NCBI GenBank assembly: GCA_964594455.1
Contig: CAZQLY010000006.1
Span: 8,629 to 72,628, forward strand
Origin: an uncultured Gammaproteobacteria bacterium
GTDB lineage: Bacteria; Patescibacteriota; Patescibacteriia; JAHIZJ01
Direction: 5' to 3'
Length of the DNA stretch: 64,000 bases
In this document: one piece after another, positions 1 through 64,000 of the stretch
Position numbering within the stretch: position 1 is the stretch's first letter
How the letters are laid out: the number at the start of each line of letters is the position of its first letter
Notes under the pieces: model-generated
Database searches by the model: none
What the model saw: the letters and a program-made list of their open reading frames with translations, nothing else
Told to the model about the DNA's origin: nothing
Position numbers and translations under genes: made by a program

Positions 1-248
1 GCGAACGCGGTGGCTGTCTGAGTTCAAGATCAGCACAGAAGATATTTGATCGCGCATTGCATAAGGCGGGTATCAGCAAGAAGGCGACTTTTCACAGCTT
101 GAGACACAGCTTTGCCACTCATCTGCTGGAAAACGGCGTTGATATACGCTATGTTCAGGAATTGCTGGGTCATAACAGTATTAGAACCACGCAGATGTAC
201 ACGCGGATAACGAATCCAGGATTGAAAAGTATAACAAGCCCGCTTTAA
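1..248 (+). CDS. Tyrosine recombinase / phage-integrase family, C-terminal fragment (5' end lies outside the window)
   Basis: Frame open to the window edge. C-terminal catalytic motif [37 protein letters not shown] carries the conserved R, H-x-x-R and terminal Tyr typical of XerC/XerD/integrase family. Confidence 0.75.
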
Positions 249-259
249 TAAATTGAGCT

Positions 260-289
260 TTGACAGATATTCAGAAAACATGATAGTGT
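260..289 (+). promoter_or_regulatory. Possible sigma70-like promoter (TTGACA, 18-nt spacer, TAGTGT) upstream of the GC-rich ORF
   Basis: TTGACA at 260-265 followed by a weak -10. Sequence inspection only. Confidence 0.2.
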
Positions 290-340
290 GTTTGTGTGTT
301 TTATGACTAGTGGTCAGTTCTTTCTCTAAGGAGGTGCGAA

Positions 341-586
341 TTGGGCTCAAAGATGAGGGTTCAAACGCCGGGTCAGGCCAAAAGCCGGGCCAGGAAGCTG
401 GCTTGCCGACGCCAGAAGCAGGCGCGTTATCAGGAGGAAGCACGCCGTCGCGGGATTCCTGTGGGACAAGTTCCCTTCGTTCTCTTCCAAGAGATGCAGG
501 AAGGCCAGAGGCAGAGAGCGGCTGAAGTTCAGCGCAGGCTCGAAGAGATGTCGCGGCGCAGAAGGAGTCCTTGGGACCCGTGGTAG
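341..586 (+). CDS. Hypothetical small Arg/Glu/Gln-rich basic protein (81 aa) in a GC-rich island, TTG start
   Basis: GC-rich segment (about 300-600) in an AT-rich genome. Perfect SD AAGGAGG at 328-334, 6 nt before TTG at 341 (ATG at 353 is an alternative). Hairpin terminator immediately downstream. Other frames in this GC-rich patch are also open, so the frame choice rests on the SD. Confidence 0.45.
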   Translation: MGSKMRVQTPGQAKSRARKLACRRQKQARYQEEARRRGIPVGQVPFVLFQEMQEGQRQRAAEVQRRLEEMSRRRRSPWDPW

Positions 587-599
587 AATGTGGTCACAT

Positions 600-627
600 G
601 TCACCCAGAATTAGGGTGACTTTTTTT
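600..627 (+). terminator. Rho-independent terminator (GTCACCC-loop-GGGTGAC plus T7)
   Basis: Perfect 7-bp inverted repeat at 600-620 followed by TTTTTTT at 621-627. Confidence 0.6.
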
Positions 628-654
628 ATAAAACAAAACAGGGTATTCACCCTG
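628..654 (-). terminator. Rho-independent terminator for the convergent GalT-like gene (CAGGGT-ATTC-ACCCTG)
   Basis: 6-bp stem at 639-654. The minus-strand T-run is the complement of AAAACAAAACA at 628-638. Confidence 0.45.
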
Positions 655-675
655 CTTTGTTGTTTATGTGTTGTT

Positions 676-1605
676 TTATTTTCCTCGGTAGAATTTTGCC
701 GCGTCTTCCGGTGCTACCGCGTTCACTACCAATCGTGATCCTAGTTCCAATCCGGCCCAAGTGGCTTTTCTCGGACAAACCCGGAAGTAAAGATGTTCAT
801 CCTTATAATGCACTACTTGATGTAGATACAAGTTGTATGGAAGATTAATTTTGTTAAGCTTGGCAATAATCTTTTTTAGGAATTTTGCCATTGATTTGCG
901 TTCAGCTGGTTTGAGATCAGCCACATTGTCTATATGACGGCGGGTCAGAATCCAGGCCTCATAGTTGTAATTAGAGGCATAAGGGGTGTAGGCTGCTACA
1001 TTGCTGTCATTGCCGATCCAGCGGGAACCGCGCATTTCTTTTTTGATCAGCCGGCAGTAATAACATTCACCGCGTCGGATTTCATATTCTTCAGCCCGTT
1101 TCAGTTTTTCTAAGACATGGGGCGGAATAAATTCGGAAGCAAATATTTGGGAGTGGGCATGGTCGATGGAAGCCCCAGCCTTACCACCGTTGTTTTTGAA
1201 GACCAGAATGTAGTTAATACGTTTGTCTTTTGACAGATCCCTTACCCTATCTCCGTAAACTTTAAGCACATCGGCTATATGTTTGGTGGATAGTTCAGCC
1301 AGCTCTACATCATGTTCCGGGGTTTCGATCACAACCTCCTGCTGTCCGTAGACATTGTCATTATCTTTGCTGACAACCGGGAATTTGTTTTTAATAGATT
1401 TAATTCTCCAATTACGGCCACCAAGAGTTAATTCTGGCTTTATCTTATTAATGCTTTCAGGACAGAAAGGACACTCCTTTTTATGAACCATAGGGGCTAC
1501 TTGTGGAGTAAAATTATGTGGGCGATCAGACCGCCCAGGAGCAATAATAACTGTCCGGTTGTGGATATAATTTTCTCTGATTTCTGCCTTTCTTTTCTTT
1601 GCCAT
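676..1605 (-). CDS. GalT-like HIT-family nucleotidyltransferase (galactose-1-phosphate uridylyltransferase / ADP-glucose phosphorylase family)
   Basis: N-terminal CPFCP zinc motif and HxHxQ active-site motif (IDHAHSQIF), 309 aa. Sits in the alpha-glucan cluster. Confidence 0.65.
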   Translation of the reverse strand: MAKKRKAEIRENYIHNRTVIIAPGRSDRPHNFTPQVAPMVHKKECPFCPESINKIKPELTLGGRNWRIKSIKNKFPVVSKDNDNVYGQQEVVIETPEHDVELAELSTKHIADVLKVYGDRVRDLSKDKRINYILVFKNNGGKAGASIDHAHSQIFASEFIPPHVLEKLKRAEEYEIRRGECYYCRLIKKEMRGSRWIGNDSNVAAYTPYASNYNYEAWILTRRHIDNVADLKPAERKSMAKFLKKIIAKLNKINLPYNLYLHQVVHYKDEHLYFRVCPRKATWAGLELGSRLVVNAVAPEDAAKFYRGK

Positions 1606-1609
1606 ATTA

Positions 1610-3091
1610 TTAGCTTATCAATTTCTGATAAAGTTGTACATATTTTTCAGCTGAAGCTACCCAAGATGAGTCATAGTTCAAGGCACTCGTGACCAACTTT
1701 GCCCAGGCTTCTTTATCATTATGATAAAGCTCCAAAGCCCTTTTTACAGCCTCAAAGAATGCATCTGGGTCGTAGCTGTTAAAGACAAACCCATTGCCGG
1801 ACTCATTGTTGCTGGTATAGTCGGTGATGGTGTCTTTTAATCCTCCCGTAGCTCTGACAACTGGAATGGTTCCATAGCGCAAGCTGATTAGCTGGCCTAA
1901 TCCGCAAGGTTCAAAGCGCGAAGGCATGAGAAACATATCTGAGCCGGCATATATTTTTTGGGCCAGTTCAGCGTTGAACTCTATCTTGGCATACATTTTA
2001 TCTGGATGAGCAGCGGCCATTTCCCTCATAGATTTTTCAATATCTGGACTGCCTGTTCCCAATAGAATGAATTGCATATTTTCTTCAGCTAATTCATTGC
2101 CCACTCCCGCTATTAAGTCGAGACCTTTTTGTCCAGCTAAACGCGATACAATTCCTAAGACCGGTATATTATTGTCTACCTTTAGACCGCAGAGCTTTTG
2201 TAAATCGGCTTTACATTCAGCTTTGCCAGATGGATCGTTGGCCGAGAAATTCTTTACTATGTGCTTGTCTGCTTCCGGGTTAAACCGTTCAACATCGATT
2301 CCATTCAAGATACCAACTAAATCACCTTTCCTTTTTATCAAAGATTCTTCCAGGCCAGCGCCATATTCCTTGGTTAATATTTCCTGGGAGTAGGTTGGCG
2401 ATACCGTGTTGATATAATCAACTGCCAGGATGGCTTGCTGCAGACTAGATATCTGACCGTCTCTTTGCTGATTGAGCGTGGGGTAATCTTCTTCTTTAAT
2501 TCCCAGGGCTTCAAAAATAGTTTCGGTTTTATACCAGCCTTGGTATTCAAGGTTGTGAAGAGTCAGCATTGTTTTTATGTGAGACAGCTTGGCGTTATTT
2601 TTGCTGAGAATCTTAACTATTACCGGTATCATGCCAGCGTGCCAGTCTTGACAATGCAGTATGTCAGGATACCAATCCAGGGCTTCTATAACCGATAGGC
2701 AGGAGCGAGCAAAAAAGGTAAAACGTTCAGCCTCACGATCAGAACCACCTGATGATGCATCAGCCTCAAAATAGACACCGTTTTCACCTAGATATTTTTT
2801 ATGGTCGATTAAATAAACCGGCACATCACTTCCGGGCAGGGGGGTTTCATAGATTGTAACGATTTCATTATTGCCATTAAAAGGCACGGCAACGTTTTCT
2901 GCCACCTTTTTTAAAGGATGCTTTTTCTCGTCGACAATACCGTATTTTGGTATAGCGATACGAACATCCACACCCAGCTTATTTAAAGCTTTTGGCAAAG
3001 CACCGGCCACATCAGCCAGTCCTCCTACTTTGGCGATGGGTGTTAATTCGGCTGTGGCAAACAAAACCGAAGGTAGATTCTTTTTGGTCAT
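1610..3091 (-). CDS. glgA: Glycogen/starch synthase, GT5
   Basis: N-terminal KVGGLADVAGALPKAL motif (the K-x-GGL signature of GT5 synthases), 493 aa, C-terminal GT-B fold motifs. Confidence 0.9.
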   Translation of the reverse strand: MTKKNLPSVLFATAELTPIAKVGGLADVAGALPKALNKLGVDVRIAIPKYGIVDEKKHPLKKVAENVAVPFNGNNEIVTIYETPLPGSDVPVYLIDHKKYLGENGVYFEADASSGGSDREAERFTFFARSCLSVIEALDWYPDILHCQDWHAGMIPVIVKILSKNNAKLSHIKTMLTLHNLEYQGWYKTETIFEALGIKEEDYPTLNQQRDGQISSLQQAILAVDYINTVSPTYSQEILTKEYGAGLEESLIKRKGDLVGILNGIDVERFNPEADKHIVKNFSANDPSGKAECKADLQKLCGLKVDNNIPVLGIVSRLAGQKGLDLIAGVGNELAEENMQFILLGTGSPDIEKSMREMAAAHPDKMYAKIEFNAELAQKIYAGSDMFLMPSRFEPCGLGQLISLRYGTIPVVRATGGLKDTITDYTSNNESGNGFVFNSYDPDAFFEAVKRALELYHNDKEAWAKLVTSALNYDSSWVASAEKYVQLYQKLIS

Positions 3092-3121
3092 GACTAGTTT
3101 TTTATGATTAGTGCTAAATAT

Positions 3122-4102
3122 TTAGTAAGGATCAAACTTACCAGTGAGAATTTTTATGATATTTTGTTGATAGAAGGTAACAGCTTTCTTGCGCAGAGGC
3201 TTTTCGGCCGGATGAGTGGTGCGCATGAAGTAATCTATATTGCTGATCCCTTGCAAGAGGGCTTCAACCTCGAATAAACCGTCAAAAGCTTTTTTGTATA
3301 AAGTTTGTTTCTTGAAGTTGTTTAGTAGATACTTTTGCCAGCCTGGGTGCATGAAAGCCCTATTCCAAATAACGGAGATGTCATGGGCTGGATTTCCCCA
3401 ATCTACATTTTCCCAATCGATTATATAGAACTTATTTTTACCATATTTAAAGAAGTGGCTGGCGTATGGCTCGTAATGGGTTAATACACTTTGGTGATTG
3501 TCAAACAAAGCTTCGTTTTTTATCAGTCTATACTTTATCTGTTCGGCTGCGTGTGGGAAATCAACAAAGCCGGGAATTTTATGCCATCCGATCAGTTCCA
3601 TGTTGGTAGCCAAGGTATGTTTGGCGTAGACTTTTTTTAGCTTAGCTGGAAATCTTTGAGAGAATTTATGCATTCCCGCAAAGAAATTGACCAGCCAGTC
3701 TGCTGTTTCATGTTTAAAGAATGATGGCTGAAACACAAAGTTGCTTTCCTTGATGTTTTGAGGCTCGCCATCCAAATATTCTCTGATGTACCAGGCGCGT
3801 CCTTTGAAATTTGAGTGATGGATTTTTGGAGTAGCTTGATGAAAGGACGTTTGTTTATGTTCGTGAAAGTGATTGAGGGTAATGATTTCACGTCGAATGC
3901 CATTGTTGGTTCGAGGATCAATTCGGTTAACGTAAAGACAGGTCTTGAAAACGACTGACAGGTGGTTCATCCAGCATTTGGCTACATAAAAACGGGGACC
4001 GTTTCTATTTACCTTTGCAATACGTAGTTTGTACCGCTTAACTATTCTGTCCTTGTTTTTTTTAGCAGCACTAAGCTGCTTTTTTCTTACGGCGGGATCC
4101 AT
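3122..4102 (-). CDS. APH-like phosphotransferase-family kinase (possible sugar kinase / maltokinase-like)
   Basis: YIIDWENVDWGNPAHDIS matches the APH/CotS/choline-kinase D-x-E/DFG-equivalent motif. A putative catalytic-loop H-x-E lies upstream. The track ORF starts at 4174; start set at the internal Met at 4102 to reduce overlap with the upstream gene. Confidence 0.5.
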   Translation of the reverse strand: MDPAVRKKQLSAAKKNKDRIVKRYKLRIAKVNRNGPRFYVAKCWMNHLSVVFKTCLYVNRIDPRTNNGIRREIITLNHFHEHKQTSFHQATPKIHHSNFKGRAWYIREYLDGEPQNIKESNFVFQPSFFKHETADWLVNFFAGMHKFSQRFPAKLKKVYAKHTLATNMELIGWHKIPGFVDFPHAAEQIKYRLIKNEALFDNHQSVLTHYEPYASHFFKYGKNKFYIIDWENVDWGNPAHDISVIWNRAFMHPGWQKYLLNNFKKQTLYKKAFDGLFEVEALLQGISNIDYFMRTTHPAEKPLRKKAVTFYQQNIIKILTGKFDPY

Positions 4103-5501
4103 GCTTTTTGGTGAGCAGATGCTTCTTTTCTTGCAATTCAGTAACACGATCACGAATCTGAGCTGCTCGCTCATATTCTTTGTTCCTGGCTGCTTCCAGC
4201 ATCTGGCGATTTAAATTGTTAACTATCGAATTAAATTCCTTGACAGGAATGTAGGGCATTTCAACCGTAATTCTTTGAGTAACATCTTCATCGGCCAACT
4301 TGGCTAGACTTTCTACTTTGCCAGTTCTCTGCCACTCAAAAGCGGAGAAAATAATTGATTGATATAACTGCTGGGCTTTTTGATAGGTTGATTTAGGAAG
4401 GTTTGGTACCATCAGGATCACGTCTCTCAATTCTTTGGCTCCAGCTTCAATCATTTCAATGCTCCACCAAGGCATAGCAGAGGCCCACCAGTATTGATCA
4501 CTATGCAATGAACGATCTAAGGCTTTTCTAATAGACGGATATTTCTTAGACTTGGGGTTCAGATTGTTGACTGATTTAATAGCCATATTAGTCAGTTGCC
4601 ACTGGGCTTGGTGTATTTCATTATTCTTGTCGTTCCAGCGTGAAAAAGGAGTGTTTTGTTCGATGTCGCGCTGCATTAGAGCCCAGCTGGAGGAATGAGG
4701 GACTATCCCTTCTCGTTTTGTGAACACATCATTTAATTCCGACAAAGTGACGCTTTTTATTTGAGGAACTTTATATAAGTCAAAAAGCAGCTGCTCTAAT
4801 CCCGGGCGATGATGTCCAAAAGTCTCTCCATCCATGGCAGTCACGAGAAAATTCTTTTGTTGGAGACGCTTGCCGAGCAAATTAACTAACATTTTACTTG
4901 AAAAAACGCTCACGCCAACCTGAGCGGATAATATTCTGAAACTGACATCACGTTCACGGAAAAAGAAGGACAACTTTTCATCTCCCTTAAGATGGTAAAT
5001 TGTGTCGTGGCTAATGTTTTTATGATCGGGGTGAGCCAACTCATCCATAATAATCCAACGGTAGCCCAGCTTTTGAGCGACCTTGGCTATCTTGGGGGCA
5101 TATCCCATTTCGGTGGGGAAAAGACCGGTCGGATTATAGGATTTTCCAAAATATTTTTTGTTGGTCGCGTGATTGAGTTTAATCTGACGGATGATTTCTG
5201 ATTCTGGTAACAGGGGCAAAAAAGGATGGTATTTTGCCGTGTCAGTGAATTCTATTTGACCGCGATCAGCCAATTTTTTAATATCCCGCACAACATCCAG
5301 ACAACCGTCACGCTTAAAAAGCTCAACTAAAACAGCGTTTATGTTTAAAGTAAGACGGGCCTTGGGGTTTTTCAATAATCCAGCTACGATCTTGCGGTAG
5401 CTTTCATTTGCGATTTTCTTTACCCAATAACTCTTTTGAGTAGGTGGTTGATAAAAATGTAGAAAGTTTGCCCAATACATAAGGTAATTATAGATTAACA
5501 A
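4071..5501 (-). CDS. GH57 family glycoside hydrolase (alpha-amylase / branching-enzyme family) with a C-terminal UVR-like motif
   Basis: N-terminal WANFLHFYQPP GH57 signature. C-terminus EYERAAQIRDRVTELQEKK resembles the UvrB/UvrC UVR helical hairpin and is followed by a Lys/Arg-rich tail. Confidence 0.75.
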   Translation of the reverse strand: MLIYNYLMYWANFLHFYQPPTQKSYWVKKIANESYRKIVAGLLKNPKARLTLNINAVLVELFKRDGCLDVVRDIKKLADRGQIEFTDTAKYHPFLPLLPESEIIRQIKLNHATNKKYFGKSYNPTGLFPTEMGYAPKIAKVAQKLGYRWIIMDELAHPDHKNISHDTIYHLKGDEKLSFFFRERDVSFRILSAQVGVSVFSSKMLVNLLGKRLQQKNFLVTAMDGETFGHHRPGLEQLLFDLYKVPQIKSVTLSELNDVFTKREGIVPHSSSWALMQRDIEQNTPFSRWNDKNNEIHQAQWQLTNMAIKSVNNLNPKSKKYPSIRKALDRSLHSDQYWWASAMPWWSIEMIEAGAKELRDVILMVPNLPKSTYQKAQQLYQSIIFSAFEWQRTGKVESLAKLADEDVTQRITVEMPYIPVKEFNSIVNNLNRQMLEAARNKEYERAAQIRDRVTELQEKKHLLTKKHGSRRKKKAA

Positions 5502-5519
5502 TTAAAAAATACAAAACTT

Positions 5520-6752
5520 TTATTTTACTTTCTCACCGCCAAAAAATCGAGTAAAGGCCTCATTGCCTAAATACTGACGACGTATTTCATCGGCTTTACC
5601 TGTTTCCTGCCAGCGATTTGTCAGATTGACAATATCATCATACAGGCCGGAAGCCTGCTTCATAAACGTTGGCTCGGCTTCAAAAGCCCGGAATACTCTC
5701 AGTGTTTTATGTGCTGCTAAGGCGACAATGCGGGTATCCCACCAAGGCGAAGCTGCCGCCCACCAGTATTGATCTGAGGCCAGAGCCTTATCCAGTAAGT
5801 TTCGAGCGTGCTGGTATCCAGGGTTGTTTGAGGATAACTCTTTTATGCTTTTTATGGCTAGGTTGGTCAGCTGCCATTGTTTTTGGTGGATCTCGTTCTC
5901 TTTGTTTTTCCAGAGAAAATAAGGTTCCTGGTCTTTTAATTCCGATTCACGTGAGGCCCAGCTAGCCGGCCGAGGCTTAACAGTCTCATATTTCGAGTAT
6001 TGTTTCAAGAGCTGACTCAGGGTCAAAGATTGTACATTTTTTGAGCCAATCAAACGAAACCAAATGGGTAATAATTTTGGGTTATGGTGTCCAAGATTTT
6101 CACCGTCAAAAGCCGTAATAAGATACTTAGTTACCCGATCGCTCTTTTCAACCGCGTCCATGAATGTCTTGGGGGTTTTCAGTATATCCATAAAAAACAA
6201 ATCGCTGATTAATCGATTACGAAATACCACCTTCAAATCATCAGTACCTATTTGATATCCGTGGTTAAATGAAATTTTTCCGACTGTACCTTTGGCTGAT
6301 ATTTCATCCAGAACCACCCACCGGTAACCCAAATCTTTAATTATTTGGGCCACGGAATCGCTGTAGCACATTTCAGGAATAAAGAAGCCTTTAGGACGAT
6401 AGACAGAACCAAAAAATTTTCTGTTACAATCATAGTTTAACTGTATTTGCCTTTCGACCTCAGAAGAGTCGACCAAAGCTAAAATGGGATGATATTTAGC
6501 CGATCCGGTAAATTCAATTTGTCCGTTTCCAGCCAATTCCTTTATTGATTCCAGAACCTCAGTATGGCCGTATTGGTATAGTTGCTCGGTAAGCGAACCG
6601 CAAACGTTTAAAGTAATCTTGAATTCAGGGTATTTTTTCAGAGTTTGAAAAAAAGGCGCGTATGATTCCTGAACTACTTTTGCGATGATAGTTTTATCCC
6701 AATCTGGAGGCTGGTAGATGTGAAAAAGGTTCGCCCAGTAAAATTGTTTCAT
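5520..6752 (-). CDS. GH57 family glycoside hydrolase, paralog of the upstream gene
   Basis: N-terminal WANLFHIYQPP. Collinear similarity to the 4071-5501 product (QIEFTxxAKYHP, LGYRW). Confidence 0.75.
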   Translation of the reverse strand: MKQFYWANLFHIYQPPDWDKTIIAKVVQESYAPFFQTLKKYPEFKITLNVCGSLTEQLYQYGHTEVLESIKELAGNGQIEFTGSAKYHPILALVDSSEVERQIQLNYDCNRKFFGSVYRPKGFFIPEMCYSDSVAQIIKDLGYRWVVLDEISAKGTVGKISFNHGYQIGTDDLKVVFRNRLISDLFFMDILKTPKTFMDAVEKSDRVTKYLITAFDGENLGHHNPKLLPIWFRLIGSKNVQSLTLSQLLKQYSKYETVKPRPASWASRESELKDQEPYFLWKNKENEIHQKQWQLTNLAIKSIKELSSNNPGYQHARNLLDKALASDQYWWAAASPWWDTRIVALAAHKTLRVFRAFEAEPTFMKQASGLYDDIVNLTNRWQETGKADEIRRQYLGNEAFTRFFGGEKVK

Positions 6753-6756
6753 TTGA

Positions 6757-8235
6757 TTAAGACTTTTTACCCTCTGAATAACGTAGAGCTAAGCGGTATA
6801 GTTTAACATATTTTTTAGCGGGAATTTCCCAGGAATAACTTTTGTGCATACCAACAACGACTAGATCGTGCCAGCTATCATCATATTTGTAAGTTTCCAA
6901 AGCTCGGGTTATAGCAATTAACAAGTCTCGCGAATCGTATCGTTTAAAGACAAAGCCGTTACCTTTCTTAGTTTTGGGGTTATAGTCAGTTACTGTGTCG
7001 ACCAGTCCCCCAACAGCGCTGACTATTGGTACAGAACCATAACGTAGGCTGATCAGCTGCCCCAAACCGCAAGGTTCAAAGCGCGAAGGCATGAGAAACA
7101 TATCTGAGCCGGCATATATTTGACTGGCCTTCTTGGTGTCAAATATCAGATGACTGCCAACTTTCTTGGAATATTTTTTAGTAATTTTCCTGAAATATTT
7201 TTCATACCTTTTTTCGCCACCACCAACCAGTACCAACTGAAGGTCTTGACGCATTAAGGGTTCGATAATTTCCATTATTAGATCAAAGCCTTTTTGTTCG
7301 GTAATTCTCGAGACCATTCCGATTAAAGGCACGCCGGGCGTTTCCGGTAGGTTAAATTCTTTTTGCAGAAAATGCTTGTTCTTTTCTTTTTTATGTAGCG
7401 AATTAAAATCGTAGTTTTTATGCAAACCGGGATCAGTAGCCGGGTTGAAGTCGAAATAATCAATCCCGTTGATTATTCCAAATAAGCGATCTTTGCGATT
7501 CAAGAGAATGCGATGTAAATCCTGCCCGAATTCCTTGGTTATTATTTCTTGAGCGTACTGTTCTGAAACAGTGTTGATCACATCAGCATAGAGTATGGCT
7601 CGTTTGGCAAAGTTTATGCAGCTGATTGCTTCTTTGTCAGAAAAGAGGGGTAGGCGTGAGTGACCGTAATCCTTCTTTTCAGGAGGGACGGTCCACCAAT
7701 CTTGTCCCATTTGAAAAGCCAAATTATGTATGGTAAAAAGAGTAGCCGTGTCCTTGAAAAATGAATTATTGCGGAAACGCTTCTTCAAGAAATAAGGGAT
7801 TAAACCAGTATGCCATTCATGGCAGTGTACTATATCTGGCTTGAAGTTCATTAGGGTAAGGAGTTTCAAAGCCGCCAAGGAAAAAAATAAAAACCTTCGG
7901 TTGTCATCCTGGGATCCATAGATAAACTTGTATTTACCGAAATGATGGTAATGTTCCACAAAGAACACCGGCAAGCCAGGCATCAACTCGCCCTGCCAGA
8001 AGTTAGCGTGCCGAACGTTTTTATCATCTATCTTGATAGGAATGTTCTCAGCGTATTTTTTTAAGTTATATTTTTTTACATCAATAACTCCATGTAGGGG
8101 CATGATGGCCACTACTTCATGATTTAGCCGATGCAAAGCTTTGGGCAGTGATCGAGCGACATCTGCTTGGCCGCCCGCTTTGGCAAACGGAGCGATTTCA
8201 GCGGAGATAGACGCTATTTTTAATTGCTTGGGCAT
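6757..8235 (-). CDS. glgA: Glycogen-synthase-like GT5 glycosyltransferase (second GlgA paralog)
   Basis: AKAGGQADVARSLPKAL N-terminal motif. C-terminal block AGSDMFLMPSRFEPCGLGQLISLRYG identical to the first GlgA. Confidence 0.8.
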   Translation of the reverse strand: MPKQLKIASISAEIAPFAKAGGQADVARSLPKALHRLNHEVVAIMPLHGVIDVKKYNLKKYAENIPIKIDDKNVRHANFWQGELMPGLPVFFVEHYHHFGKYKFIYGSQDDNRRFLFFSLAALKLLTLMNFKPDIVHCHEWHTGLIPYFLKKRFRNNSFFKDTATLFTIHNLAFQMGQDWWTVPPEKKDYGHSRLPLFSDKEAISCINFAKRAILYADVINTVSEQYAQEIITKEFGQDLHRILLNRKDRLFGIINGIDYFDFNPATDPGLHKNYDFNSLHKKEKNKHFLQKEFNLPETPGVPLIGMVSRITEQKGFDLIMEIIEPLMRQDLQLVLVGGGEKRYEKYFRKITKKYSKKVGSHLIFDTKKASQIYAGSDMFLMPSRFEPCGLGQLISLRYGSVPIVSAVGGLVDTVTDYNPKTKKGNGFVFKRYDSRDLLIAITRALETYKYDDSWHDLVVVGMHKSYSWEIPAKKYVKLYRLALRYSEGKKS

Positions 8236-8249
8236 AGTATTTTATCAGT

Positions 8250-8753
8250 CTAGCTATTAGACTTTGAGTTTTTATTTTTTTGAATATTTAAATATTGTCC
8301 AGCACAGAAAGCACAAGCAACTGCGTCAGCCACATCGTCAGGTTTGGGTGCTGAGCGAAGCTTAAATATCGGCAAAATCATTTTTTGGACCTGCTCTTTT
8401 GTAGCCTGCCCGTATCCGGTTATGGATTGTTTAATCTGCAAAGGAGTTAATTCTATGATTGGCAGATTCATAGTGGCAACTGTGAAGGTAATTACCCCCC
8501 AGGCTTGCCCGACACTGAAAGCGGTTTTAGCATTTTTAAAGAAAAATAGTTTTTCTATGCCAACATAATCAAGTTGATGTTTTTTAAGAACTTTTTTTAT
8601 ATCTTTGTTTATTGATTGTAGCCTCTGAGGCAGCTCTTGGTCAGAGGGTGTGGTAATTAGCCCGGCTTCTATTATGGAATATTTATTCTTTTGATTTTCT
8701 ATGACCCCGTACCCGATTCTGGCTAAGCCGGGATCAATGCCGAGTATTTTCAT
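8250..8753 (-). CDS. ruvC: Holliday junction resolvase RuvC
   Basis: MKILGIDPGLARIGYGVIE N-terminus, 167 aa. Confidence 0.9.
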   Translation of the reverse strand: MKILGIDPGLARIGYGVIENQKNKYSIIEAGLITTPSDQELPQRLQSINKDIKKVLKKHQLDYVGIEKLFFFKNAKTAFSVGQAWGVITFTVATMNLPIIELTPLQIKQSITGYGQATKEQVQKMILPIFKLRSAPKPDDVADAVACAFCAGQYLNIQKNKNSKSNS

Positions 8754-9472
8754 AATTCAGCGTTTGAATAAACAGTGCTGGTATCTTGATTATCATCTAA
8801 TTCGGTTAGTAAATTTACGAACTTGTCTTTTGTCTTGTCATCCAAGGCAACTGTATTTTGTGGTTCGAGGACCAATTCGGCCGAATCAGGCTTCAATCCT
8901 TTCTCAACCAGATTGTCATGTACTTTTTTAAGTTGTTCAGGCTGGGTAAATATTTCCAAACCATCTTCATCTATTTGAACATCTTCGGCGCCGGCTTCAA
9001 TAGCTATTAATTCCAGCTCATCCTGTGGCTTATCAGCTTGCTTGATAAATATTTTACCCTTAGGCGTAAATTGCCAAAGCACTGATTTTGGGGAGGCCAG
9101 TTTAGCATCGTGCTTTGTCAGTATAGCTCGTATTTCACTGGCGGTACGATTCTTATTGTCAGTTAGGGCTTCGATAATAATCCCCGCGCCGCTTGGACCC
9201 ATCGCTTCATAGATAACCGATTCAATAACCACCCCATCCAGTTCGCCAGCCCCGCGTTTGATGGCCCGTTCAATGTTTTCATTAGGCATATTTGCGCCCC
9301 GAGCCCGCTCGATTGCTAAACGCAGTTTGAAATTATGTTCGGGATTACTGTCACCACTCTCGCGGACAGCTGAGGCGATCAGGTTCCCGAGTTTAGTAAA
9401 AAGTGTGCCGCGTTTAGCATCAGCAGCACCTTTTTGCCTTTTAATTGTGGACCACTTGGAATGTCCTGACAC
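8750..9472 (-). CDS. yebC: YebC/PmpR-family transcriptional regulator
   Basis: MSGHSKWSTIKRQKGAADAKRG canonical N-terminus, 240 aa. Confidence 0.9.
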   Translation of the reverse strand: MSGHSKWSTIKRQKGAADAKRGTLFTKLGNLIASAVRESGDSNPEHNFKLRLAIERARGANMPNENIERAIKRGAGELDGVVIESVIYEAMGPSGAGIIIEALTDNKNRTASEIRAILTKHDAKLASPKSVLWQFTPKGKIFIKQADKPQDELELIAIEAGAEDVQIDEDGLEIFTQPEQLKKVHDNLVEKGLKPDSAELVLEPQNTVALDDKTKDKFVNLLTELDDNQDTSTVYSNAEL

Positions 9473-9537
9473 AAACGTTTAAATAAAAAAATTTAGACTA
9501 AAATCACCTGTAACTATAGCAAGATAAGCCTTGCCGG

Positions 9538-9570
9538 TCAATTTGCGATTTACGAAAAAAATGTTATAGT
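9538..9570 (+). promoter_or_regulatory. Candidate extended -10 promoter (TGtTATAGT) giving a near-leaderless mRNA for the downstream SIS gene
   Basis: TATAGT at 9565-9570 with TG two nt upstream. ATG at 9577 lies 7 nt after the -10. The -35 is weak. Confidence 0.3.
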
Positions 9571-9576
9571 TAGTGC

Positions 9577-10644
9577 ATGAAAACACTTAATGATACGCAA
9601 AAAATTTCCAAGCTGGATAAAAGCAAGATGTTTCGATCCATTGAAGAATTACCTCTTCAATGTGAGCAAGCCTGGACTGAAATAAAGCAGTTAAAAGTGC
9701 CTTCAAGATACAAAAAATACTCTCATATTGTGGTAAACGGTATGGGTGGCTCAGGTTTAGGGGCCCACACCGCCCTTTCTTTGTTTAGAAAGCAGCTCAA
9801 GATGCCATTTGAAATAACGCATAGCTATCAAATACCGAAAGCAGTCGGACCGAATACGCTTTATTTTGCTGTTAGTTATTCCGGGAACACTGAGGAAATA
9901 ATTTCGGCTTACCACAAAGCTAAAAAGCGTGGAGCCAAGATAGTAATTATTGCCAAAGGGGGTCAATTATCTCAATTGGCAAAGAAGGACAAACAGCTAG
10001 CTTACATATTTGAAGAAAAATATAATACTTGCCAGCAACCCAGAATGGGCGTTGGCTACAATCTGATATCTTTACTTGGACTTCTGAAAAAGTTAAAGCT
10101 GATTAACATTACTGACAGACAATTCGAATCAGCGCTGTTGGCTTGCCGTCGGGTCAATACTAAAAATAAAATAACGGTAAAAAATGGCCTGGCTAAAAAT
10201 ATCGCCAGTAAACTGCATGGTCACGTGCCAATCGTGGTGGCTTCTGAGTTTTTGGAGGGCAATGCCCATATCTTGTCCAATCAGATAAATGAAAACGGAA
10301 AGAATTTTGCGACCTACTTTACAATTCCAGAATTAAACCATCATTTATTGGAGGGGATGGGTAATCCAGCCGGAAAGACCGGAAACCTGTACTTTTCGTT
10401 TTTCACCTCGAACCTATACAACCCCAGAAACCAAAAGAGGTATGATATTACCAGAAAGATTTTGAACAAATATAAAGTAAAGTCGTTCACTTATAAACTT
10501 AAGGCCAAATCTGAATTAGCCCAATCGCTGGAAATGTTGGCCTTAGGCAGCTATATTGGATATTACCTTGCGATGTTAAATAATATTGATCCTTCACCAA
10601 TACCCTGGGTTGATTATTTCAAGGCTCAGCTTAAAAAGAGCTAG
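9577..10644 (+). CDS. SIS-domain sugar isomerase, bifunctional phosphoglucose/phosphomannose isomerase family
   Basis: SIS-like GMGGSGLG and YFAVSYSGNTEE motifs, 355 aa. Confidence 0.6.
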   Translation: MKTLNDTQKISKLDKSKMFRSIEELPLQCEQAWTEIKQLKVPSRYKKYSHIVVNGMGGSGLGAHTALSLFRKQLKMPFEITHSYQIPKAVGPNTLYFAVSYSGNTEEIISAYHKAKKRGAKIVIIAKGGQLSQLAKKDKQLAYIFEEKYNTCQQPRMGVGYNLISLLGLLKKLKLINITDRQFESALLACRRVNTKNKITVKNGLAKNIASKLHGHVPIVVASEFLEGNAHILSNQINENGKNFATYFTIPELNHHLLEGMGNPAGKTGNLYFSFFTSNLYNPRNQKRYDITRKILNKYKVKSFTYKLKAKSELAQSLEMLALGSYIGYYLAMLNNIDPSPIPWVDYFKAQLKKS

Positions 10645-10654
10645 GACAGTAAAC

Positions 10655-11563
10655 ATGAATCTTTTTGGAGCAGTGCAAAGGATAAAGCGATATCTTGTGG
10701 AAGATCGTCGTTATCGACGAGCTTTTTATTTTGTCTACTTTATTGTTTTAGTTGTCTTCTGGATAGTTGATGGGGGCCAGTATTCAAATGACATGATTTG
10801 GTTATGGCTGCTGGCAATTTTAATCTTCCTGCCCATGAAGGGATTTATGAAGGACTGGTGGCCGCTTCTGTTAACCCCTTTTGCCTATCGAGCCATGCAT
10901 GGTTTTACAGACTTATTAAACGAAAATGTTAACATTACTAATATTATTAGCTGGGAGAGAGGATTATTTGGCAACATTCCTACAATAATTTTGCAGGATT
11001 GGCTGCATTTGAGTTCTGAATTGCATTGGTATGACTTTATGCTTTCACTTTTTTATAGTTCATTTTATTTGCTGCCGATAGCAGCAGCCTTGATTCTATG
11101 GTTTAAAAAAAGGGAAGTTTTTCATATATTTGCTGATGGCTTTATCTTGATGACGCTGGCTGGTTATGCTACTTATGTTCTATTTCCAGCCATGCCGCCC
11201 TGGTTAGCCAGTCAAGGAGGATATCTGCCAGAAATCCCCAGGCTTTATGCTCAGGCCAGCCAAGCTATATTTAATATAGACCTGGCAGCTACTTATGCGT
11301 CTATGAAGGCTAATTTAGTAGCAGCCATGCCATCCCTTCATGCAGCTTGGCCGTTTTTTATCTTCCTATGTTTAGCTTTGGCTTTTCGTTGGAAATCTTT
11401 ATGGTTTGCCATCTTTCCTCTGGCAATTTGGTTCGGGATAGTATACTTAGGGGAACACTACGTGGTAGATGCTATAGCCGGAATAATATACGCCAGTTTA
11501 GCATTTATTATTTCAAAGTATTTATTTCAAAAAAAGACTAATGAAGATGAATTCGCGAGCTAG
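10655..11563 (+). CDS. PAP2-superfamily membrane phosphatase-like protein
   Basis: Multiple TM helices. PSLHAAW and GEHYVVDAIAG fit the PAP2 PSGH and SRx5Hx3D motifs. Internal Met start chosen to avoid overlap (track ORF starts at 10586). Confidence 0.55.
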   Translation: MNLFGAVQRIKRYLVEDRRYRRAFYFVYFIVLVVFWIVDGGQYSNDMIWLWLLAILIFLPMKGFMKDWWPLLLTPFAYRAMHGFTDLLNENVNITNIISWERGLFGNIPTIILQDWLHLSSELHWYDFMLSLFYSSFYLLPIAAALILWFKKREVFHIFADGFILMTLAGYATYVLFPAMPPWLASQGGYLPEIPRLYAQASQAIFNIDLAATYASMKANLVAAMPSLHAAWPFFIFLCLALAFRWKSLWFAIFPLAIWFGIVYLGEHYVVDAIAGIIYASLAFIISKYLFQKKTNEDEFAS

Positions 11564-13124
11564 AAAAACACTGCCAATCGTTATTATTTTTATTGTTTCA
11601 TTTGTATTCTTCTTTATATTGCAATATAGCCATACTTTGGCTGATCCGGATTCTTTTTATCATGCTAAGATGGCCTTGCTGATGAAGGATCAAATCGTGG
11701 TAAAATCTTTTCCTTGGCTGGGAGACTTCACGGTTTTAGGAGAAGCTTATACCGATCAGCATTATTTATACCATCTGTTTTTAATCCCTTTTGTCAGCTG
11801 GCTCAATCCTATTACCGGATTGAAATTAGCTACCGTTATTCTGGCTTCCTTGCTGGTAGTAACTTTTTATCTGGTCTTGAGCCGATTGCGTATTCCTTAT
11901 GCACCTTGGTTTAGTTTATCATTGCTAATCATCAGCCCACTGGTCTTCAGAGTTAGTCTGGCCAAAGCCCCGAGCTTCTCCCTGATAATATTTTTACTTG
12001 GAATATATTTTATAGTAGCGCATCGCTGGAAATGGCTGCTGGCACTGTCATTCATTTATGTCTGGGCGTATGGTGGTTTTGCTTTGATTGTTTTGGCCAG
12101 TGGCCTGTATCTGGGAATAAAAATATTAACTGACTTCCTGACAACGATATGGAGCGAGGGTATCAAAAAAGTAAAATGGCTCAGGACCTTTTTTCCTTGG
12201 GACACCTGGCGCTTGTTTTTAGTTTCGTTATTTGGAGTGGCTGCCGGAGTAGTAATCAATCCTTATTTCCCGCAAAACTTACAGTATTATCGCTATCAGC
12301 TGTATGAGATTGGTGTAAAAAATTATCAGAAGTTGATAGGAGTAGGCAGTGAATGGTATCCTTACGACCCGCTTTCTTTGATGAGCGACACAGTGTTTTT
12401 GACCATTTTATTCTTAGCTGCTCTGGCAATATTCATCGTGCAGATAAAAAAGCAAACTCACCGCGAAGTATTTTTTCTGGCTTTGGCCATAATTTTCCTT
12501 CAGTTAACATTGAAGTCTCGTCGCTATGTCGAATATTACGTACCCCTGAGCTGTTTATTTGGCAGTGTGGTGGCTGGTACGTATTTAGCCGGAGTAAATA
12601 TTACCAAAATATGGAATTCATTTGTTGATTTTTATACCAGAAAGAAAATAATCGTCACTATCATTGCACTGTATTTTTTAGTGACTGTTCCAACTATTAT
12701 TATCAAACATTATTTGGAAGAGAGAAGCAGTCTAACCAACGGTATCCCCTATACTAAATTTCAAAAAGTGGGACAGTGGCTAGGCGAACATTCTGAAAAA
12801 GGTGATATTGTCTTCCATAGCAGTTGGGATGAATTTCCTATGTTGTTTTATCACGATGATGTAAACAACTATATCGGTGGATTAGACGCTACATTTAACT
12901 ATCTTTATGATAAGGATATTTATCAGAAATGGGTTGACATAACTACTGGAGATAAGACAGATAATTTACATGAGATTATAAAAAATGACTTTCGGGCTAC
13001 CTATGTGCTAGCTAGCCAGAAACATAATGCCATGAAAAAAAATATCAATGACTCTAGTGGCTTTCGCCAGGTATATGAGGACAGTGAAGCAGTGGTATAT
13101 AAAGTATTATGTTGTGGAAAATAA
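11541..13124 (+). CDS. Polytopic membrane protein, putative GT-C type glycosyltransferase (ArnT/PMT-like)
   Basis: 527 aa, at least ten predicted TM segments then a soluble C-terminal domain. Function inferred from topology only. Confidence 0.4.
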   Translation: MKMNSRARKTLPIVIIFIVSFVFFFILQYSHTLADPDSFYHAKMALLMKDQIVVKSFPWLGDFTVLGEAYTDQHYLYHLFLIPFVSWLNPITGLKLATVILASLLVVTFYLVLSRLRIPYAPWFSLSLLIISPLVFRVSLAKAPSFSLIIFLLGIYFIVAHRWKWLLALSFIYVWAYGGFALIVLASGLYLGIKILTDFLTTIWSEGIKKVKWLRTFFPWDTWRLFLVSLFGVAAGVVINPYFPQNLQYYRYQLYEIGVKNYQKLIGVGSEWYPYDPLSLMSDTVFLTILFLAALAIFIVQIKKQTHREVFFLALAIIFLQLTLKSRRYVEYYVPLSCLFGSVVAGTYLAGVNITKIWNSFVDFYTRKKIIVTIIALYFLVTVPTIIIKHYLEERSSLTNGIPYTKFQKVGQWLGEHSEKGDIVFHSSWDEFPMLFYHDDVNNYIGGLDATFNYLYDKDIYQKWVDITTGDKTDNLHEIIKNDFRATYVLASQKHNAMKKNINDSSGFRQVYEDSEAVVYKVLCCGK

Positions 13125-13129
13125 AAAAC

Positions 13130-13160
13130 ACTTTCAGTGCAGTGTTTATTATTAAATCAG
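13130..13160. terminator. Bidirectional hairpin terminator (AACACT...AGTGTT) between convergent genes
   Basis: Inverted repeat flanked by A-run and T-run. Confidence 0.35.
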
Positions 13161-13161
13161 C

Positions 13162-13569
13162 TTAGGCTAAGCGCAGAAAACTTTCTTCTTCCCCGCTACC
13201 ATAGACCAGACCATCTATCACAAATGTAACAATCGCCCAGGCTAGGAGTATTACTGCCAGCCCTATGATAACAGTGGTGATTGTTTTTTTGGCTGTAGTA
13301 ATTCGCTCTTCATTGCCAGCGGCAGTTAACCAGAGGACGCCAGCATAAATTATCATAATAACCCCGATCAGCCCCAAAGAGAGCAATAACCATTTTACAA
13401 TATTGGTAAAAGAAGAAGGCAGGTCGTTAGGGAGGCCCAGCTGTTCTTCAACCTCAGAACTCACTCCGATGTCGGTGGTCTGAGCATTGAGTATTATTGG
13501 TAAAACCAAAAATGATATTCCCGCCAGGGCAAAGAATACTTTTAAAATTAATTGTTTTTCTAATCTCAT
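13162..13569 (-). CDS. T4SS-pilin-like (TrbC/VirB2-like) small membrane protein, paralog 1
   Basis: Signal peptide, then two C-terminal TM helices around IIYAGVLWLTAAGNEERITTAKKTITTVIIGLAVILLAWAIV. Confidence 0.65.
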   Translation of the reverse strand: MRLEKQLILKVFFALAGISFLVLPIILNAQTTDIGVSSEVEEQLGLPNDLPSSFTNIVKWLLLSLGLIGVIMIIYAGVLWLTAAGNEERITTAKKTITTVIIGLAVILLAWAIVTFVIDGLVYGSGEEESFLRLA

Positions 13570-13713
13570 AGCAGTTATTTTATATGACTTTTCATATCTA
13601 TTATAGGCTATGCTACACAAAAACACAAACCAGAGTTAACTAAAATAAAACTACCCCGGAAATATCAGGGATAGTTTTATGCAATATATTGCTTGATATA
13701 TTGACCTTGGCAA

Positions 13714-14088
13714 TTATGAGTTATTACTTGCGTCGATTAAGCCTTGAGTAACAAACCAGACGATTGCCCAAGCCAGCAGTATGATGACTAAACCGATGAT
13801 AGCAGCAGAAATAATTTTCTTGGCGCTAGCAATCCTTTCTTCATTACCAGCGGCAGTTAACCATATGAAACCACCATAAATTATCATGATGACAGCTACC
13901 AAAGCTAAGAATCCTAGTACCCAAGAAATGATGTTTGTGATCTGGTCGGCTAAAGAAGTGTCTTCATAACCGATAGCATTGCCAACATTATTAAGAATGT
14001 TGATGGCACCGAATGTGGTTGGGGCGAAAGTCAGAAGCAGCAGGCCGGCCAAACCGATGATCGAAACATAGCTAGTTAGTTTTTTCAT
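13714..14088 (-). CDS. T4SS-pilin-like (TrbC/VirB2-like) small membrane protein, paralog 2
   Basis: IIYGGFIWLTAAGNEERIASAKKIISAAIIGLVIILLAWAIVWFV. Signal peptide. GGGGG SD upstream. Confidence 0.7.
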   Translation of the reverse strand: MKKLTSYVSIIGLAGLLLLTFAPTTFGAINILNNVGNAIGYEDTSLADQITNIISWVLGFLALVAVIMIIYGGFIWLTAAGNEERIASAKKIISAAIIGLVIILLAWAIVWFVTQGLIDASNNS

Positions 14089-14204
14089 TATTTCACCCCC
14101 TTTCTTAGAAAACTTGCGTTTTTGTTATTAGATAATGTGTATATTATTTGCCTATCGAATATATTCTACACCAAGAAAGGCAATTTGTCAAACATAGTAA
14201 TAGA

Positions 14205-14573
14205 TTAAGACGCTCCTCTGAAGGCATCAATGACAAAATTGACTATAGCTAAGCTCAAGAAAGCTATAGCCATTCCAATGAGCGCCCAAACAATAGTGTC
14301 TTTGGCCTTTTTCACCTGTTCGGGGTTTCCAGCTGAATAAATGTATTGGAAGCCACCATAGATAACCATCACCAGGGCAAAAAGCGACAATATTCCCAAA
14401 AAGCCAGTTAGTAATCTAACTATTAAATCCTCGGCATCCATATTATTATCGCCAATAGGGTTATTTATACCAGCCGTGCCTCCTTCAGCCTGAACATAAT
14501 GTGGCGTAGTTAAAAATAAAACCAAAGCGCTAAATAACGTAAGTCCAATTAGGAAGAATGAAATGGATTTCAT
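14205..14573 (-). CDS. T4SS-pilin-like (TrbC/VirB2-like) small membrane protein, paralog 3 (more divergent)
   Basis: VIYGGFQYIYSAGNPEQVKKAKDTIVWALIGMAIAFLSLAIVNFVI, same architecture. Confidence 0.6.
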   Translation of the reverse strand: MKSISFFLIGLTLFSALVLFLTTPHYVQAEGGTAGINNPIGDNNMDAEDLIVRLLTGFLGILSLFALVMVIYGGFQYIYSAGNPEQVKKAKDTIVWALIGMAIAFLSLAIVNFVIDAFRGAS

Positions 14574-14603
14574 ATGATTGATAAAAGATAATTTGTATGA
14601 ATT

Positions 14604-16013
14604 CTATTCTTTAAGCTGTTCGTTTTGATTAATCATCAGCTCAGCCTCTTTGGTGGCGTTATTTTCGGTAATTTCATTATGCAGAACGCCATCAATCATG
14701 AAGGCAAAGGCTTCCTCAACCTTGGAGTAATCTTTGCCGTGATACCAGGATTGACTGGTTAAGGCTTGATTGACAAAGGGAGCTATTTCTTCGTCCTGGT
14801 CAATTTGCAGATTAATGATTTCTCGCAGGGCTGAAGGGCGAACCGTGGCATTAACATAATTCACCACCTGTTCTTTCTGAGTTGCAAAATAGAGAAAATC
14901 CCAGGCGTAATTAACGTTTTCAGAATTATTGTAAACGCTTTCTACCCAGTAATTAGCAAAGTTGGCTTCTTGATTGAGACTAATCTGGGGAAGAGGAGCA
15001 ATATCGAAGTTCAATCTAGGGGCGGCGTCTTCTATCATTGGCAAATGATAAGAGTATCCGATAAAGTAGGCTAATTGTCCTTGAGTGAAGGCCTCAAAAG
15101 AATCAGGTAATTCCTCGTTCCAGGTATAGGCTTGCTTGGAGGGGTTAGCCAGATCAGTGTAAAAGAGTAAAGCGTGTGACCCAGGATGAAATTTATTTCC
15201 GTCGGCATCCGCTATGGATTCGTTAAAGCTGGCCCGAAACTCATTTTTTTCATCAATCCGGCTCATGTCGGCTCCATCCTGGATCATTAGCAAAGAAAGA
15301 ATATCAACGTATCTTTGTATATTATTTGTTGTGCCAATGGCGACAGCTGATTGAGTAAGCTCGCCCTTGCTGTTTTCTTTGACTAGTTTTGGTATTTGTA
15401 CCAGCATTTCACTCCAGGTAGTTGGTGGTAAAGGAATATTGGCTTGATTAAGCATGTCTCGGTTGTAATACAGGGCTAGGTTATCGATACTATAAGGCAA
15501 ACCATAGACGCGTCTTTGTCCGTCTTCATCATAAAACACAACATCGTCCACTACTGCCGGTAAGAAAGTGTCTCGCATATCGCTAATTGAATATGTTTTT
15601 GTCTGATCAAGAACTTTTGTCTTTTCTTTTTTGAAGCCTAAAACGGTTCGAATCTCAATCTTTGGAATTTCTAATACTGGTGGCAAAGGAGCCATGAATT
15701 CCAAGTAGCCGCCTACCCAAGAGTTAGGGATAGAAAAAATATCAGGTCCCTCATCTCTAGCCCAGGCAGAAAGTAGCTCGTCTCTATATTCTTCGAAACG
15801 GAGTTTACGATATTCAAATTCAACATTAGGATGAGATTTGTGATACTCATCCATTATGTCTTTGAGGGTATCTTCTTCATCCCAGACGCGCCAAACCTTT
15901 AACGTTACAGGATTAAGTTCGACATCTTTGCCACCGCAGATGGCGCCGGTTAAAACTACCGAGCTTAGCAATAAAGCTATGGCTGATAATTTGATTGAGA
16001 ATCGTAAGCGCAT
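14604..16013 (-). CDS. Extracellular solute-binding protein (ABC transporter, family 1, sugar-binding type), lone
   Basis: Signal peptide, 469 aa. No permease or ATPase genes adjacent. Confidence 0.6.
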   Translation of the reverse strand: MRLRFSIKLSAIALLLSSVVLTGAICGGKDVELNPVTLKVWRVWDEEDTLKDIMDEYHKSHPNVEFEYRKLRFEEYRDELLSAWARDEGPDIFSIPNSWVGGYLEFMAPLPPVLEIPKIEIRTVLGFKKEKTKVLDQTKTYSISDMRDTFLPAVVDDVVFYDEDGQRRVYGLPYSIDNLALYYNRDMLNQANIPLPPTTWSEMLVQIPKLVKENSKGELTQSAVAIGTTNNIQRYVDILSLLMIQDGADMSRIDEKNEFRASFNESIADADGNKFHPGSHALLFYTDLANPSKQAYTWNEELPDSFEAFTQGQLAYFIGYSYHLPMIEDAAPRLNFDIAPLPQISLNQEANFANYWVESVYNNSENVNYAWDFLYFATQKEQVVNYVNATVRPSALREIINLQIDQDEEIAPFVNQALTSQSWYHGKDYSKVEEAFAFMIDGVLHNEITENNATKEAELMINQNEQLKE

Positions 16014-16885
16014 TATTTTACAACCTGCTTTAAATATTTTTTAAATTCTTTGTTAAGTTGTGGATGTTTCAAACCAAAAGCCACATTTGCTTTTAACCAT
16101 CCCAGCTTAGACCCCAGATCATATATCTGGCCCGACAGTTCGCAACCGAAGACCGCCCGTTTTTTGTTATATAAATCTACTGCATCGGCCAGCCAGATCT
16201 CTCCCCCTTTGCCCTTTTTAACTTTTCTCAAATAGCTGAATATGCTGGGCGGTAATACGTAACCTTTCAGAGAAGCCAGATTGGAAGGTGCTTGTTTCAA
16301 AGTTGGTTTTTCGATCACACCAGTAACTTCATGCACGTTCTTTTTTATATGCTTTATATAAGCGATGCCGTATTTGGTAATGTCGCTTTTTTTAACCGGC
16401 AGTAGCCCCATAACCGGTGATTCGTATTCTTTATAGACTTCAATCATCTTTTTGATTGGGTTTTCTTTTGAAACTATCAAATCATCTGGATACATCAGCA
16501 CAAAAGGCTCGTTACCAACTGCCGCCTCAGCCATCAAAGTGGCGTGCCCATTGCCCAGCGGTTGAGGTTGTCTGACATAAATAAAATTAGCCAACTGTTG
16601 AACTCGAGTGATGGCTTTTAAAGCTTCTCGTTTTTTGCTTTGTTTCAGGGTGCGCTCCAGCTCAGGATTTGAATCAAAGTGGTCTTCAATGGCGCGTTTA
16701 CTGGATCCGGTGACTAGTATAATGTCTTTTATTCCGGCGGCCACCGCCTCTTCAACTGATAGCTGTAAGCCTGGTGTATCAATTATCGGAAGCATTTCCT
16801 TAGGCAGGGCTTTGGTGGCGGGCAGAAAGCGTGTCCCGAATCCTGCTACTAAAATTACCGCTTTTTTTACTTTTGTGTTTTGCAT
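16013..16885 (-). CDS. galU: UTP-glucose-1-phosphate uridylyltransferase
   Basis: VILVAGFGTRFLPATKALPKEMLPI nucleotidyltransferase signature, 290 aa. Confidence 0.85.
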   Translation of the reverse strand: MQNTKVKKAVILVAGFGTRFLPATKALPKEMLPIIDTPGLQLSVEEAVAAGIKDIILVTGSSKRAIEDHFDSNPELERTLKQSKKREALKAITRVQQLANFIYVRQPQPLGNGHATLMAEAAVGNEPFVLMYPDDLIVSKENPIKKMIEVYKEYESPVMGLLPVKKSDITKYGIAYIKHIKKNVHEVTGVIEKPTLKQAPSNLASLKGYVLPPSIFSYLRKVKKGKGGEIWLADAVDLYNKKRAVFGCELSGQIYDLGSKLGWLKANVAFGLKHPQLNKEFKKYLKQVVK

Positions 16886-17009
16886 TGAATAAAGAGTCTA
16901 GGTGCTTAATTCCCGCTTATAATAACATAATTTCGCAAAAAAGTAAATTTATCAAACACAAAACCCCCGAAATATATAGTCAGGGGCTTTGTTTATATTT
17001 TTTCAGTTT

Positions 17010-17603
17010 TTATTTAGCAGCTGACTGATAACGCTCGTCCACAACCGACCAATCAATGATTCTCATGAAAGCCGATAAGTAATCAGCTTTCTTAGTCCCG
17101 TAATCAATGATAAAGGCATGTTCGAAGACGTCCAAAGGAAGTAAGACATGAGTACCAGCCATATGGCCAACATCATGTTCATTGACCCAGAGATTGATTA
17201 ATTTTTTTCCTATGGAATCATAAGCCAGGATAGTCCAGCCGATTCCTCGAGCCGAAGCAGTGGCTAGGAAGTCTTTTTTCCATTCTTCGACTGAGCCAAA
17301 ATCCTCAGTTATTTTTTGGGCCAAAGCAGATGAATCATCCAGACCCTTGGCGTCTTTGGTCATGGCGCTGAAATAATACTCATGAAGCCGCATGCCGTTG
17401 AATTCCCAGCCAAAGCGTCTCTTCATCTCAGCGAACATAGGTGTATCGTTCTTTCCCTCTTGGCGCAGCTCGGCTAGTTTTTCCAAGAGCAGGTTGGTGT
17501 TTTTGACATAGCCTTCGTAGAGCGTGAAGTGGGTTTGGAGAGCCTTCTCACTAAACCCTTCAGCACCTAGAAGCTGGTCGAATTTTTTTGGTTGATATGT
17601 CAT
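17010..17603 (-). CDS. sod: Fe/Mn superoxide dismutase
   Basis: Fe/Mn-SOD N- and C-domain motifs (DVFEHAFIIDYG), 197 aa. Confidence 0.85.
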   Translation of the reverse strand: MTYQPKKFDQLLGAEGFSEKALQTHFTLYEGYVKNTNLLLEKLAELRQEGKNDTPMFAEMKRRFGWEFNGMRLHEYYFSAMTKDAKGLDDSSALAQKITEDFGSVEEWKKDFLATASARGIGWTILAYDSIGKKLINLWVNEHDVGHMAGTHVLLPLDVFEHAFIIDYGTKKADYLSAFMRIIDWSVVDERYQSAAK

Positions 17604-17620
17604 AGGTTTACGTTTAATTA

Positions 17621-18214
17621 TTAAATTTTACCTACTAAACCTAAGCCTGGTTTGAGAGTCTTCTCACCCGGCCTCCAACGGGCGGGACAAACCTGGCCGG
17701 GGTTTTCTCTGACAAAGATAGCCGCTTGGAGCTTTCTGAGAAGCTCTTGAGCGCTACGCCCGATATTATTGTCATGAATCTCATAGGCTTTGATTTTGCC
17801 GTCAGGGTCAACGATAAAGCTGCCACGCAAAGCTAGGCCTTCATCAGTCAGATACACGTCCAACTCTTTGCAGAATTTCCCGGTTGGATCTGACAGCATA
17901 GGAAACTTTATTTTTTTAATAGCTTCCGAGTTGTCGTGCCAGGCTTTGTGTACAAACACAGTGTCTGTGCTGACGCTCATGATCTCGGCTCCGGCTTTTT
18001 GAAACTCCGGGTAAAGCTCAGCCGCGTCTTCCAACTCGGTTGGACAGACAAATGTAAAGTCAGCCGGATAAAAGATTAGAGCCACCCACTTTCCTTTATA
18101 ATCAGACAGCTTAATCTTTTTTATTTCTTCGTTGTGATAAGCCTCCAACTCAACGCTGCTGATATCCTTACCTATAAGATTATGATCCGGAGTCGGGGTT
18201 GTGGATTCGGTCAT
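17621..18214 (-). CDS. 2-Cys peroxiredoxin (AhpC/TSA family)
   Basis: FTFVCPTE peroxidatic-Cys motif and a C-terminal resolving-Cys region. Confidence 0.85.
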   Translation of the reverse strand: MTESTTPTPDHNLIGKDISSVELEAYHNEEIKKIKLSDYKGKWVALIFYPADFTFVCPTELEDAAELYPEFQKAGAEIMSVSTDTVFVHKAWHDNSEAIKKIKFPMLSDPTGKFCKELDVYLTDEGLALRGSFIVDPDGKIKAYEIHDNNIGRSAQELLRKLQAAIFVRENPGQVCPARWRPGEKTLKPGLGLVGKI

Positions 18215-19506
18215 ATTTTTCCTTTGTGATTGTTAATTATATTGTCATAGGGATATTTGTACCCGATATTGAAACGATGGTTGCGGTTAAGATAGTAGTC
18301 AAACAACCTGAGATAGGCTAGCAGTGAGCTGGTAGTTAAAAAGTTTTTTCTAACATGTTCTTTAGCCTGTTGACCCAACCTCCGACGTAGCGGTCGGTTA
18401 TTCAATAATTTTAGGCAGGCTGTTGCCGCCTCAGAGTTGTTGTTTACCAGGATACCGGTTTTTCCATTTATGACTTGGAGAGGTATACCCCCCACCCTGG
18501 CGCCTACCACTGGAGTACCTTTCCAGAGAGCTTCAGCTATGGTCATAGCAAAACCCTCACGGAGAGATTTTTGCAATATGACATCAGCGCCGGTTTGAAC
18601 AGCATTAACCGTTAGATCGTTATTTGATGGATTCAATAGAACTGTGATGTTGGAATGAGGTTTGGTTCGTTTTATAACTTCTCGATATATAGCCGGCCCT
18701 TCTGGATCATCTATTGCCATATTGCCCAGCAGTATCAACTGGCATTTCTTCTGACGACTGACTTGCTCGAAGACTTTTACTACTCCGAGCGGGTCTTTCC
18801 ATTTATCAAACCGAGAAACCTGAGCGATTATAGGTGTATTCAATTTGATTTTGTGTGAATGCAGAATTGAGGCAACCTCTTTTCGGGACAACGGGAGATT
18901 TTTTTCAGCCAGAGGATCAACTAGTGGAGCGATTAGTACTTGTTTAATATTTAAGGACTTTTGATAATAGGTTGGCGAAGTGATCACCATGGCATCATAT
19001 TGTTCTATAGATGGCTTCAAATAATTTAATAATTTTTTGTCAGGTCGGCTTAAATCTATATGACAGCGCCAAATCCAAGGCACTCTTTTTTTATAAAAAT
19101 TAATCAAGGCTAATGGCTGGGGATCATGGATGACTACCAAGTCGTTTCTTTCTAGATGTGTGTTCAAGGCGTTATTAAAATTTGTTTGCTCGTAAAGCCT
19201 TTTCTTTTTGTTGTTGAGCTTGATGTCAGCACCTTGGAGAGCGTTATGAAACTCTTTAGTGACCTGAAAGAAGTTGTCGGAGCCTTTTAAAATATGCCAC
19301 TCAACCTCCAAACCCAGAGAATTTAATAAAATAATAATTGAGTTCAAGATCTCAGCCACGCCGCCTCCAGCTGGAGTCGAATTGACCATGGCAATTCTTT
19401 CTCCGATCAGCTGTGAAGACAGGAGTTTAATCTCTGAGATAGTTTTTTTGTCAACGAACGGTTGGTAATCGTCAATCGTACGACACTCTAGTCCTTGATG
19501 AGGCAT
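18211..19506 (-). CDS. GT4 glycosyltransferase, TreT-like (trehalose glycosyltransferring synthase-like)
   Basis: N-terminal VNSTPAGGGVAEIL...FFQVTKEFHNALQG resembles the TreT N-terminus. C-terminal GT4 motif (GIPLQVINGKTGILV). Confidence 0.55.
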   Translation of the reverse strand: MPHQGLECRTIDDYQPFVDKKTISEIKLLSSQLIGERIAMVNSTPAGGGVAEILNSIIILLNSLGLEVEWHILKGSDNFFQVTKEFHNALQGADIKLNNKKKRLYEQTNFNNALNTHLERNDLVVIHDPQPLALINFYKKRVPWIWRCHIDLSRPDKKLLNYLKPSIEQYDAMVITSPTYYQKSLNIKQVLIAPLVDPLAEKNLPLSRKEVASILHSHKIKLNTPIIAQVSRFDKWKDPLGVVKVFEQVSRQKKCQLILLGNMAIDDPEGPAIYREVIKRTKPHSNITVLLNPSNNDLTVNAVQTGADVILQKSLREGFAMTIAEALWKGTPVVGARVGGIPLQVINGKTGILVNNNSEAATACLKLLNNRPLRRRLGQQAKEHVRKNFLTTSSLLAYLRLFDYYLNRNHRFNIGYKYPYDNIINNHKGKI

Positions 19507-19544
19507 AAAAAGTTTTTTATTTGTTATAACTCTATTCTACTTGT

Positions 19545-20516
19545 TTATGCCGTTTGTCTCAAGAATTTCTCAACTATTTTTTTGGCTTCGTTAGAATTTT
19601 TTACTGCCATTAGCTTAATTCGTAGTTCTTTGGCCTCAGGAAAGCCGGCGGCGTAGGCTTTGAAATGCTTTTTCATCACGTCAAAGTTCTTTTTATTTTT
19701 GTATAATTTCTCAAAAAGCTTAGCATGTTCGAGCATTACTTTAAGCTGTTTTTCTATAGGCAGATCATCTTTATTAGTTTTGGGATTAAAGAGCCAAGGG
19801 TTGCCAAATATACCTCGTCCAATCATTACTCCGTCTACGTTATATTTGGTAACATGCTTTTTTGCCTCGGGTAAGGAATTAACATCGCCGTTTCCGATTA
19901 TCAAAGCCTGGCTTTTCATCTGATTGCGTATCTTCACAGCCTGGTGTATGGATTTCCAATCGGCCGGTACTTTTGACATCTGCTTTCTGGTGCGGCCATG
20001 AATAGTAATAGCAGCTGGTTCGGTGTTCAACAGAGTTTTAATCCATTCACTAATAATATTGGTATTGTAGCCTAGGCGGGTTTTGACTGAGATTGGCAGT
20101 GTGCCGGCTCCGCGTTTGGTAGCCAAAATGATTTCCTGAGCCAGTTCTGGTTCGCGGAGCAGAGCCACTCCACCGCCTTGCTTAACTACATTTTTTTCCG
20201 GACAACCCATATTGATGTCTATGCCGTCAAAATTCAGCGACTGAAGTAACTGAGCTGTTTTATAAAACTGCTCTGGTTTTGTGCCCCAGATTTGAGCAAT
20301 GATCGGCTTTTCTTTTTTTGTATAATATAAATCTTCGATAACCTTTTTCTTTCCTGCAGAACACAACCCAGCCACGGAAATAAACTCAGTAAAGAATAAA
20401 TCGGGCTGGCCATACTTGGCTATGATTTGCCGAAAAGCCGAATCAGTCACATCTGACATCGGCGCCAGGCAATAAATAGGTTTATTTAATTGTTTCCAAA
20501 TGTTTTTCTTTTTCAT
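19545..20516 (-). CDS. tRNA-dihydrouridine synthase
   Basis: LAPMSDVTDSAFRQI Dus signature and TIM-barrel FMN motifs. Start set at the internal Met. Confidence 0.85.
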   Translation of the reverse strand: MKKKNIWKQLNKPIYCLAPMSDVTDSAFRQIIAKYGQPDLFFTEFISVAGLCSAGKKKVIEDLYYTKKEKPIIAQIWGTKPEQFYKTAQLLQSLNFDGIDINMGCPEKNVVKQGGGVALLREPELAQEIILATKRGAGTLPISVKTRLGYNTNIISEWIKTLLNTEPAAITIHGRTRKQMSKVPADWKSIHQAVKIRNQMKSQALIIGNGDVNSLPEAKKHVTKYNVDGVMIGRGIFGNPWLFNPKTNKDDLPIEKQLKVMLEHAKLFEKLYKNKKNFDVMKKHFKAYAAGFPEAKELRIKLMAVKNSNEAKKIVEKFLRQTA

Positions 20517-20526
20517 AAGAGAAGTA

Positions 20527-20555
20527 TTGACAAAATGTAAGAAAGGTGCTAATAT
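20527..20555 (+). promoter_or_regulatory. Sigma70-like promoter TTGACA-17-TAATAT facing the GC-rich ORF
   Basis: TTGACA 20527-20532, 17-nt spacer, TAATAT 20550-20555. Confidence 0.35.
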
Positions 20556-20674
20556 GCCTTGTTTTCGCGGTCTCATGATGTGCGAGGACAAGCCCTTTCC
20601 TAAAGTGCAGTAAGCCTTAAATTCTCGAAATACGGGAGTAAGAGGCAGGCTGTCAAAGAGGAGGCTAAAAAGCC

Positions 20675-21298
20675 ATGAGTAGGAAGATTGACGTTGATCT
20701 GCGGGACGGTCTGGCTATCTACAGCCGCTTTGGTCAGGTTATCAGAGCGTTGGTGGACGGTCTCAAGAAGCGCGGCGGTACTCTCGACGATCTCTGGAAG
20801 GTTTTCAGGTCACAGGAAGCCCTGAACCAGATTCTGGACATTCTCAGATCGGTTGACATCAACCTGATCTCTCTGCGCATCAACTGGTCGGACGAGCCCT
20901 GGAATATCGTCACGCGGAGCGTGCTGAACAACGCGGTGGCCGGCAACTTCGTTAATATCCCGGATGGCGAGTATCTAGAAGGTGTATCGGAACATCGGTA
21001 TATGCTGGTCGATCCACCGAAGCACCCGTTGCCGTTATCCGATCTCATTGATTGGTGTCAAATGAACAGTTATGTTCCGGCTACAGCGCTGGAGCTGTTC
21101 AATCTCGTTCTCCAGAATGAGACTATTGAAGAACGTTTTCGTGGCTGGAAGATCCTGGCGATTGTTGCCCATGGGACCGGCACAGATTACTACGGCAAGT
21201 GTCCCTATGTCTGCTTTGGCGATCGCTGGACCGTCGGTTATCATGATACCACGGCCAGGTCGACAACCCCGCCCAAGATCCTAGTTCGAGTCTCCTAG
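20675..21298 (+). CDS. Hypothetical protein (207 aa) in a GC-rich island, no recognisable domain
   Basis: GC about 55-58 % against an about 40 % background. SD GAGGAGG 10 nt upstream of ATG. Hairpin terminator downstream. Several shadow ORFs overlap. Confidence 0.55.
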   Translation: MSRKIDVDLRDGLAIYSRFGQVIRALVDGLKKRGGTLDDLWKVFRSQEALNQILDILRSVDINLISLRINWSDEPWNIVTRSVLNNAVAGNFVNIPDGEYLEGVSEHRYMLVDPPKHPLPLSDLIDWCQMNSYVPATALELFNLVLQNETIEERFRGWKILAIVAHGTGTDYYGKCPYVCFGDRWTVGYHDTTARSTTPPKILVRVS

Positions 21299-21317
21299 CG
21301 CCAATGCGCAACCTTCG

Positions 21318-21357
21318 GGCCGGTGAGTCACCTTGACTTGCCGGCCTCTTTTTTTAT
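21318..21357 (+). terminator. Hairpin (GGCCGG...CCGGCC) plus T9 terminator after the GC-rich ORF
   Basis: Stem 21318-21346, T-run 21348-21356. Overlaps the 3' end of the convergent sufU-like gene. Confidence 0.5.
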
Positions 21358-21699
21358 TGTATAGAGCGGAAGAGTGGCGCATTTATGACGGACAGGGGAA
21401 AGTTTTACGTTTAATTTTTTAACCAACTCCTCGCTGTTTATCTTTTTGGCCTGTTCCATGGTTTTGCCTTTTATCATTTCAGAAAATATAGAAGCCCCGG
21501 CCTGGGAGATAGCACAGCCCGCACCCTCCCAAGTGGCTTTCTTTATTCGTTTTTGCTTGTCCAGTGATACGTAAATAGTAAGCTGATCACCGCAGGAATA
21601 ATTAGCGCCCTTGAAGGTTTTCGAGGCGTTCTTAAGCCGGCCTTTATTCAAGGGCTGGCGGAAATGTTTCATTATTTCTAGATTGTAGGCGCTGACCAT
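21328..21699 (-). CDS. SufU/NifU-like Fe-S cluster scaffold protein
   Basis: CGD, GCAIS and HKCATLP cysteine motifs, 123 aa. Confidence 0.8.
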   Translation of the reverse strand: MVSAYNLEIMKHFRQPLNKGRLKNASKTFKGANYSCGDQLTIYVSLDKQKRIKKATWEGAGCAISQAGASIFSEMIKGKTMEQAKKINSEELVKKLNVKLSPVRHKCATLPLYTIKKEAGKSR

Positions 21700-22898
21700 T
21701 GTTGGATAATAGTTTTTAAAGACTTGATAAAGTAGTCTATTTCTTTTTTATTGTTGTAGATATAGAAGCTGAGGCGAGCCGTGGCCGGAGTTTTTAAAAC
21801 TTTGTGCAAGGGCTGAGCACAATGATTGCCCGCCCTAATGGCAATACCATAATTATCCAGCAAAGCGGCAATATCATGAGGATGAATGTTTTTGACAGTA
21901 AAACTGATAACACCTATACGGTCTTTGGGGGTCGGACCGTAAATAGTCACCTCTGGTATCCGCGACAGTTTTTTATAGGCGTAGGCGGTTAATTCCTGTT
22001 CGTGAGCCTTTATTTTGTTTAAGCCGATTTTTTTTAAGTAGACAATAGCTGCTCCTAGGCCCACTGCTTGAGCCATGGGTTGAGTTCCAGCTTCGAATTT
22101 CCAGGGCGGAGTATCAAATGTAGCTTTTTGTTTGGTTACGCTCTCGATCATGTCTCCGCCGGTTTGATAAGGGCGCATTTCTTTCAGCCGAGCGTCATTG
22201 GCGTATAGTATGCCCAGCCCGGTCGGGCCTAGCATCTTATGACTGGAAAAAGCCAGAAAGTCTGGTTTTAGTTTGCCAACATTTAAGGGGAGGTGGGGGG
22301 CGCTCTGAGCCGCGTCTATGAGTACTGGGATTCGTTTCTGATGCGCCAGCTTGATGATTTTTTCTATAGGATTAATCGTACCCAATACGTTTGAAACGTG
22401 GGTTAAGGACAATAATTTTACGCCTTGAAGCAGTTTTGATATGCCAGTCGTTACTAACTTTCCGTTATGATCTATGGGCCAATATTTCAGCCTAAGCTTT
22501 TTTTCTTGAGCTAGCATCTGCCAGGGAACAATGTTGGCGTGGTGTTCCATTTCAGTTATCAAAATTGTATCGCCCGGGTTTAAACTAAACTTGGCCCAGG
22601 CCTGAGCCACCAGGTTGATACTTTCCGTGGCTCCCTTGGTAAAGATAATGTTTTTTGAATCAGCTGCGTTGATAAATTGGGCTACTTGTTCGCGCGCTCC
22701 CTCGTATTTTTGATTGGCAATATTAGCCAGCTCATACATGCCGCGGTGGATATTAGCATTTGTTTTCTCATACCAGTTGGTCGTTGCCTGGATGACCGCT
22801 TGCGGCTTCTGGCTGGTGGAAGCAGAGTCAAAATAAATCAAAGGCTTGCCAGAGGGTCGGTATTTTTTGAAAATGGGAAAATCTTTTTTGTAATCCAT
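21678..22898 (-). CDS. sufS: Cysteine desulfurase (class V aminotransferase)
   Basis: PLP-lysine region SSHKMLGPTGLGILY, 406 aa, in the suf operon. Confidence 0.85.
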   Translation of the reverse strand: MDYKKDFPIFKKYRPSGKPLIYFDSASTSQKPQAVIQATTNWYEKTNANIHRGMYELANIANQKYEGAREQVAQFINAADSKNIIFTKGATESINLVAQAWAKFSLNPGDTILITEMEHHANIVPWQMLAQEKKLRLKYWPIDHNGKLVTTGISKLLQGVKLLSLTHVSNVLGTINPIEKIIKLAHQKRIPVLIDAAQSAPHLPLNVGKLKPDFLAFSSHKMLGPTGLGILYANDARLKEMRPYQTGGDMIESVTKQKATFDTPPWKFEAGTQPMAQAVGLGAAIVYLKKIGLNKIKAHEQELTAYAYKKLSRIPEVTIYGPTPKDRIGVISFTVKNIHPHDIAALLDNYGIAIRAGNHCAQPLHKVLKTPATARLSFYIYNNKKEIDYFIKSLKTIIQQWSAPTI

Positions 22899-22902
22899 GA
22901 TC

Positions 22903-23598
22903 TTACATTAAACTTTTGAACTTTTCCCTTACAGCCAGGTTTGGGATTTGTTCTAGTAGGCTATTGATAAATCCTTTGACTAATAATTTCTCTGCTAGAC
23001 TTCGATCCAGTCCGCGGGAGTTCAAGTAGTAAATTAATTCTTTAGGCAGTTGGCCGACCGTGGCACTATGAGAAGCTTTGACATTATGGTTTAATATTTC
23101 CAATACTGGATCAGCTTCAGATTTTGCCTCAGGGGAAAGCAGAAGTATGTTTTCTGTTAGGTATGATTCTGTATTTTTAGCCGAAGCCTCTATTCTGATC
23201 AAGCCCGGTATGTTCAGTTTAGCACCATCTCGGACAATTCCTTTACCGAGGATGTCGCCTTTTGTTTTGGGAGCAGTATGGATATTGGTAAGTTTGAGAT
23301 TAACGATTGCGTTTTGCTTGGCTTCTACCAAGGCATAGATATTTGATTCAGTCAGGGGACGAGAGCAGTTTACCGTAAATGAACCTTGGAATAAATTTGA
23401 TATCTTTCCATAAAGATACAGATTAAACTTGGAGTTTGTTTCGATATTAAACTTAATATTAGGCTGAGCATTATCTTTGTCTGAGAATTCTATTAATAAA
23501 TCTGTCTGACTGTTAGCTTTAATAGATTTTTTTTTAAACTCTTTAAGCCGTTTAAATGAAGGTTTATCTGATAAATTGTTTAATTCAAAGATTTTCAT
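22903..23598 (-). CDS. sufD: Fe-S assembly protein SufD (short form)
   Basis: C-terminal LIYYLNSRGL...AEKLLVKGF SufB/D motif, 231 aa. Confidence 0.65.
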   Translation of the reverse strand: MKIFELNNLSDKPSFKRLKEFKKKSIKANSQTDLLIEFSDKDNAQPNIKFNIETNSKFNLYLYGKISNLFQGSFTVNCSRPLTESNIYALVEAKQNAIVNLKLTNIHTAPKTKGDILGKGIVRDGAKLNIPGLIRIEASAKNTESYLTENILLLSPEAKSEADPVLEILNHNVKASHSATVGQLPKELIYYLNSRGLDRSLAEKLLVKGFINSLLEQIPNLAVREKFKSLM

Positions 23599-23603
23599 AA
23601 AAA

Positions 23604-24983
23604 CTATCCTATTGATCCAGACATTTCTAAATCAATCAGCCGGTTTAATTCCACGGCGTATTCCATGGGCAGTTGTTTGGTAAACATATCCAGATAGCCC
23701 ACTACAATCATGCGTTCTGCTTCAGCCCGGCTTAGCCCGCGTGACTCCAAGTAGTAAAGCTGTTCCTCGCTAATTTTCGACACTGTAGCCTCATGCTCCA
23801 TTGAGGTGGTGTTGTTGCTAATTTTCATCGTTGGATAAGTATCAGAGCGGGAGCGGTTGTCCAGCAGCAAGGCATCACACTGAACTTTGATTTTACAATT
23901 GCTAGCCGGTTTAGTTACTTGGACCAAGCCGCGAAACGAACCGCGGCCGCCGTATTTGCTTATCGACTTCGAAATTATTCGAGATGAAGTATTGGGAGCG
24001 GTATGAATTACTTTGGCTCCGGCATCTTGATGTTGACCCTTGGTTGATACAGCAATTGATAAAATATCAGCTCTAGCTCCCTCGCCATTTAAAATCACTG
24101 CCGGATATTTCATGGTTGTCTTGGAACCAAGATTTCCGTCAATCCATTCCACCAGAGCGCCTTCGTGAGCGATCGCCCTTTTGGTAACTAAATTATAAAC
24201 ATTTTTAGACCAGTTCTGGATAGTGGTGTAACGGACTTTAGAATGCGGCCGGGCGACTATTTCCACTACTGCAGTGTGAAGGGAGTGTTGTGAGTATTGG
24301 GGGGCCGTACAGCCTTCAATATAATGAACTGAGGATCCTTCGTCAGCAATGATTAACGTTCTCTCAAACTGTCCAACAGACGGAGAATTAATTCTGAAAT
24401 AAGTCTGCAAAGGCATTTTTACCTGCACGCCTTTGGGTATATAGATAAATGATCCCCCAGACCAGACAGCCGTATTTAAAGCAGCAAATTTGTTATTAGT
24501 AAAAGGCACCACGCTGCCGAAATATTTTTTCATTAAATCAGGATAAAGCCGGGGTGCTTCTGACATGTCACAGAAGACTACTCCTTGTTTAGTCCACTTA
24601 TCCTTGAGATTATGATAAATCATTTCTGATTCATACTGAGCGCCGGCACCGGCCAAAAATTTTCTTTCAGCCTTTGGTATACCCAGCTTTTCAAAAGTGT
24701 TTCTAATGTTATAGGGTACTTTTTTCCAGGATACCGGTCTGTTATTCAAAGGTTTTAGATAATAGGTTAAGTCTTTGAAATTGATTTTTGAAAGATCAGC
24801 TCCCCAAGACGGCATAGCTTTTGCCTTGAATGCGTTAAAGGCCCTTAGACGACGTTCCAGCATCCAGGCGGGTTCATGTTTTTGCCGGGAGATTTCCTTA
24901 ACTACTTGAGCATTTATGCCGGGAGCAGTTTTAAATATATATTTTGCTTGAGACTTGTTTTTTGGCATTATTTTTTCAACCAA
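23604..24983 (-). CDS. sufB: Fe-S assembly protein SufB
   Basis: 459 aa, C-terminal EEQLYYLESRGLSRAEAERMIVVGY. Confidence 0.85.
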   Translation of the reverse strand: MVEKIMPKNKSQAKYIFKTAPGINAQVVKEISRQKHEPAWMLERRLRAFNAFKAKAMPSWGADLSKINFKDLTYYLKPLNNRPVSWKKVPYNIRNTFEKLGIPKAERKFLAGAGAQYESEMIYHNLKDKWTKQGVVFCDMSEAPRLYPDLMKKYFGSVVPFTNNKFAALNTAVWSGGSFIYIPKGVQVKMPLQTYFRINSPSVGQFERTLIIADEGSSVHYIEGCTAPQYSQHSLHTAVVEIVARPHSKVRYTTIQNWSKNVYNLVTKRAIAHEGALVEWIDGNLGSKTTMKYPAVILNGEGARADILSIAVSTKGQHQDAGAKVIHTAPNTSSRIISKSISKYGGRGSFRGLVQVTKPASNCKIKVQCDALLLDNRSRSDTYPTMKISNNTTSMEHEATVSKISEEQLYYLESRGLSRAEAERMIVVGYLDMFTKQLPMEYAVELNRLIDLEMSGSIG

Positions 24984-25717
24984 TCATAACCACGTTTCTC
25001 CAGGTCTTTTACTAAACTTGCCGAACCGGATTTTACTATCTGGCCGTTCATTATGACGTGGACTTTGTCGGGTTTAATATAGTTTAATAATCTTTGATAG
25101 TGAGTAATGATCAAGAAGCCTCGGTCTTTAGAGCGCAGGGCTTGGATGGTTTTGGCTATTAGTTTCATAGCATCGATATCAAGGCCGGAATCAATTTCGT
25201 CCAGCACGACCATCTTTGGCTGCAGGACCATTAGTTGAAGCATTTCAGTTTTTTTCTTTTCCCCTCCAGAAAAACCTTCGTTAACAGAACGCTCCAGAAA
25301 TTTATCCGAAAGCTTCAATAATTTGAGTGCCTTTTGGATGTTTTGATCAAACTGCTTCTGAGCATCTTTTGATTTATATGTGGCCTGATGGGCGGTCAAA
25401 AGGAACTCAAATAGATTAACTCCGGGTAGTTCTACCGGATGTTGAAAACTTAGAAACAATCCTAGTTGTGCCCGTTGAGAAACATCAAGTTTTAAGATAC
25501 TTTTTTTCTGCCAGGTTATTGTTCCGCCAAAGACTTGATAGTCAGGATGCCCCATAAGAATATTGGCCAGAGTTGATTTGCCTGAGCCATTGGGACCCAT
25601 CAGGGCTGTTACTTTACCCGGAGGGATAATCAAATCGGTTCCTTTGAGAATTTTTTTATTATGTATTCCGGCCCTCAGACCGTTGATAACAAGATTATTC
25701 GTTAAAGTTCGAGCCAT
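24968..25717 (-). CDS. sufC: Fe-S assembly ATPase SufC
   Basis: Walker A GPNGSGKST, ABC signature, 249 aa. Confidence 0.9.
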   Translation of the reverse strand: MARTLTNNLVINGLRAGIHNKKILKGTDLIIPPGKVTALMGPNGSGKSTLANILMGHPDYQVFGGTITWQKKSILKLDVSQRAQLGLFLSFQHPVELPGVNLFEFLLTAHQATYKSKDAQKQFDQNIQKALKLLKLSDKFLERSVNEGFSGGEKKKTEMLQLMVLQPKMVVLDEIDSGLDIDAMKLIAKTIQALRSKDRGFLIITHYQRLLNYIKPDKVHVIMNGQIVKSGSASLVKDLEKRGYDWLKK

Positions 25718-25721
25718 ATTT

Positions 25722-26135
25722 TTAGATTAATTGTGACAATTTAATTTTTGAAAGCGCTTTATCTAACTCTGCCTGTACTTTTTGCCAGGCGACTTTTGAG
25801 GGGCAACGTTTTTCCAAAGGACAACGAACCTGCCCATCATTTAAGCAATCAATCACCCTGCTTTTGTCCGTCAAAATATCCAAGACATCTTTAAGTGATA
25901 CCAGCTTGGGATCTTTTTTAATAATGTAACCACCACTTCTGCCCCGAGTGCTTTTTACCAGACCAGACTTTCTAAATGGGCGGACTAATTGTTCCAGGAA
26001 TTTAACAGAAATATTCTCGTGTCGACTGATTTCGGCCAGAGTAATGGGTTTTTTTGAGCGGTAGGTTTGACTCAGCCAGATGGCCAGACGTAGGCCGTAG
26101 TGCTCTTTGGCTGAGATTTTGCCAAAATAAGACAT
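25722..26135 (-). CDS. Rrf2-family (IscR-like) transcriptional regulator
   Basis: N-terminal wHTH and C-terminal Cys-rich segment CLNDGQVRCPLEKRC. Heads the suf operon. Confidence 0.75.
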   Translation of the reverse strand: MSYFGKISAKEHYGLRLAIWLSQTYRSKKPITLAEISRHENISVKFLEQLVRPFRKSGLVKSTRGRSGGYIIKKDPKLVSLKDVLDILTDKSRVIDCLNDGQVRCPLEKRCPSKVAWQKVQAELDKALSKIKLSQLI

Positions 26136-26245
26136 AGTATAATCATAGTTAATTACTAGGAAATTATAGAATAGCCAGAATAATTTGTCAAAGGTGGTTT
26201 TCTTATTGATAAATATGGGATATAATAACTTAGGATAATAAAACT

Positions 26246-27502
26246 ATGGAGCATTTAATAAAAGCAGACAAAGAGGTCGCTCGGGCGATCCAAGGAGAGC
26301 TTAAACGCCAGCGTGAAGGTTTAGAATTAATACCATCTGAGAACTTTCCTTCATTGGCCGTGTTAGAAGCATTGGGCTCGGTTTTTAACAATAAATACTC
26401 AGAAGGCTATCCGGGAAATCGGTATTATGGCGGAACGGAATTTGTTGACCGAGTAGAACAACTAGCCATTAATAGAGCCAAAAAGCTGTTTAACGCCCAG
26501 CACGCCAATGTTCAGCCTTTATCAGGAGCCCCGGCCAACATAGCTGTTTATTCAGCCTTTTTGGAGCCTGGAGACACTGTTTTGGGAATGGATTTGTCTC
26601 ACGGTGGCCATTTAACTCACGGCCATCCCGTTACCTGGATGTCCAAGATATTTAGGTTTGAAAGATATCAAACAACCGATGAGGGCTTAATCGATTATGA
26701 TCAATTACATAATTTAGCCAAACAACACCAGCCGAAAATGATCTTGGTCGGTTATTCAGCTTATTCACGGGATATTGATTATCAGAGAATTAAAGAAATA
26801 GCTGAAGAAGTAGGGGCATTGACTATGGCTGATGTTGCCCATATCGCTGGTTTGATCGCGGCTGGAGAAATGAATAATCCGGTTCCAATTTTTGATGTTG
26901 TAACTACGACTACTCATAAAACCCTGCGTGGCCCCAGAGGCGGTATGATCTTATGCAAAAAGATTCATGCCAAGAAGATTGATAAAGCTGTTTTTCCGGG
27001 TTTCCAGGGCGGACCGCACGAACACGCTATTGCTGCTACAGCTGTAGCTTTAGGCGAGGCCAGCCGTCCAGAATTCAAAGAATACGCCCAACAGATAATT
27101 AAGAACACCAAAGAGCTGTGCGAAGCTTTAAAGAAAGGTGGTTTGAGAATAATGTTTGGAGGAACAGATAATCATTTGATTTTGGCTGACGTTTCTTCGT
27201 TTGATCTTTCTGGCAAACAAGCTCAGGAATTGCTGGACAGCGTGCATATTACAGTTAATAAAAACATGATACCGAACGACCCGCGTAAACCCATGGACCC
27301 TTCGGGCATACGTTTAGGCACGCCCGCCATCACAACCCGAGGCATGAAAGAAAAAGATATGAAGAAGATAGGGCAATCAATTATTAAGTTGTTAAAACAA
27401 CCGACCTCTGACACCGTTAAGTCCGAAATAAGGTTCGTGGTAAAGGAATTAACGGACAAATATCCTCTTTATCCCGAATTGCAGGTACATGAAATTGATT
27501 GA
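26246..27502 (+). CDS. glyA: Serine hydroxymethyltransferase
   Basis: SHMT signature (TTTTHKTLRGPRGG). Confidence 0.95.
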   Translation: MEHLIKADKEVARAIQGELKRQREGLELIPSENFPSLAVLEALGSVFNNKYSEGYPGNRYYGGTEFVDRVEQLAINRAKKLFNAQHANVQPLSGAPANIAVYSAFLEPGDTVLGMDLSHGGHLTHGHPVTWMSKIFRFERYQTTDEGLIDYDQLHNLAKQHQPKMILVGYSAYSRDIDYQRIKEIAEEVGALTMADVAHIAGLIAAGEMNNPVPIFDVVTTTTHKTLRGPRGGMILCKKIHAKKIDKAVFPGFQGGPHEHAIAATAVALGEASRPEFKEYAQQIIKNTKELCEALKKGGLRIMFGGTDNHLILADVSSFDLSGKQAQELLDSVHITVNKNMIPNDPRKPMDPSGIRLGTPAITTRGMKEKDMKKIGQSIIKLLKQPTSDTVKSEIRFVVKELTDKYPLYPELQVHEID

Positions 27503-28304
27503 TGGTAGAAAAATTTCCAAGAAAATATTAAGTGATATAAAAGACGAGGTTACCCGATTAAAAAAGCAGCCTGGTTTGGCTATTATTTTGGTTGGAAATG
27601 ATTCCGCTTCAGAACTATATGTAAGGATAAAAGAACAAGCCTGCCGAGAGGTAAATATATATTTCGAGAAATATAGTTTTGCCGCCACGACTACTGAAGA
27701 GAGCGTGATAAATAAGATCAAGGAATTAAATGAGCGAAAAGATATTCACGGTGTTGTCGTCCAGCTGCCTTTGCCGGATCCTCTAAACGAAGACAAAATC
27801 ATATCGGCTATAGATCCAGCCAAAGATGTTGACGGCTTCCATCCTGATAATGCTCAAAAACTGCTTATTGGCGAACCTGATTTTATTCCAGCCCTGGTTC
27901 AAAGCGTGATGTCGTTATTAAGGGCTACGGAACTAACCTTGTCTGGTAAAACAGCCTTGGTAGTAGCTAATAGTCGTGTGTTCTATAACTTTTTGGCCCA
28001 GCTATTTCAGCTGGAGGGTATAAAATCTAAGTTTGCCACACCAGACAAAGCCGATCAGTATTCCAAGGAAGCTGATATATTAGTTGTGGCTGTGGGCCGG
28101 CCAGGATTTATAACAGCTAGCAAGATAAAGCCGGGGGCGGTAGTAATAGATATTGGTATTAACCAGACATCCGATGGAGTAGTGGGAGACGTGGATCAAA
28201 AATCGTTAGAAAAAATAGCGGGGTATCTGACCCCGGTGCCTGGCGGAGTCGGTCCAGTAACGGTGGCTTCATTGCTGATGAATACTCTCAAGGCAGTAAA
28301 ATAA
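27489..28304 (+). CDS. folD: Bifunctional methylene-THF dehydrogenase / methenyl-THF cyclohydrolase
   Basis: FolD catalytic and NAD(P)-binding domains, 271 aa. Confidence 0.9.
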   Translation: MKLIDGRKISKKILSDIKDEVTRLKKQPGLAIILVGNDSASELYVRIKEQACREVNIYFEKYSFAATTTEESVINKIKELNERKDIHGVVVQLPLPDPLNEDKIISAIDPAKDVDGFHPDNAQKLLIGEPDFIPALVQSVMSLLRATELTLSGKTALVVANSRVFYNFLAQLFQLEGIKSKFATPDKADQYSKEADILVVAVGRPGFITASKIKPGAVVIDIGINQTSDGVVGDVDQKSLEKIAGYLTPVPGGVGPVTVASLLMNTLKAVK

Positions 28305-28346
28305 AAAAAACCACCCGCGAATACAGCGAGTGATTTTTTATTTATG

Positions 28347-37919: not shown

Positions 37920-40900
37920 TTACTCTTTTTTGAAACCGGTTCCAGCTGGAATAAGCTTACCGATGATGACGTTTTCTTTTAAGCCGCGCAACATATCAAC
38001 TTTGCCGGACACCGCAGCTTCGATCAGGACACGGGCTGTTTCTTGGAAAGAAGCAGCTGAAAGGAAGCTGTCAGTAGAGAGAGAGGCTTTAGTAATACCG
38101 AGGAGCAGGAATTCTCCGTCAGCTTTTTTAGCCCCACTCTTAACTTTTTGATTAGCCTCGTTAAATTCGCTGCGAGTGACTATTTCTCCAGCCAGAAGCT
38201 CTGTATCGCCAGCGTTTTTGATATATAAACGGGAAAACATTTGTTTAACAATTACTTCAACATGCTTTTCATTCAATTTCTGTCCTTGGGAAGAATAAAT
38301 ATAACTAATTTCCTTGATAACATATTTTTGGGTGGCCTCTATACCTTTGAGGCGGAAGAGTTGATGTAGATCGACATTGCCTTCACAGAGCTGATCACCT
38401 TTTTTAACTAAAGTGTTGTCTTTGACCCAAACGCTGTGACCAACCGGTACTTGGTATTCTCGAGAACGCTGTCCAGGACGAGTTATTTTAACCTTTTTGC
38501 CTACAACTTGAACCGCACCCCCGGCTCGAGCTTTGATTTCTTGGTCTCCAACCTGAATTAACACTTCACCTTTTTTAACCTCCTGCTCATTCTTGACCTT
38601 CACCTTGGCTGTCTCACCTTGTTTTTGTGGAGCCGGAGCAGCGTAGGTGTCGGTGACTGCCTCCTCAGATACTAATTTCAGAGTAGATTGCTTGCCTTGC
38701 TGGGAAACATAAATTTGCCCATCAGCTTCAGCCAGGATAGCTGGTTTTTTAATTGGACGAGCTTCAAATAATTCTTCAACTCTAGGTAAACCTTGGGTAA
38801 TATCTAGACCAGCCACACCACCGGTATGGAAGGTTCTCATTGTTAGCTGAGTACCAGGCTCACCAATACTTTGAGCGGCGATAATACCAACGGCTACGCC
38901 ATCTTTTACCAATTCGTTATATCCCAAATCCCAGCCGTAGCATTTTTTGCAGATACCGCGAGTAGTTTTACAGGAAAGAGGCGATCGGATTATTACAGAA
39001 GGAATATCTAGCTTGTTTAACTTTTCAGCTAGCTCGCGAGTAACCAATTCATTTTTTTTCACAATAGTTTTTCCAGTCTTAGGATGCTTGATTTCTGCAG
39101 CAGCAACGCGCCCCAGCACTCTTTCGGAAATTGTTTGCCCAGCATCCTCACATTCTTCTTTGGTGACAACCAAACCCTTATCGTCTCCACAGTCATTTTC
39201 GGAAACCACCACATCCTGAGAAACGTCAATTAGACGCCTGGTTAAATAACCGGCATTGGCTGTACGTAGGGCAGTATCTGATAGACCCTTTCTAGCACCG
39301 TGAGTAGAAATGAAATATTCCAGCACCTCAAAGCCTTCTTTGAAGCTACCTTTGACGGGCAGTTCGATAATTTCACCGGCTGGATTTGTTACCAGGCCTT
39401 TCATACCCATCATCTGCGTTACCTGAGCCCAGGATCCACGAGAGCCGGATTCAATCATTGTATATACTGGACCGGCTGGGTCTAAAGTTTTACGACTTGA
39501 TTGGGTTATCAGTTCTTTGGCCTTTTCCCAAGTTTTTATGATTTTCATATAACGCTCATCTTCAGTCAACAAACCTGATTGGAAATGAGATTCAATCTCT
39601 TCAATCTCTTTTTCAGCCTTGGTAATAATATCGTATTTATCCTTCGGTACAGGCAGATCGTTCATACCCCAGCTGATACCGGAACTGGTAACGTATTTAA
39701 AGCTGGCGGTCATCAAATCGTCTAGCAGCTTAACGGTTCGCTCGGCGCCATGCTCGTTTAACATTCGGCTGGTTAAAATCCGCAAAGCCTTTTTATCCAT
39801 GGCCTCGTTAACATAATCTGCTTTTTCTGGTAATAAGCGATTAAAGATCAATCGTCCGGCGCTGGTTATCATTATTTTATTTTCCAGTCTTACTTTTAAC
39901 GGTTGCTGGAGTTTAATATTTCTCAAGTTATAAGCCAGAATAGCTTCATCAGCGGAGCTAAAGGCTTTAAGTGTTTTGGGATCGATTTCGTCTTCTTTGT
40001 TTATAAAAGTCAAATAAAAACAACCCAAGACTATGTCCTGGTTAGGCATACAAACCGGTTCGCCAGTGGCTGGTTTCAGTAAGTTCTTAGTTGAATTCAT
40101 TATCTCAGCGGCCTCCCATTTAGCCTTTTCAGTCAGAGGCACATGGACAGCCATTTGATCACCGTCAAAGTCGGCATTGAAAGCCGGACAAACAAGAGGG
40201 TGTATCTGGATAGCCTTACCTTCGATCAATATCGGTTGGAACGACTGGATACCTAAGCGGTGCAGGGTGGGAGCGCGGTTGAGCAGAACGTTGGCGTTCT
40301 TGGTGATTTCTTCCAGGATATCCCAAACTTCCGGCCGATTTGATTCGATGAAACGGCTGGCTGATCTAACATTATGAACGTATTCGCGTTGAATAAGTTG
40401 GCTGATTACAAAAGGTTTAAACAACTCTAAAGCCATCTTCTTTGGCAGGCCACATTGGCTTAAATGAAGCTTGGGTCCTACTACGATCACAGAACGGCCA
40501 GAGTAGTCAACACGTTTTCCTAGAAGGTTTTGGCGGAAACGACCCTGTTTACCCTTTAATATATCGGCAATTGATTTCAGCATTCTCTTCTGTCCGGTTG
40601 AGGCGGTGACAGTTTTGCCGTGCCGAGCACTATTATCAATCAAAGCATCTACAGCTTCCTGCAACATACGTTTTTCATTGCGGCAGATTACTTCGGGGGC
40701 ATTTAGATCATTTAGGCGTTTCAGGCGGTTGTTACGGTTAATTACCCGCCGGTATAAATCATTAAGGTCGGAAGCAGCGAACCGTCCACCATCCAATTGC
40801 ACCATTGGCCTCAAATCCGGGGGTATAATAGGCAAAACAGTTACGATCATCCATTCTGGTCTGATGCCGTTATTCTGAAGATTACGGATCAACTTCAGTC

Positions 40901-41771
40901 TTCGAACCATTTTACGACGGCGGTTAAAGGAGGCTTTTTCTATTTCTGCGTCTAGCTGTTTAGCTAAAGCATCAAATTTTACTTCAATTAGTAATTGTCG
41001 GATAGCTTCAGCGCCAATTCCAGCCTCAAAAACATGGCCGTATTTCAATGATAGGTCTTGATAAGCACTTTCGGAAATAATTAAATTTTTCTTCAAATTA
41101 CGCAATTCTTTCCTAGCTATGTCAACCATGGCTTCCAGCTCGTTGATCTTCTCTTCTTTTTGCTGGGCGTTAGCTGCTAATTCATCGTTTAGCTTTTTAC
41201 TACCTTCGGTGTTGGTATTAGCGTTGCCATGTTTCTGTCGGATTTCATTCGCCTTTCTATTAAAGTCATTTTCCAGCTGCTTCTTTTTGGATTGAGCTTC
41301 TTGATCAATCTGTTTCAAGCTTTCTTGGCGCAGATCTTCATCAACTTTCGTGATAATAAAGTTGGCAAAATATATTACCTTTTCTAGTTCCTGGGTTGAT
41401 AGATCCAAGATAAGTCCAATCTTTGAGGGAACGCCACGCAAAAACCATATATGTGAAACCGGAGCAGCCAGGTCAATGTGACCCATGCGTTCACGCCTGA
41501 CGATGCTTCTGGTGACTTCCACACCGCACTTATCGCAAATAATACCTTTATATCGAATCCTTTTATATTTACCGCAATAACATTCCCAGTCTTTGGAAGG
41601 TCCAAATATTTCTTCAGCAAAAAGACCATCTTTCTCAGGTTTCTGAGTGCGATAGTTAATGGTTTCCGGTTTGGTAACCTCACCATATGACCAGCGATGA
41701 ATGTCTTCCGGAGATGCTAACTTCAGCTTGATGGCGTTGAATTCTAAACTTGTAGCTTCTTCTTTTGGCAT
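37920..41771 (-). CDS. rpoC: DNA-directed RNA polymerase subunit beta'
   Basis: 1283 aa, NADFDGD catalytic motif, zinc-binding Cys cluster. Confidence 0.97.
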   Translation of the reverse strand: MPKEEATSLEFNAIKLKLASPEDIHRWSYGEVTKPETINYRTQKPEKDGLFAEEIFGPSKDWECYCGKYKRIRYKGIICDKCGVEVTRSIVRRERMGHIDLAAPVSHIWFLRGVPSKIGLILDLSTQELEKVIYFANFIITKVDEDLRQESLKQIDQEAQSKKKQLENDFNRKANEIRQKHGNANTNTEGSKKLNDELAANAQQKEEKINELEAMVDIARKELRNLKKNLIISESAYQDLSLKYGHVFEAGIGAEAIRQLLIEVKFDALAKQLDAEIEKASFNRRRKMVRRLKLIRNLQNNGIRPEWMIVTVLPIIPPDLRPMVQLDGGRFAASDLNDLYRRVINRNNRLKRLNDLNAPEVICRNEKRMLQEAVDALIDNSARHGKTVTASTGQKRMLKSIADILKGKQGRFRQNLLGKRVDYSGRSVIVVGPKLHLSQCGLPKKMALELFKPFVISQLIQREYVHNVRSASRFIESNRPEVWDILEEITKNANVLLNRAPTLHRLGIQSFQPILIEGKAIQIHPLVCPAFNADFDGDQMAVHVPLTEKAKWEAAEIMNSTKNLLKPATGEPVCMPNQDIVLGCFYLTFINKEDEIDPKTLKAFSSADEAILAYNLRNIKLQQPLKVRLENKIMITSAGRLIFNRLLPEKADYVNEAMDKKALRILTSRMLNEHGAERTVKLLDDLMTASFKYVTSSGISWGMNDLPVPKDKYDIITKAEKEIEEIESHFQSGLLTEDERYMKIIKTWEKAKELITQSSRKTLDPAGPVYTMIESGSRGSWAQVTQMMGMKGLVTNPAGEIIELPVKGSFKEGFEVLEYFISTHGARKGLSDTALRTANAGYLTRRLIDVSQDVVVSENDCGDDKGLVVTKEECEDAGQTISERVLGRVAAAEIKHPKTGKTIVKKNELVTRELAEKLNKLDIPSVIIRSPLSCKTTRGICKKCYGWDLGYNELVKDGVAVGIIAAQSIGEPGTQLTMRTFHTGGVAGLDITQGLPRVEELFEARPIKKPAILAEADGQIYVSQQGKQSTLKLVSEEAVTDTYAAPAPQKQGETAKVKVKNEQEVKKGEVLIQVGDQEIKARAGGAVQVVGKKVKITRPGQRSREYQVPVGHSVWVKDNTLVKKGDQLCEGNVDLHQLFRLKGIEATQKYVIKEISYIYSSQGQKLNEKHVEVIVKQMFSRLYIKNAGDTELLAGEIVTRSEFNEANQKVKSGAKKADGEFLLLGITKASLSTDSFLSAASFQETARVLIEAAVSGKVDMLRGLKENVIIGKLIPAGTGFKKE

Positions 41772-41777
41772 AATGTA

Positions 41778-44700
41778 TTATTTCTTACCTTTGGACTCTT
41801 TTTTCTTGGGAGGTTCTTTCTTGGTATCTTTTTTTACTGTCTCGGATTCTTCTTTTGGTTCAGACGTTTCTTTGTCTTTCTCTGTAAATTCAACACCGCT
41901 GCCAATAAGATCCACATCCAAACCCAAGCCCTTGAGTTCACGTACTAAGACATTGAAGGATTCCGGAACGTTTATTTTCTTAATTGATTCACCCTTGATG
42001 ATTGCTTCATAGGCTTTTGATCGGCCAGGCACATCGTCTGATTTGATAGTTAGCATTTCTTGCAAAGTATGAGCTGCGCCATAAGCTTCCAGAGCCCAGA
42101 CTTCCATCTCACCAAAGCGTTGACCACCAAACTGAGCTTTACCGCCCAGAGGCTGTTGGGTGACTAGTGAATATGGTCCGATTGAGCGTTGATGGATTTT
42201 GTCTTCAACCAAGTGATTCAGCTTCATCATGTAGATATATCCTACCGCAACTTTCTGGTCAAAAGGCTCACCAGTTCGACCATCGTAGAGAGATACTTTT
42301 CCGTCTTCAGGTAAACCAGCTCTCTTTAATTCAGCGCTGATTTGAGTATCTTCGATTCCATTTAAAACCGGAGTAGCTACTTTATAACCCAGTTTCTTAG
42401 CAGCAAACCCGATATGAGTTTCCAGTATCTGGCCCAGATTCATACGAGAAACAACACCCAGCGGGTTCAAGATTATGTCTACTGGGGTTCCATCTTCTAA
42501 ATACGGTAAATCTTCGGATGGAACGACTCGAGAGATAACGCCTTTATTGCCGTGGCGACCAGCCAGCTTGTCTCCAACCTGTACTTTTCTCAGCTGGGCA
42601 ACTGAAACCTGGATAGTCTTGATCACACCGGCCGGGAGCTTGTCACCATTCTCTTTGGAGAAGATCTTGATATCAACCACTTTACCGTGCTCACCATGCT
42701 CTAAATAGAGCGAGCTGTCTTTTACGTCTTTAGCTTTTTCACCGAATATGGCGCGGAGTAGTTTTTCTTCAGCAGAAAGTTCAGTTTCACCTTTGGGAGT
42801 TATTTTACCCACCAGAATATCACCTGAGGCTACTTCAGCTCCGATGCGGACAACGCCTTCTTCATCCAAATCTTTAAGCTTTTCCTCACTGACATTGGGT
42901 ATGTCCCTGGTCACAACCTCTGGCCCTAGCTTGGTGTCGCGCACATCAACGGAGTAGTCTTCAATATGAATAGATGATAGTTTGTCGCTCTGGACTAAAC
43001 GTTCAGAAAGCAGGATGGCGTCTTCATAGTTTCCACCTTCCCAAGGAATAAAGGCGACTAAGATGTTTTGACCCAGGGCTAATTCACCATGATCGGTGGA
43101 AGCCCCATCAGCTAAAACATCGCCTTTTTTTACTTTTTGTCCTTTATCGACGAGGGCTCGCTGACTCATACAGGTAGCTGCATTTGATCTTACGAAATTC
43201 CCTAGGGGATAAGTGTGTAATTTATTATCATTATCCATGACCTGAATCTCTGAGGCTTGTACTTTTGTTACTGTTCCATCGGTCTTGGTTAAAATCACGT
43301 GGCCTGAATCTTGAGCAGCTCTGGCTTCAACTCCGGTTCCGACGATAGGAGAGTCTGGTTTAATGCAGGAAACGGCCTGGCGTTGCATGTTTGTACCCAT
43401 CAAGGCGCGAGAAGCATCATCGTGTTCTAAGAACGGGATCAATGAAGTGGCAATACTCACGATCTGTTTTGGTGAAATGGCCATGAAATCAATCTCAGTA
43501 GTGGGGGAGATGGCTGGTTCACCACTGCGTCTTACTTCGGCTCGGTCAAAAGCTAAATAATTCTCGTTATCTAGAGGGGTAGTCGCAGCAGTGGTTACGT
43601 ATTGTTCCTCTTCAAAAGCGTCTAGGTAGATAATCTCATCTGTTACTCGTGGTGCCAACGGAACCATTTCTAAATCAGTTTGGGTCAAATCTTTGGCCTG
43701 TTTTTCTGTTATTACTTCATTCTTTTTAACTATAATATTGCCGTTGGCGTCTTTAATATCTTCTCGACTGCGTAAGCCAACAGCCACTTTGCCATCATTC
43801 TTAACCTCTCGAACTACTTTTCTATAAGGAGTTTCAATAAAGCCAAAGTCATTAACCCGGGCATAGCTGGTCAGATGACCGACTAAACCGATGTTGGGAC
43901 CTTCTGGTGTAGCAATCGGACAAATTCTACCGTAGTGAGTTCGGTGTACGTCGCGAACATCAAACCCAGCTCTTTCGCGAGAAAGACCACCCGGACCCAT
44001 AGCAGAAAGCCTTCTCTTGTGCTCCAGCTCAGCCAACGGATTTGTTTGATCCATGAATTGAGAAAGCTGAGAAGACATAAAGAATTCTTTAACCGCGCCC
44101 ATTACCGGTCGAGCATTGATCAACTGGCTGGGGGTTAGGGTATTTATGTCCATTGTACTCATGCGATCCCGGACAATACGCTCCATGCGAGCTAAACCTA
44201 CTCTGAATTTATTCTGTACCAATTCGCCAATAGCTCGGACACGGCGATTTCCTAAGTGGTCTATATCATCAGCCTCTTTTTGAGACTTATTTAATCGAAT
44301 GATTTCGCTAATTATAGAGATTAGATCTTCACGTCTGAGTACGCGGGTCTCTTTGTTGTTAGGAATATTGAATTCAAAACGCTGATTTAATTTGTATCGG
44401 CCCACGCGACCGAAGTCGTAGCGATCAAATGAGAAAAACATCTTATAAATAAGGTCACGAGCATTGTCGACGGTGGCCAAATCACCTGGGCGGATCCTTT
44501 TGTAAACTTCTTTCAATCCGTCAGCCTCGGAACGGGCAGTATCTTTTGCGATAGTCTGGTCGATGTAGCGCGTATCAGGATCAGTATCAACCTCTTTAAA
44601 CAGGCTTCGGATTTCTTCATCACCGCCGTAGCCAAAAGCTCGCAGCAAGCTAGTGACGGCTACTTTTCTTTTACGATCTATTTTTACAGAAACAACATTG

Positions 44701-45221
44701 TTGTAGTCAGTTTCGAGTTCCAGCCAGGCGCCACGGTTCGGGATTATCTTGGCACCATAGTATTTTTTTCCGCGATAAAATTCTGAAGTGAAAAAAACAC
44801 CAGCCGATCTAATTAGCTGGGACACCACAACACGTTCAATTCCATTAACAATAAATGTTCCGCGGTCAGTCATCAGAGGGAAATCGCCTAAATAAACTTC
44901 TTGCTCTTTAATTTCACCAGTCTTTTTATTCACTAAACGGCAATTTACACGGAGAGCGGCCTCGTAAGTCAAGTTCTTGGCTTTGGCTGTTAACTCATCA
45001 AAACGCGGTTCATCCAAATAGTATTTATCAAAGTATAACTCAAGATTCCGGCCCATATATTCTTGGACCGGCGAGATCTCTTCAAAAAGCTCTTTTAAGC
45101 CTTCACGAAAGAACCAGTCATAGGATTTACGCTGGATTTCGATGAGATTTGATAAAGGGAGGACTTCGCGAAGCGGGTTAAAGAACTTGCGCTCCGCTTT
45201 TAAGGTATTGTTATGAGACAT
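41778..45221 (-). CDS. rpoB: DNA-directed RNA polymerase subunit beta
   Basis: 1147 aa, conserved RpoB regions. Confidence 0.97.
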
Positions 45222-45344
45222 ACAAACCTGGCCCCTCTCCTAGTCATGCACCTAGTCATGTGGAGATGGGAACCTAGAACTTGGGTAAAGCTCCTAAATA
45301 TTTCGTAAGTTAACCCCAAATACGGGGTAAAAAGTCATGAGTTG

Positions 45345-45372
45345 ATAATAACACTATTTTTTGAGTTGTCAA
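45345..45372 (-). promoter_or_regulatory. Candidate sigma70 promoter for rpoBC (TTGACA-16-TATTAT on the minus strand)
   Basis: Complement of tgtcaa at 45367-45372 and ataata at 45345-45350. Leader of about 115 nt includes a 10-nt tandem repeat (ctagtcatgcacctagtcatg) next to the SD. Confidence 0.35.
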
Positions 45373-45496
45373 GAATGTAGGTGAAAATTGCCATTTATCT
45401 AGTATATTCCCTTAAACTAGCCGTAAAAAGGCATTTATTTGAACCAATGTCTATTTGTTTATACACTTTATTTTTACATCTTATCCACAGTTTATA

Positions 45497-45535
45497 AAAA
45501 AACCAGGTCGTTATTAGGCCTGGTTTTTATATATA
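45497..45535. terminator. Bidirectional hairpin terminator (CCAGG...CCTGG with A7/T5 flanks) downstream of the giant-protein gene
   Basis: Separates giant gene 1 from the rpoB promoter region. Confidence 0.45.
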
Positions 45536-45546
45536 ATCAGCTTTGA

Positions 45547-48500
45547 CTAGAAAGCCGGGGAATCACCTACATAACAGCGGCATTCTTGGCACCAATAGTT
45601 AGTGTTAGAGGTTTGCCAGTATATAGGAGCGCTGGTAACGCGCCACGCGTGGTTACCGGATCCGGATTGACGGCTGACGCAGGTGCCACTATCTTTTTCA
45701 AATCCGAACGCTTCACAAGCATGACGACACTGAATGTGCTGACTTGAATCATCCAGGGCATAGTCATTACCGCCTATATTGAGTGAAATAGCTCGTAGAG
45801 TAACGCTTTTTCTTACGCCGTCATCTCCAACATAACAATTATTTCTGTCCAAAAAGGCATAATTTGACTGTGCGGAGTTGGTATAAACAACAACGCTTTG
45901 AGGTGGACACTGAGCTCCATAATATATATCGCCGTTCCAGGTTATATCTCCAGTAATATTCACCGGCCCATCAAAATAACCAGCCCATTCACCAGTACCG
46001 CCCGTACCGTCAGAACCATAGATAGCAGCACAGTTGCCGCTACTGCAAGTTACACCATTTAGTTCACCATATACAGCGCTGCCTCGGCTAGTGCCAGACT
46101 TGTATCCTGATACGGCATTGTAACGCGCAGAGTCATTTGAGTTATTATAGGACTCAATAGTATTTCCAAGAGAGTAATGCGCTGAATCCAAGCCCACTTC
46201 TAATAATGGTTGATCATTCCAGTTAGAATCTGTTGTCCGAGGAATTCTTACACCACCGTAGCGCAGGATGCCTAGTCTTTCAGAACTGTTTGTTAGCATA
46301 AATATTGGTGCAGTGGAATTGGTGCGGATATATAGGTTACCTGAGCTGTCATAGATTTGATTATCGGAATCGTGTATGTACAGAGTATTTTCTATTTCAA
46401 CATTACCATTGTCATGGACTACTAATTGATCGTTTGCATTATTGGCACCGATCCTAACATCTTTGCTGGCTCCGGCCAGAATGTACAAATCCGAAGACCC
46501 GGAATATATATTAGCTCCGTTACCACCAGTGAACTCTAGCTCATAAGTGCTGTTGGTACCTATTTTTAATGCCACCCCACTTGAAGGCTCATTGATGTGC
46601 AGTTTTGCCGAAGGATCAGTTGTGTCTAAACCGATGTCGCCGGTACCTTCTTCTATATACATAATAGTGCTAGCCGCTTCGGAATAAATCTTGAAGTCCC
46701 GACTAGCCGTATATAAGTTGTTTATAGCACCCCAAGCACCCAAGGACAGCATGGAAGTTGGAGTGCCAGCAGAACCAAAGTTTATCTGAGGTCCCGATCC
46801 CTGACCACCTTGAGCAAGCTGTACCCCATAAGAACCGTTCTCAGATCTGATATATCCCTCGGCGTGTAGTTTTACTACTGGACTTGATTCACCAACACCA
46901 AGATCTCCCATAACAATAACATCATTATCTGCGTTAGACACATCTCCCAACCAAATACTATCTGCCCATCCATTACCAGCAACATCAATATGAGCGCGGC
47001 TGTCAGTATCGCTGATGCCCAGCTTTAATTCATGCCCATTATTAACCAGCCTAATTTGCCCCCCTACAAAATGAAAGTCTGTTTGAGGATTATTTGTTCC
47101 AAAGCCCATCTGGGTGCCGTTATCAAATATCCTAGAATTGCCAATTGTATCGGAGTCAATAAATTTTGATATATAATTGGCTGTTCCGCTACCGTCTATT
47201 CCGGTACTACCGCCGCCTCTATCTTCAGCACAGATTAGGTAACCATTAGCGTCTGCGTCTACTGTATAATCACCGGTACAACTACTGCCGGCCAAGCTGG
47301 CAATACGAACGTTGCCAGAGTTATTTATCCTGACGGCCTCAGTGTTTCCGCTGCCCATATATAAATTTCCTAATTCATAATTCCAGAGGTAAGCTTGGTT
47401 TGAATGATATGATACTTCCAAACCATCAGCCGAACCGCTTCCTGAACCGCTGTTTTGGATCAGTATAATTGAGGGATCAGTATTTCCATAAACAGCCAGC
47501 TTGGCTTGGGGAGACGGGGTGCCGATGCCCACCTTGCCGTCATTGGTAATTCTCAAACGCTCAGCTAAATGAGGGTTTGTATCGCCACCAAAGTTTCCTT
47601 CGCCAGTCAAAAAGGTGATTACGCTGGTCATGCCTATGCGTGTACCCCTGGAAGGATTACCTCCACCACCATTATAAGCACCACTTGGATTAACGAATAC
47701 ATATTCACTGCCGTTGTATTTTATGTTTCCACCGATATAAGTGTTCCCGCCACTATCTGTACCAAGCTGCTGATAGGTTCTAATTCCAACTAATCCAGAA
47801 AAATAAGCCGCATATCCATTCCAGTTACTCTGTTCACCGTAGATAGCTGAATTGATAGAGTTGTTCTTCACAGCTAGCTGGGTGTTGTCTCCTGCGCCGG
47901 ACCAGCCGATCCTGACTTTGGTGGTGTTGGGGGTTTTGGGATTGATGTTGTCACCTTGAGTGCCTTCCCAGAGACCAAAACCAGTACCATTTATCCTTAA
48001 ATTAACCGCTTGATTAGTGCCTGCACCACCCAGTTGTTCGACTAGAATACTGGCATCACTTGATGTAAGCTTACTTAGTAGAAAATTGTCAGCACTGTCA
48101 GTGCCGGAAACTTTTACTGTTTTTGTATCTACACCGCCGCCACCACCGTCATCAGGTTCGCAGGTAACATCCGTTACTATACCGCCGTTAACGGTTATAG
48201 TACTTACCACGTTATCGTTACCGCTACAATACGGAGAGGCAGAAGCTCCAGCTACACCGTTGTGTCGGTAGACAAAGCCGGTTTGGACGTTAACATCACC
48301 GTTGACATCAAGTTTATAAGAAGGAGAACCATCATTGATACCAACATCTCCGGTAGCATCTTCAATAGCGAAAACATTGGTACTGGCATCATTGAGAATG
48401 TTAAAGTCGCCCGAGGTGTCTATATCGATATCAAAATATTCACCACCCGAGGTTTCTTCCAGCCTTAAGTTTTTGTTACCAGAACCAACTATGGCAAATT

Positions 48501-49956
48501 TACCCGAAAAGTACCCAGAATAACCTGTTCCTGATTGTTGGCCGTAAATAGCTGAGTTGTCAGAGGTATTGATTACTGACAACTGGGTAGCATCGCCTGC
48601 TCCAGACCAACCGATTCTAACCTTGGTAGCGGCCGGAGTGACTGGGTTGATATTGTTTCCAGCCGTTCCTTCCCATAAGCCTGAACCTCCAGTAGATGAA
48701 ATTTGAACTCCATAGTAACCCGCTCCTTGGTCTACTTCGGTTAACGTAACGTTAGCACCGGCAACGAGCTTGTTATTGCCAATATCAAGAGGGTCATAGA
48801 GATAACCAGCATTAGAATCGCCAGCCTTAGTTTTTACCAGTACATCTGTGCCGCCGCCAGCGTCGTTTACCAGAACAACGTTGCCATTTGCATCTACCGA
48901 CAAGACCGTGCCTGAGCCAACACCGCCAGGTGAGGCGCTGGTCAGATTAGTGAACCTCACGCCGCTGGCATTAGCTACTCCGCTGTCAATTTCCAAGGCT
49001 TCATTGGGAGCATCAGTTCCTATTCCCACCTTATTATCATCAATTACTAATGTTTCAGTAGCACCATCACTGATAATCTTTACTCCATTGCCGCCGCCAG
49101 CATTGATCTGAAACCAGCCGTTTTCATTAGTGAGATAGGTTAGCTTTGAATTAGTAGTGTCTTCAAGTAAAATCCCTTGACCCACCTCCCCAGCAATATG
49201 TAGTTTCATTTGAGCCAGTTGTGTGCCAACGCCGACGTTTCTTTGAGTAGCAGTTTCATCTAGATAAACCACATCCGGATCAGGTGCGGCGTTAAGAATC
49301 CACAGACCCCCACCGGTAGCCCAAGAGGCAATGCAGGTAGAGTCATCTCCTGGATCGTTTAAACATAACCTAGTTGGGGTAGCCACGTTACCAAAGTATA
49401 CGTTTTCAGCTTGCCCGCCAGCACCGTCATCGTAGTTGATATAGAGAGGGGCTCCGGTCGATTTGATATCAGATCCCGCATCAGCAGTATTAGATTTCAT
49501 GATTAATATCTTTCCACCTGAATTATCAATAGTTATTTCCCCTGGATTGAGCCCAGCGTTAGTGACAACAACGCCGCTCTGCAAGGTTATCTTGCTGCCA
49601 GCGTTTTCGCCAGGGGACACATACAATACATCAGTGGCATGCTCAATATGTGGATTGGCAGTGCTATCGTCTAGGTCAGACCAGAACAAGCCTTTATCGC
49701 TTTGGCTGAAAAAAAGATTGCCTGTATTAACATATAGGTATTCGCCCCCGACCGTTAAACTGCCCTGCTTAGTTTGAGCAGAACCTGATACATTAATTGG
49801 TGCGGCTACATTACCGCCCGGTGGGGGGGAAACCGGTGAACTCCACTCGGCTTGGGCTATTTTTGCCCCGACTAGACCGAGTATACAAAATAAGGCCACT
49901 ACTAGCATTATTTTTAATGGCAGAATGGCCCGATCAGAGTGTTTAATTGTTTTCAT
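45547..49956 (-). CDS. Giant secreted surface protein (about 1470 aa) with tail-fibre-like Gly/Ser/Thr/Asn-rich repeats and a Cys-rich C-terminal domain
   Basis: Signal peptide MKTIKHS...GAKIAQA/EW. Repeated [D/N]VGIGTxxPxxKL[H/D]V-type motifs. Internal duplication. Start set at the internal Met before the signal peptide. Confidence 0.85.
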   Translation of the reverse strand: MKTIKHSDRAILPLKIMLVVALFCILGLVGAKIAQAEWSSPVSPPPGGNVAAPINVSGSAQTKQGSLTVGGEYLYVNTGNLFFSQSDKGLFWSDLDDSTANPHIEHATDVLYVSPGENAGSKITLQSGVVVTNAGLNPGEITIDNSGGKILIMKSNTADAGSDIKSTGAPLYINYDDGAGGQAENVYFGNVATPTRLCLNDPGDDSTCIASWATGGGLWILNAAPDPDVVYLDETATQRNVGVGTQLAQMKLHIAGEVGQGILLEDTTNSKLTYLTNENGWFQINAGGGNGVKIISDGATETLVIDDNKVGIGTDAPNEALEIDSGVANASGVRFTNLTSASPGGVGSGTVLSVDANGNVVLVNDAGGGTDVLVKTKAGDSNAGYLYDPLDIGNNKLVAGANVTLTEVDQGAGYYGVQISSTGGSGLWEGTAGNNINPVTPAATKVRIGWSGAGDATQLSVINTSDNSAIYGQQSGTGYSGYFSGKFAIVGSGNKNLRLEETSGGEYFDIDIDTSGDFNILNDASTNVFAIEDATGDVGINDGSPSYKLDVNGDVNVQTGFVYRHNGVAGASASPYCSGNDNVVSTITVNGGIVTDVTCEPDDGGGGGVDTKTVKVSGTDSADNFLLSKLTSSDASILVEQLGGAGTNQAVNLRINGTGFGLWEGTQGDNINPKTPNTTKVRIGWSGAGDNTQLAVKNNSINSAIYGEQSNWNGYAAYFSGLVGIRTYQQLGTDSGGNTYIGGNIKYNGSEYVFVNPSGAYNGGGGNPSRGTRIGMTSVITFLTGEGNFGGDTNPHLAERLRITNDGKVGIGTPSPQAKLAVYGNTDPSIILIQNSGSGSGSADGLEVSYHSNQAYLWNYELGNLYMGSGNTEAVRINNSGNVRIASLAGSSCTGDYTVDADANGYLICAEDRGGGSTGIDGSGTANYISKFIDSDTIGNSRIFDNGTQMGFGTNNPQTDFHFVGGQIRLVNNGHELKLGISDTDSRAHIDVAGNGWADSIWLGDVSNADNDVIVMGDLGVGESSPVVKLHAEGYIRSENGSYGVQLAQGGQGSGPQINFGSAGTPTSMLSLGAWGAINNLYTASRDFKIYSEAASTIMYIEEGTGDIGLDTTDPSAKLHINEPSSGVALKIGTNSTYELEFTGGNGANIYSGSSDLYILAGASKDVRIGANNANDQLVVHDNGNVEIENTLYIHDSDNQIYDSSGNLYIRTNSTAPIFMLTNSSERLGILRYGGVRIPRTTDSNWNDQPLLEVGLDSAHYSLGNTIESYNNSNDSARYNAVSGYKSGTSRGSAVYGELNGVTCSSGNCAAIYGSDGTGGTGEWAGYFDGPVNITGDITWNGDIYYGAQCPPQSVVVYTNSAQSNYAFLDRNNCYVGDDGVRKSVTLRAISLNIGGNDYALDDSSQHIQCRHACEAFGFEKDSGTCVSRQSGSGNHAWRVTSAPIYWQTSNTNYWCQECRCYVGDSPAF

Positions 49957-50035
49957 TGTATTGGTGATAAAAGTTAAAAGATGGTAACTAAAAATCACCC
50001 TTTATTATACTAAAAACTGTCTGTTAATACAAAAC

Positions 50036-50066
50036 AGACCCGATACCGGGCCTGTTTAATATGTGT
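50036..50066 (-). terminator. Hairpin terminator between the two giant genes (10-bp stem including one G-U pair on the minus-strand RNA)
   Basis: AAACAGGCCCGG-UAU-CGGGUCUGUUUU on the minus strand. Confidence 0.4.
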
Positions 50067-50076
50067 TTGATTGTTT

Positions 50077-53000
50077 CTATAATTCGCAGCAAATGATATC
50101 GGTCAATCTATCGCGCTCTTCGTTTCCTGCACTGTCCCAGAATTTAACACCGCAGACATAATCGCCCTCACCACACATAACAGTGCTACCATCAGGTTGG
50201 TTAGGCATGCCGAATTCTTGAGCAGTACCATGATAGTTATTTGGTGCTCCGAAGTCCCCGTTTGAAAATACGGCATAGTTTTTATAATCTCCAAGAGCGC
50301 TCGGGTTATAGCCATAGACTCCATAAGCATATCCATCGTCCTCGCCAGTAACTTGGCCCCAAACCCCGGCCTTAGTGCCAGAGGAAGAAACCGTAGCATT
50401 GGAGTATCCAAACACACCTGCTGAACGGCCAGTACTACCGGTAGCGTTGCGTCCAAATCCAACTAAACCATAACTACCTCGGTTAGTAGTGCCAGTAGTG
50501 CCTCCAACGCCAATAATCCCGATACCAGTACTCGAGCTGGCAGTGTTGATTGCCCTGATAACACTATAGTCATCCCAAGCTGGATCTGCGTGTGCTTCTG
50601 TAACTGTGGCCTCAAAAAGCCCAGCATAGTCTCCATCGGCCTGACTTACGTATAAAGATGGATCAGATGTGCTGGTGTAAATAGCTAAGCCGGTTCCTGA
50701 TAAGCCGTTGCCGCTAGTTCCATTATTGATAACTAACTTAGCGGCCGGAGCGCCGTTGGAAATGCCAACATTTACTCTTTCATCAAATTTGACTATTGTA
50801 TTCATGATTGAAAACTGAGGATCATCCCAAGAAATAGTGTTACCTGTGGTTGTAGAGCCACTCTTTTCGTAAAAATGTATACCTTGTCCCGGAGCGTCTG
50901 GAGTTGAGCCACCGTACTGAAAGGCGATCATTCTGGTTCCGAATGAAGCGTGAGTATTGGTATAGACATAGTTTGAACCATTCCAGGCGCAATTATGACA
51001 GAGAGTTTCATGAGCATGAGCCGATACACCCGCTTGCCAGTTGGCTCCATAGCTAGACATGAATATTCGATTGCCTTGACTGTAGATTGGGCCGTTGACG
51101 TGAAGTTTAACTGTTGGATTAGTTTGTCCAATACCCACCTCTGAACCATCATCCGTTATTTGAGAGTCACTTAAGGTGGTGGCAGCGGTAAACTTAGCTA
51201 CCCGATTTGCAGTACCAGATCCACCGAGACCCGATGGCCAGCTACCGCGGCAGTCGCCGCTGATACAAAGCTGAGTAGCGTTAGCATTGCCGCTGACATC
51301 CAACTGGTATGAAGGACTACTGTCATTTATTCCTACAAAGCCAGGATCGCCGGCCGCATTGCCTAATATTGTAATTCTGGTTGTCTCGCCAGTCTGTAAA
51401 ACTAGATTATCACTGCCATAGCTTGAGAACCCACCATTGGAAATTATTTTTTTATTGAAGTAAAATTTGGCTCGATCAGTGTAAAGATGAGCATAACTGG
51501 CATTGTCAGACCCAATATCCAAATAGCCACTAGTTGTAGATACTCTAACCATACCACCACTACCGCCGTGATTGATGTTACCTCTCAAAGCTCCATCGTT
51601 GAAAATATTTAACACTGTAGTACTGTCACGAATGAAATCTACCGTACCATTACCAGCACCGTCGCCCCATTTAAAGTTTGGATTATCGCCGGCCACTATA
51701 TCCATATCCCCGCCGATAACTTCACCGATATACATATCTGTTCCGCCGACATAGAGCAAATCACCAACACCATCAAGCCGCATATCACCGACTACATGTA
51801 ATTTGTGGGCAGGGTTATTTGTACCAACGCCAACATCCCAGCCCGTGTTGTTGGGATAAAGATCAGTACCGTTCAGCGTCCAGTAACTGCTGCCACCAGC
51901 TGCTGCCCAGGACAAGGTACCGCTGCCATTATTTGTTAGTACGGTACTAGCGCCTCCTTGGGCGGCCGGCCAGTCATAGACCACGTTTTTTATTCTTTGA
52001 ATATCACCGTCTGAGGCTACTTGGAATTTGTCACCTGATCCTACAGTTAATAATGCGGCTGGACTGGTGTCGCCGATGCCAATATTACCACTGCCTGTGA
52101 TAGTCATTCTATAATTATCATTGGTTCCAAATTGGATACTGCCGTTTTCATAATTCCAAACGTAGGTGGATACGCCGTCTTGAGATATTTCAAAACCATC
52201 ACCCACACCTGTCCCACTCAAAGCATCTTGTAGCAAAATAACACTAGCATCATCATCATAGAGATTTAATTTTCCTTTTGGATCAGATGTGCCAATACCA
52301 ACATCACCGCCTGACTCTATCACCATACGTTCTTGAGTTGTGCTGCCGTCGGGACTAGTGTAGAACATCAGTTTGGTAGGGTAGTCGTTGGGACTCCAAT
52401 CAGCCGTGGCTCGGCCCTTTATTTGAGCACCGATCGAACCATCGCCACCATCATCTCCAGAGAAATATAAGGCTCCTAGATCCTCGCCATCTACAATTAC
52501 TGAATCATTACGTCTCAGTGCTTGATAGCCGCCACCGGTTTCTCCAACGTCCAGCTTATTTTGAGGATCGGGTATTCCGATACCGACATTGCCACCTGAA
52601 CCAATCATCATTCTTTGTTGGACGGTGCTGCCATCGGGTGCTGTCCAAAAAGTAAGTTGAGTTGGACTATCATTCAGACTCCAATCAGCTGTTGAGATAG
52701 CTTTGATTTCAGCGCCGATAGCGTTAGTTGATCCATCATCGCCGTTAAAGTAAATTGCACCCAAATCCTCACCAGTGGTGATAAAATTATCATTTCTTCT
52801 CAGAGCCATATATCCACCAATGCTTTCTCCAACCTCAAAACGGTGAGTCATGTCCGTGACACCGACACCGACCTTAAAATTATCGTTATAGATGTTTGAA
52901 TTGCCGATCTCGTAAGCTCCATTTGTGAATCTTGTCACATAAGCAGTAGTACCAGTACTAACTATGCCACCGCCAGAGCCGCCGTCATCAGATTCACAAG

Positions 53001-54849
53001 ATACATTGGTTACAATACCACCGTTGACTGTAAGATTACTGACAACTATATCATCTCCATTACAAAAGGGTGAGCCAGAAGTGCCCGCGGATCCAGCATG
53101 ACTATAGACAAAACCGGTTTGAACATTTATATCTCCATTGACGTCAAGCTTGTAGGAAGGGGAACTGTCATTGATACCGACATCACCAGTTGAATCCTCG
53201 ATGGCTAAAGTATTGGTACCGGCATCATTAAGAATGTTAAGATCTCCCGAGGTATCTATATTGATATCAAAATATTCTCCGCCTGAGGTTTCTTCCAGCC
53301 TGAGGTTATTGTTTCCAGATCCCACAATGGAGAATTTACCGGAGAAGTATCCAGAATAGCCGGCGCCTGCTTGTTCAGCATAGATGGCCTTATCAGTAGC
53401 CACGGTACCGGTATTCTTGACTGACAACTGAGTATTGTCTCCGATGTCGTTGCGGCCAATCGCTACTTTGTCCGTCGCTTCGTTGACGGGGTTAATGGTA
53501 TTGGCCGTGACGCCCATTTCCCAGAGTCCTGAGCCACCAGAAGTTGTTAAATCCAGGGTTTGGTTTTCACCAATGCCACCGACTAAAGCGATATTTACAC
53601 TTGAATCACTGGAGGTTAATTGGTTCATCAAGTAATCGGCTGACAATTCGCCTGCAGTTACTTTGACGTATTCATCAGTGCCGCCGCCACCTCCATCATC
53701 TGTACCGCAAACTATGTTTCCGTTAGCGTCGGTATCCAAGGTATTAGCACCGGTACAACCTGCAAGCTGAGTAAACCTTAAGCCGCTTGTATTATTCACG
53801 CCACTGTCGATTTCTAATTTTACGTTTGGCGTATCGGTCCCTATTCCAACCTTGTCGTCATTGACTATTAAAGTTTTAGTTGCGCCATCACTTATTATTT
53901 TTATACCGTTGCCGCCGCCAGCGTTTATTTGAAACCAACCATTCTCATTTGTGAGATAGGTGGGTTTTGTGTTAGTCAAATCTTCTAGGAGAATGCCCTG
54001 ACCAACTTGCGCAGCAATATGTAATTTCATCTGGGCTAGCTGTGTGCCAATTCCGACATTTCTTGTTGAAGTTGTTTCATCCAGATAAACGACATCCGGA
54101 TCTGGTGTGGCGTCGAGAGTCCATAGGCCACCACTGCCTCCAGTTTGGTCCCAACCGGTAATACATTCCGCACCAGTGCCATCATCATTGAAACAGACCC
54201 TGACAACGTGGGTATCCGATCCGATTATGAGATCTTGCCCACCCGGATTGGAATCAAGGGTCTTATCGGCTGCTAAATAAATGTCTTCACCAGCGCCACT
54301 GAAATAATTTACGAACAAAGGTGAACCAGTTGATTTAACATCTCCCCCAGCAGCGCCGTCTTCCAGGGCTAGGGTTAAGGTTCGTCCTTCAACCGAGTTT
54401 ATTATCTCCAGACTGCCCTGATTAGCATCGGCCCTGGTAATTGTTACATCGCCTTGGTTCTCAATAGCTGTACCAGCATCACCAGCCGATATATATACTG
54501 TTCCTAAGGAATAATTAATATGAGGATTGGAAGGACTATTATCTTCGTTGGCCCAGAAAACACCAGCATTGTCAGCCACAAAAAAAGCGTCTCCAGTAGT
54601 GAGCACTAAATATGCCCCATCGGCTTTTAGATATTCTCCGGCAACAGTTAAGCTTCCTTGTTTGGTCTGAGCTGACCCGGATACGTTGATTGGAGCGGAT
54701 GTGTTGCCACCGGGCGGGGGAGCTACTGGAGAGCTCCATTCAGCTTGAGCAATTTTTACTCCAACCAGTCCCAAAATACTAAAAAACGCCACTAGTAAAG
54801 CTAAGCGCGAAACGCGAGTGGCGTGTTTAAATTGACTTTTCATAGTCAT
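50077..54849 (-). CDS. Giant secreted surface protein (about 1590 aa), paralog of the 45547-49956 product
   Basis: Same signal peptide and post-cleavage motif (KIAQAEWSSPVxPPPGGN..APINVSGSAQTKQGSLTV). Long collinear blocks nearly identical to giant 1. Divergent Cys-containing C-terminus. Confidence 0.85.
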   Translation of the reverse strand: MTMKSQFKHATRVSRLALLVAFFSILGLVGVKIAQAEWSSPVAPPPGGNTSAPINVSGSAQTKQGSLTVAGEYLKADGAYLVLTTGDAFFVADNAGVFWANEDNSPSNPHINYSLGTVYISAGDAGTAIENQGDVTITRADANQGSLEIINSVEGRTLTLALEDGAAGGDVKSTGSPLFVNYFSGAGEDIYLAADKTLDSNPGGQDLIIGSDTHVVRVCFNDDGTGAECITGWDQTGGSGGLWTLDATPDPDVVYLDETTSTRNVGIGTQLAQMKLHIAAQVGQGILLEDLTNTKPTYLTNENGWFQINAGGGNGIKIISDGATKTLIVNDDKVGIGTDTPNVKLEIDSGVNNTSGLRFTQLAGCTGANTLDTDANGNIVCGTDDGGGGGTDEYVKVTAGELSADYLMNQLTSSDSSVNIALVGGIGENQTLDLTTSGGSGLWEMGVTANTINPVNEATDKVAIGRNDIGDNTQLSVKNTGTVATDKAIYAEQAGAGYSGYFSGKFSIVGSGNNNLRLEETSGGEYFDINIDTSGDLNILNDAGTNTLAIEDSTGDVGINDSSPSYKLDVNGDINVQTGFVYSHAGSAGTSGSPFCNGDDIVVSNLTVNGGIVTNVSCESDDGGSGGGIVSTGTTAYVTRFTNGAYEIGNSNIYNDNFKVGVGVTDMTHRFEVGESIGGYMALRRNDNFITTGEDLGAIYFNGDDGSTNAIGAEIKAISTADWSLNDSPTQLTFWTAPDGSTVQQRMMIGSGGNVGIGIPDPQNKLDVGETGGGYQALRRNDSVIVDGEDLGALYFSGDDGGDGSIGAQIKGRATADWSPNDYPTKLMFYTSPDGSTTQERMVIESGGDVGIGTSDPKGKLNLYDDDASVILLQDALSGTGVGDGFEISQDGVSTYVWNYENGSIQFGTNDNYRMTITGSGNIGIGDTSPAALLTVGSGDKFQVASDGDIQRIKNVVYDWPAAQGGASTVLTNNGSGTLSWAAAGGSSYWTLNGTDLYPNNTGWDVGVGTNNPAHKLHVVGDMRLDGVGDLLYVGGTDMYIGEVIGGDMDIVAGDNPNFKWGDGAGNGTVDFIRDSTTVLNIFNDGALRGNINHGGSGGMVRVSTTSGYLDIGSDNASYAHLYTDRAKFYFNKKIISNGGFSSYGSDNLVLQTGETTRITILGNAAGDPGFVGINDSSPSYQLDVSGNANATQLCISGDCRGSWPSGLGGSGTANRVAKFTAATTLSDSQITDDGSEVGIGQTNPTVKLHVNGPIYSQGNRIFMSSYGANWQAGVSAHAHETLCHNCAWNGSNYVYTNTHASFGTRMIAFQYGGSTPDAPGQGIHFYEKSGSTTTGNTISWDDPQFSIMNTIVKFDERVNVGISNGAPAAKLVINNGTSGNGLSGTGLAIYTSTSDPSLYVSQADGDYAGLFEATVTEAHADPAWDDYSVIRAINTASSSTGIGIIGVGGTTGTTNRGSYGLVGFGRNATGSTGRSAGVFGYSNATVSSSGTKAGVWGQVTGEDDGYAYGVYGYNPSALGDYKNYAVFSNGDFGAPNNYHGTAQEFGMPNQPDGSTVMCGEGDYVCGVKFWDSAGNEERDRLTDIICCEL

Positions 54850-54910
54850 ATTATCCTTATTATTGATAGCTATTTTATATTTATTTAAGAAATATACTAT
54901 TATTATAGCA

Positions 54911-54943
54911 AAAAACAGGGCAAAAAGCAAGCCCTATTTTTTT
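54911..54943. terminator. Hairpin (AACAGGGC...GCCCTATT) with flanking A-run and T-run between the Mur-ligase gene and giant gene 2
   Basis: Sequence inspection only. Confidence 0.35.
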
Positions 54944-54946
54944 CTT

Positions 54947-56257
54947 TTACGAATTACCTCTAAGTATCTTTTTGACTGTTTTTTCGTCACTCCAAGGAAT
55001 CTTTTTGCCATTGCTGATTACCATATTTTGCTCGGAGCCCTTGCCGGTTATTATCACTATGTCATCCGGCCCGGCTAGACGGAGAGCCTTTCTAATGGAT
55101 TCCTCACGATCCAGGATTTTGAAATAATGCTGGCTTTCAATTTTCCCTGGATGTTTCTTTATCCCAGCTACAACATCGCCAATTATTTCCATCGGGTCAT
55201 CATCGTAAGGATCTTCGTTAGTAACGATAATGTAATCCGTGTATCTAGCAGCCAGCTCTCCCAGAAGAGGACGTTTTCTTTTGTCGCGTCCGCCGCCTTG
55301 AGAACCCAAGACGCTTATTATCTTTCTTGGCTGGTAAGACTTGAGCGCGACATAAACCTGTTCTAGGCCAGCCGGCTCGTGAGCATAATCAACTATAACT
55401 TTGAATGGTTGCCCTTCATTGATTGATTGCATGCGGCCGGGTACTTTAGGAATGCTTTCCAGCGATTTGATAATTTTATCAAGGGAAATTTCTTGAGACA
55501 ATCCTACGCAAATCGCGGCCAGAGCGTTGGCAGCATTGAATCGCCCCAATAGTTTAAGCTGCGCTGACTTGTTTTCGACTGTAAAGGATACACCCGAAGC
55601 ATTGTCATTAATATTACTTCCCTGAATAATACGCAAGCCCTCTTTAGCCAAAGATTTTTTTTGTAGAGAGTAGCCATAATAGATTTCAGCTGGAAACGAC
55701 AAAAAGTATTCAGCTGCCGGATCATCTAGGTTTACGATCGAAACTTTTTTTATCTCAGGCTTTTTATTGTGACTCAAGGAGGCAAACAACTTACCTTTGG
55801 CTTGCTTATATTTTTCAAACGAGCCGTGGGATTCTATGTGCTCTGGAGTTAGGTTTGTAAAAACTGCAACATCGTAATAAATACCCCAATGGCGGAATTG
55901 CTTGATACCCTCAGAGGTTGTCTCGACGATAGCGTAATCACATTTCTCTCGTACCATTCGTCGCAAGAAAGATTGGAGGCTGAGGCGGCCACGCATGGTC
56001 ATCTTGGTATCGTTGAGCCATTCTTGATCACCAATTTTGAAATTAACAGTTGAGGTATGACCTACCTTAAATCCCGCACCTTCTAATGTTCTGGCAACCA
56101 TGTTTACAACCGTTGATTTTCCATTTGTACCAGTGACACCAACCACTTTGATATCTTTGGAAGGAAAATGGTAAATCAAGGTTGCTAGCACAGCTAAGCC
56201 TAAATGATAGTGGGACAGTAAAGATTTGGGTAGAAGTTTTTTTATTAATCTTTTCAT
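54947..56257 (-). CDS. Mur ligase family protein lacking the N-terminal UDP-binding domain (MurE/MurF-like central and C-terminal domains)
   Basis: P-loop VVGVTGTNGKST at about residue 40. ETTSEGI, FTNLTPEHIESHGSFEKY and DYAHEP motifs. C-terminal GKGSEQNMVISNGKKIPWSDEKTV. Confidence 0.7.
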   Translation of the reverse strand: MKRLIKKLLPKSLLSHYHLGLAVLATLIYHFPSKDIKVVGVTGTNGKSTVVNMVARTLEGAGFKVGHTSTVNFKIGDQEWLNDTKMTMRGRLSLQSFLRRMVREKCDYAIVETTSEGIKQFRHWGIYYDVAVFTNLTPEHIESHGSFEKYKQAKGKLFASLSHNKKPEIKKVSIVNLDDPAAEYFLSFPAEIYYGYSLQKKSLAKEGLRIIQGSNINDNASGVSFTVENKSAQLKLLGRFNAANALAAICVGLSQEISLDKIIKSLESIPKVPGRMQSINEGQPFKVIVDYAHEPAGLEQVYVALKSYQPRKIISVLGSQGGGRDKRKRPLLGELAARYTDYIIVTNEDPYDDDPMEIIGDVVAGIKKHPGKIESQHYFKILDREESIRKALRLAGPDDIVIITGKGSEQNMVISNGKKIPWSDEKTVKKILRGNS

Positions 56258-56260
56258 GTG

Positions 56261-58747
56261 TTAATTAGCTGCTAGGTTGACGCCTGATTTAAATGATTCA
56301 GCGTAAACCAGGTATTCTTCGTAAAGATTGGTTCCCTCGCGGTTAAAGTAACGAACCAAAGGACTGCCACTGCTTCTGACTGATACAACTATTTCCTTTT
56401 TGCCGTTATATTGCAAGTCTGAAGTGGCCAGGTTGATTCCTCCACGGAAATCTGGCGCGAAAGCCATGAAGCCCACATGTTCCAGAATAACTGTTTGATC
56501 TGATTTCCGGCCAAATATTCTGATTTGAGGCCCGCCCGCGCTAGCTATACCTGTGATTATCTCATCTTTTCCGTCACCGTCAACATCTCCGCCAGCCAAC
56601 GTCATACCGCCCATGAAATCTTCATCGTAAGCCATCAAGCCCAGAATGACCGGCACAAAGACCCTGTTGCGAAAACCGAATATTCTGATATGCGGGCCGC
56701 CGTTACTAAGCGGTGCGGTAATTATTTCTCCCATGCCATTACCCTCCAGATCAGCTACGGCAACAGAAACCCCGCCACGGAAATTTTCATCATAAGCCAT
56801 GAAATTTTCAGTAGTAGGTTCAAAGCTTCCTGAGCGGTAACCAAATATTCTGATATTGGGGCCGCCATTGCTCATGGGTGCGGTAACAATTTCCGCTTTA
56901 CCACCGTCCACATCACCAACCGCTATATTTACTCCACCCCGGAAGCCGGTATCGTAGGCAAAAAAGTCTTTTTCAAAATCCCCGGACAGAGAAAAAACTC
57001 TGATCTGTGGACCGCCGCCTGGCCCGGGCGCGGTGACGACTTCGTCCTCTCCATCACCATCGACATCGCCAATAGCTACATTGACACCACCGCGGAATGT
57101 CTCAGCGTAGACAAAGAAACTAGCTATTTCAATTCCTCGGGTGGAGAAAACTCTAACGTGAGGTCCGCCTCCAGCATTGGCTCCAACCACAAAGCGTCTG
57201 GTATCAACTGTATATTCAGCCGTATTAATATCTTCAGGATTACCGGCCACGTCAATTGCGTAATAAGTAAGAGTGTTGGTTCCTTCGGGTGCGGTTAATG
57301 GTTCGGTATATTCGGCATATTCATCATCGCCCCAACGATAATAAATAGCATAAACATCAGACATGGCGTCGCTAGCCGAAAGGGTTATCGTGGGGGATTC
57401 AAGGTAATAATTATCCGAATCATCCGGTTCTGGGTCATGAGCAAGTGTTGTCGTGGGAGAGGCGACATCACCAATTACTAATTCAAAGGCGGCTTCTAGA
57501 TCAATCAAGCCGTAACCATAGGTCGTGTCATATCCGGACTTACCCAAATCCTTGGCGGTTGTTTCCAGAACAGATTGGATGTTATCAGAGGGAACCCCAG
57601 CTGCTAACAATAATGCAGCAGCACCGGAAACATGAGCTGTTGCCGAAGAGGTGCCTTGAGCCCAAATATCGTTAAACACCGAATAGTCCATTTCTCCGCC
57701 AGCCATGCCGTTATAAGTCTGCTGGACAATACCATCAATAATTTCATCATTGTTTTGATCAACATTAATATTTCCACCTGGTGCGACAACGCTTAAACCC
57801 TCGCCGTAATTAGAGTATGAGGGTTTGGTTTCATCGTACTGAGTGGCTCCAACACCTATGACAGCATCATAACTGGCTGGGGCTTGGAGCTTACTAGCGC
57901 TGGAATTACCGGCCGCGGCCACCAGAACAATGCCGTTGTCACTGGCTTCGTCCAGAGCCTCGCTATAGGCCTCATCAGCCGCATCAGTTGATCCAAAGCT
58001 CATATTAATTACATCAACGCCGTTCTCTATGGCGAATTCAATACCCTCGATTATAGCATCGGTGGTTCCAACTCCATTAGCGCCCAAGACCTTGATCGGC
58101 ATTATTGAGCTATTAAAAGCCATGCCAGCCATGGCTACACCATTATTAGTGGATTGGGCAATAGTGCCGGTCATATGCGTACCATGACCGTTATCATCGT
58201 TAGGGTGAGAGTCATTATTAACAAAATCATATCCGGAAACAAAATTGGTGCTGGCTAAATCTGGGGCTTGATTAAAATCTTTGTAATCTTCATACGCCAC
58301 CCCGGTGTCCATAACCGCTACCACAATGCTGTCGTCACCACCATACTTTGGTGTATCGGTGTCTTGATCCCAGGCTGATTCGACATTTATTTGATCAAAG
58401 TTCCACTGGTAAGAGTAAAGCGGGTCGTCTGGTGTGAAGCTGGATATTTTGTAGAGATAGTTTGGTTGAATAGACTCTACCAGTAAATTGTTTTTTAATC
58501 TGGTTAAGGCTGTAATAACTGATTCGTCTTGCAAGGACACTTTTACCAGGGTGTCAGATTGAGTAGTTAGGTATTTGATGCCACTGACTCCAAGTTGGTC
58601 TTCTAATTCATTACTAGCCTGAAAAGCCACCGAGGGATTTAGCTTGATGAGAACCTCATCAGCTGCATAGTTGGGCTCAATTGCCGAGGCTTTGGACGCC
58701 AGCATGAGGAACAGAAATAGGCTGAAAATTAGTGATGTTTTTTTCAT
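56261..58747 (-). CDS. Secreted S8 subtilisin-like serine peptidase with a C-terminal array of FG-GAP-like repeats
   Basis: Signal peptide. Catalytic triad contexts VAVMDTGV (Asp), HGTHMTGTIA (His), GTSSATAHVSGAAALL (Ser). At least eight repeats of the type RGGVN.A.GDVDGDG.DE.VT.P..GGGP.IR.F. Confidence 0.85.
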   Translation of the reverse strand: MKKTSLIFSLFLFLMLASKASAIEPNYAADEVLIKLNPSVAFQASNELEDQLGVSGIKYLTTQSDTLVKVSLQDESVITALTRLKNNLLVESIQPNYLYKISSFTPDDPLYSYQWNFDQINVESAWDQDTDTPKYGGDDSIVVAVMDTGVAYEDYKDFNQAPDLASTNFVSGYDFVNNDSHPNDDNGHGTHMTGTIAQSTNNGVAMAGMAFNSSIMPIKVLGANGVGTTDAIIEGIEFAIENGVDVINMSFGSTDAADEAYSEALDEASDNGIVLVAAAGNSSASKLQAPASYDAVIGVGATQYDETKPSYSNYGEGLSVVAPGGNINVDQNNDEIIDGIVQQTYNGMAGGEMDYSVFNDIWAQGTSSATAHVSGAAALLLAAGVPSDNIQSVLETTAKDLGKSGYDTTYGYGLIDLEAAFELVIGDVASPTTTLAHDPEPDDSDNYYLESPTITLSASDAMSDVYAIYYRWGDDEYAEYTEPLTAPEGTNTLTYYAIDVAGNPEDINTAEYTVDTRRFVVGANAGGGPHVRVFSTRGIEIASFFVYAETFRGGVNVAIGDVDGDGEDEVVTAPGPGGGPQIRVFSLSGDFEKDFFAYDTGFRGGVNIAVGDVDGGKAEIVTAPMSNGGPNIRIFGYRSGSFEPTTENFMAYDENFRGGVSVAVADLEGNGMGEIITAPLSNGGPHIRIFGFRNRVFVPVILGLMAYDEDFMGGMTLAGGDVDGDGKDEIITGIASAGGPQIRIFGRKSDQTVILEHVGFMAFAPDFRGGINLATSDLQYNGKKEIVVSVRSSGSPLVRYFNREGTNLYEEYLVYAESFKSGVNLAAN

Positions 58748-58808
58748 AGAATAAAATAAAAAGTTAATACTTTTTCATTGTACCATTCAGGGTTAGAAAG
58801 AGAAAATT

Positions 58809-58837
58809 TTGACAAGATCATAACTGCCTGATAAGGT
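58809..58837 (+). promoter_or_regulatory. Possible promoter TTGACA-17-TAAGGT at the AT-rich / GC-rich junction
   Basis: TTGACA 58809-58814. Weak -10. Confidence 0.25.
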
Positions 58838-58888
58838 GGTCGCAGCGTTCGCTATTTGACCTGGGAAGCCATATGAGGGAGGAAGACC

Positions 58889-59140
58889 ATGAAGCTTCAA
58901 TTGGGGCAAGTTGTGAATTTGTACAAGCTAAAGAAGCCGGGCTCAAATGAGATGGATATGTTTCCGCTTTCCCCGGGCATCCATGAGTTTGAGGAGGTAC
59001 CCAATCCGAGTGGGGGAACTGGTGGGATGCCCTGGCTGGTCCTAAAATCGGATCAGCTGTGCGGGATGGCCAAGGTGGCCCTTCTCAACAAGCCGGGCGT
59101 GACCGAGATTCAGGAGGAGGCACCGGCTGAGGGGAAGTAG
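58889..59140 (+). CDS. Hypothetical protein (83 aa) in a GC-rich island
   Basis: SD GAGGGAGG 6 nt before ATG. GC-rich. Terminator immediately after. Confidence 0.5.
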   Translation: MKLQLGQVVNLYKLKKPGSNEMDMFPLSPGIHEFEEVPNPSGGTGGMPWLVLKSDQLCGMAKVALLNKPGVTEIQEEAPAEGK

Positions 59141-59153
59141 GAGGCAGCATCGT

Positions 59154-59182
59154 GAGGCTGAAACAATCAGCCTCTTTTTTTT
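59154..59182 (+). terminator. Rho-independent terminator (GAGGCTG-loop-CAGCCTC plus T8)
   Basis: 7-bp stem then eight T. Confidence 0.65.
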
Positions 59183-59205
59183 ATTACTCCGAGGGTATTA
59201 TCCTT

Positions 59206-59294
59206 TTGTTGTCATGCCGAACTCCCGCCTTTGGCGAGGCTCGCCTATGACGGCGACTCGCCCAGCTCATCGGGCGAGGCGGGTGTTTCGGCAT
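59206..59294. repeat. GC-rich nested palindromic element, copy A
   Basis: Outer arms ATGCCGAACTCCCGCCT / AGGCGGGTGTTTCGGCAT. 32-nt core cgactcgcccagctcatcgggcgaggcgggtg matches copy C in reverse complement with 1 mismatch. Left flank TTGTTGTCAT shared with C. Confidence 0.6.
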
Positions 59295-59515
59295 CTCCAT
59301 TTACTCTCATTGACTATCGAGGTCCTGAAACAATACTGACTTTCGTCAGCACATGGTTCAGGGTGGCAGATGAGGTGGCGCTTGTTAATTTGACTGAGTT
59401 TGGGTCAAGGGGGTAAGCTTAAATTGTGCCATCAAGAAGCTTGTCTTTACTAAAAACGATGAGCCTGAGAATGGCAAAAAGGGGCTTCCTGAAAGGCCCC
59501 TTTTTGAATCAGATT

Positions 59516-60340
59516 TTATTTGAGGTATTGATCAACAAGTGCCTCGGTGGCTTCAATGTCAGGTACCCAGTAGTAAAGATTAGCGTCGAACTCGGGCGTG
59601 TAGATATAGTCTCCTTGACCGGGAATAAAGTCGTTATAAGTATTGGCTAGATCAAACCTGCCCCAACGTCTTGTATAAGCAGCCAGACCAAATTTAAAGG
59701 CGGCTAGTTTACTGTATTTCAGCCGAGTCTGAGAATGGTCTTGAAAAAAGCTGTAAAGATTTTTAGCTTCTGCCATGTTAGTTACTTTGTGACCTAATTC
59801 CAGGAAAATCTCTCTTTGATCTTGGGTCCGGGCAAAGTCGCCGCCAGCTCTATAGCGATCACGTACCACCTTCAAAGCGGCTTCACCATCCAGATGACCG
59901 TCTTCAGTATCAACGCCACCTAGCTCATCAACCAGGTCTTTGAAGCTTTCAAATGTGAATTCGACTGTGGCGTGGATTTTTATATCCAGAAAATCCTCCA
60001 CAGTTTCTTTGGTCAGATCAACGCTTCCCAGAATATCGTTTTCCCGCTCACCCAAGGCATAAGCATGAGTTATTTTCTGCATACCAAAATCTGCCATTTC
60101 AACCTTAGTGTCTCGAGGAATCGTTATTAAGCTTAGAGGTTGGTTGGGAGATTTCGGAACAGAAAACACCATGAGAACATCGGAACGAGCTTGTTCGGTC
60201 TCGCGCTGGTCGGATCCTATTATCAGTACGTTGTATTTGCTGGGAGCGGTGAAATAAAACCAAGCGAAAATAACAAGAATAGTTATTATTAACAGCAGGA
60301 CGATTAAAATGACTATTTTTGCTGGTTTGGGTATAAGCAC
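59516..60340 (-). CDS. LytR-CpsA-Psr (LCP) family cell-envelope phosphotransferase
   Basis: N-terminal TM helix. LCP core LIIGSDQRE...SDVLMV...ITIPRDT...LGGVD. Confidence 0.8.
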   Translation of the reverse strand: MLIPKPAKIVILIVLLLIITILVIFAWFYFTAPSKYNVLIIGSDQRETEQARSDVLMVFSVPKSPNQPLSLITIPRDTKVEMADFGMQKITHAYALGERENDILGSVDLTKETVEDFLDIKIHATVEFTFESFKDLVDELGGVDTEDGHLDGEAALKVVRDRYRAGGDFARTQDQREIFLELGHKVTNMAEAKNLYSFFQDHSQTRLKYSKLAAFKFGLAAYTRRWGRFDLANTYNDFIPGQGDYIYTPEFDANLYYWVPDIEATEALVDQYLK

Positions 60341-60343
60341 TCG

Positions 60344-60754
60344 TTAGTCTCCAATTACTGTAATAGTAATTTTACGTTTAGGTCTGGGGCCATCAAATTC
60401 TGCCAGAAAAATATTTTGCCAAGTACCAAGCTGAATTTGGCCTCTAGTGACAACATAGGACTGATTTTGCCCAATCACTCCTGACAGTAAATGAGCGGAC
60501 GCATTATTATCAATTCGGTCATGTTCAAAAGGACCGTCGTGTTCAATTGTCTTAAAAAGGTTAATAAAATCATTTCTCAAACCCGATTCATTTTCATTAC
60601 TTAAGATCGAAGCTGTAGAATGAGCGACCGAAACGTTGCACAAACCAATCCATATTTTTGCAACATTAACAACTTTGACTACTGAATCAGTAATATCAAT
60701 AAGTTCCCTTTGGGAGCTGGTAGACAACACTAAGTTTTTTTGGAAACTGGCCAT
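60344..60754 (-). CDS. YjbQ/UPF0047 family protein (secondary thiamine-phosphate synthase-like)
   Basis: LGTWQNIFLAEFDGPRPKRKITITVIGD C-terminal family signature, 136 aa. Confidence 0.75.
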   Translation of the reverse strand: MASFQKNLVLSTSSQRELIDITDSVVKVVNVAKIWIGLCNVSVAHSTASILSNENESGLRNDFINLFKTIEHDGPFEHDRIDNNASAHLLSGVIGQNQSYVVTRGQIQLGTWQNIFLAEFDGPRPKRKITITVIGD

Positions 60755-60856
60755 TTGATCCTTATAAGAATATCGTGATTATTATACTGGTTTGTCGATT
60801 GTTTGAGAAGTGTTTTGTTATTAGTAACCCGCCTCCGGTCAGCAACACCCCTCATC

Positions 60857-60881
60857 GTCATGCCGGACCGGGATCCGGCAT
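60857..60881. repeat. GC-rich palindromic element, copy B (the outer stem only)
   Basis: GTCATGCCGGA-CCGGGA-TCCGGCATC. Same GTCATGCCG(A/G)A terminus as copy A, inside a GC-rich patch at 60827-60895. Confidence 0.5.
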
Positions 60882-60976
60882 CTCAAATATCCGCCTAAGT
60901 TATTTACGGAGACTAAAGATTACGTAATATTGTTATGATTCATACTTTTAGTCCCTCTCAAATAATACCTCTAGGT

Positions 60977-61011
60977 AAATAAAAATGCGCCGATCTATAG
61001 AAGATCGGCGC
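60977..61011 (-). terminator. Rho-independent terminator of the GC-rich secreted-protein gene (10-bp stem GCGCCGATCT / AGATCGGCGC)
   Basis: Stem 60987-61011. Minus-strand T-run is the complement of AAATAAAAAT. Confidence 0.55.
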
Positions 61012-61027
61012 GGACCGTGGAGTATTG

Positions 61028-61543
61028 CTAGCAGCGCATGACGGTCCGGAGTACCCGGGTGACCTCGGCGACATCGTTGGCCGTCCTCGCGCTCGACTGG
61101 GCCGCATTGTTGACCGTGCAGCAATCGCGCGCATTCACCTGGATCCTTCCCGAGTTGTTGGCGACATCGTAGTTCTTGGCGATGAGGGCCGCGCTATTGA
61201 CCGCGTCGTCGATGTAGCAGCCGGAGCGCGCGTTCGCCTCGATCTTGACTTGGTGAACCGCGCACATGGTCTCGTGGGCGCAGGTCCGTCCGCTGATTTC
61301 TTCGTAATTGAGATTCTCGATCCTCGTCTGGGCCGCGTCGAAACGGAAATCGGCCGCCATGATCGGGCTGGCCTTGTTGGCGATCGCCTCGACGTTGCTG
61401 TTCTCCACGACTTGCTCGTTCAGCATCGCGATCTGCGGGGTCGTGGCGAGCTCCGCCTTCTCGACCGCCATCGCGCTTCCGGAAATGAACAGGATCGCCA
61501 GAACGGCGATCAGTGGAACAAGGGGCCAGAGTCTTCTCATCAT
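61028..61543 (-). CDS. Hypothetical secreted Cys-containing protein (171 aa) in a very GC-rich island
   Basis: GC about 62-65 %. Perfect SD AAGGAGG 4-7 nt before ATGATG. Signal peptide MMRRLWPLVPLIAVLAILFISGSAMA/VEK. Six Cys. Own terminator. The two plus-strand ORFs and one minus-strand ORF overlapping this island are taken as shadows. Confidence 0.6.
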   Translation of the reverse strand: MMRRLWPLVPLIAVLAILFISGSAMAVEKAELATTPQIAMLNEQVVENSNVEAIANKASPIMAADFRFDAAQTRIENLNYEEISGRTCAHETMCAVHQVKIEANARSGCYIDDAVNSAALIAKNYDVANNSGRIQVNARDCCTVNNAAQSSARTANDVAEVTRVLRTVMRC

Positions 61544-61608
61544 CGTTCCTCCTTGAGTTGGAGAGACAACCAGCGCATGTGTCTACCACCGTTGTACCAC
61601 GAAAGCAT

Positions 61609-61635
61609 AAAAAAACAGCCTTCGAAATTAGGCTA
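61609..61635 (-). terminator. Hairpin plus T7 terminator downstream of xseB
   Basis: AGCCT...AGGCT stem. The minus strand reads ...AGGCTGTTTTTTT. Confidence 0.4.
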
Positions 61636-61688
61636 ACATAAAAACATAAACATAAATTAGGCAAGTCCTAAACTTTTTTATGAGTATT

Positions 61689-61940
61689 TTAAATGATAGT
61701 TTCGTCTTCTGACTCGTCTGTATCCTTCAAATCTTTGGAGAACTTTTTCTTAATAATCTCTACTTTATTTTCCACTTCAGATATTTTCTTCTTCAGCTCT
61801 TGAGCCAAAGCTAACCCCCGTTCGAATTGCTCAAGACCTTTATCAAGGTTAACTTCACCCGACTCCAATTGGTCAACGATTTGTTCTAACTCTTTAAATT
61901 GTTGTTCAAAGCTTTTGGTAGTGGTAGTTTTTTTTGGCAT
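61689..61940 (-). CDS. xseB: Exodeoxyribonuclease VII small subunit
   Basis: 83 aa coiled-coil. QQFKELEQIVDQLESGEVNLDKGLEQFERGLAL XseB signature. Confidence 0.85.
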   Translation of the reverse strand: MPKKTTTTKSFEQQFKELEQIVDQLESGEVNLDKGLEQFERGLALAQELKKKISEVENKVEIIKKKFSKDLKDTDESEDETII

Positions 61941-61941
61941 A

Positions 61942-63198
61942 TTATTCCTTGTTAGTTATTTTTGAATCAAATTGTCCTTGGGATAATTTAGTTGTCACTT
62001 TTTGGTTTAACTCCAGCTCGCTGCTTGATTTAATAATTTTTCCATCAGCGGATAAGGTCATCGAATAGCCCCGAGCCAGAACCCGCTCTGGGTTCAGCGA
62101 CTTTAGCAGGTTGTGCAGGCTGCTGAGTTTTTCTTGGGCTCGTTTTACGTTTGTCGTAATGTTGAGCGCTAGTCGGTCGGAACGTTCAGAAACTTTTGTT
62201 CTAAAATATTCCATATTTTGGAGATAGAGCCAGAAGTTTTTTTGCAGAGTAGCTTTTAGATCATGAAAGAGCTGAATTTTATTACGGAAAACTGTTTCAA
62301 TCCGTCTCACAGAATCATTCGTTCTGTCGTCGTGGGTTTGTAATTGATTTAGTAAAGAATCTTCAGCTTGCTTGAGCAAGGTGTTTATTTCAAAAATTAT
62401 TTCTCTGCGATCGGGCACCACGCGTTCGGCAGCGTTTGATGGGGTGGAAGCTCGAACATCTGCCACTAAATCGGCAATAGTAATATCACGCTCGTGTCCT
62501 ACGGCGCAAACCACCGGGATTCTTGAGCTGAAAACTGCCCGGGCCACCTCTTCCGAATTAAAAGCCTGGAGGTCTTCCAGTGAACCGCCGCCTCGGGTCA
62601 GAATTATAACTGATGGTTTGATGACCTGATTTTGGTATTCAATAGCTCCGACTATTTGATTAATAGCTTCTTGGCCTTGAACCCCGGTGGGAGTAAGCCT
62701 GATTTCCAAATTGCCCCAGCGGTTGTTAAGAATTCTCAGTACATCAGTATAGGCAGCGGCGTCTGGTGAAGTGACCAAACCAATTGTTTCTGGGAAGCGA
62801 GGAATAGCTCTTTTGCGTTCCGGCGCAAACAATCCTTCTTTTTCCAACTTCTTTTTTAGAAGTTCAAACGCTCTTTGGAGAGCGCCTTCACCCACTGGTT
62901 CTACTTTTTGTACCCGCATATGAAAACGTCCAGAGTTTTGAAACAGAGAAGGATAGCCGGTTACCTTAACCTCCATCCCGTCTTCGATCGCTGTTTGCAG
63001 CTGCCATTTCATCATGAAGCAGGTAACTCGGGATTGCTTGTCTTTTAGTTCGAAAAATACCAGTTTTTCTTTGGCAATATTAAAGCCAGAAATTTCTCCC
63101 TGAACTACAACTTGCCCCACTGCGGTTTGCAAATGGGTCTTTACTATAGTAACGAATTCACTAACGCTTAGGGTTTTGTCTAGTGTTTGATTCGTCAT
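61942..63198 (-). CDS. xseA: Exodeoxyribonuclease VII large subunit
   Basis: N-terminal OB fold, 418 aa. Adjacent xseB with a 1-nt gap. Confidence 0.9.
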   Translation of the reverse strand: MTNQTLDKTLSVSEFVTIVKTHLQTAVGQVVVQGEISGFNIAKEKLVFFELKDKQSRVTCFMMKWQLQTAIEDGMEVKVTGYPSLFQNSGRFHMRVQKVEPVGEGALQRAFELLKKKLEKEGLFAPERKRAIPRFPETIGLVTSPDAAAYTDVLRILNNRWGNLEIRLTPTGVQGQEAINQIVGAIEYQNQVIKPSVIILTRGGGSLEDLQAFNSEEVARAVFSSRIPVVCAVGHERDITIADLVADVRASTPSNAAERVVPDRREIIFEINTLLKQAEDSLLNQLQTHDDRTNDSVRRIETVFRNKIQLFHDLKATLQKNFWLYLQNMEYFRTKVSERSDRLALNITTNVKRAQEKLSSLHNLLKSLNPERVLARGYSMTLSADGKIIKSSSELELNQKVTTKLSQGQFDSKITNKE

Positions 63199-63335
63199 TT
63201 TTTGCCTATTCGTTTGACAAGCTCCTCGATTCTTTTGTCCTGTTCTTTGATGTCACTAATTTCACGCCGGATTCTGGATTTCTCTCGGCGGAGATATTTT
63301 CGTATTCCTTTGCTGAGTCTTTTCGATCTGGACAT
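63195..63335 (-). CDS. Small basic protein (46 aa, MSRSKRLSKGIRKYLRREKSRIRREISDIKEQDKRIEELVKRIGKK), translationally coupled to xseA. Not in the ORF track (under 60 aa)
   Basis: Stop TGA overlaps the xseA ATG (ATGA). Extended -10 TGTATAAT ends 7 nt before its ATG, suggesting a leaderless mRNA. Confidence 0.4.
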   Translation of the reverse strand: MSRSKRLSKGIRKYLRREKSRIRREISDIKEQDKRIEELVKRIGKK

Positions 63336-63395
63336 ATTGTGTATTATACAGAAAAACATAAATAATAAAAGCAACCGCGTTTGATAATGTTGGCG

Positions 63396-63506
63396 TTGTT
63401 GTCATTCTGAACTTGATTCAGAATCCCATTACTATGCTACTCGGGACCCCGCATCACCCGCCTCGCCCGATGAGCCGGGCGAGTCGAGGCGGGAGTGCGG
63501 GATGAC
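63396..63506. repeat. GC-rich nested palindromic element, copy C
   Basis: Left TTGTTGTCAT + hairpin ATTCTGAA/TTCAGAAT. Long imperfect hairpin CCCGCATCACCCGCCTCG...CGAGGCGGGAGTGCGGGATGACAG. Core is the reverse complement of copy A. TGTCAT/ATGACA terminal inverted repeat. Confidence 0.6.
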
Positions 63507-63526
63507 AGTTACGCGGCTGCTTTAAC

Positions 63527-63730
63527 TTATCTTTTCTCGACCGAATAGGTTGAAGTTTTTTTGTCCCAGACCAATGTGTAATCTATGTAGTTATGCTCGA
63601 ACTTGGCTGGACCATACATGCGGGCTTCGCGCAGAAGCACTTTTGCCTCGCCGGCATCAAGATGGTCTAAGTAGGCAACAGCCTTATCATCACCCTTTAT
63701 CAGATAGCCATTTACTCTAGCTGAAGACAT
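63527..63730 (-). CDS. Hypothetical small protein (67 aa)
   Basis: Compact ORF in native AT-rich sequence. No recognisable motif. Confidence 0.35.
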   Translation of the reverse strand: MSSARVNGYLIKGDDKAVAYLDHLDAGEAKVLLREARMYGPAKFEHNYIDYTLVWDKKTSTYSVEKR

Positions 63731-64000
63731 AATATTTTAAGTTATTTTGTTAATAATTATCTATATTTTTAAATTAGCAAACAGAGCAAGAAAAGTCCAT
63801 AAGTAGTAAAGTAAAAAAGCGCGTGATAGATACCACATTCTTTTTATAACCCACAACGCTGACTGGGTGAAAGGTTGACTTATTGCATTAAAACTCTTCG
63901 GAATTCCCCGATCGCCACCTGTCTTTATTTGCAGGGCATGTATCATAGCCTGGGTTGTCATAAACCCATCTCCAGTCAAAAAGACTTCCGCACCATCGAT

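What the first reader, a model, noticed from the sequence alone, without database searches (positions are those of the whole stretch)
58809..61640. Four self-contained GC-rich cassettes in an AT-rich genome, each with AGGAGG SD plus hairpin terminator: recurrent foreign-gene insertion into intergenic spacers
Cassettes sit at 300-660, 20660-21357, 58840-59300 and 60977-61608, with a fifth, milder one at 30422-30745. Each has much higher GC than its flanks, a canonical strong Shine-Dalgarno, a single unknown ORF (81, 207, 83 and 171 aa; the last secreted) and a private terminator. All sit between intact housekeeping genes without disrupting them. The 171-aa gene has codon usage dominated by GCC, CGC, GTC and ATC, reminiscent of high-GC Actinobacteria. 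One hypothesis is transfer from a high-GC host bacterium to an epibiont. The alternative is a cassette-type mobile system.
Basis: partly seen in the sequence, partly recalled or inferred. Interest (0 to 1): 0.7.

Follow-up and report, generated by a model that had tools for sequence, protein, structure and literature searches.

The report
GC-rich accessory genes in CPR spacers
Several small genes of unknown function, much richer in G+C than the rest of this ultra-small (Patescibacteria) bacterial genome, sit as stand-alone units between housekeeping genes; they are real lineage-specific accessory genes, one of which was recently swapped between related lineages by recombination, which is an ordinary kind of genome evolution with one unexplained compositional twist.

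Summary
The five ORFs exist as described, and four have silent-site GC (GC3 .64-.85) that is 6-11 sd above 47 host genes (.40 ± .04). Independent assemblies reproduce the junctions, so this is not a chimera.

- The 83-aa gene (c3) is a conserved small protein at the same position in six related Patescibacteria lineages and absent from a seventh. It is under purifying selection, so it is old and not a fresh import.
- The 207-aa gene (c2) is also syntenic in a relative and as diverged as its neighbours.
- The 171-aa gene (c4) is a secreted, two-repeat orphan found in only three lineages, always upstream of LytR. It lies inside a ~1.1-kb tract whose synonymous divergence from the nearest relative is about 0.2, against saturation in all flanking genes. 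That indicates recent homologous-recombination exchange.
- No donor was identified. The only lead is one marginal relative in a 65%-GC contig.
- There are no attC-like or shared boundaries, no integron layout, and no phage, plasmid or RNA-family matches.

Unexplained: c3 stays GC3-rich (G-ending codons) in every lineage despite saturated divergence, so high GC is not proof of foreignness here.

The parts
58809..58837 (+). Promoter-like TTGACA-17 nt-TAAGGT upstream of c3 (weak -10 box)
   Evidence: Read from the sequence. The consensus scan did not call it. Inference only.
58877..58882 (+). Shine-Dalgarno GGGAGG, 6 nt before the c3 ATG
   Evidence: Sequence.
58889..59140 (+). c3: an 83-aa conserved small protein of unknown function, with motif PxG-h-F-E-[VI]PNP...PWL[VI]L..D..G[ML][AS]K. 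GC3 is .69 and G-ending codons make up 51%.
   Evidence: ORF. Homologues at the same position, convergent with LytR, in L001-L005, L014 and L016; absent in L017. Alignment A3. pN .27 against pS .79 versus L001. No family, structure or viral match. AF2 model is low confidence and all-beta.
59154..59183 (+). Intrinsic terminator of c3: an 8-bp stem followed by T8
59211..59300 (.). E1: a GC-rich nested palindromic element. It is not part of the gene but contributes to the GC island. A related copy, E2, lies at 63424-63503 in inverted orientation.
   Evidence: Inverted repeat I1, 38 nt at 92%. DNA fold z -5.4 (E1) and -6.7 (E2). E2 is an 80-bp insertion relative to L001. The element is absent from all other loci fetched by then, L001-L011.
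59516..60340 (-). LytR_cpsA_psr family gene, the core gene between the two cassettes. Codons 1-85 belong to the recent recombination tract.
   Evidence: Pfam. pS between the window and L001 is .197 for codons 1-85 and .782 for the rest (Fisher p 2e-14). Other genome pairs give about .8 in both parts.
60080..61545 (.). Tract of recent shared ancestry with the L001 lineage: c4, the downstream spacer and the LytR 5' end. It is interrupted by UPF0047, which L001 lacks, and by the variable middle of c4.
   Evidence: Nucleotide identity is 87-97% in the tract against 57-80% outside it. pS is about .2 against .59-.91 in flanking genes.
60344..60754 (-). UPF0047 gene, itself present or absent among relatives
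   Evidence: Pfam. Present in L002-L005 and absent in L001 and L017.
60977..61011 (-). Intrinsic terminator of c4 (GCGCCGATC...GATCGGCGC plus a T-run). The stem is conserved in L001 and L012.
61028..61543 (-). c4: a 171-aa predicted secreted protein. It has an N-terminal Sec-type signal peptide with an AMA cleavage motif, and its mature part carries two copies of a ~25-aa repeat ([KR]I[EQ][AV][NT]AR..C). GC by codon position is .56/.44/.85.
   Evidence: ORF. Composition. Homologues are P0001/P0010 (syntenic, 134/135 aa, one repeat lost) and P0005 (170 aa, directly upstream of LytR). Internal repeat, shuffle p .0015. The signal peptide is inferred from the sequence only.
61548..61553 (-). Shine-Dalgarno AGGAGG of c4, 4 nt before the first ATG and 7 nt before the second
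   Evidence: Sequence.
341..586 (+). c1: an 81-aa Arg/Gln-rich ORF downstream of a tyrosine-recombinase gene end. GC by codon position is .66/.51/.66. No comparative evidence that it is coding.
   Evidence: It is a singleton cluster in the protein collection.
20675..21298 (+). c2: a 207-aa ORF between Dus and NifU, GC3 .64. A syntenic homologue, 46% identical by BLASTP, is present in Patescibacteria MAG STA_36.
30510..30686 (+). c5: a 58-aa ORF between YchF and a methyltransferase. It shows no codon-position GC signal. Its N-terminus resembles an ORF downstream of YchF in STA_36.
   Evidence: The region folds with z -5.0, though it includes two hairpins.

Best explanation
The GC-rich 'cassettes' are lineage-specific accessory protein genes of a Patescibacteria (CPR) genome. 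Each is its own small transcription unit lodged in a spacer between core genes, and they were gained at different times.

c3 (83 aa) entered the LytR|S8 spacer in an ancestor of at least six sampled lineages. It has since been inherited vertically under purifying selection.

c4 (171 aa) is a younger gain in the XseB|LytR spacer. It encodes a fast-evolving secreted protein with two repeats. It spreads between related lineages without any mobility gene, by homologous recombination through the conserved flanking genes. The last such exchange with the L001 lineage carried c4, the downstream spacer and the first ~85 codons of LytR.

The extreme GC3 of c4, and its excess of GC-to-AT over AT-to-GC changes, fit an origin in a GC-rich genome with amelioration still under way.

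What is shown: composition, synteny, presence and absence, the recombination tract, and the coding status of c2, c3 and c4. What is inferred: secretion of c4, its foreign GC-rich origin, uptake by transformation, the promoters, and all function.
For: Composition.

Synteny and patchiness of c3 and c4 across related loci, with both sites empty in L017.

Purifying selection on c3: pN .27 against pS .79.

Recombination tract:
- c4 ends have pS .20 and LytR codons 1-85 have pS .197, against .78 for the rest of LytR and .59-.91 for XseA, XseB, S8, Mur and the 67-aa gene s67.
- Other genome pairs show no such dip.
- Nucleotide identity profile.

Polarised changes in c4: 27 GC-to-AT against 12 AT-to-GC.

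The same signal peptide, Shine-Dalgarno site and terminator stem occur in three c4 alleles.

Independent assemblies span the junctions.

Literature: HGT islands are common in Patescibacteria, and most transfers are intra-phylum (PMC12455944).
Against: No donor was found. c4 has no credible homologue outside three CPR lineages among 1.84 billion representatives.

The three c4 alleles differ at about half of their synonymous sites (pS .49) yet all keep GC3 .79-.85. That is hard to reconcile with a single old import ameliorating under AT pressure.

c3, and probably c2, keep a GC3 excess through saturated divergence. High GC therefore cannot be a fossil of transfer for them.

Promoters are consensus-level guesses, and no expression data exist.
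Confidence: 0.62

Rival explanations
1. The genes are native, not foreign. Their high silent-site GC is a gene-specific equilibrium. It would be held by selection (on the mRNA, or on the antisense read-through transcript) or by GC-biased gene conversion at a recombination hot spot. Composition would then say nothing about origin.
For: c3 GC3 exceeds that of the adjacent LytR in 6 of 6 lineages (.69/.41.58/.44.64/.50.65/.59.76/.57.83/.60). The excess is in G-ending codons each time, although pS is saturated.

c2 is .64 in the window and .61 in STA_36, while the host GC3 differs by .13.

There are no homologues in any GC-rich organism.
Against: c3 is absent from the L017 lineage, and c4 from L002, L003, L004/5 and L017. 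So they were gained or lost.

c4 shows an excess of GC-to-AT changes.

The LytR 5' end lies in the same recombination tract but is not GC-enriched: GC3 .40.

RNA folding z-scores for c3 and c4 are unremarkable, at -1.4 and -0.1.
Confidence: 0.25
2. The units are gene cassettes of an integron-like or other site-specific cassette system, moved by the tyrosine recombinase at the start of the window.
For: The C-terminus of a tyrosine recombinase (Phage_integrase, E 1e-19) ends 90 nt before c1. Each unit holds a single ORF followed by a hairpin.
Against: The five units share no boundary sequence; the best pairwise matches are 8-14 nt at E >= .1, and the repeat search found none.

The hairpins are ordinary terminators with T-runs and differ in sequence.

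The units are dispersed over 61 kb, one per spacer, and each has its own Shine-Dalgarno site and a promoter-like site.

The recombinase reads toward c1 instead of diverging from an array.

c2 and c3 are stably syntenic across deep divergence.
Confidence: 0.03
3. The islands are GC-rich structured non-coding RNAs, and the ORFs are artefacts of stop-codon-poor GC-rich sequence.
For: In AT-rich genomes, GC-rich intergenic islands are often structured RNAs (established knowledge). The c5 region folds with z -5.0.
Against: No Rfam family was found at the gathering threshold. At E<1 there was one chance-level hit.

Folding z-scores are -0.1 (c4), -1.4 (c3) and 0.0 (c1).

There is strong codon-position GC periodicity.56/.44/.85 in c4, and the same in two other alleles.

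Indels are in-frame, and pN is below pS for c3.
Confidence: 0.04
4. The GC-rich pieces are assembly chimeras or contamination from a GC-rich organism.
For: The composition jumps sharply at the island edges. The 171-aa product is not a called gene in the public record of this contig.
Against: Logan contigs are 100% identical across both c2 junctions and across S8-c3-LytR.

The c4 locus, with the same neighbours, appears in GCA_016294925.1, GCA_016294905.1, JAEAMG010005004 and SRR2544004.
Confidence: 0.02

Closest known systems
Minimal mobile elements (accessory-gene islets between conserved flanking genes, exchanged by homologous recombination in naturally transformable bacteria, described in Neisseria; recalled from memory, not read here)
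   Same: One spacer between two conserved genes (XseB|LytR) carries different contents in different lineages: nothing, UPF0047, c4, c4+UPF0047, or other genes. No transposase, integrase or repeats lie at the borders. A recombination tract runs from the insert into the flanking core gene.
   Different: The comparison here is between deeply diverged lineages (flanks 68-79% identical at the nucleotide level), not between strains of one species. Competence and uptake were not examined. The inserted genes are orphans of unknown function.
Phage 'morons' (promoter-gene-terminator units inserted between conserved genes, often of deviant GC)
   Same: Both are stand-alone units with their own Shine-Dalgarno site and terminator. 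Both have deviant composition and are inserted without disturbing neighbours.
   Different: The host here is a cellular chromosome of housekeeping genes, not a phage. No PHROG, phage-record or IMG/VR match was found.
Integron gene cassettes
   Same: Both are single small ORFs followed by a hairpin, and a tyrosine recombinase is nearby.
   Different: There is no shared attC-like end and no array. The units carry their own expression signals and sit at stable syntenic positions.
Horizontally transferred genes and genomic islands reported in Patescibacteria (PMC12455944)
   Same: Both are accessory genes in streamlined CPR genomes, and the exchange is mostly within the phylum. The c4 exchange is between two Patescibacteria lineages.
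   Different: These are single-gene islets well below the usual island size. They would escape donor-based detection because no donor is sampled.

Membership tests
Integron gene cassette | An attC recombination site (imperfect inverted repeat with conserved core sites) at the 3' end of every cassette | tested here: not met
   The 3' ends are dissimilar intrinsic terminators with T-runs. No repeat family links the units. An attC covariance model was not available.
Integron gene cassette | An integron integrase (IntI, with its specific extra domain) next to the array and diverging from it, with attI and Pc | tested here: inconclusive
   Only the last 63-80 residues of a tyrosine recombinase are in the window (1-248). 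It reads toward c1. The IntI-specific region lies outside the window, and the upstream DNA could not be fetched.
Integron gene cassette | Promoterless cassettes in a tandem, co-oriented array | tested here: not met
   The units lie at 0.3, 20.7, 30.5, 58.9 and 61.0 kb, one per spacer, and c4 is on the opposite strand.
Horizontally acquired gene (compositional and phyletic criteria) | Composition and codon usage deviate from the host genome | tested here: met
   GC3 z-scores are 5.7-10.8 for c1-c4. Mean log relative codon usage is negative only for the three cassette ORFs scored, c2, c3 and c4.
Horizontally acquired gene (compositional and phyletic criteria) | Patchy presence among close relatives, with an intact empty site | tested here: met
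   c4 is absent in L002, L003, L004/5 and L017. c3 is absent in L017, where the spacers are 48 and 176 bp. This could not be tested for c1. For c2 and c5 only one relative was available, and both are present there.
Horizontally acquired gene (compositional and phyletic criteria) | Divergence incongruent with the flanking core genes | tested here: met
   Met for c4 only: pS .20 against .59-.91. c2 and c3 are as saturated as their flanks.
Horizontally acquired gene (compositional and phyletic criteria) | An identifiable donor lineage, with the best hits outside the recipient clade | tested here: not met
   Outside the CPR alleles, the hits at E <= 0.001 are two long repetitive proteins that were not examined and one marginal hit, P0008 (E 4e-5; 30% identity over 124 aa including the signal peptide), in a 65%-GC contig of unknown taxon.
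Phage moron | Located within a phage or prophage genome | tested here: not met
   The neighbours are XseAB, LytR, Mur ligase, Dus, NifU and YchF. There are no PHROG or viral-contig matches.
Phage moron | An autonomous promoter and terminator flank a single ORF | tested here: inconclusive
   The terminators of c3 and c4 were called. Their promoters are only partial consensus matches seen by eye.
Structured non-coding RNA | A match to a known family, or folding energy and covariation beyond chance | tested here: not met
   Rfam gave no hit. Folding z-scores are -0.1 to -2.2 for c1-c4. Codon periodicity indicates coding.
Diversity-generating retroelement target | A template-repeat and variable-repeat pair, and a reverse transcriptase nearby | tested here: not met
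   Among the direct-repeat families listed (the 20 largest of at least 60 found), none involves c4. A reverse transcriptase was not specifically searched for.

The most novel reading that the evidence does not exclude
A set of small CPR-specific genes (c3, c2 and perhaps c4) keeps a gene-specific silent-site composition rich in G- or GC-ending codons. It persists through saturating divergence, in lineages whose own GC3 ranges from .41 to .60. That would point to an unrecognised local force and not to foreign origin. Candidates are selection on the mRNA or on the antisense read-through transcript of the surrounding operon, or strongly localised biased gene conversion at accessory-gene hot spots. 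In these streamlined genomes, compositional islands would then mark a functional class of genes, not recent transfer.
Probability: 0.2. Interest if true: 0.55.

Novelty: new member of a known kind. Interest (0 to 1): 0.3.

Why it matters
The case shows how streamlined epibiont-type genomes gain and shuffle single accessory genes without mobile-element machinery. Spacers between core genes serve as exchange sites. A secreted, fast-evolving protein is the cargo, which makes it a plausible host- or surface-interaction factor.

It is also a cautionary example. Deviant GC alone mislabels old, vertically inherited genes (c3, c2) as recent imports. The persistence of that GC excess is a small open question about what sets silent-site composition in CPR genomes.

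Tried and rejected
Searches that found nothing:
- Pfam, PHROGs, NCBIfam and PADLOC scans of all five ORFs gave nothing usable.
- tblastn of c2, c3 and c4 against phage and plasmid records gave no match.
- IMG/VR scans for c2, c3 and c4 gave none.
- A profile of c3 against PDB sequences gave none.

Structure prediction:
- The c4 model had pLDDT 37 and was useless.
- The c3 model had pLDDT 58 and was all-beta. Its Foldseek search of PDB gave only E>2 noise.

Hypotheses rejected:
- Non-coding RNA: no Rfam family reached its gathering score, one chance-level match appeared at E<1, and the fold z-scores for c1-c4 are unremarkable (-0.03 to -2.2).
- Shared cassette boundaries, and the palindromic elements as cassette ends. 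E1 and E2 are separate small insertions, and c1, c2 and c5 have none.
- Translational selection for GC3: the ORFs I took to be ribosomal-protein and RNA-polymerase genes, by position and size and without a domain search, have GC3 of .40 or less.

Could not be done:
- Fetching the window's own contig upstream of the recombinase failed, because the products are not on record.
- The taxon of the 65%-GC contig carrying P0008 could not be established.


Full report
**1. The observation**

The window is 42.7% GC. In 300-nt windows, four islands exceed the mean by more than 2 sd: 251-700, 20626-21450, 58801-59400 and 60826-61650.

Across 47 other ORFs, GC3 is .40 ± .042. The cassette ORFs stand far outside that range:

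| ORF | GC3 | z |
|---|---|---|
| c2 | .64 | 5.7 |
| c3 | .69 | 6.9 |
| c4 | .85 | 10.8 |
| c1 | .66 | 6.2 |
| c5 | .54 | 3.3 |

In c2, c3 and c4, GC1 and GC2 are close to host values and only GC3 is raised (c4: .56/.44/.85). That is the signature of real coding sequence shaped by a GC-favouring silent-site regime. c5 has no such periodicity, and c1 has little.

Shine-Dalgarno sites and terminators are present. The terminators of c3 (59154-59174) and c4 (61011-60987) were called by the consensus scan. The top codons of c4 are GCG, GCC, ATC, GTC and AAC.

**2. Not an artefact**

Logan assemblies of run SRR7048224 contain contigs 100% identical to window 20283-22418 (Dus-c2-NifU) and to 58732-60352 (S8 start-c3-palindrome-LytR). 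The c4 locus, with the same neighbours, occurs in four other assemblies.

**3. The surroundings and related genomes**

The neighbours are ordinary core genes: S8 peptidase, LytR_cpsA_psr, UPF0047, exonuclease VII small and large subunits, Mur ligase, Dus, NifU and YchF. A LytR-based scan of genomes and metagenomes returned related Patescibacteria loci. Their gene order is:

| Locus | Gene order |
|---|---|
| L017 | XseA-XseB-LytR-S8-Mur, with 48-bp and 176-bp spacers: both sites empty |
| L003 | XseB-UPF0047-LytR-c3 |
| L002 (MAG STA_36) | XseB-UPF0047-LytR-[3.7-kb insert]-c3-S8 |
| L004/L005/L016 | XseB-[EamA-like]-UPF0047-[170 aa]-LytR-c3-Mur |
| L001/L013/L014/L015 | XseB-c4-LytR-c3-S8-Mur |
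| L012 | c4-LytR |
| the window | XseB-c4-UPF0047-LytR-c3-S8-Mur |

So the two spacers flanking LytR are places where genes have come and gone repeatedly. c3 is an old gain and c4 a younger one.

**4. c3**

Six orthologues align over their whole length, with invariant G30, E36, P38-N39-P40, W49-L50, L52, D55, G59, K62, L65 and G70. Against L001, pN is .27 and pS .79. That means purifying selection, with silent sites as saturated as in the flanks.

c3 is therefore a real, clade-specific small protein inherited vertically. No family, solved structure, phage, plasmid or viral contig matches it. A single-sequence AF2 model is low confidence (pLDDT 58) and all-beta, and it gave no fold match.

**5. 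c4**

Only one homologue turned up in the 5.8-billion-cluster word search. A full HMMER pass over 1.84 billion representatives gave five matches at E <= 0.001:
- P0001 (with P0010 in the same cluster): the syntenic allele in the L001 group.
- P0005: a 170-aa allele on a 926-bp contig, directly upstream of a LytR gene.
- P0006 and P0007: long repetitive proteins, not examined further.
- P0008: a marginal match (E 4e-5).

The three alleles share the Shine-Dalgarno site, an N-terminal hydrophobic signal sequence (MRKLWPLVPLIAV.AI... ending in AMA or ALA) and the terminator stem GCGCCGATC/GATCGGCGC. Secretion is inferred from the sequence only.

The mature part holds two copies of a ~25-aa repeat (shuffle p .0015 in the window allele.004 in P0005). 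The L001 allele has lost one copy, which explains the 'variable middle'. Alleles evolve fast: the window and P0005 are 40% identical, with pN .40 and pS .49.

**6. Recent exchange of c4**

Between the window and L001, every flanking gene is saturated at silent sites: XseA .78, XseB .91, S8 .78, Mur .86 and LytR overall .59. The conserved N- and C-terminal parts of c4 have pS of only .205 and .195.

The low-divergence tract continues through the 260-nt downstream spacer (87-95% nucleotide identity) into LytR. Codons 1-85 have pS .197 and codons 86-274 have pS .782 (Fisher p 2e-14). In window-L002, window-L003, window-L004 and the L001 pairs, both parts of LytR are equally saturated, at about .8.

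This is a recombination tract of about 1.1 kb, not counting UPF0047, with one breakpoint near window 60080 and the other near the c4 start. c4 therefore moved between these two lineages, or into both from a close third, long after they split. It did so by homologous recombination through the flanking core genes.

No transposase, integrase or repeat marks the borders. The LytR part of the tract has host-like GC3 (.40), so the exchange partner was another low-GC CPR genome.

**7. Where did the GC come from?**

For c4, polarising window/L001 differences with the third allele gives 27 GC-to-AT against 12 AT-to-GC changes. That fits a sequence above its local equilibrium, meaning it was imported and is now ameliorating.

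The marginal relative P0008 (BLASTP 30% identity over 124 aa, signal peptide included) lies in a 65%-GC contig. Its gene profile is .50/.44/.83, close to that of c4. This is a lead for a GC-rich source, but it is weak, and the contig's taxon could not be determined. Nothing points specifically to Actinobacteria.

**8. What does not fit**

c3 exceeds its neighbour LytR in GC3 in all six lineages, always through G-ending codons (G3 .33-.51 against .16-.24):

| Lineage | c3 GC3 | LytR GC3 |
|---|---|---|
| window | .69 | .41 |
| L001 | .58 | .44 |
| L002 | .64 | .50 |
| L003 | .65 | .59 |
| L004 | .76 | .57 |
| L005 | .83 | .60 |

c2 has GC3 .64 in the window and .61 in STA_36, although host genes differ by .13 and c2 is as diverged as its flanks (pS .67). 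With silent sites saturated, a residual signal from one ancient import should have decayed. This follows from a simple two-state relaxation argument, which is my inference.

So for c3 and c2 the GC excess looks maintained. Likewise, the three c4 alleles keep GC3 .79-.85 while differing at half their silent sites.

I could not identify the force:
- RNA-fold z-scores are unremarkable.
- The ORFs I took to be ribosomal-protein and RNA-polymerase genes (by position and size, not checked with a domain search) have low GC3, which argues against translational selection.
- The co-transferred LytR segment is not GC-enriched, which argues against regional biased gene conversion.

**9. Alternatives rejected**

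- *Integron-like cassettes.* The five units share no boundary or attC-like sequence. They are dispersed and do not form an array. The recombinase fragment at 1-248 reads toward c1.
- *Palindromes as cassette ends.* E1 (59211-59300) and E2 (63424-63503) are copies of one GC-rich hairpin element. E2 is an 80-bp insertion relative to L001. They are independent small insertions, and c1, c2 and c5 have none.
- *Non-coding RNA.* No Rfam family reached its gathering score, only one chance-level match appeared at E<1, and the codon periodicity is clear.
- *Phage morons.* There is no viral similarity and no prophage context.

**10. Comparison and verdict**

The closest known behaviour is that of accessory-gene islets between conserved flanking genes, exchanged by homologous recombination. 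These are the 'minimal mobile elements' of naturally transformable bacteria (recalled from memory). It also fits the reported prevalence of intra-phylum HGT in Patescibacteria (PMC12455944).

This is a new member of a known kind. It is partly wrong: c2 and c3 are old and vertically inherited, no donor is identified, and there is no cassette machinery. The function of all five proteins remains unknown.

My working model for c4 is a secreted or surface repeat protein under diversifying or relaxed selection (dN/dS about .5-.8). It is inferred and untested.

Noticed in passing
window 59211-59300 and 63424-63503 (also 60857-60885): These are two copies of a GC-rich nested palindromic element (GTCATSCCGMACTCCCGCC...GGCGGGTGWTKCGG) in inverted orientation, with strong hairpins (DNA fold z -5.4 and -6.7). 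The copy at 63424-63503 is a clean 80-bp insertion relative to the L001 genome. They look like a small MITE/REP-like mobile hairpin. A third, shorter palindrome (GTCATGCCGGACCGGGATCCGGCATC) lies downstream of c4 and is conserved in L001.
   Followed up: partly
window 60344-60754: The UPF0047 gene is itself a presence/absence polymorphism. It is precisely missing in L001 and L017, although it lies in the middle of the recently exchanged tract. This implies a very recent deletion or insertion of exactly one gene.
   Followed up: partly
window 1-248: The C-terminal end of a tyrosine recombinase (Phage_integrase family, E 1e-19) is cut by the window edge, 90 nt upstream of c1. Whether c1 is cargo of an integrated element could not be checked, because the upstream DNA could not be fetched.
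   Followed up: partly
window 45547-49998 and 50077-54930: Two tandem giant paralogous ORFs (1483 and 1617 aa) share 300-nt segments that are 74-75% identical at a ~4.8-kb spacing. The first has no Pfam domain. They are probably large surface proteins.
   Followed up: no
window 13162-14573: Three tandem small paralogous genes lie here. The one I scanned matches the type IV secretion system pilin family (PF18895), and three genes with that domain occupy the syntenic position in MAG STA_36 (L010).
   Followed up: no
window 28518-28694: A run of 6-nt-periodic repeats (ATTGGT/ATTGCT-like units, 8 overlapping 63-nt copies) lies inside the ORF 28347-29225 (- strand). It would encode a low-complexity Asn/Thr/Ala-rich segment.
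   Followed up: no
window ~33.2-34.0 kb: Cumulative GC skew peaks here and then falls steadily. From 33.8 kb to 58.7 kb every ORF of 100 aa or more that I took as a gene is on the - strand. This may be a replication-related or gene-orientation switch point.
   Followed up: no
L002 6822-10550; L004 4108-6001: The same spacers carry other inserts in relatives. L002 has a 3.7-kb block with a 726-aa repeat protein (GC3 .67 against host .53). L004/L005 have an EamA-like membrane protein plus a 170-aa ORF. Accessory genes in this clade tend to be GC-richer than core genes.
   Followed up: partly
L021 5001-5381 (JGI 3300050118, 65% GC contig): P0008, a 126-aa secreted protein that JGI annotates as CwlO-like, is the only marginal c4 relative found outside the syntenic CPR locus. 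It lies between a 390-aa ORF without Pfam domains and a DUF5925/AAA ATPase, with an AddB-like nuclease one gene further upstream. Its codon-position GC profile is close to that of c4.
   Followed up: partly
window 61028-61543: The 171-aa product is not in the public protein collection, although its contig's other small ORFs (c1, c2, c3) are. The submitted annotation apparently missed it or called a different frame in this GC-rich stretch.
   Followed up: no

Follow-up and report, generated by a model that had tools for sequence, protein, structure and literature searches.

A GC-rich orphan gene next to xseB in an uncultured Patescibacterium, encoding a variable and predicted exported protein of narrow distribution

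What is encoded by the most GC-rich segment of a 64-kb stretch of an AT-rich Patescibacteria genome, how did it come to lie there, and what might its product do? The question arises from the window, the whole stretch of 64,000 nucleotides that was analysed, in which the 500-nt bin 61001-61500 has a GC content of 0.62, compared with 0.534 for the next bin and a mean of 0.427. The original prediction had singled out this segment as the highest in GC of the window, which the bins confirm, and had proposed for it a recently acquired secreted effector, bacteriocin or immunity protein. The deviation belongs to a single minus-strand ORF of 171 codons, which has the most extreme GC3 of any ORF of at least 70 aa in the window; its GC1/GC2/GC3 are 0.56/0.44/0.85, versus a GC3 of 0.30-0.41 in the flanking genes. 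The GC bias is even along the whole gene, and the boundaries of the deviant composition and codon usage fall at the gene ends, as they do in genomic islets.

The ORF lies between yjbQ and xseB and is accompanied by its own translation and termination signals:

61028..61543, minus strand: coding sequence of the 171-aa orphan protein, from the ORF list (stop codon 61028-61030)
61548..61554, minus strand: Shine-Dalgarno sequence AAGGAGG, read from the sequence
61555..61608, minus strand: 5' leader, fairly GC-rich and mostly conserved with the related locus L001
61609..61635, minus strand: weak terminator-like hairpin with T-run, 3' of xseB (6 pairs, 3 GC)
60977..61011, minus strand: intrinsic terminator of the 171-aa gene (GCGCCGATCT-tctat-AGATCGGCGC and T-run)

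On the minus strand the Shine-Dalgarno sequence precedes the first ATG by 4 nt and the second (61538-61540), which is the start used by homologues, by 7 nt; CAAGGAGG is kept upstream of each homologue. The terminator-like hairpin of the gene (61011-60987, minus strand; 10 pairs, 7 GC, T-run) has a fold z-score of -4.85, and a hairpin of the same type is located downstream of the gene in L001, L012 and L015. The weak xseB hairpin itself (61635-61616, minus strand) forms the upstream edge of the GC-rich segment and has equivalents 3' of xseB in L001, L004 and L015. Together, the 171-aa gene, leader and terminator make up an island of approximately 620 bp. No consensus sigma-70 promoter was detected in the leader 61555..61608 or elsewhere ahead of the gene. 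The neighbours were identified by Pfam as YjbQ (UPF0047, E = 3e-30) and XseB (Exonuc_VII_S, E = 1.4e-16), with XseA and an LCP (LytR) protein further along in the window. The placement of the gene between yjbQ and xseB, with a Shine-Dalgarno sequence and a terminator of its own, was therefore correctly predicted.

The minus-strand 171-aa ORF is a genuine protein-coding gene. Strong 3-nt periodicity and a bias towards synonymous substitutions at the conserved ends (dN/dS 0.19-0.55) indicate that this strand is translated. The reading frame is preserved in three full-length homologues, all length differences among the four alleles (about ten indels) are in frame, and the pattern of high GC3 (0.85, versus a GC2 of 0.44, in the window allele) is repeated in every homologue. 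Frames other than the coding one gather stops in the homologues; an open frame by itself is weak evidence in DNA of 61% GC.

The gene has a narrow distribution. Word-indexed searches of 5.8 billion protein clusters yielded only three full-length relatives, all on metagenome contigs of related Patescibacteria: P0001 (134 aa; 55% identity in the BLASTP local alignment, or 67-69% over aligned residues with a 37-residue gap left out), P0002 (170 aa, 37-43% identity depending on the alignment) and P0006 (146 aa, 33-38% identity, likewise alignment-dependent). An exhaustive HMMER search of 1.84 billion representatives added nothing credible to these three, there was no match among species-representative genomes, viral contigs, phages or plasmids (the last two searched by tblastn), and a scan of metagenome contigs matched only two JAEAM* contigs. 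Of the other candidates, P0003 and P0004 were rejected as low-complexity or repeat matches, and P0005 as a match made mainly through the signal peptide, in an unrelated context.

The locus is conserved. The gene order is xseA-xseB-gene-LytR in L001 and xseA-xseB-gene-orf75-orf45-yjbQ in L015, L016 and L017, and L012 has gene-terminator-LytR on a contig that begins too near the gene to show its upstream side; thus, the gene is directly 3' of xseB in two of the three homologue loci, the third offering no upstream view. In L005 (70% XseA identity), xseB, yjbQ and LytR are contiguous and the gene is absent, as it is from the more distant relatives L006, L008 and L010. The L005 lineage is higher in GC, at about 0.53. 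A survey of related genomes, which the original prediction had proposed, thus reveals a presence/absence polymorphism between conserved flanks, with the gene present in the window, L001, L012 and L015, as expected of an islet. An assembly chimera is ruled out by the recurrence of the same junctions in five assemblies that different projects produced. Four or more diverged lineages carry the gene at this one locus, which implies either acquisition before they split or spread among them, and the proposal of recent acquisition holds as far as the composition is foreign to the genome, but not as an event confined to this genome. The best matches all fall within the clade and no homologue was found outside it, so no taxonomic donor can be named, and it is the composition that points to a high-GC source.

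Several of the related loci have peculiarities of their own. In L004, the closest relative by xseA (75% XseA identity), the contig ends 46 nt into a signal-peptide ORF (2122-2167; MKSSLLLFLLVPLIL…) that follows xseB, with a perfect TTGACA-17-TATACT promoter and an L012-like leader upstream; this cut-off ORF is probably a fifth member of the family, and the assembly break may fall at the variable gene. In the P0006 allele (L015 905-935), the ATG proximal to the Shine-Dalgarno sequence opens MRKTF followed by TGA, located at the Trp codon of the MRKLWPL of the homologues, and the annotated ORF restarts at an internal ATG 3 nt later that has no Shine-Dalgarno sequence. This early TGA is identical in three independent assemblies (L015, L016 and L017) and could be a nonsense mutation with reinitiation, the mark of an impaired allele, or a TGA that is read through. 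After the island in L015 there is an orphan 75-aa ORF (1631-1858, rich in Q/R/W/P and with a raised GC content of 0.53), which a 45-aa ORF separates from yjbQ; neither of the two ORFs was found in the window or is common to the other loci.

The 171-aa protein begins with a putative export signal:

61466..61543, minus strand: predicted Sec signal peptide, aa 1-26 (MMRRLWPLVPLIAVLAILFISGSAMA followed by VEK), by inspection

The N-terminus consists of MMRR, LWPLVPLIAVLAILFISGS and AMA before VEK, that is, a charged n-region, a hydrophobic h-region and A-x-A at positions -3/-1, and by inspection the protein has the sequence features of a Sec/signal peptidase I substrate, in keeping with the signal peptide and AxA site of the original prediction. 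There is no lipobox on inspection (no L-x-x-C and no Cys at +1). All four proteins share the LVPLIAV core, and three of them A-x-A; P0001 has AMV in place of the latter and an alternative site between SGS and A. Signal peptidase I probably cleaves the predicted precursor after AMA, although an uncleaved signal-anchor is possible because the h-region is long (approximately 20-25 residues).

The cysteines that gave the protein its first description, as a six-Cys protein with three Cys pairs, are a property of the window allele. It has six (residues 88, 94, 109, 141, 142 and 171), but P0001 has three, P0002 two and P0006 none; Cys142 is the only one shared, and one of the four proteins lacks it, so that no alignment column holds Cys throughout. 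The family cannot be defined by cysteines, and the original prediction, which had named a lack of homologues with a conserved Cys pattern as its refutation, fails in this part. The segment N-x-x-A-[IL]-I-A-[KN], also put forward as a repeat, does occur twice, loosely, but the homologues do not keep it. The repeat that is supported in the window protein is a module of approximately 30 aa, KIEANARSGCYIDDAV... (aa 100-128) and RIQVNARDCCTVNNAA... (aa 133-159), with a self-alignment score of 48 compared with 27.9 +/- 5.4 for 100 shuffles (41 compared with 27.2 +/- 4.4 in P0002). The two copies and the variable middle of the gene are placed as follows:

61231..61410, minus strand: variable middle, essentially non-homologous to the L001 allele
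61160..61246, minus strand: module copy 1, aa 100-128 (KIEANARSGCYIDDAVNSAALIAKNYDVA)
61067..61147, minus strand: module copy 2, aa 133-159, in the conserved C-terminal region (RIQVNARDCCTVNNAAQSSARTANDVA)

Two copies of the module are present in the window protein and P0002 and one in P0001 and P0006, and this difference in copy number explains much of the length variation among alleles. The KIEANAR motif of module copy 1 is also found in P0002 and P0006. The variable middle contains a 37-codon length difference and three of the six Cys residues. The conserved parts are the signal peptide, an N-terminal [TN]PQI segment, the module in the form [KR]-I-[EQ]-[AV]-[NT]-A-R, and a C-terminal tail of the form R-x-x-[LMV]-R-x; the last 50 codons have 93% DNA identity to L001. 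Ala, Asn, Val, Glu and Thr are the abundant residues of the mature protein.

The gene evolves rapidly and as a mosaic. All allele pairs have an overall dN/dS of 0.5-0.7, and in the comparison with P0001 the value is 0.19 for the last 50 codons and approximately 0.5 for the first 53. The flanking genes lie well below these values: between the window and L001, LytR has a dN/dS of approximately 0.09 (0.109/1.154), and dN is low for xseB (0.07) and xseA (0.21), the synonymous sites of both being saturated. Among codons for identical residues, 32-38% differ between distant alleles of the island gene, versus 52% expected at saturation; by the same measure xseB, with 54-62% versus an expected 55%, is fully saturated. 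The synonymous sites of the island are thus below saturation, and the island may be younger than the split of its hosts, or these sites may be constrained.

Between the window and L001 the pS of flanking genes is 0.59-0.91, but dS at the ends of the island is only 0.19-0.25, and these ends belong to a longer stretch of high similarity:

60060..61545, no strand: high-identity tract, 87-98% DNA identity to L001, with flanks of 65-80% (sliding window, blastn)

The tract (approximately 1.5 kb) covers the C-terminus encoded by the island, the terminator, the intergenic region and the first 280 nt or so of the AT-rich LytR gene, and is broken by the variable middle (61231-61410) and by an indel of yjbQ. 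It is the signature of recent homologous exchange between two lineages at a mosaic locus. Constraint on the island only was considered as the cause of the low dS at its ends and rejected, since the tract runs on into LytR; recent recombination is the better explanation for this pair.

Next to the island, yjbQ (60344-60754 in the window) is precisely absent from L001 (approximately 10620-10673) and L012, which retain the TATAAT promoter-like region upstream of it; its presence in L005, L015 and the window indicates a lineage-specific deletion adjoining the island. Between the island terminator and the yjbQ promoter there is a GC-rich intergenic element of approximately 75 nt (…GGCGGATATTTGAGATGCCGGATCCCGGTCCGGCATGACGATGAGGGGTGTTGCTGACCGGAGGCGGGTTA…; 60826-60900, corresponding to L001 10527-10600) that has a copy of about 94% identity in L001 and is missing from L012 and L015. 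It was rejected as an RNA or an ORF: it has no Rfam match and folds no better than shuffled sequences, and a 1-nt indel breaks the ORF.

The account that seems reasonably likely is that the locus encodes a laterally acquired, lineage-restricted, variable protein that is predicted to be exported. A small clade of AT-rich Patescibacteria (CPR), which carries the gene directly 3' of xseAB, would have received it from a high-GC source. Its precursor of approximately 170 aa would be directed to export by the Sec signal peptide, and either cleavage after AMA would release a mature protein of approximately 145 aa or the protein would be tethered at the cell surface; the predicted mature layout is the [TN]PQI segment, the variable middle, one or two modules of approximately 30 aa and the C-terminal tail. 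The gene evolves fast under weak constraint, with changes in module copy number, and homologous recombination by way of the flanks, which are conserved, passes its alleles from one related lineage to another. Members of the CPR/Patescibacteria are believed to live on other cells to which they attach, with surface and secreted proteins as a likely interface. Judging from sequence features, the protein most likely acts outside the cell or on its surface, as a variable factor involved in contact with the environment or, these bacteria being presumed episymbionts, with their host cell; the mature protein is possibly retained at the surface and weakly structured or repeat-based. A protein that is lineage-restricted, fast-evolving, recombining and predicted to be exported is a reasonable candidate for a host-interface factor. 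The locus is an orphan gene of unrecognised function and not a new system.

Compositionally atypical single-gene islets that carry lineage-specific ORFan secreted proteins have the same sharp break in GC content and codon usage at the gene boundaries, the same absence from a sister lineage with otherwise identical synteny, and the same combination of an own Shine-Dalgarno sequence and terminator with no homologues beyond a narrow clade. The island described here differs in having no mobility gene, tRNA or flanking direct repeats (only short repeats at chance level) and no identifiable donor. It also differs in that its high GC3 is kept in four divergent alleles, which acquisition followed by amelioration does not predict. 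Every allele has a GC content of 0.61 and a GC3 of 0.79-0.85 (0.79-0.84 in the homologues) between flanks of GC3 0.27-0.48, and G+C accounts for 80-88% of the four-fold degenerate sites across these alleles (88% in the window allele) versus 36-47% in host genes. These values are held in spite of only 37-43% protein identity and, for distant allele pairs, a Nei-Gojobori pS of 0.50-0.58; by contrast, the flanks have host composition and are synonymously saturated.

The only truly odd feature of the locus is that a GC3 of approximately 0.8 persists across such divergent alleles while the genomes are AT-rich. It is conceivable, if unlikely, that the high GC3 is actively maintained, through selection that acts at the nucleotide or mRNA level or through a recombination hot spot where gene conversion is GC-biased, or else that alleles are repeatedly re-imported from an unsampled high-GC partner, such as the bacterium that hosts the episymbionts. 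If re-import were true, the gene would be a marker of ongoing gene flow from host to epibiont. In any case, the locus is a small and clean test case for amelioration versus selection versus biased gene conversion.

The same rate of evolution that suggests a variable protein could also be read as decay, a dN/dS of 0.5-0.7 being equally expected of a weakly constrained and of a decaying gene. The island might then be a remnant of foreign DNA with a functionless product, its frame open mainly because GC-rich DNA has few stops; the middle that is non-homologous between alleles, the early TGA of P0006, and the failure to predict a fold or detect a promoter are consistent with this. The frame has, however, stayed open at full length in four lineages through some ten in-frame indels as other frames gathered stops, the Shine-Dalgarno sequence, signal peptide, C-terminal module and terminator are all conserved, and the C-terminus has a dN/dS of 0.19. 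The small genomes of CPR bacteria usually lose DNA that serves no purpose. A decaying remnant is accordingly a rather improbable explanation.

Still less probable is the reading of the original prediction, in which this genome recently gained a secreted, disulfide-rich protein that acts as a bacteriocin, effector or immunity factor. The signal peptide, small size and foreign composition, together with the six Cys residues of the window allele, would fit such a protein, and orphan status is compatible with a fast-evolving protein of biological conflict, but the Cys residues are not conserved and the gene is not unique to this genome. Moreover, none of the four members has a significant match in Pfam, NCBIfam, PHROGs, PADLOC or PDB: the PADLOC defence models returned 0 families, and similarity to bacteriocin, toxin or immunity families was absent from the remaining four databases. 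Around the gene stand xseA, xseB, yjbQ and LytR; no immunity, ABC-transporter or other transporter, export, processing or toxin gene is linked to it, and no partner gene common to all loci was found. With no family match, no adjacent partner gene and no homologue outside the clade, a role of this kind is not supported. Structure prediction, which had been suggested as a check, gave AlphaFold2 models with pLDDT of 35 (full-length) and 34 (mature) from 4-sequence alignments, which have no usable fold and lend no structural support to any function.

It is very unlikely that the gene is the target of a diversity-generating retroelement (DGR) or an integron-type cassette: DGRs are common among CPR bacteria, and a variable middle with conserved ends in a compact, precisely bounded unit of ORF and hairpin would be explained, but the unit has no flanking direct repeats, the 64-kb window contains no template-repeat-like copy or paralogue of any part of the gene, there is no reverse transcriptase or integrase among the L001 neighbours, and the variability takes the form of indels, module copy number and replacement rather than adenine-specific substitution. 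Equally slight is the chance that the true product is the plus-strand 203-aa ORF (61025-61636) or a GC-rich structured RNA, since this long antisense ORF, although open in the window, is broken in all three homologues (longest open stretches of 118, 156 and 106 codons), lacks a Pfam match and has a GC3 of 0.56 versus 0.85 in the minus-strand frame, and since the island region, despite GC-rich islands in AT-rich genomes often being RNA genes, contains no Rfam family or tRNA and has the periodicity and synonymous-biased changes of minus-strand coding. The original prediction had set translation of the plus-strand ORF against itself; the possibility as a whole is close to refuted, and the plus-strand ORF is a shadow of the coding frame.

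For the favoured reading, a variable protein predicted to be exported, the nearest described analogue in CPR is a hypervariable gene in a Gracilibacteria genome that encodes a very large secreted repeat protein with short PTD repeats (PMC6851277). That protein varies within one population, which its authors interpret as a trait under pressure to diversify, and they note repeat sequence in common with a putative host organism (PMC6851277). Both genes have a signal peptide, internal repeats and extreme local variation, but the protein described here is only about 150 aa long with one or two modules of approximately 30 aa, it varies between lineages, and no sequence relationship with the Gracilibacteria protein (PMC6851277) was detected. 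In composition only, the family also resembles functional amyloids and surface coats (curli CsgA, FapC and chaplins), which are small, Sec-exported proteins with imperfect repeats rich in N/A/Q/T and few aromatic residues. It differs from them in several respects: there are just one or two repeats, genes for accessory secretion or nucleator proteins are lacking, the four members have no Curlin_rpt, Fap or Chaplin match (Pfam scan, E <= 5), and the AlphaFold2 models (pLDDT 34-35) contain no beta-solenoid.

Elsewhere in the window, an ORF fragment (57-248, plus strand) resembles the catalytic C-terminus of a tyrosine recombinase (…GH…TTQMYTRI). It is immediately followed, at 281-620, by another GC-rich patch, whose GC content reaches 0.62; both strands of this patch carry overlapping ORFs, and it has no match to Pfam, to Rfam or to a tRNA. 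The whole window (1-64000) contains no tRNA gene and no Rfam family at the gathering threshold. Two other ORFs, 58889-59140 and 20675-21298 (both plus strand), have raised GC3 (0.69 and 0.64, respectively) and no Pfam match; the former has a homologue in the same neighbourhood of L005 (7774-8082) and is thus a conserved gene of the clade and not a recent import.
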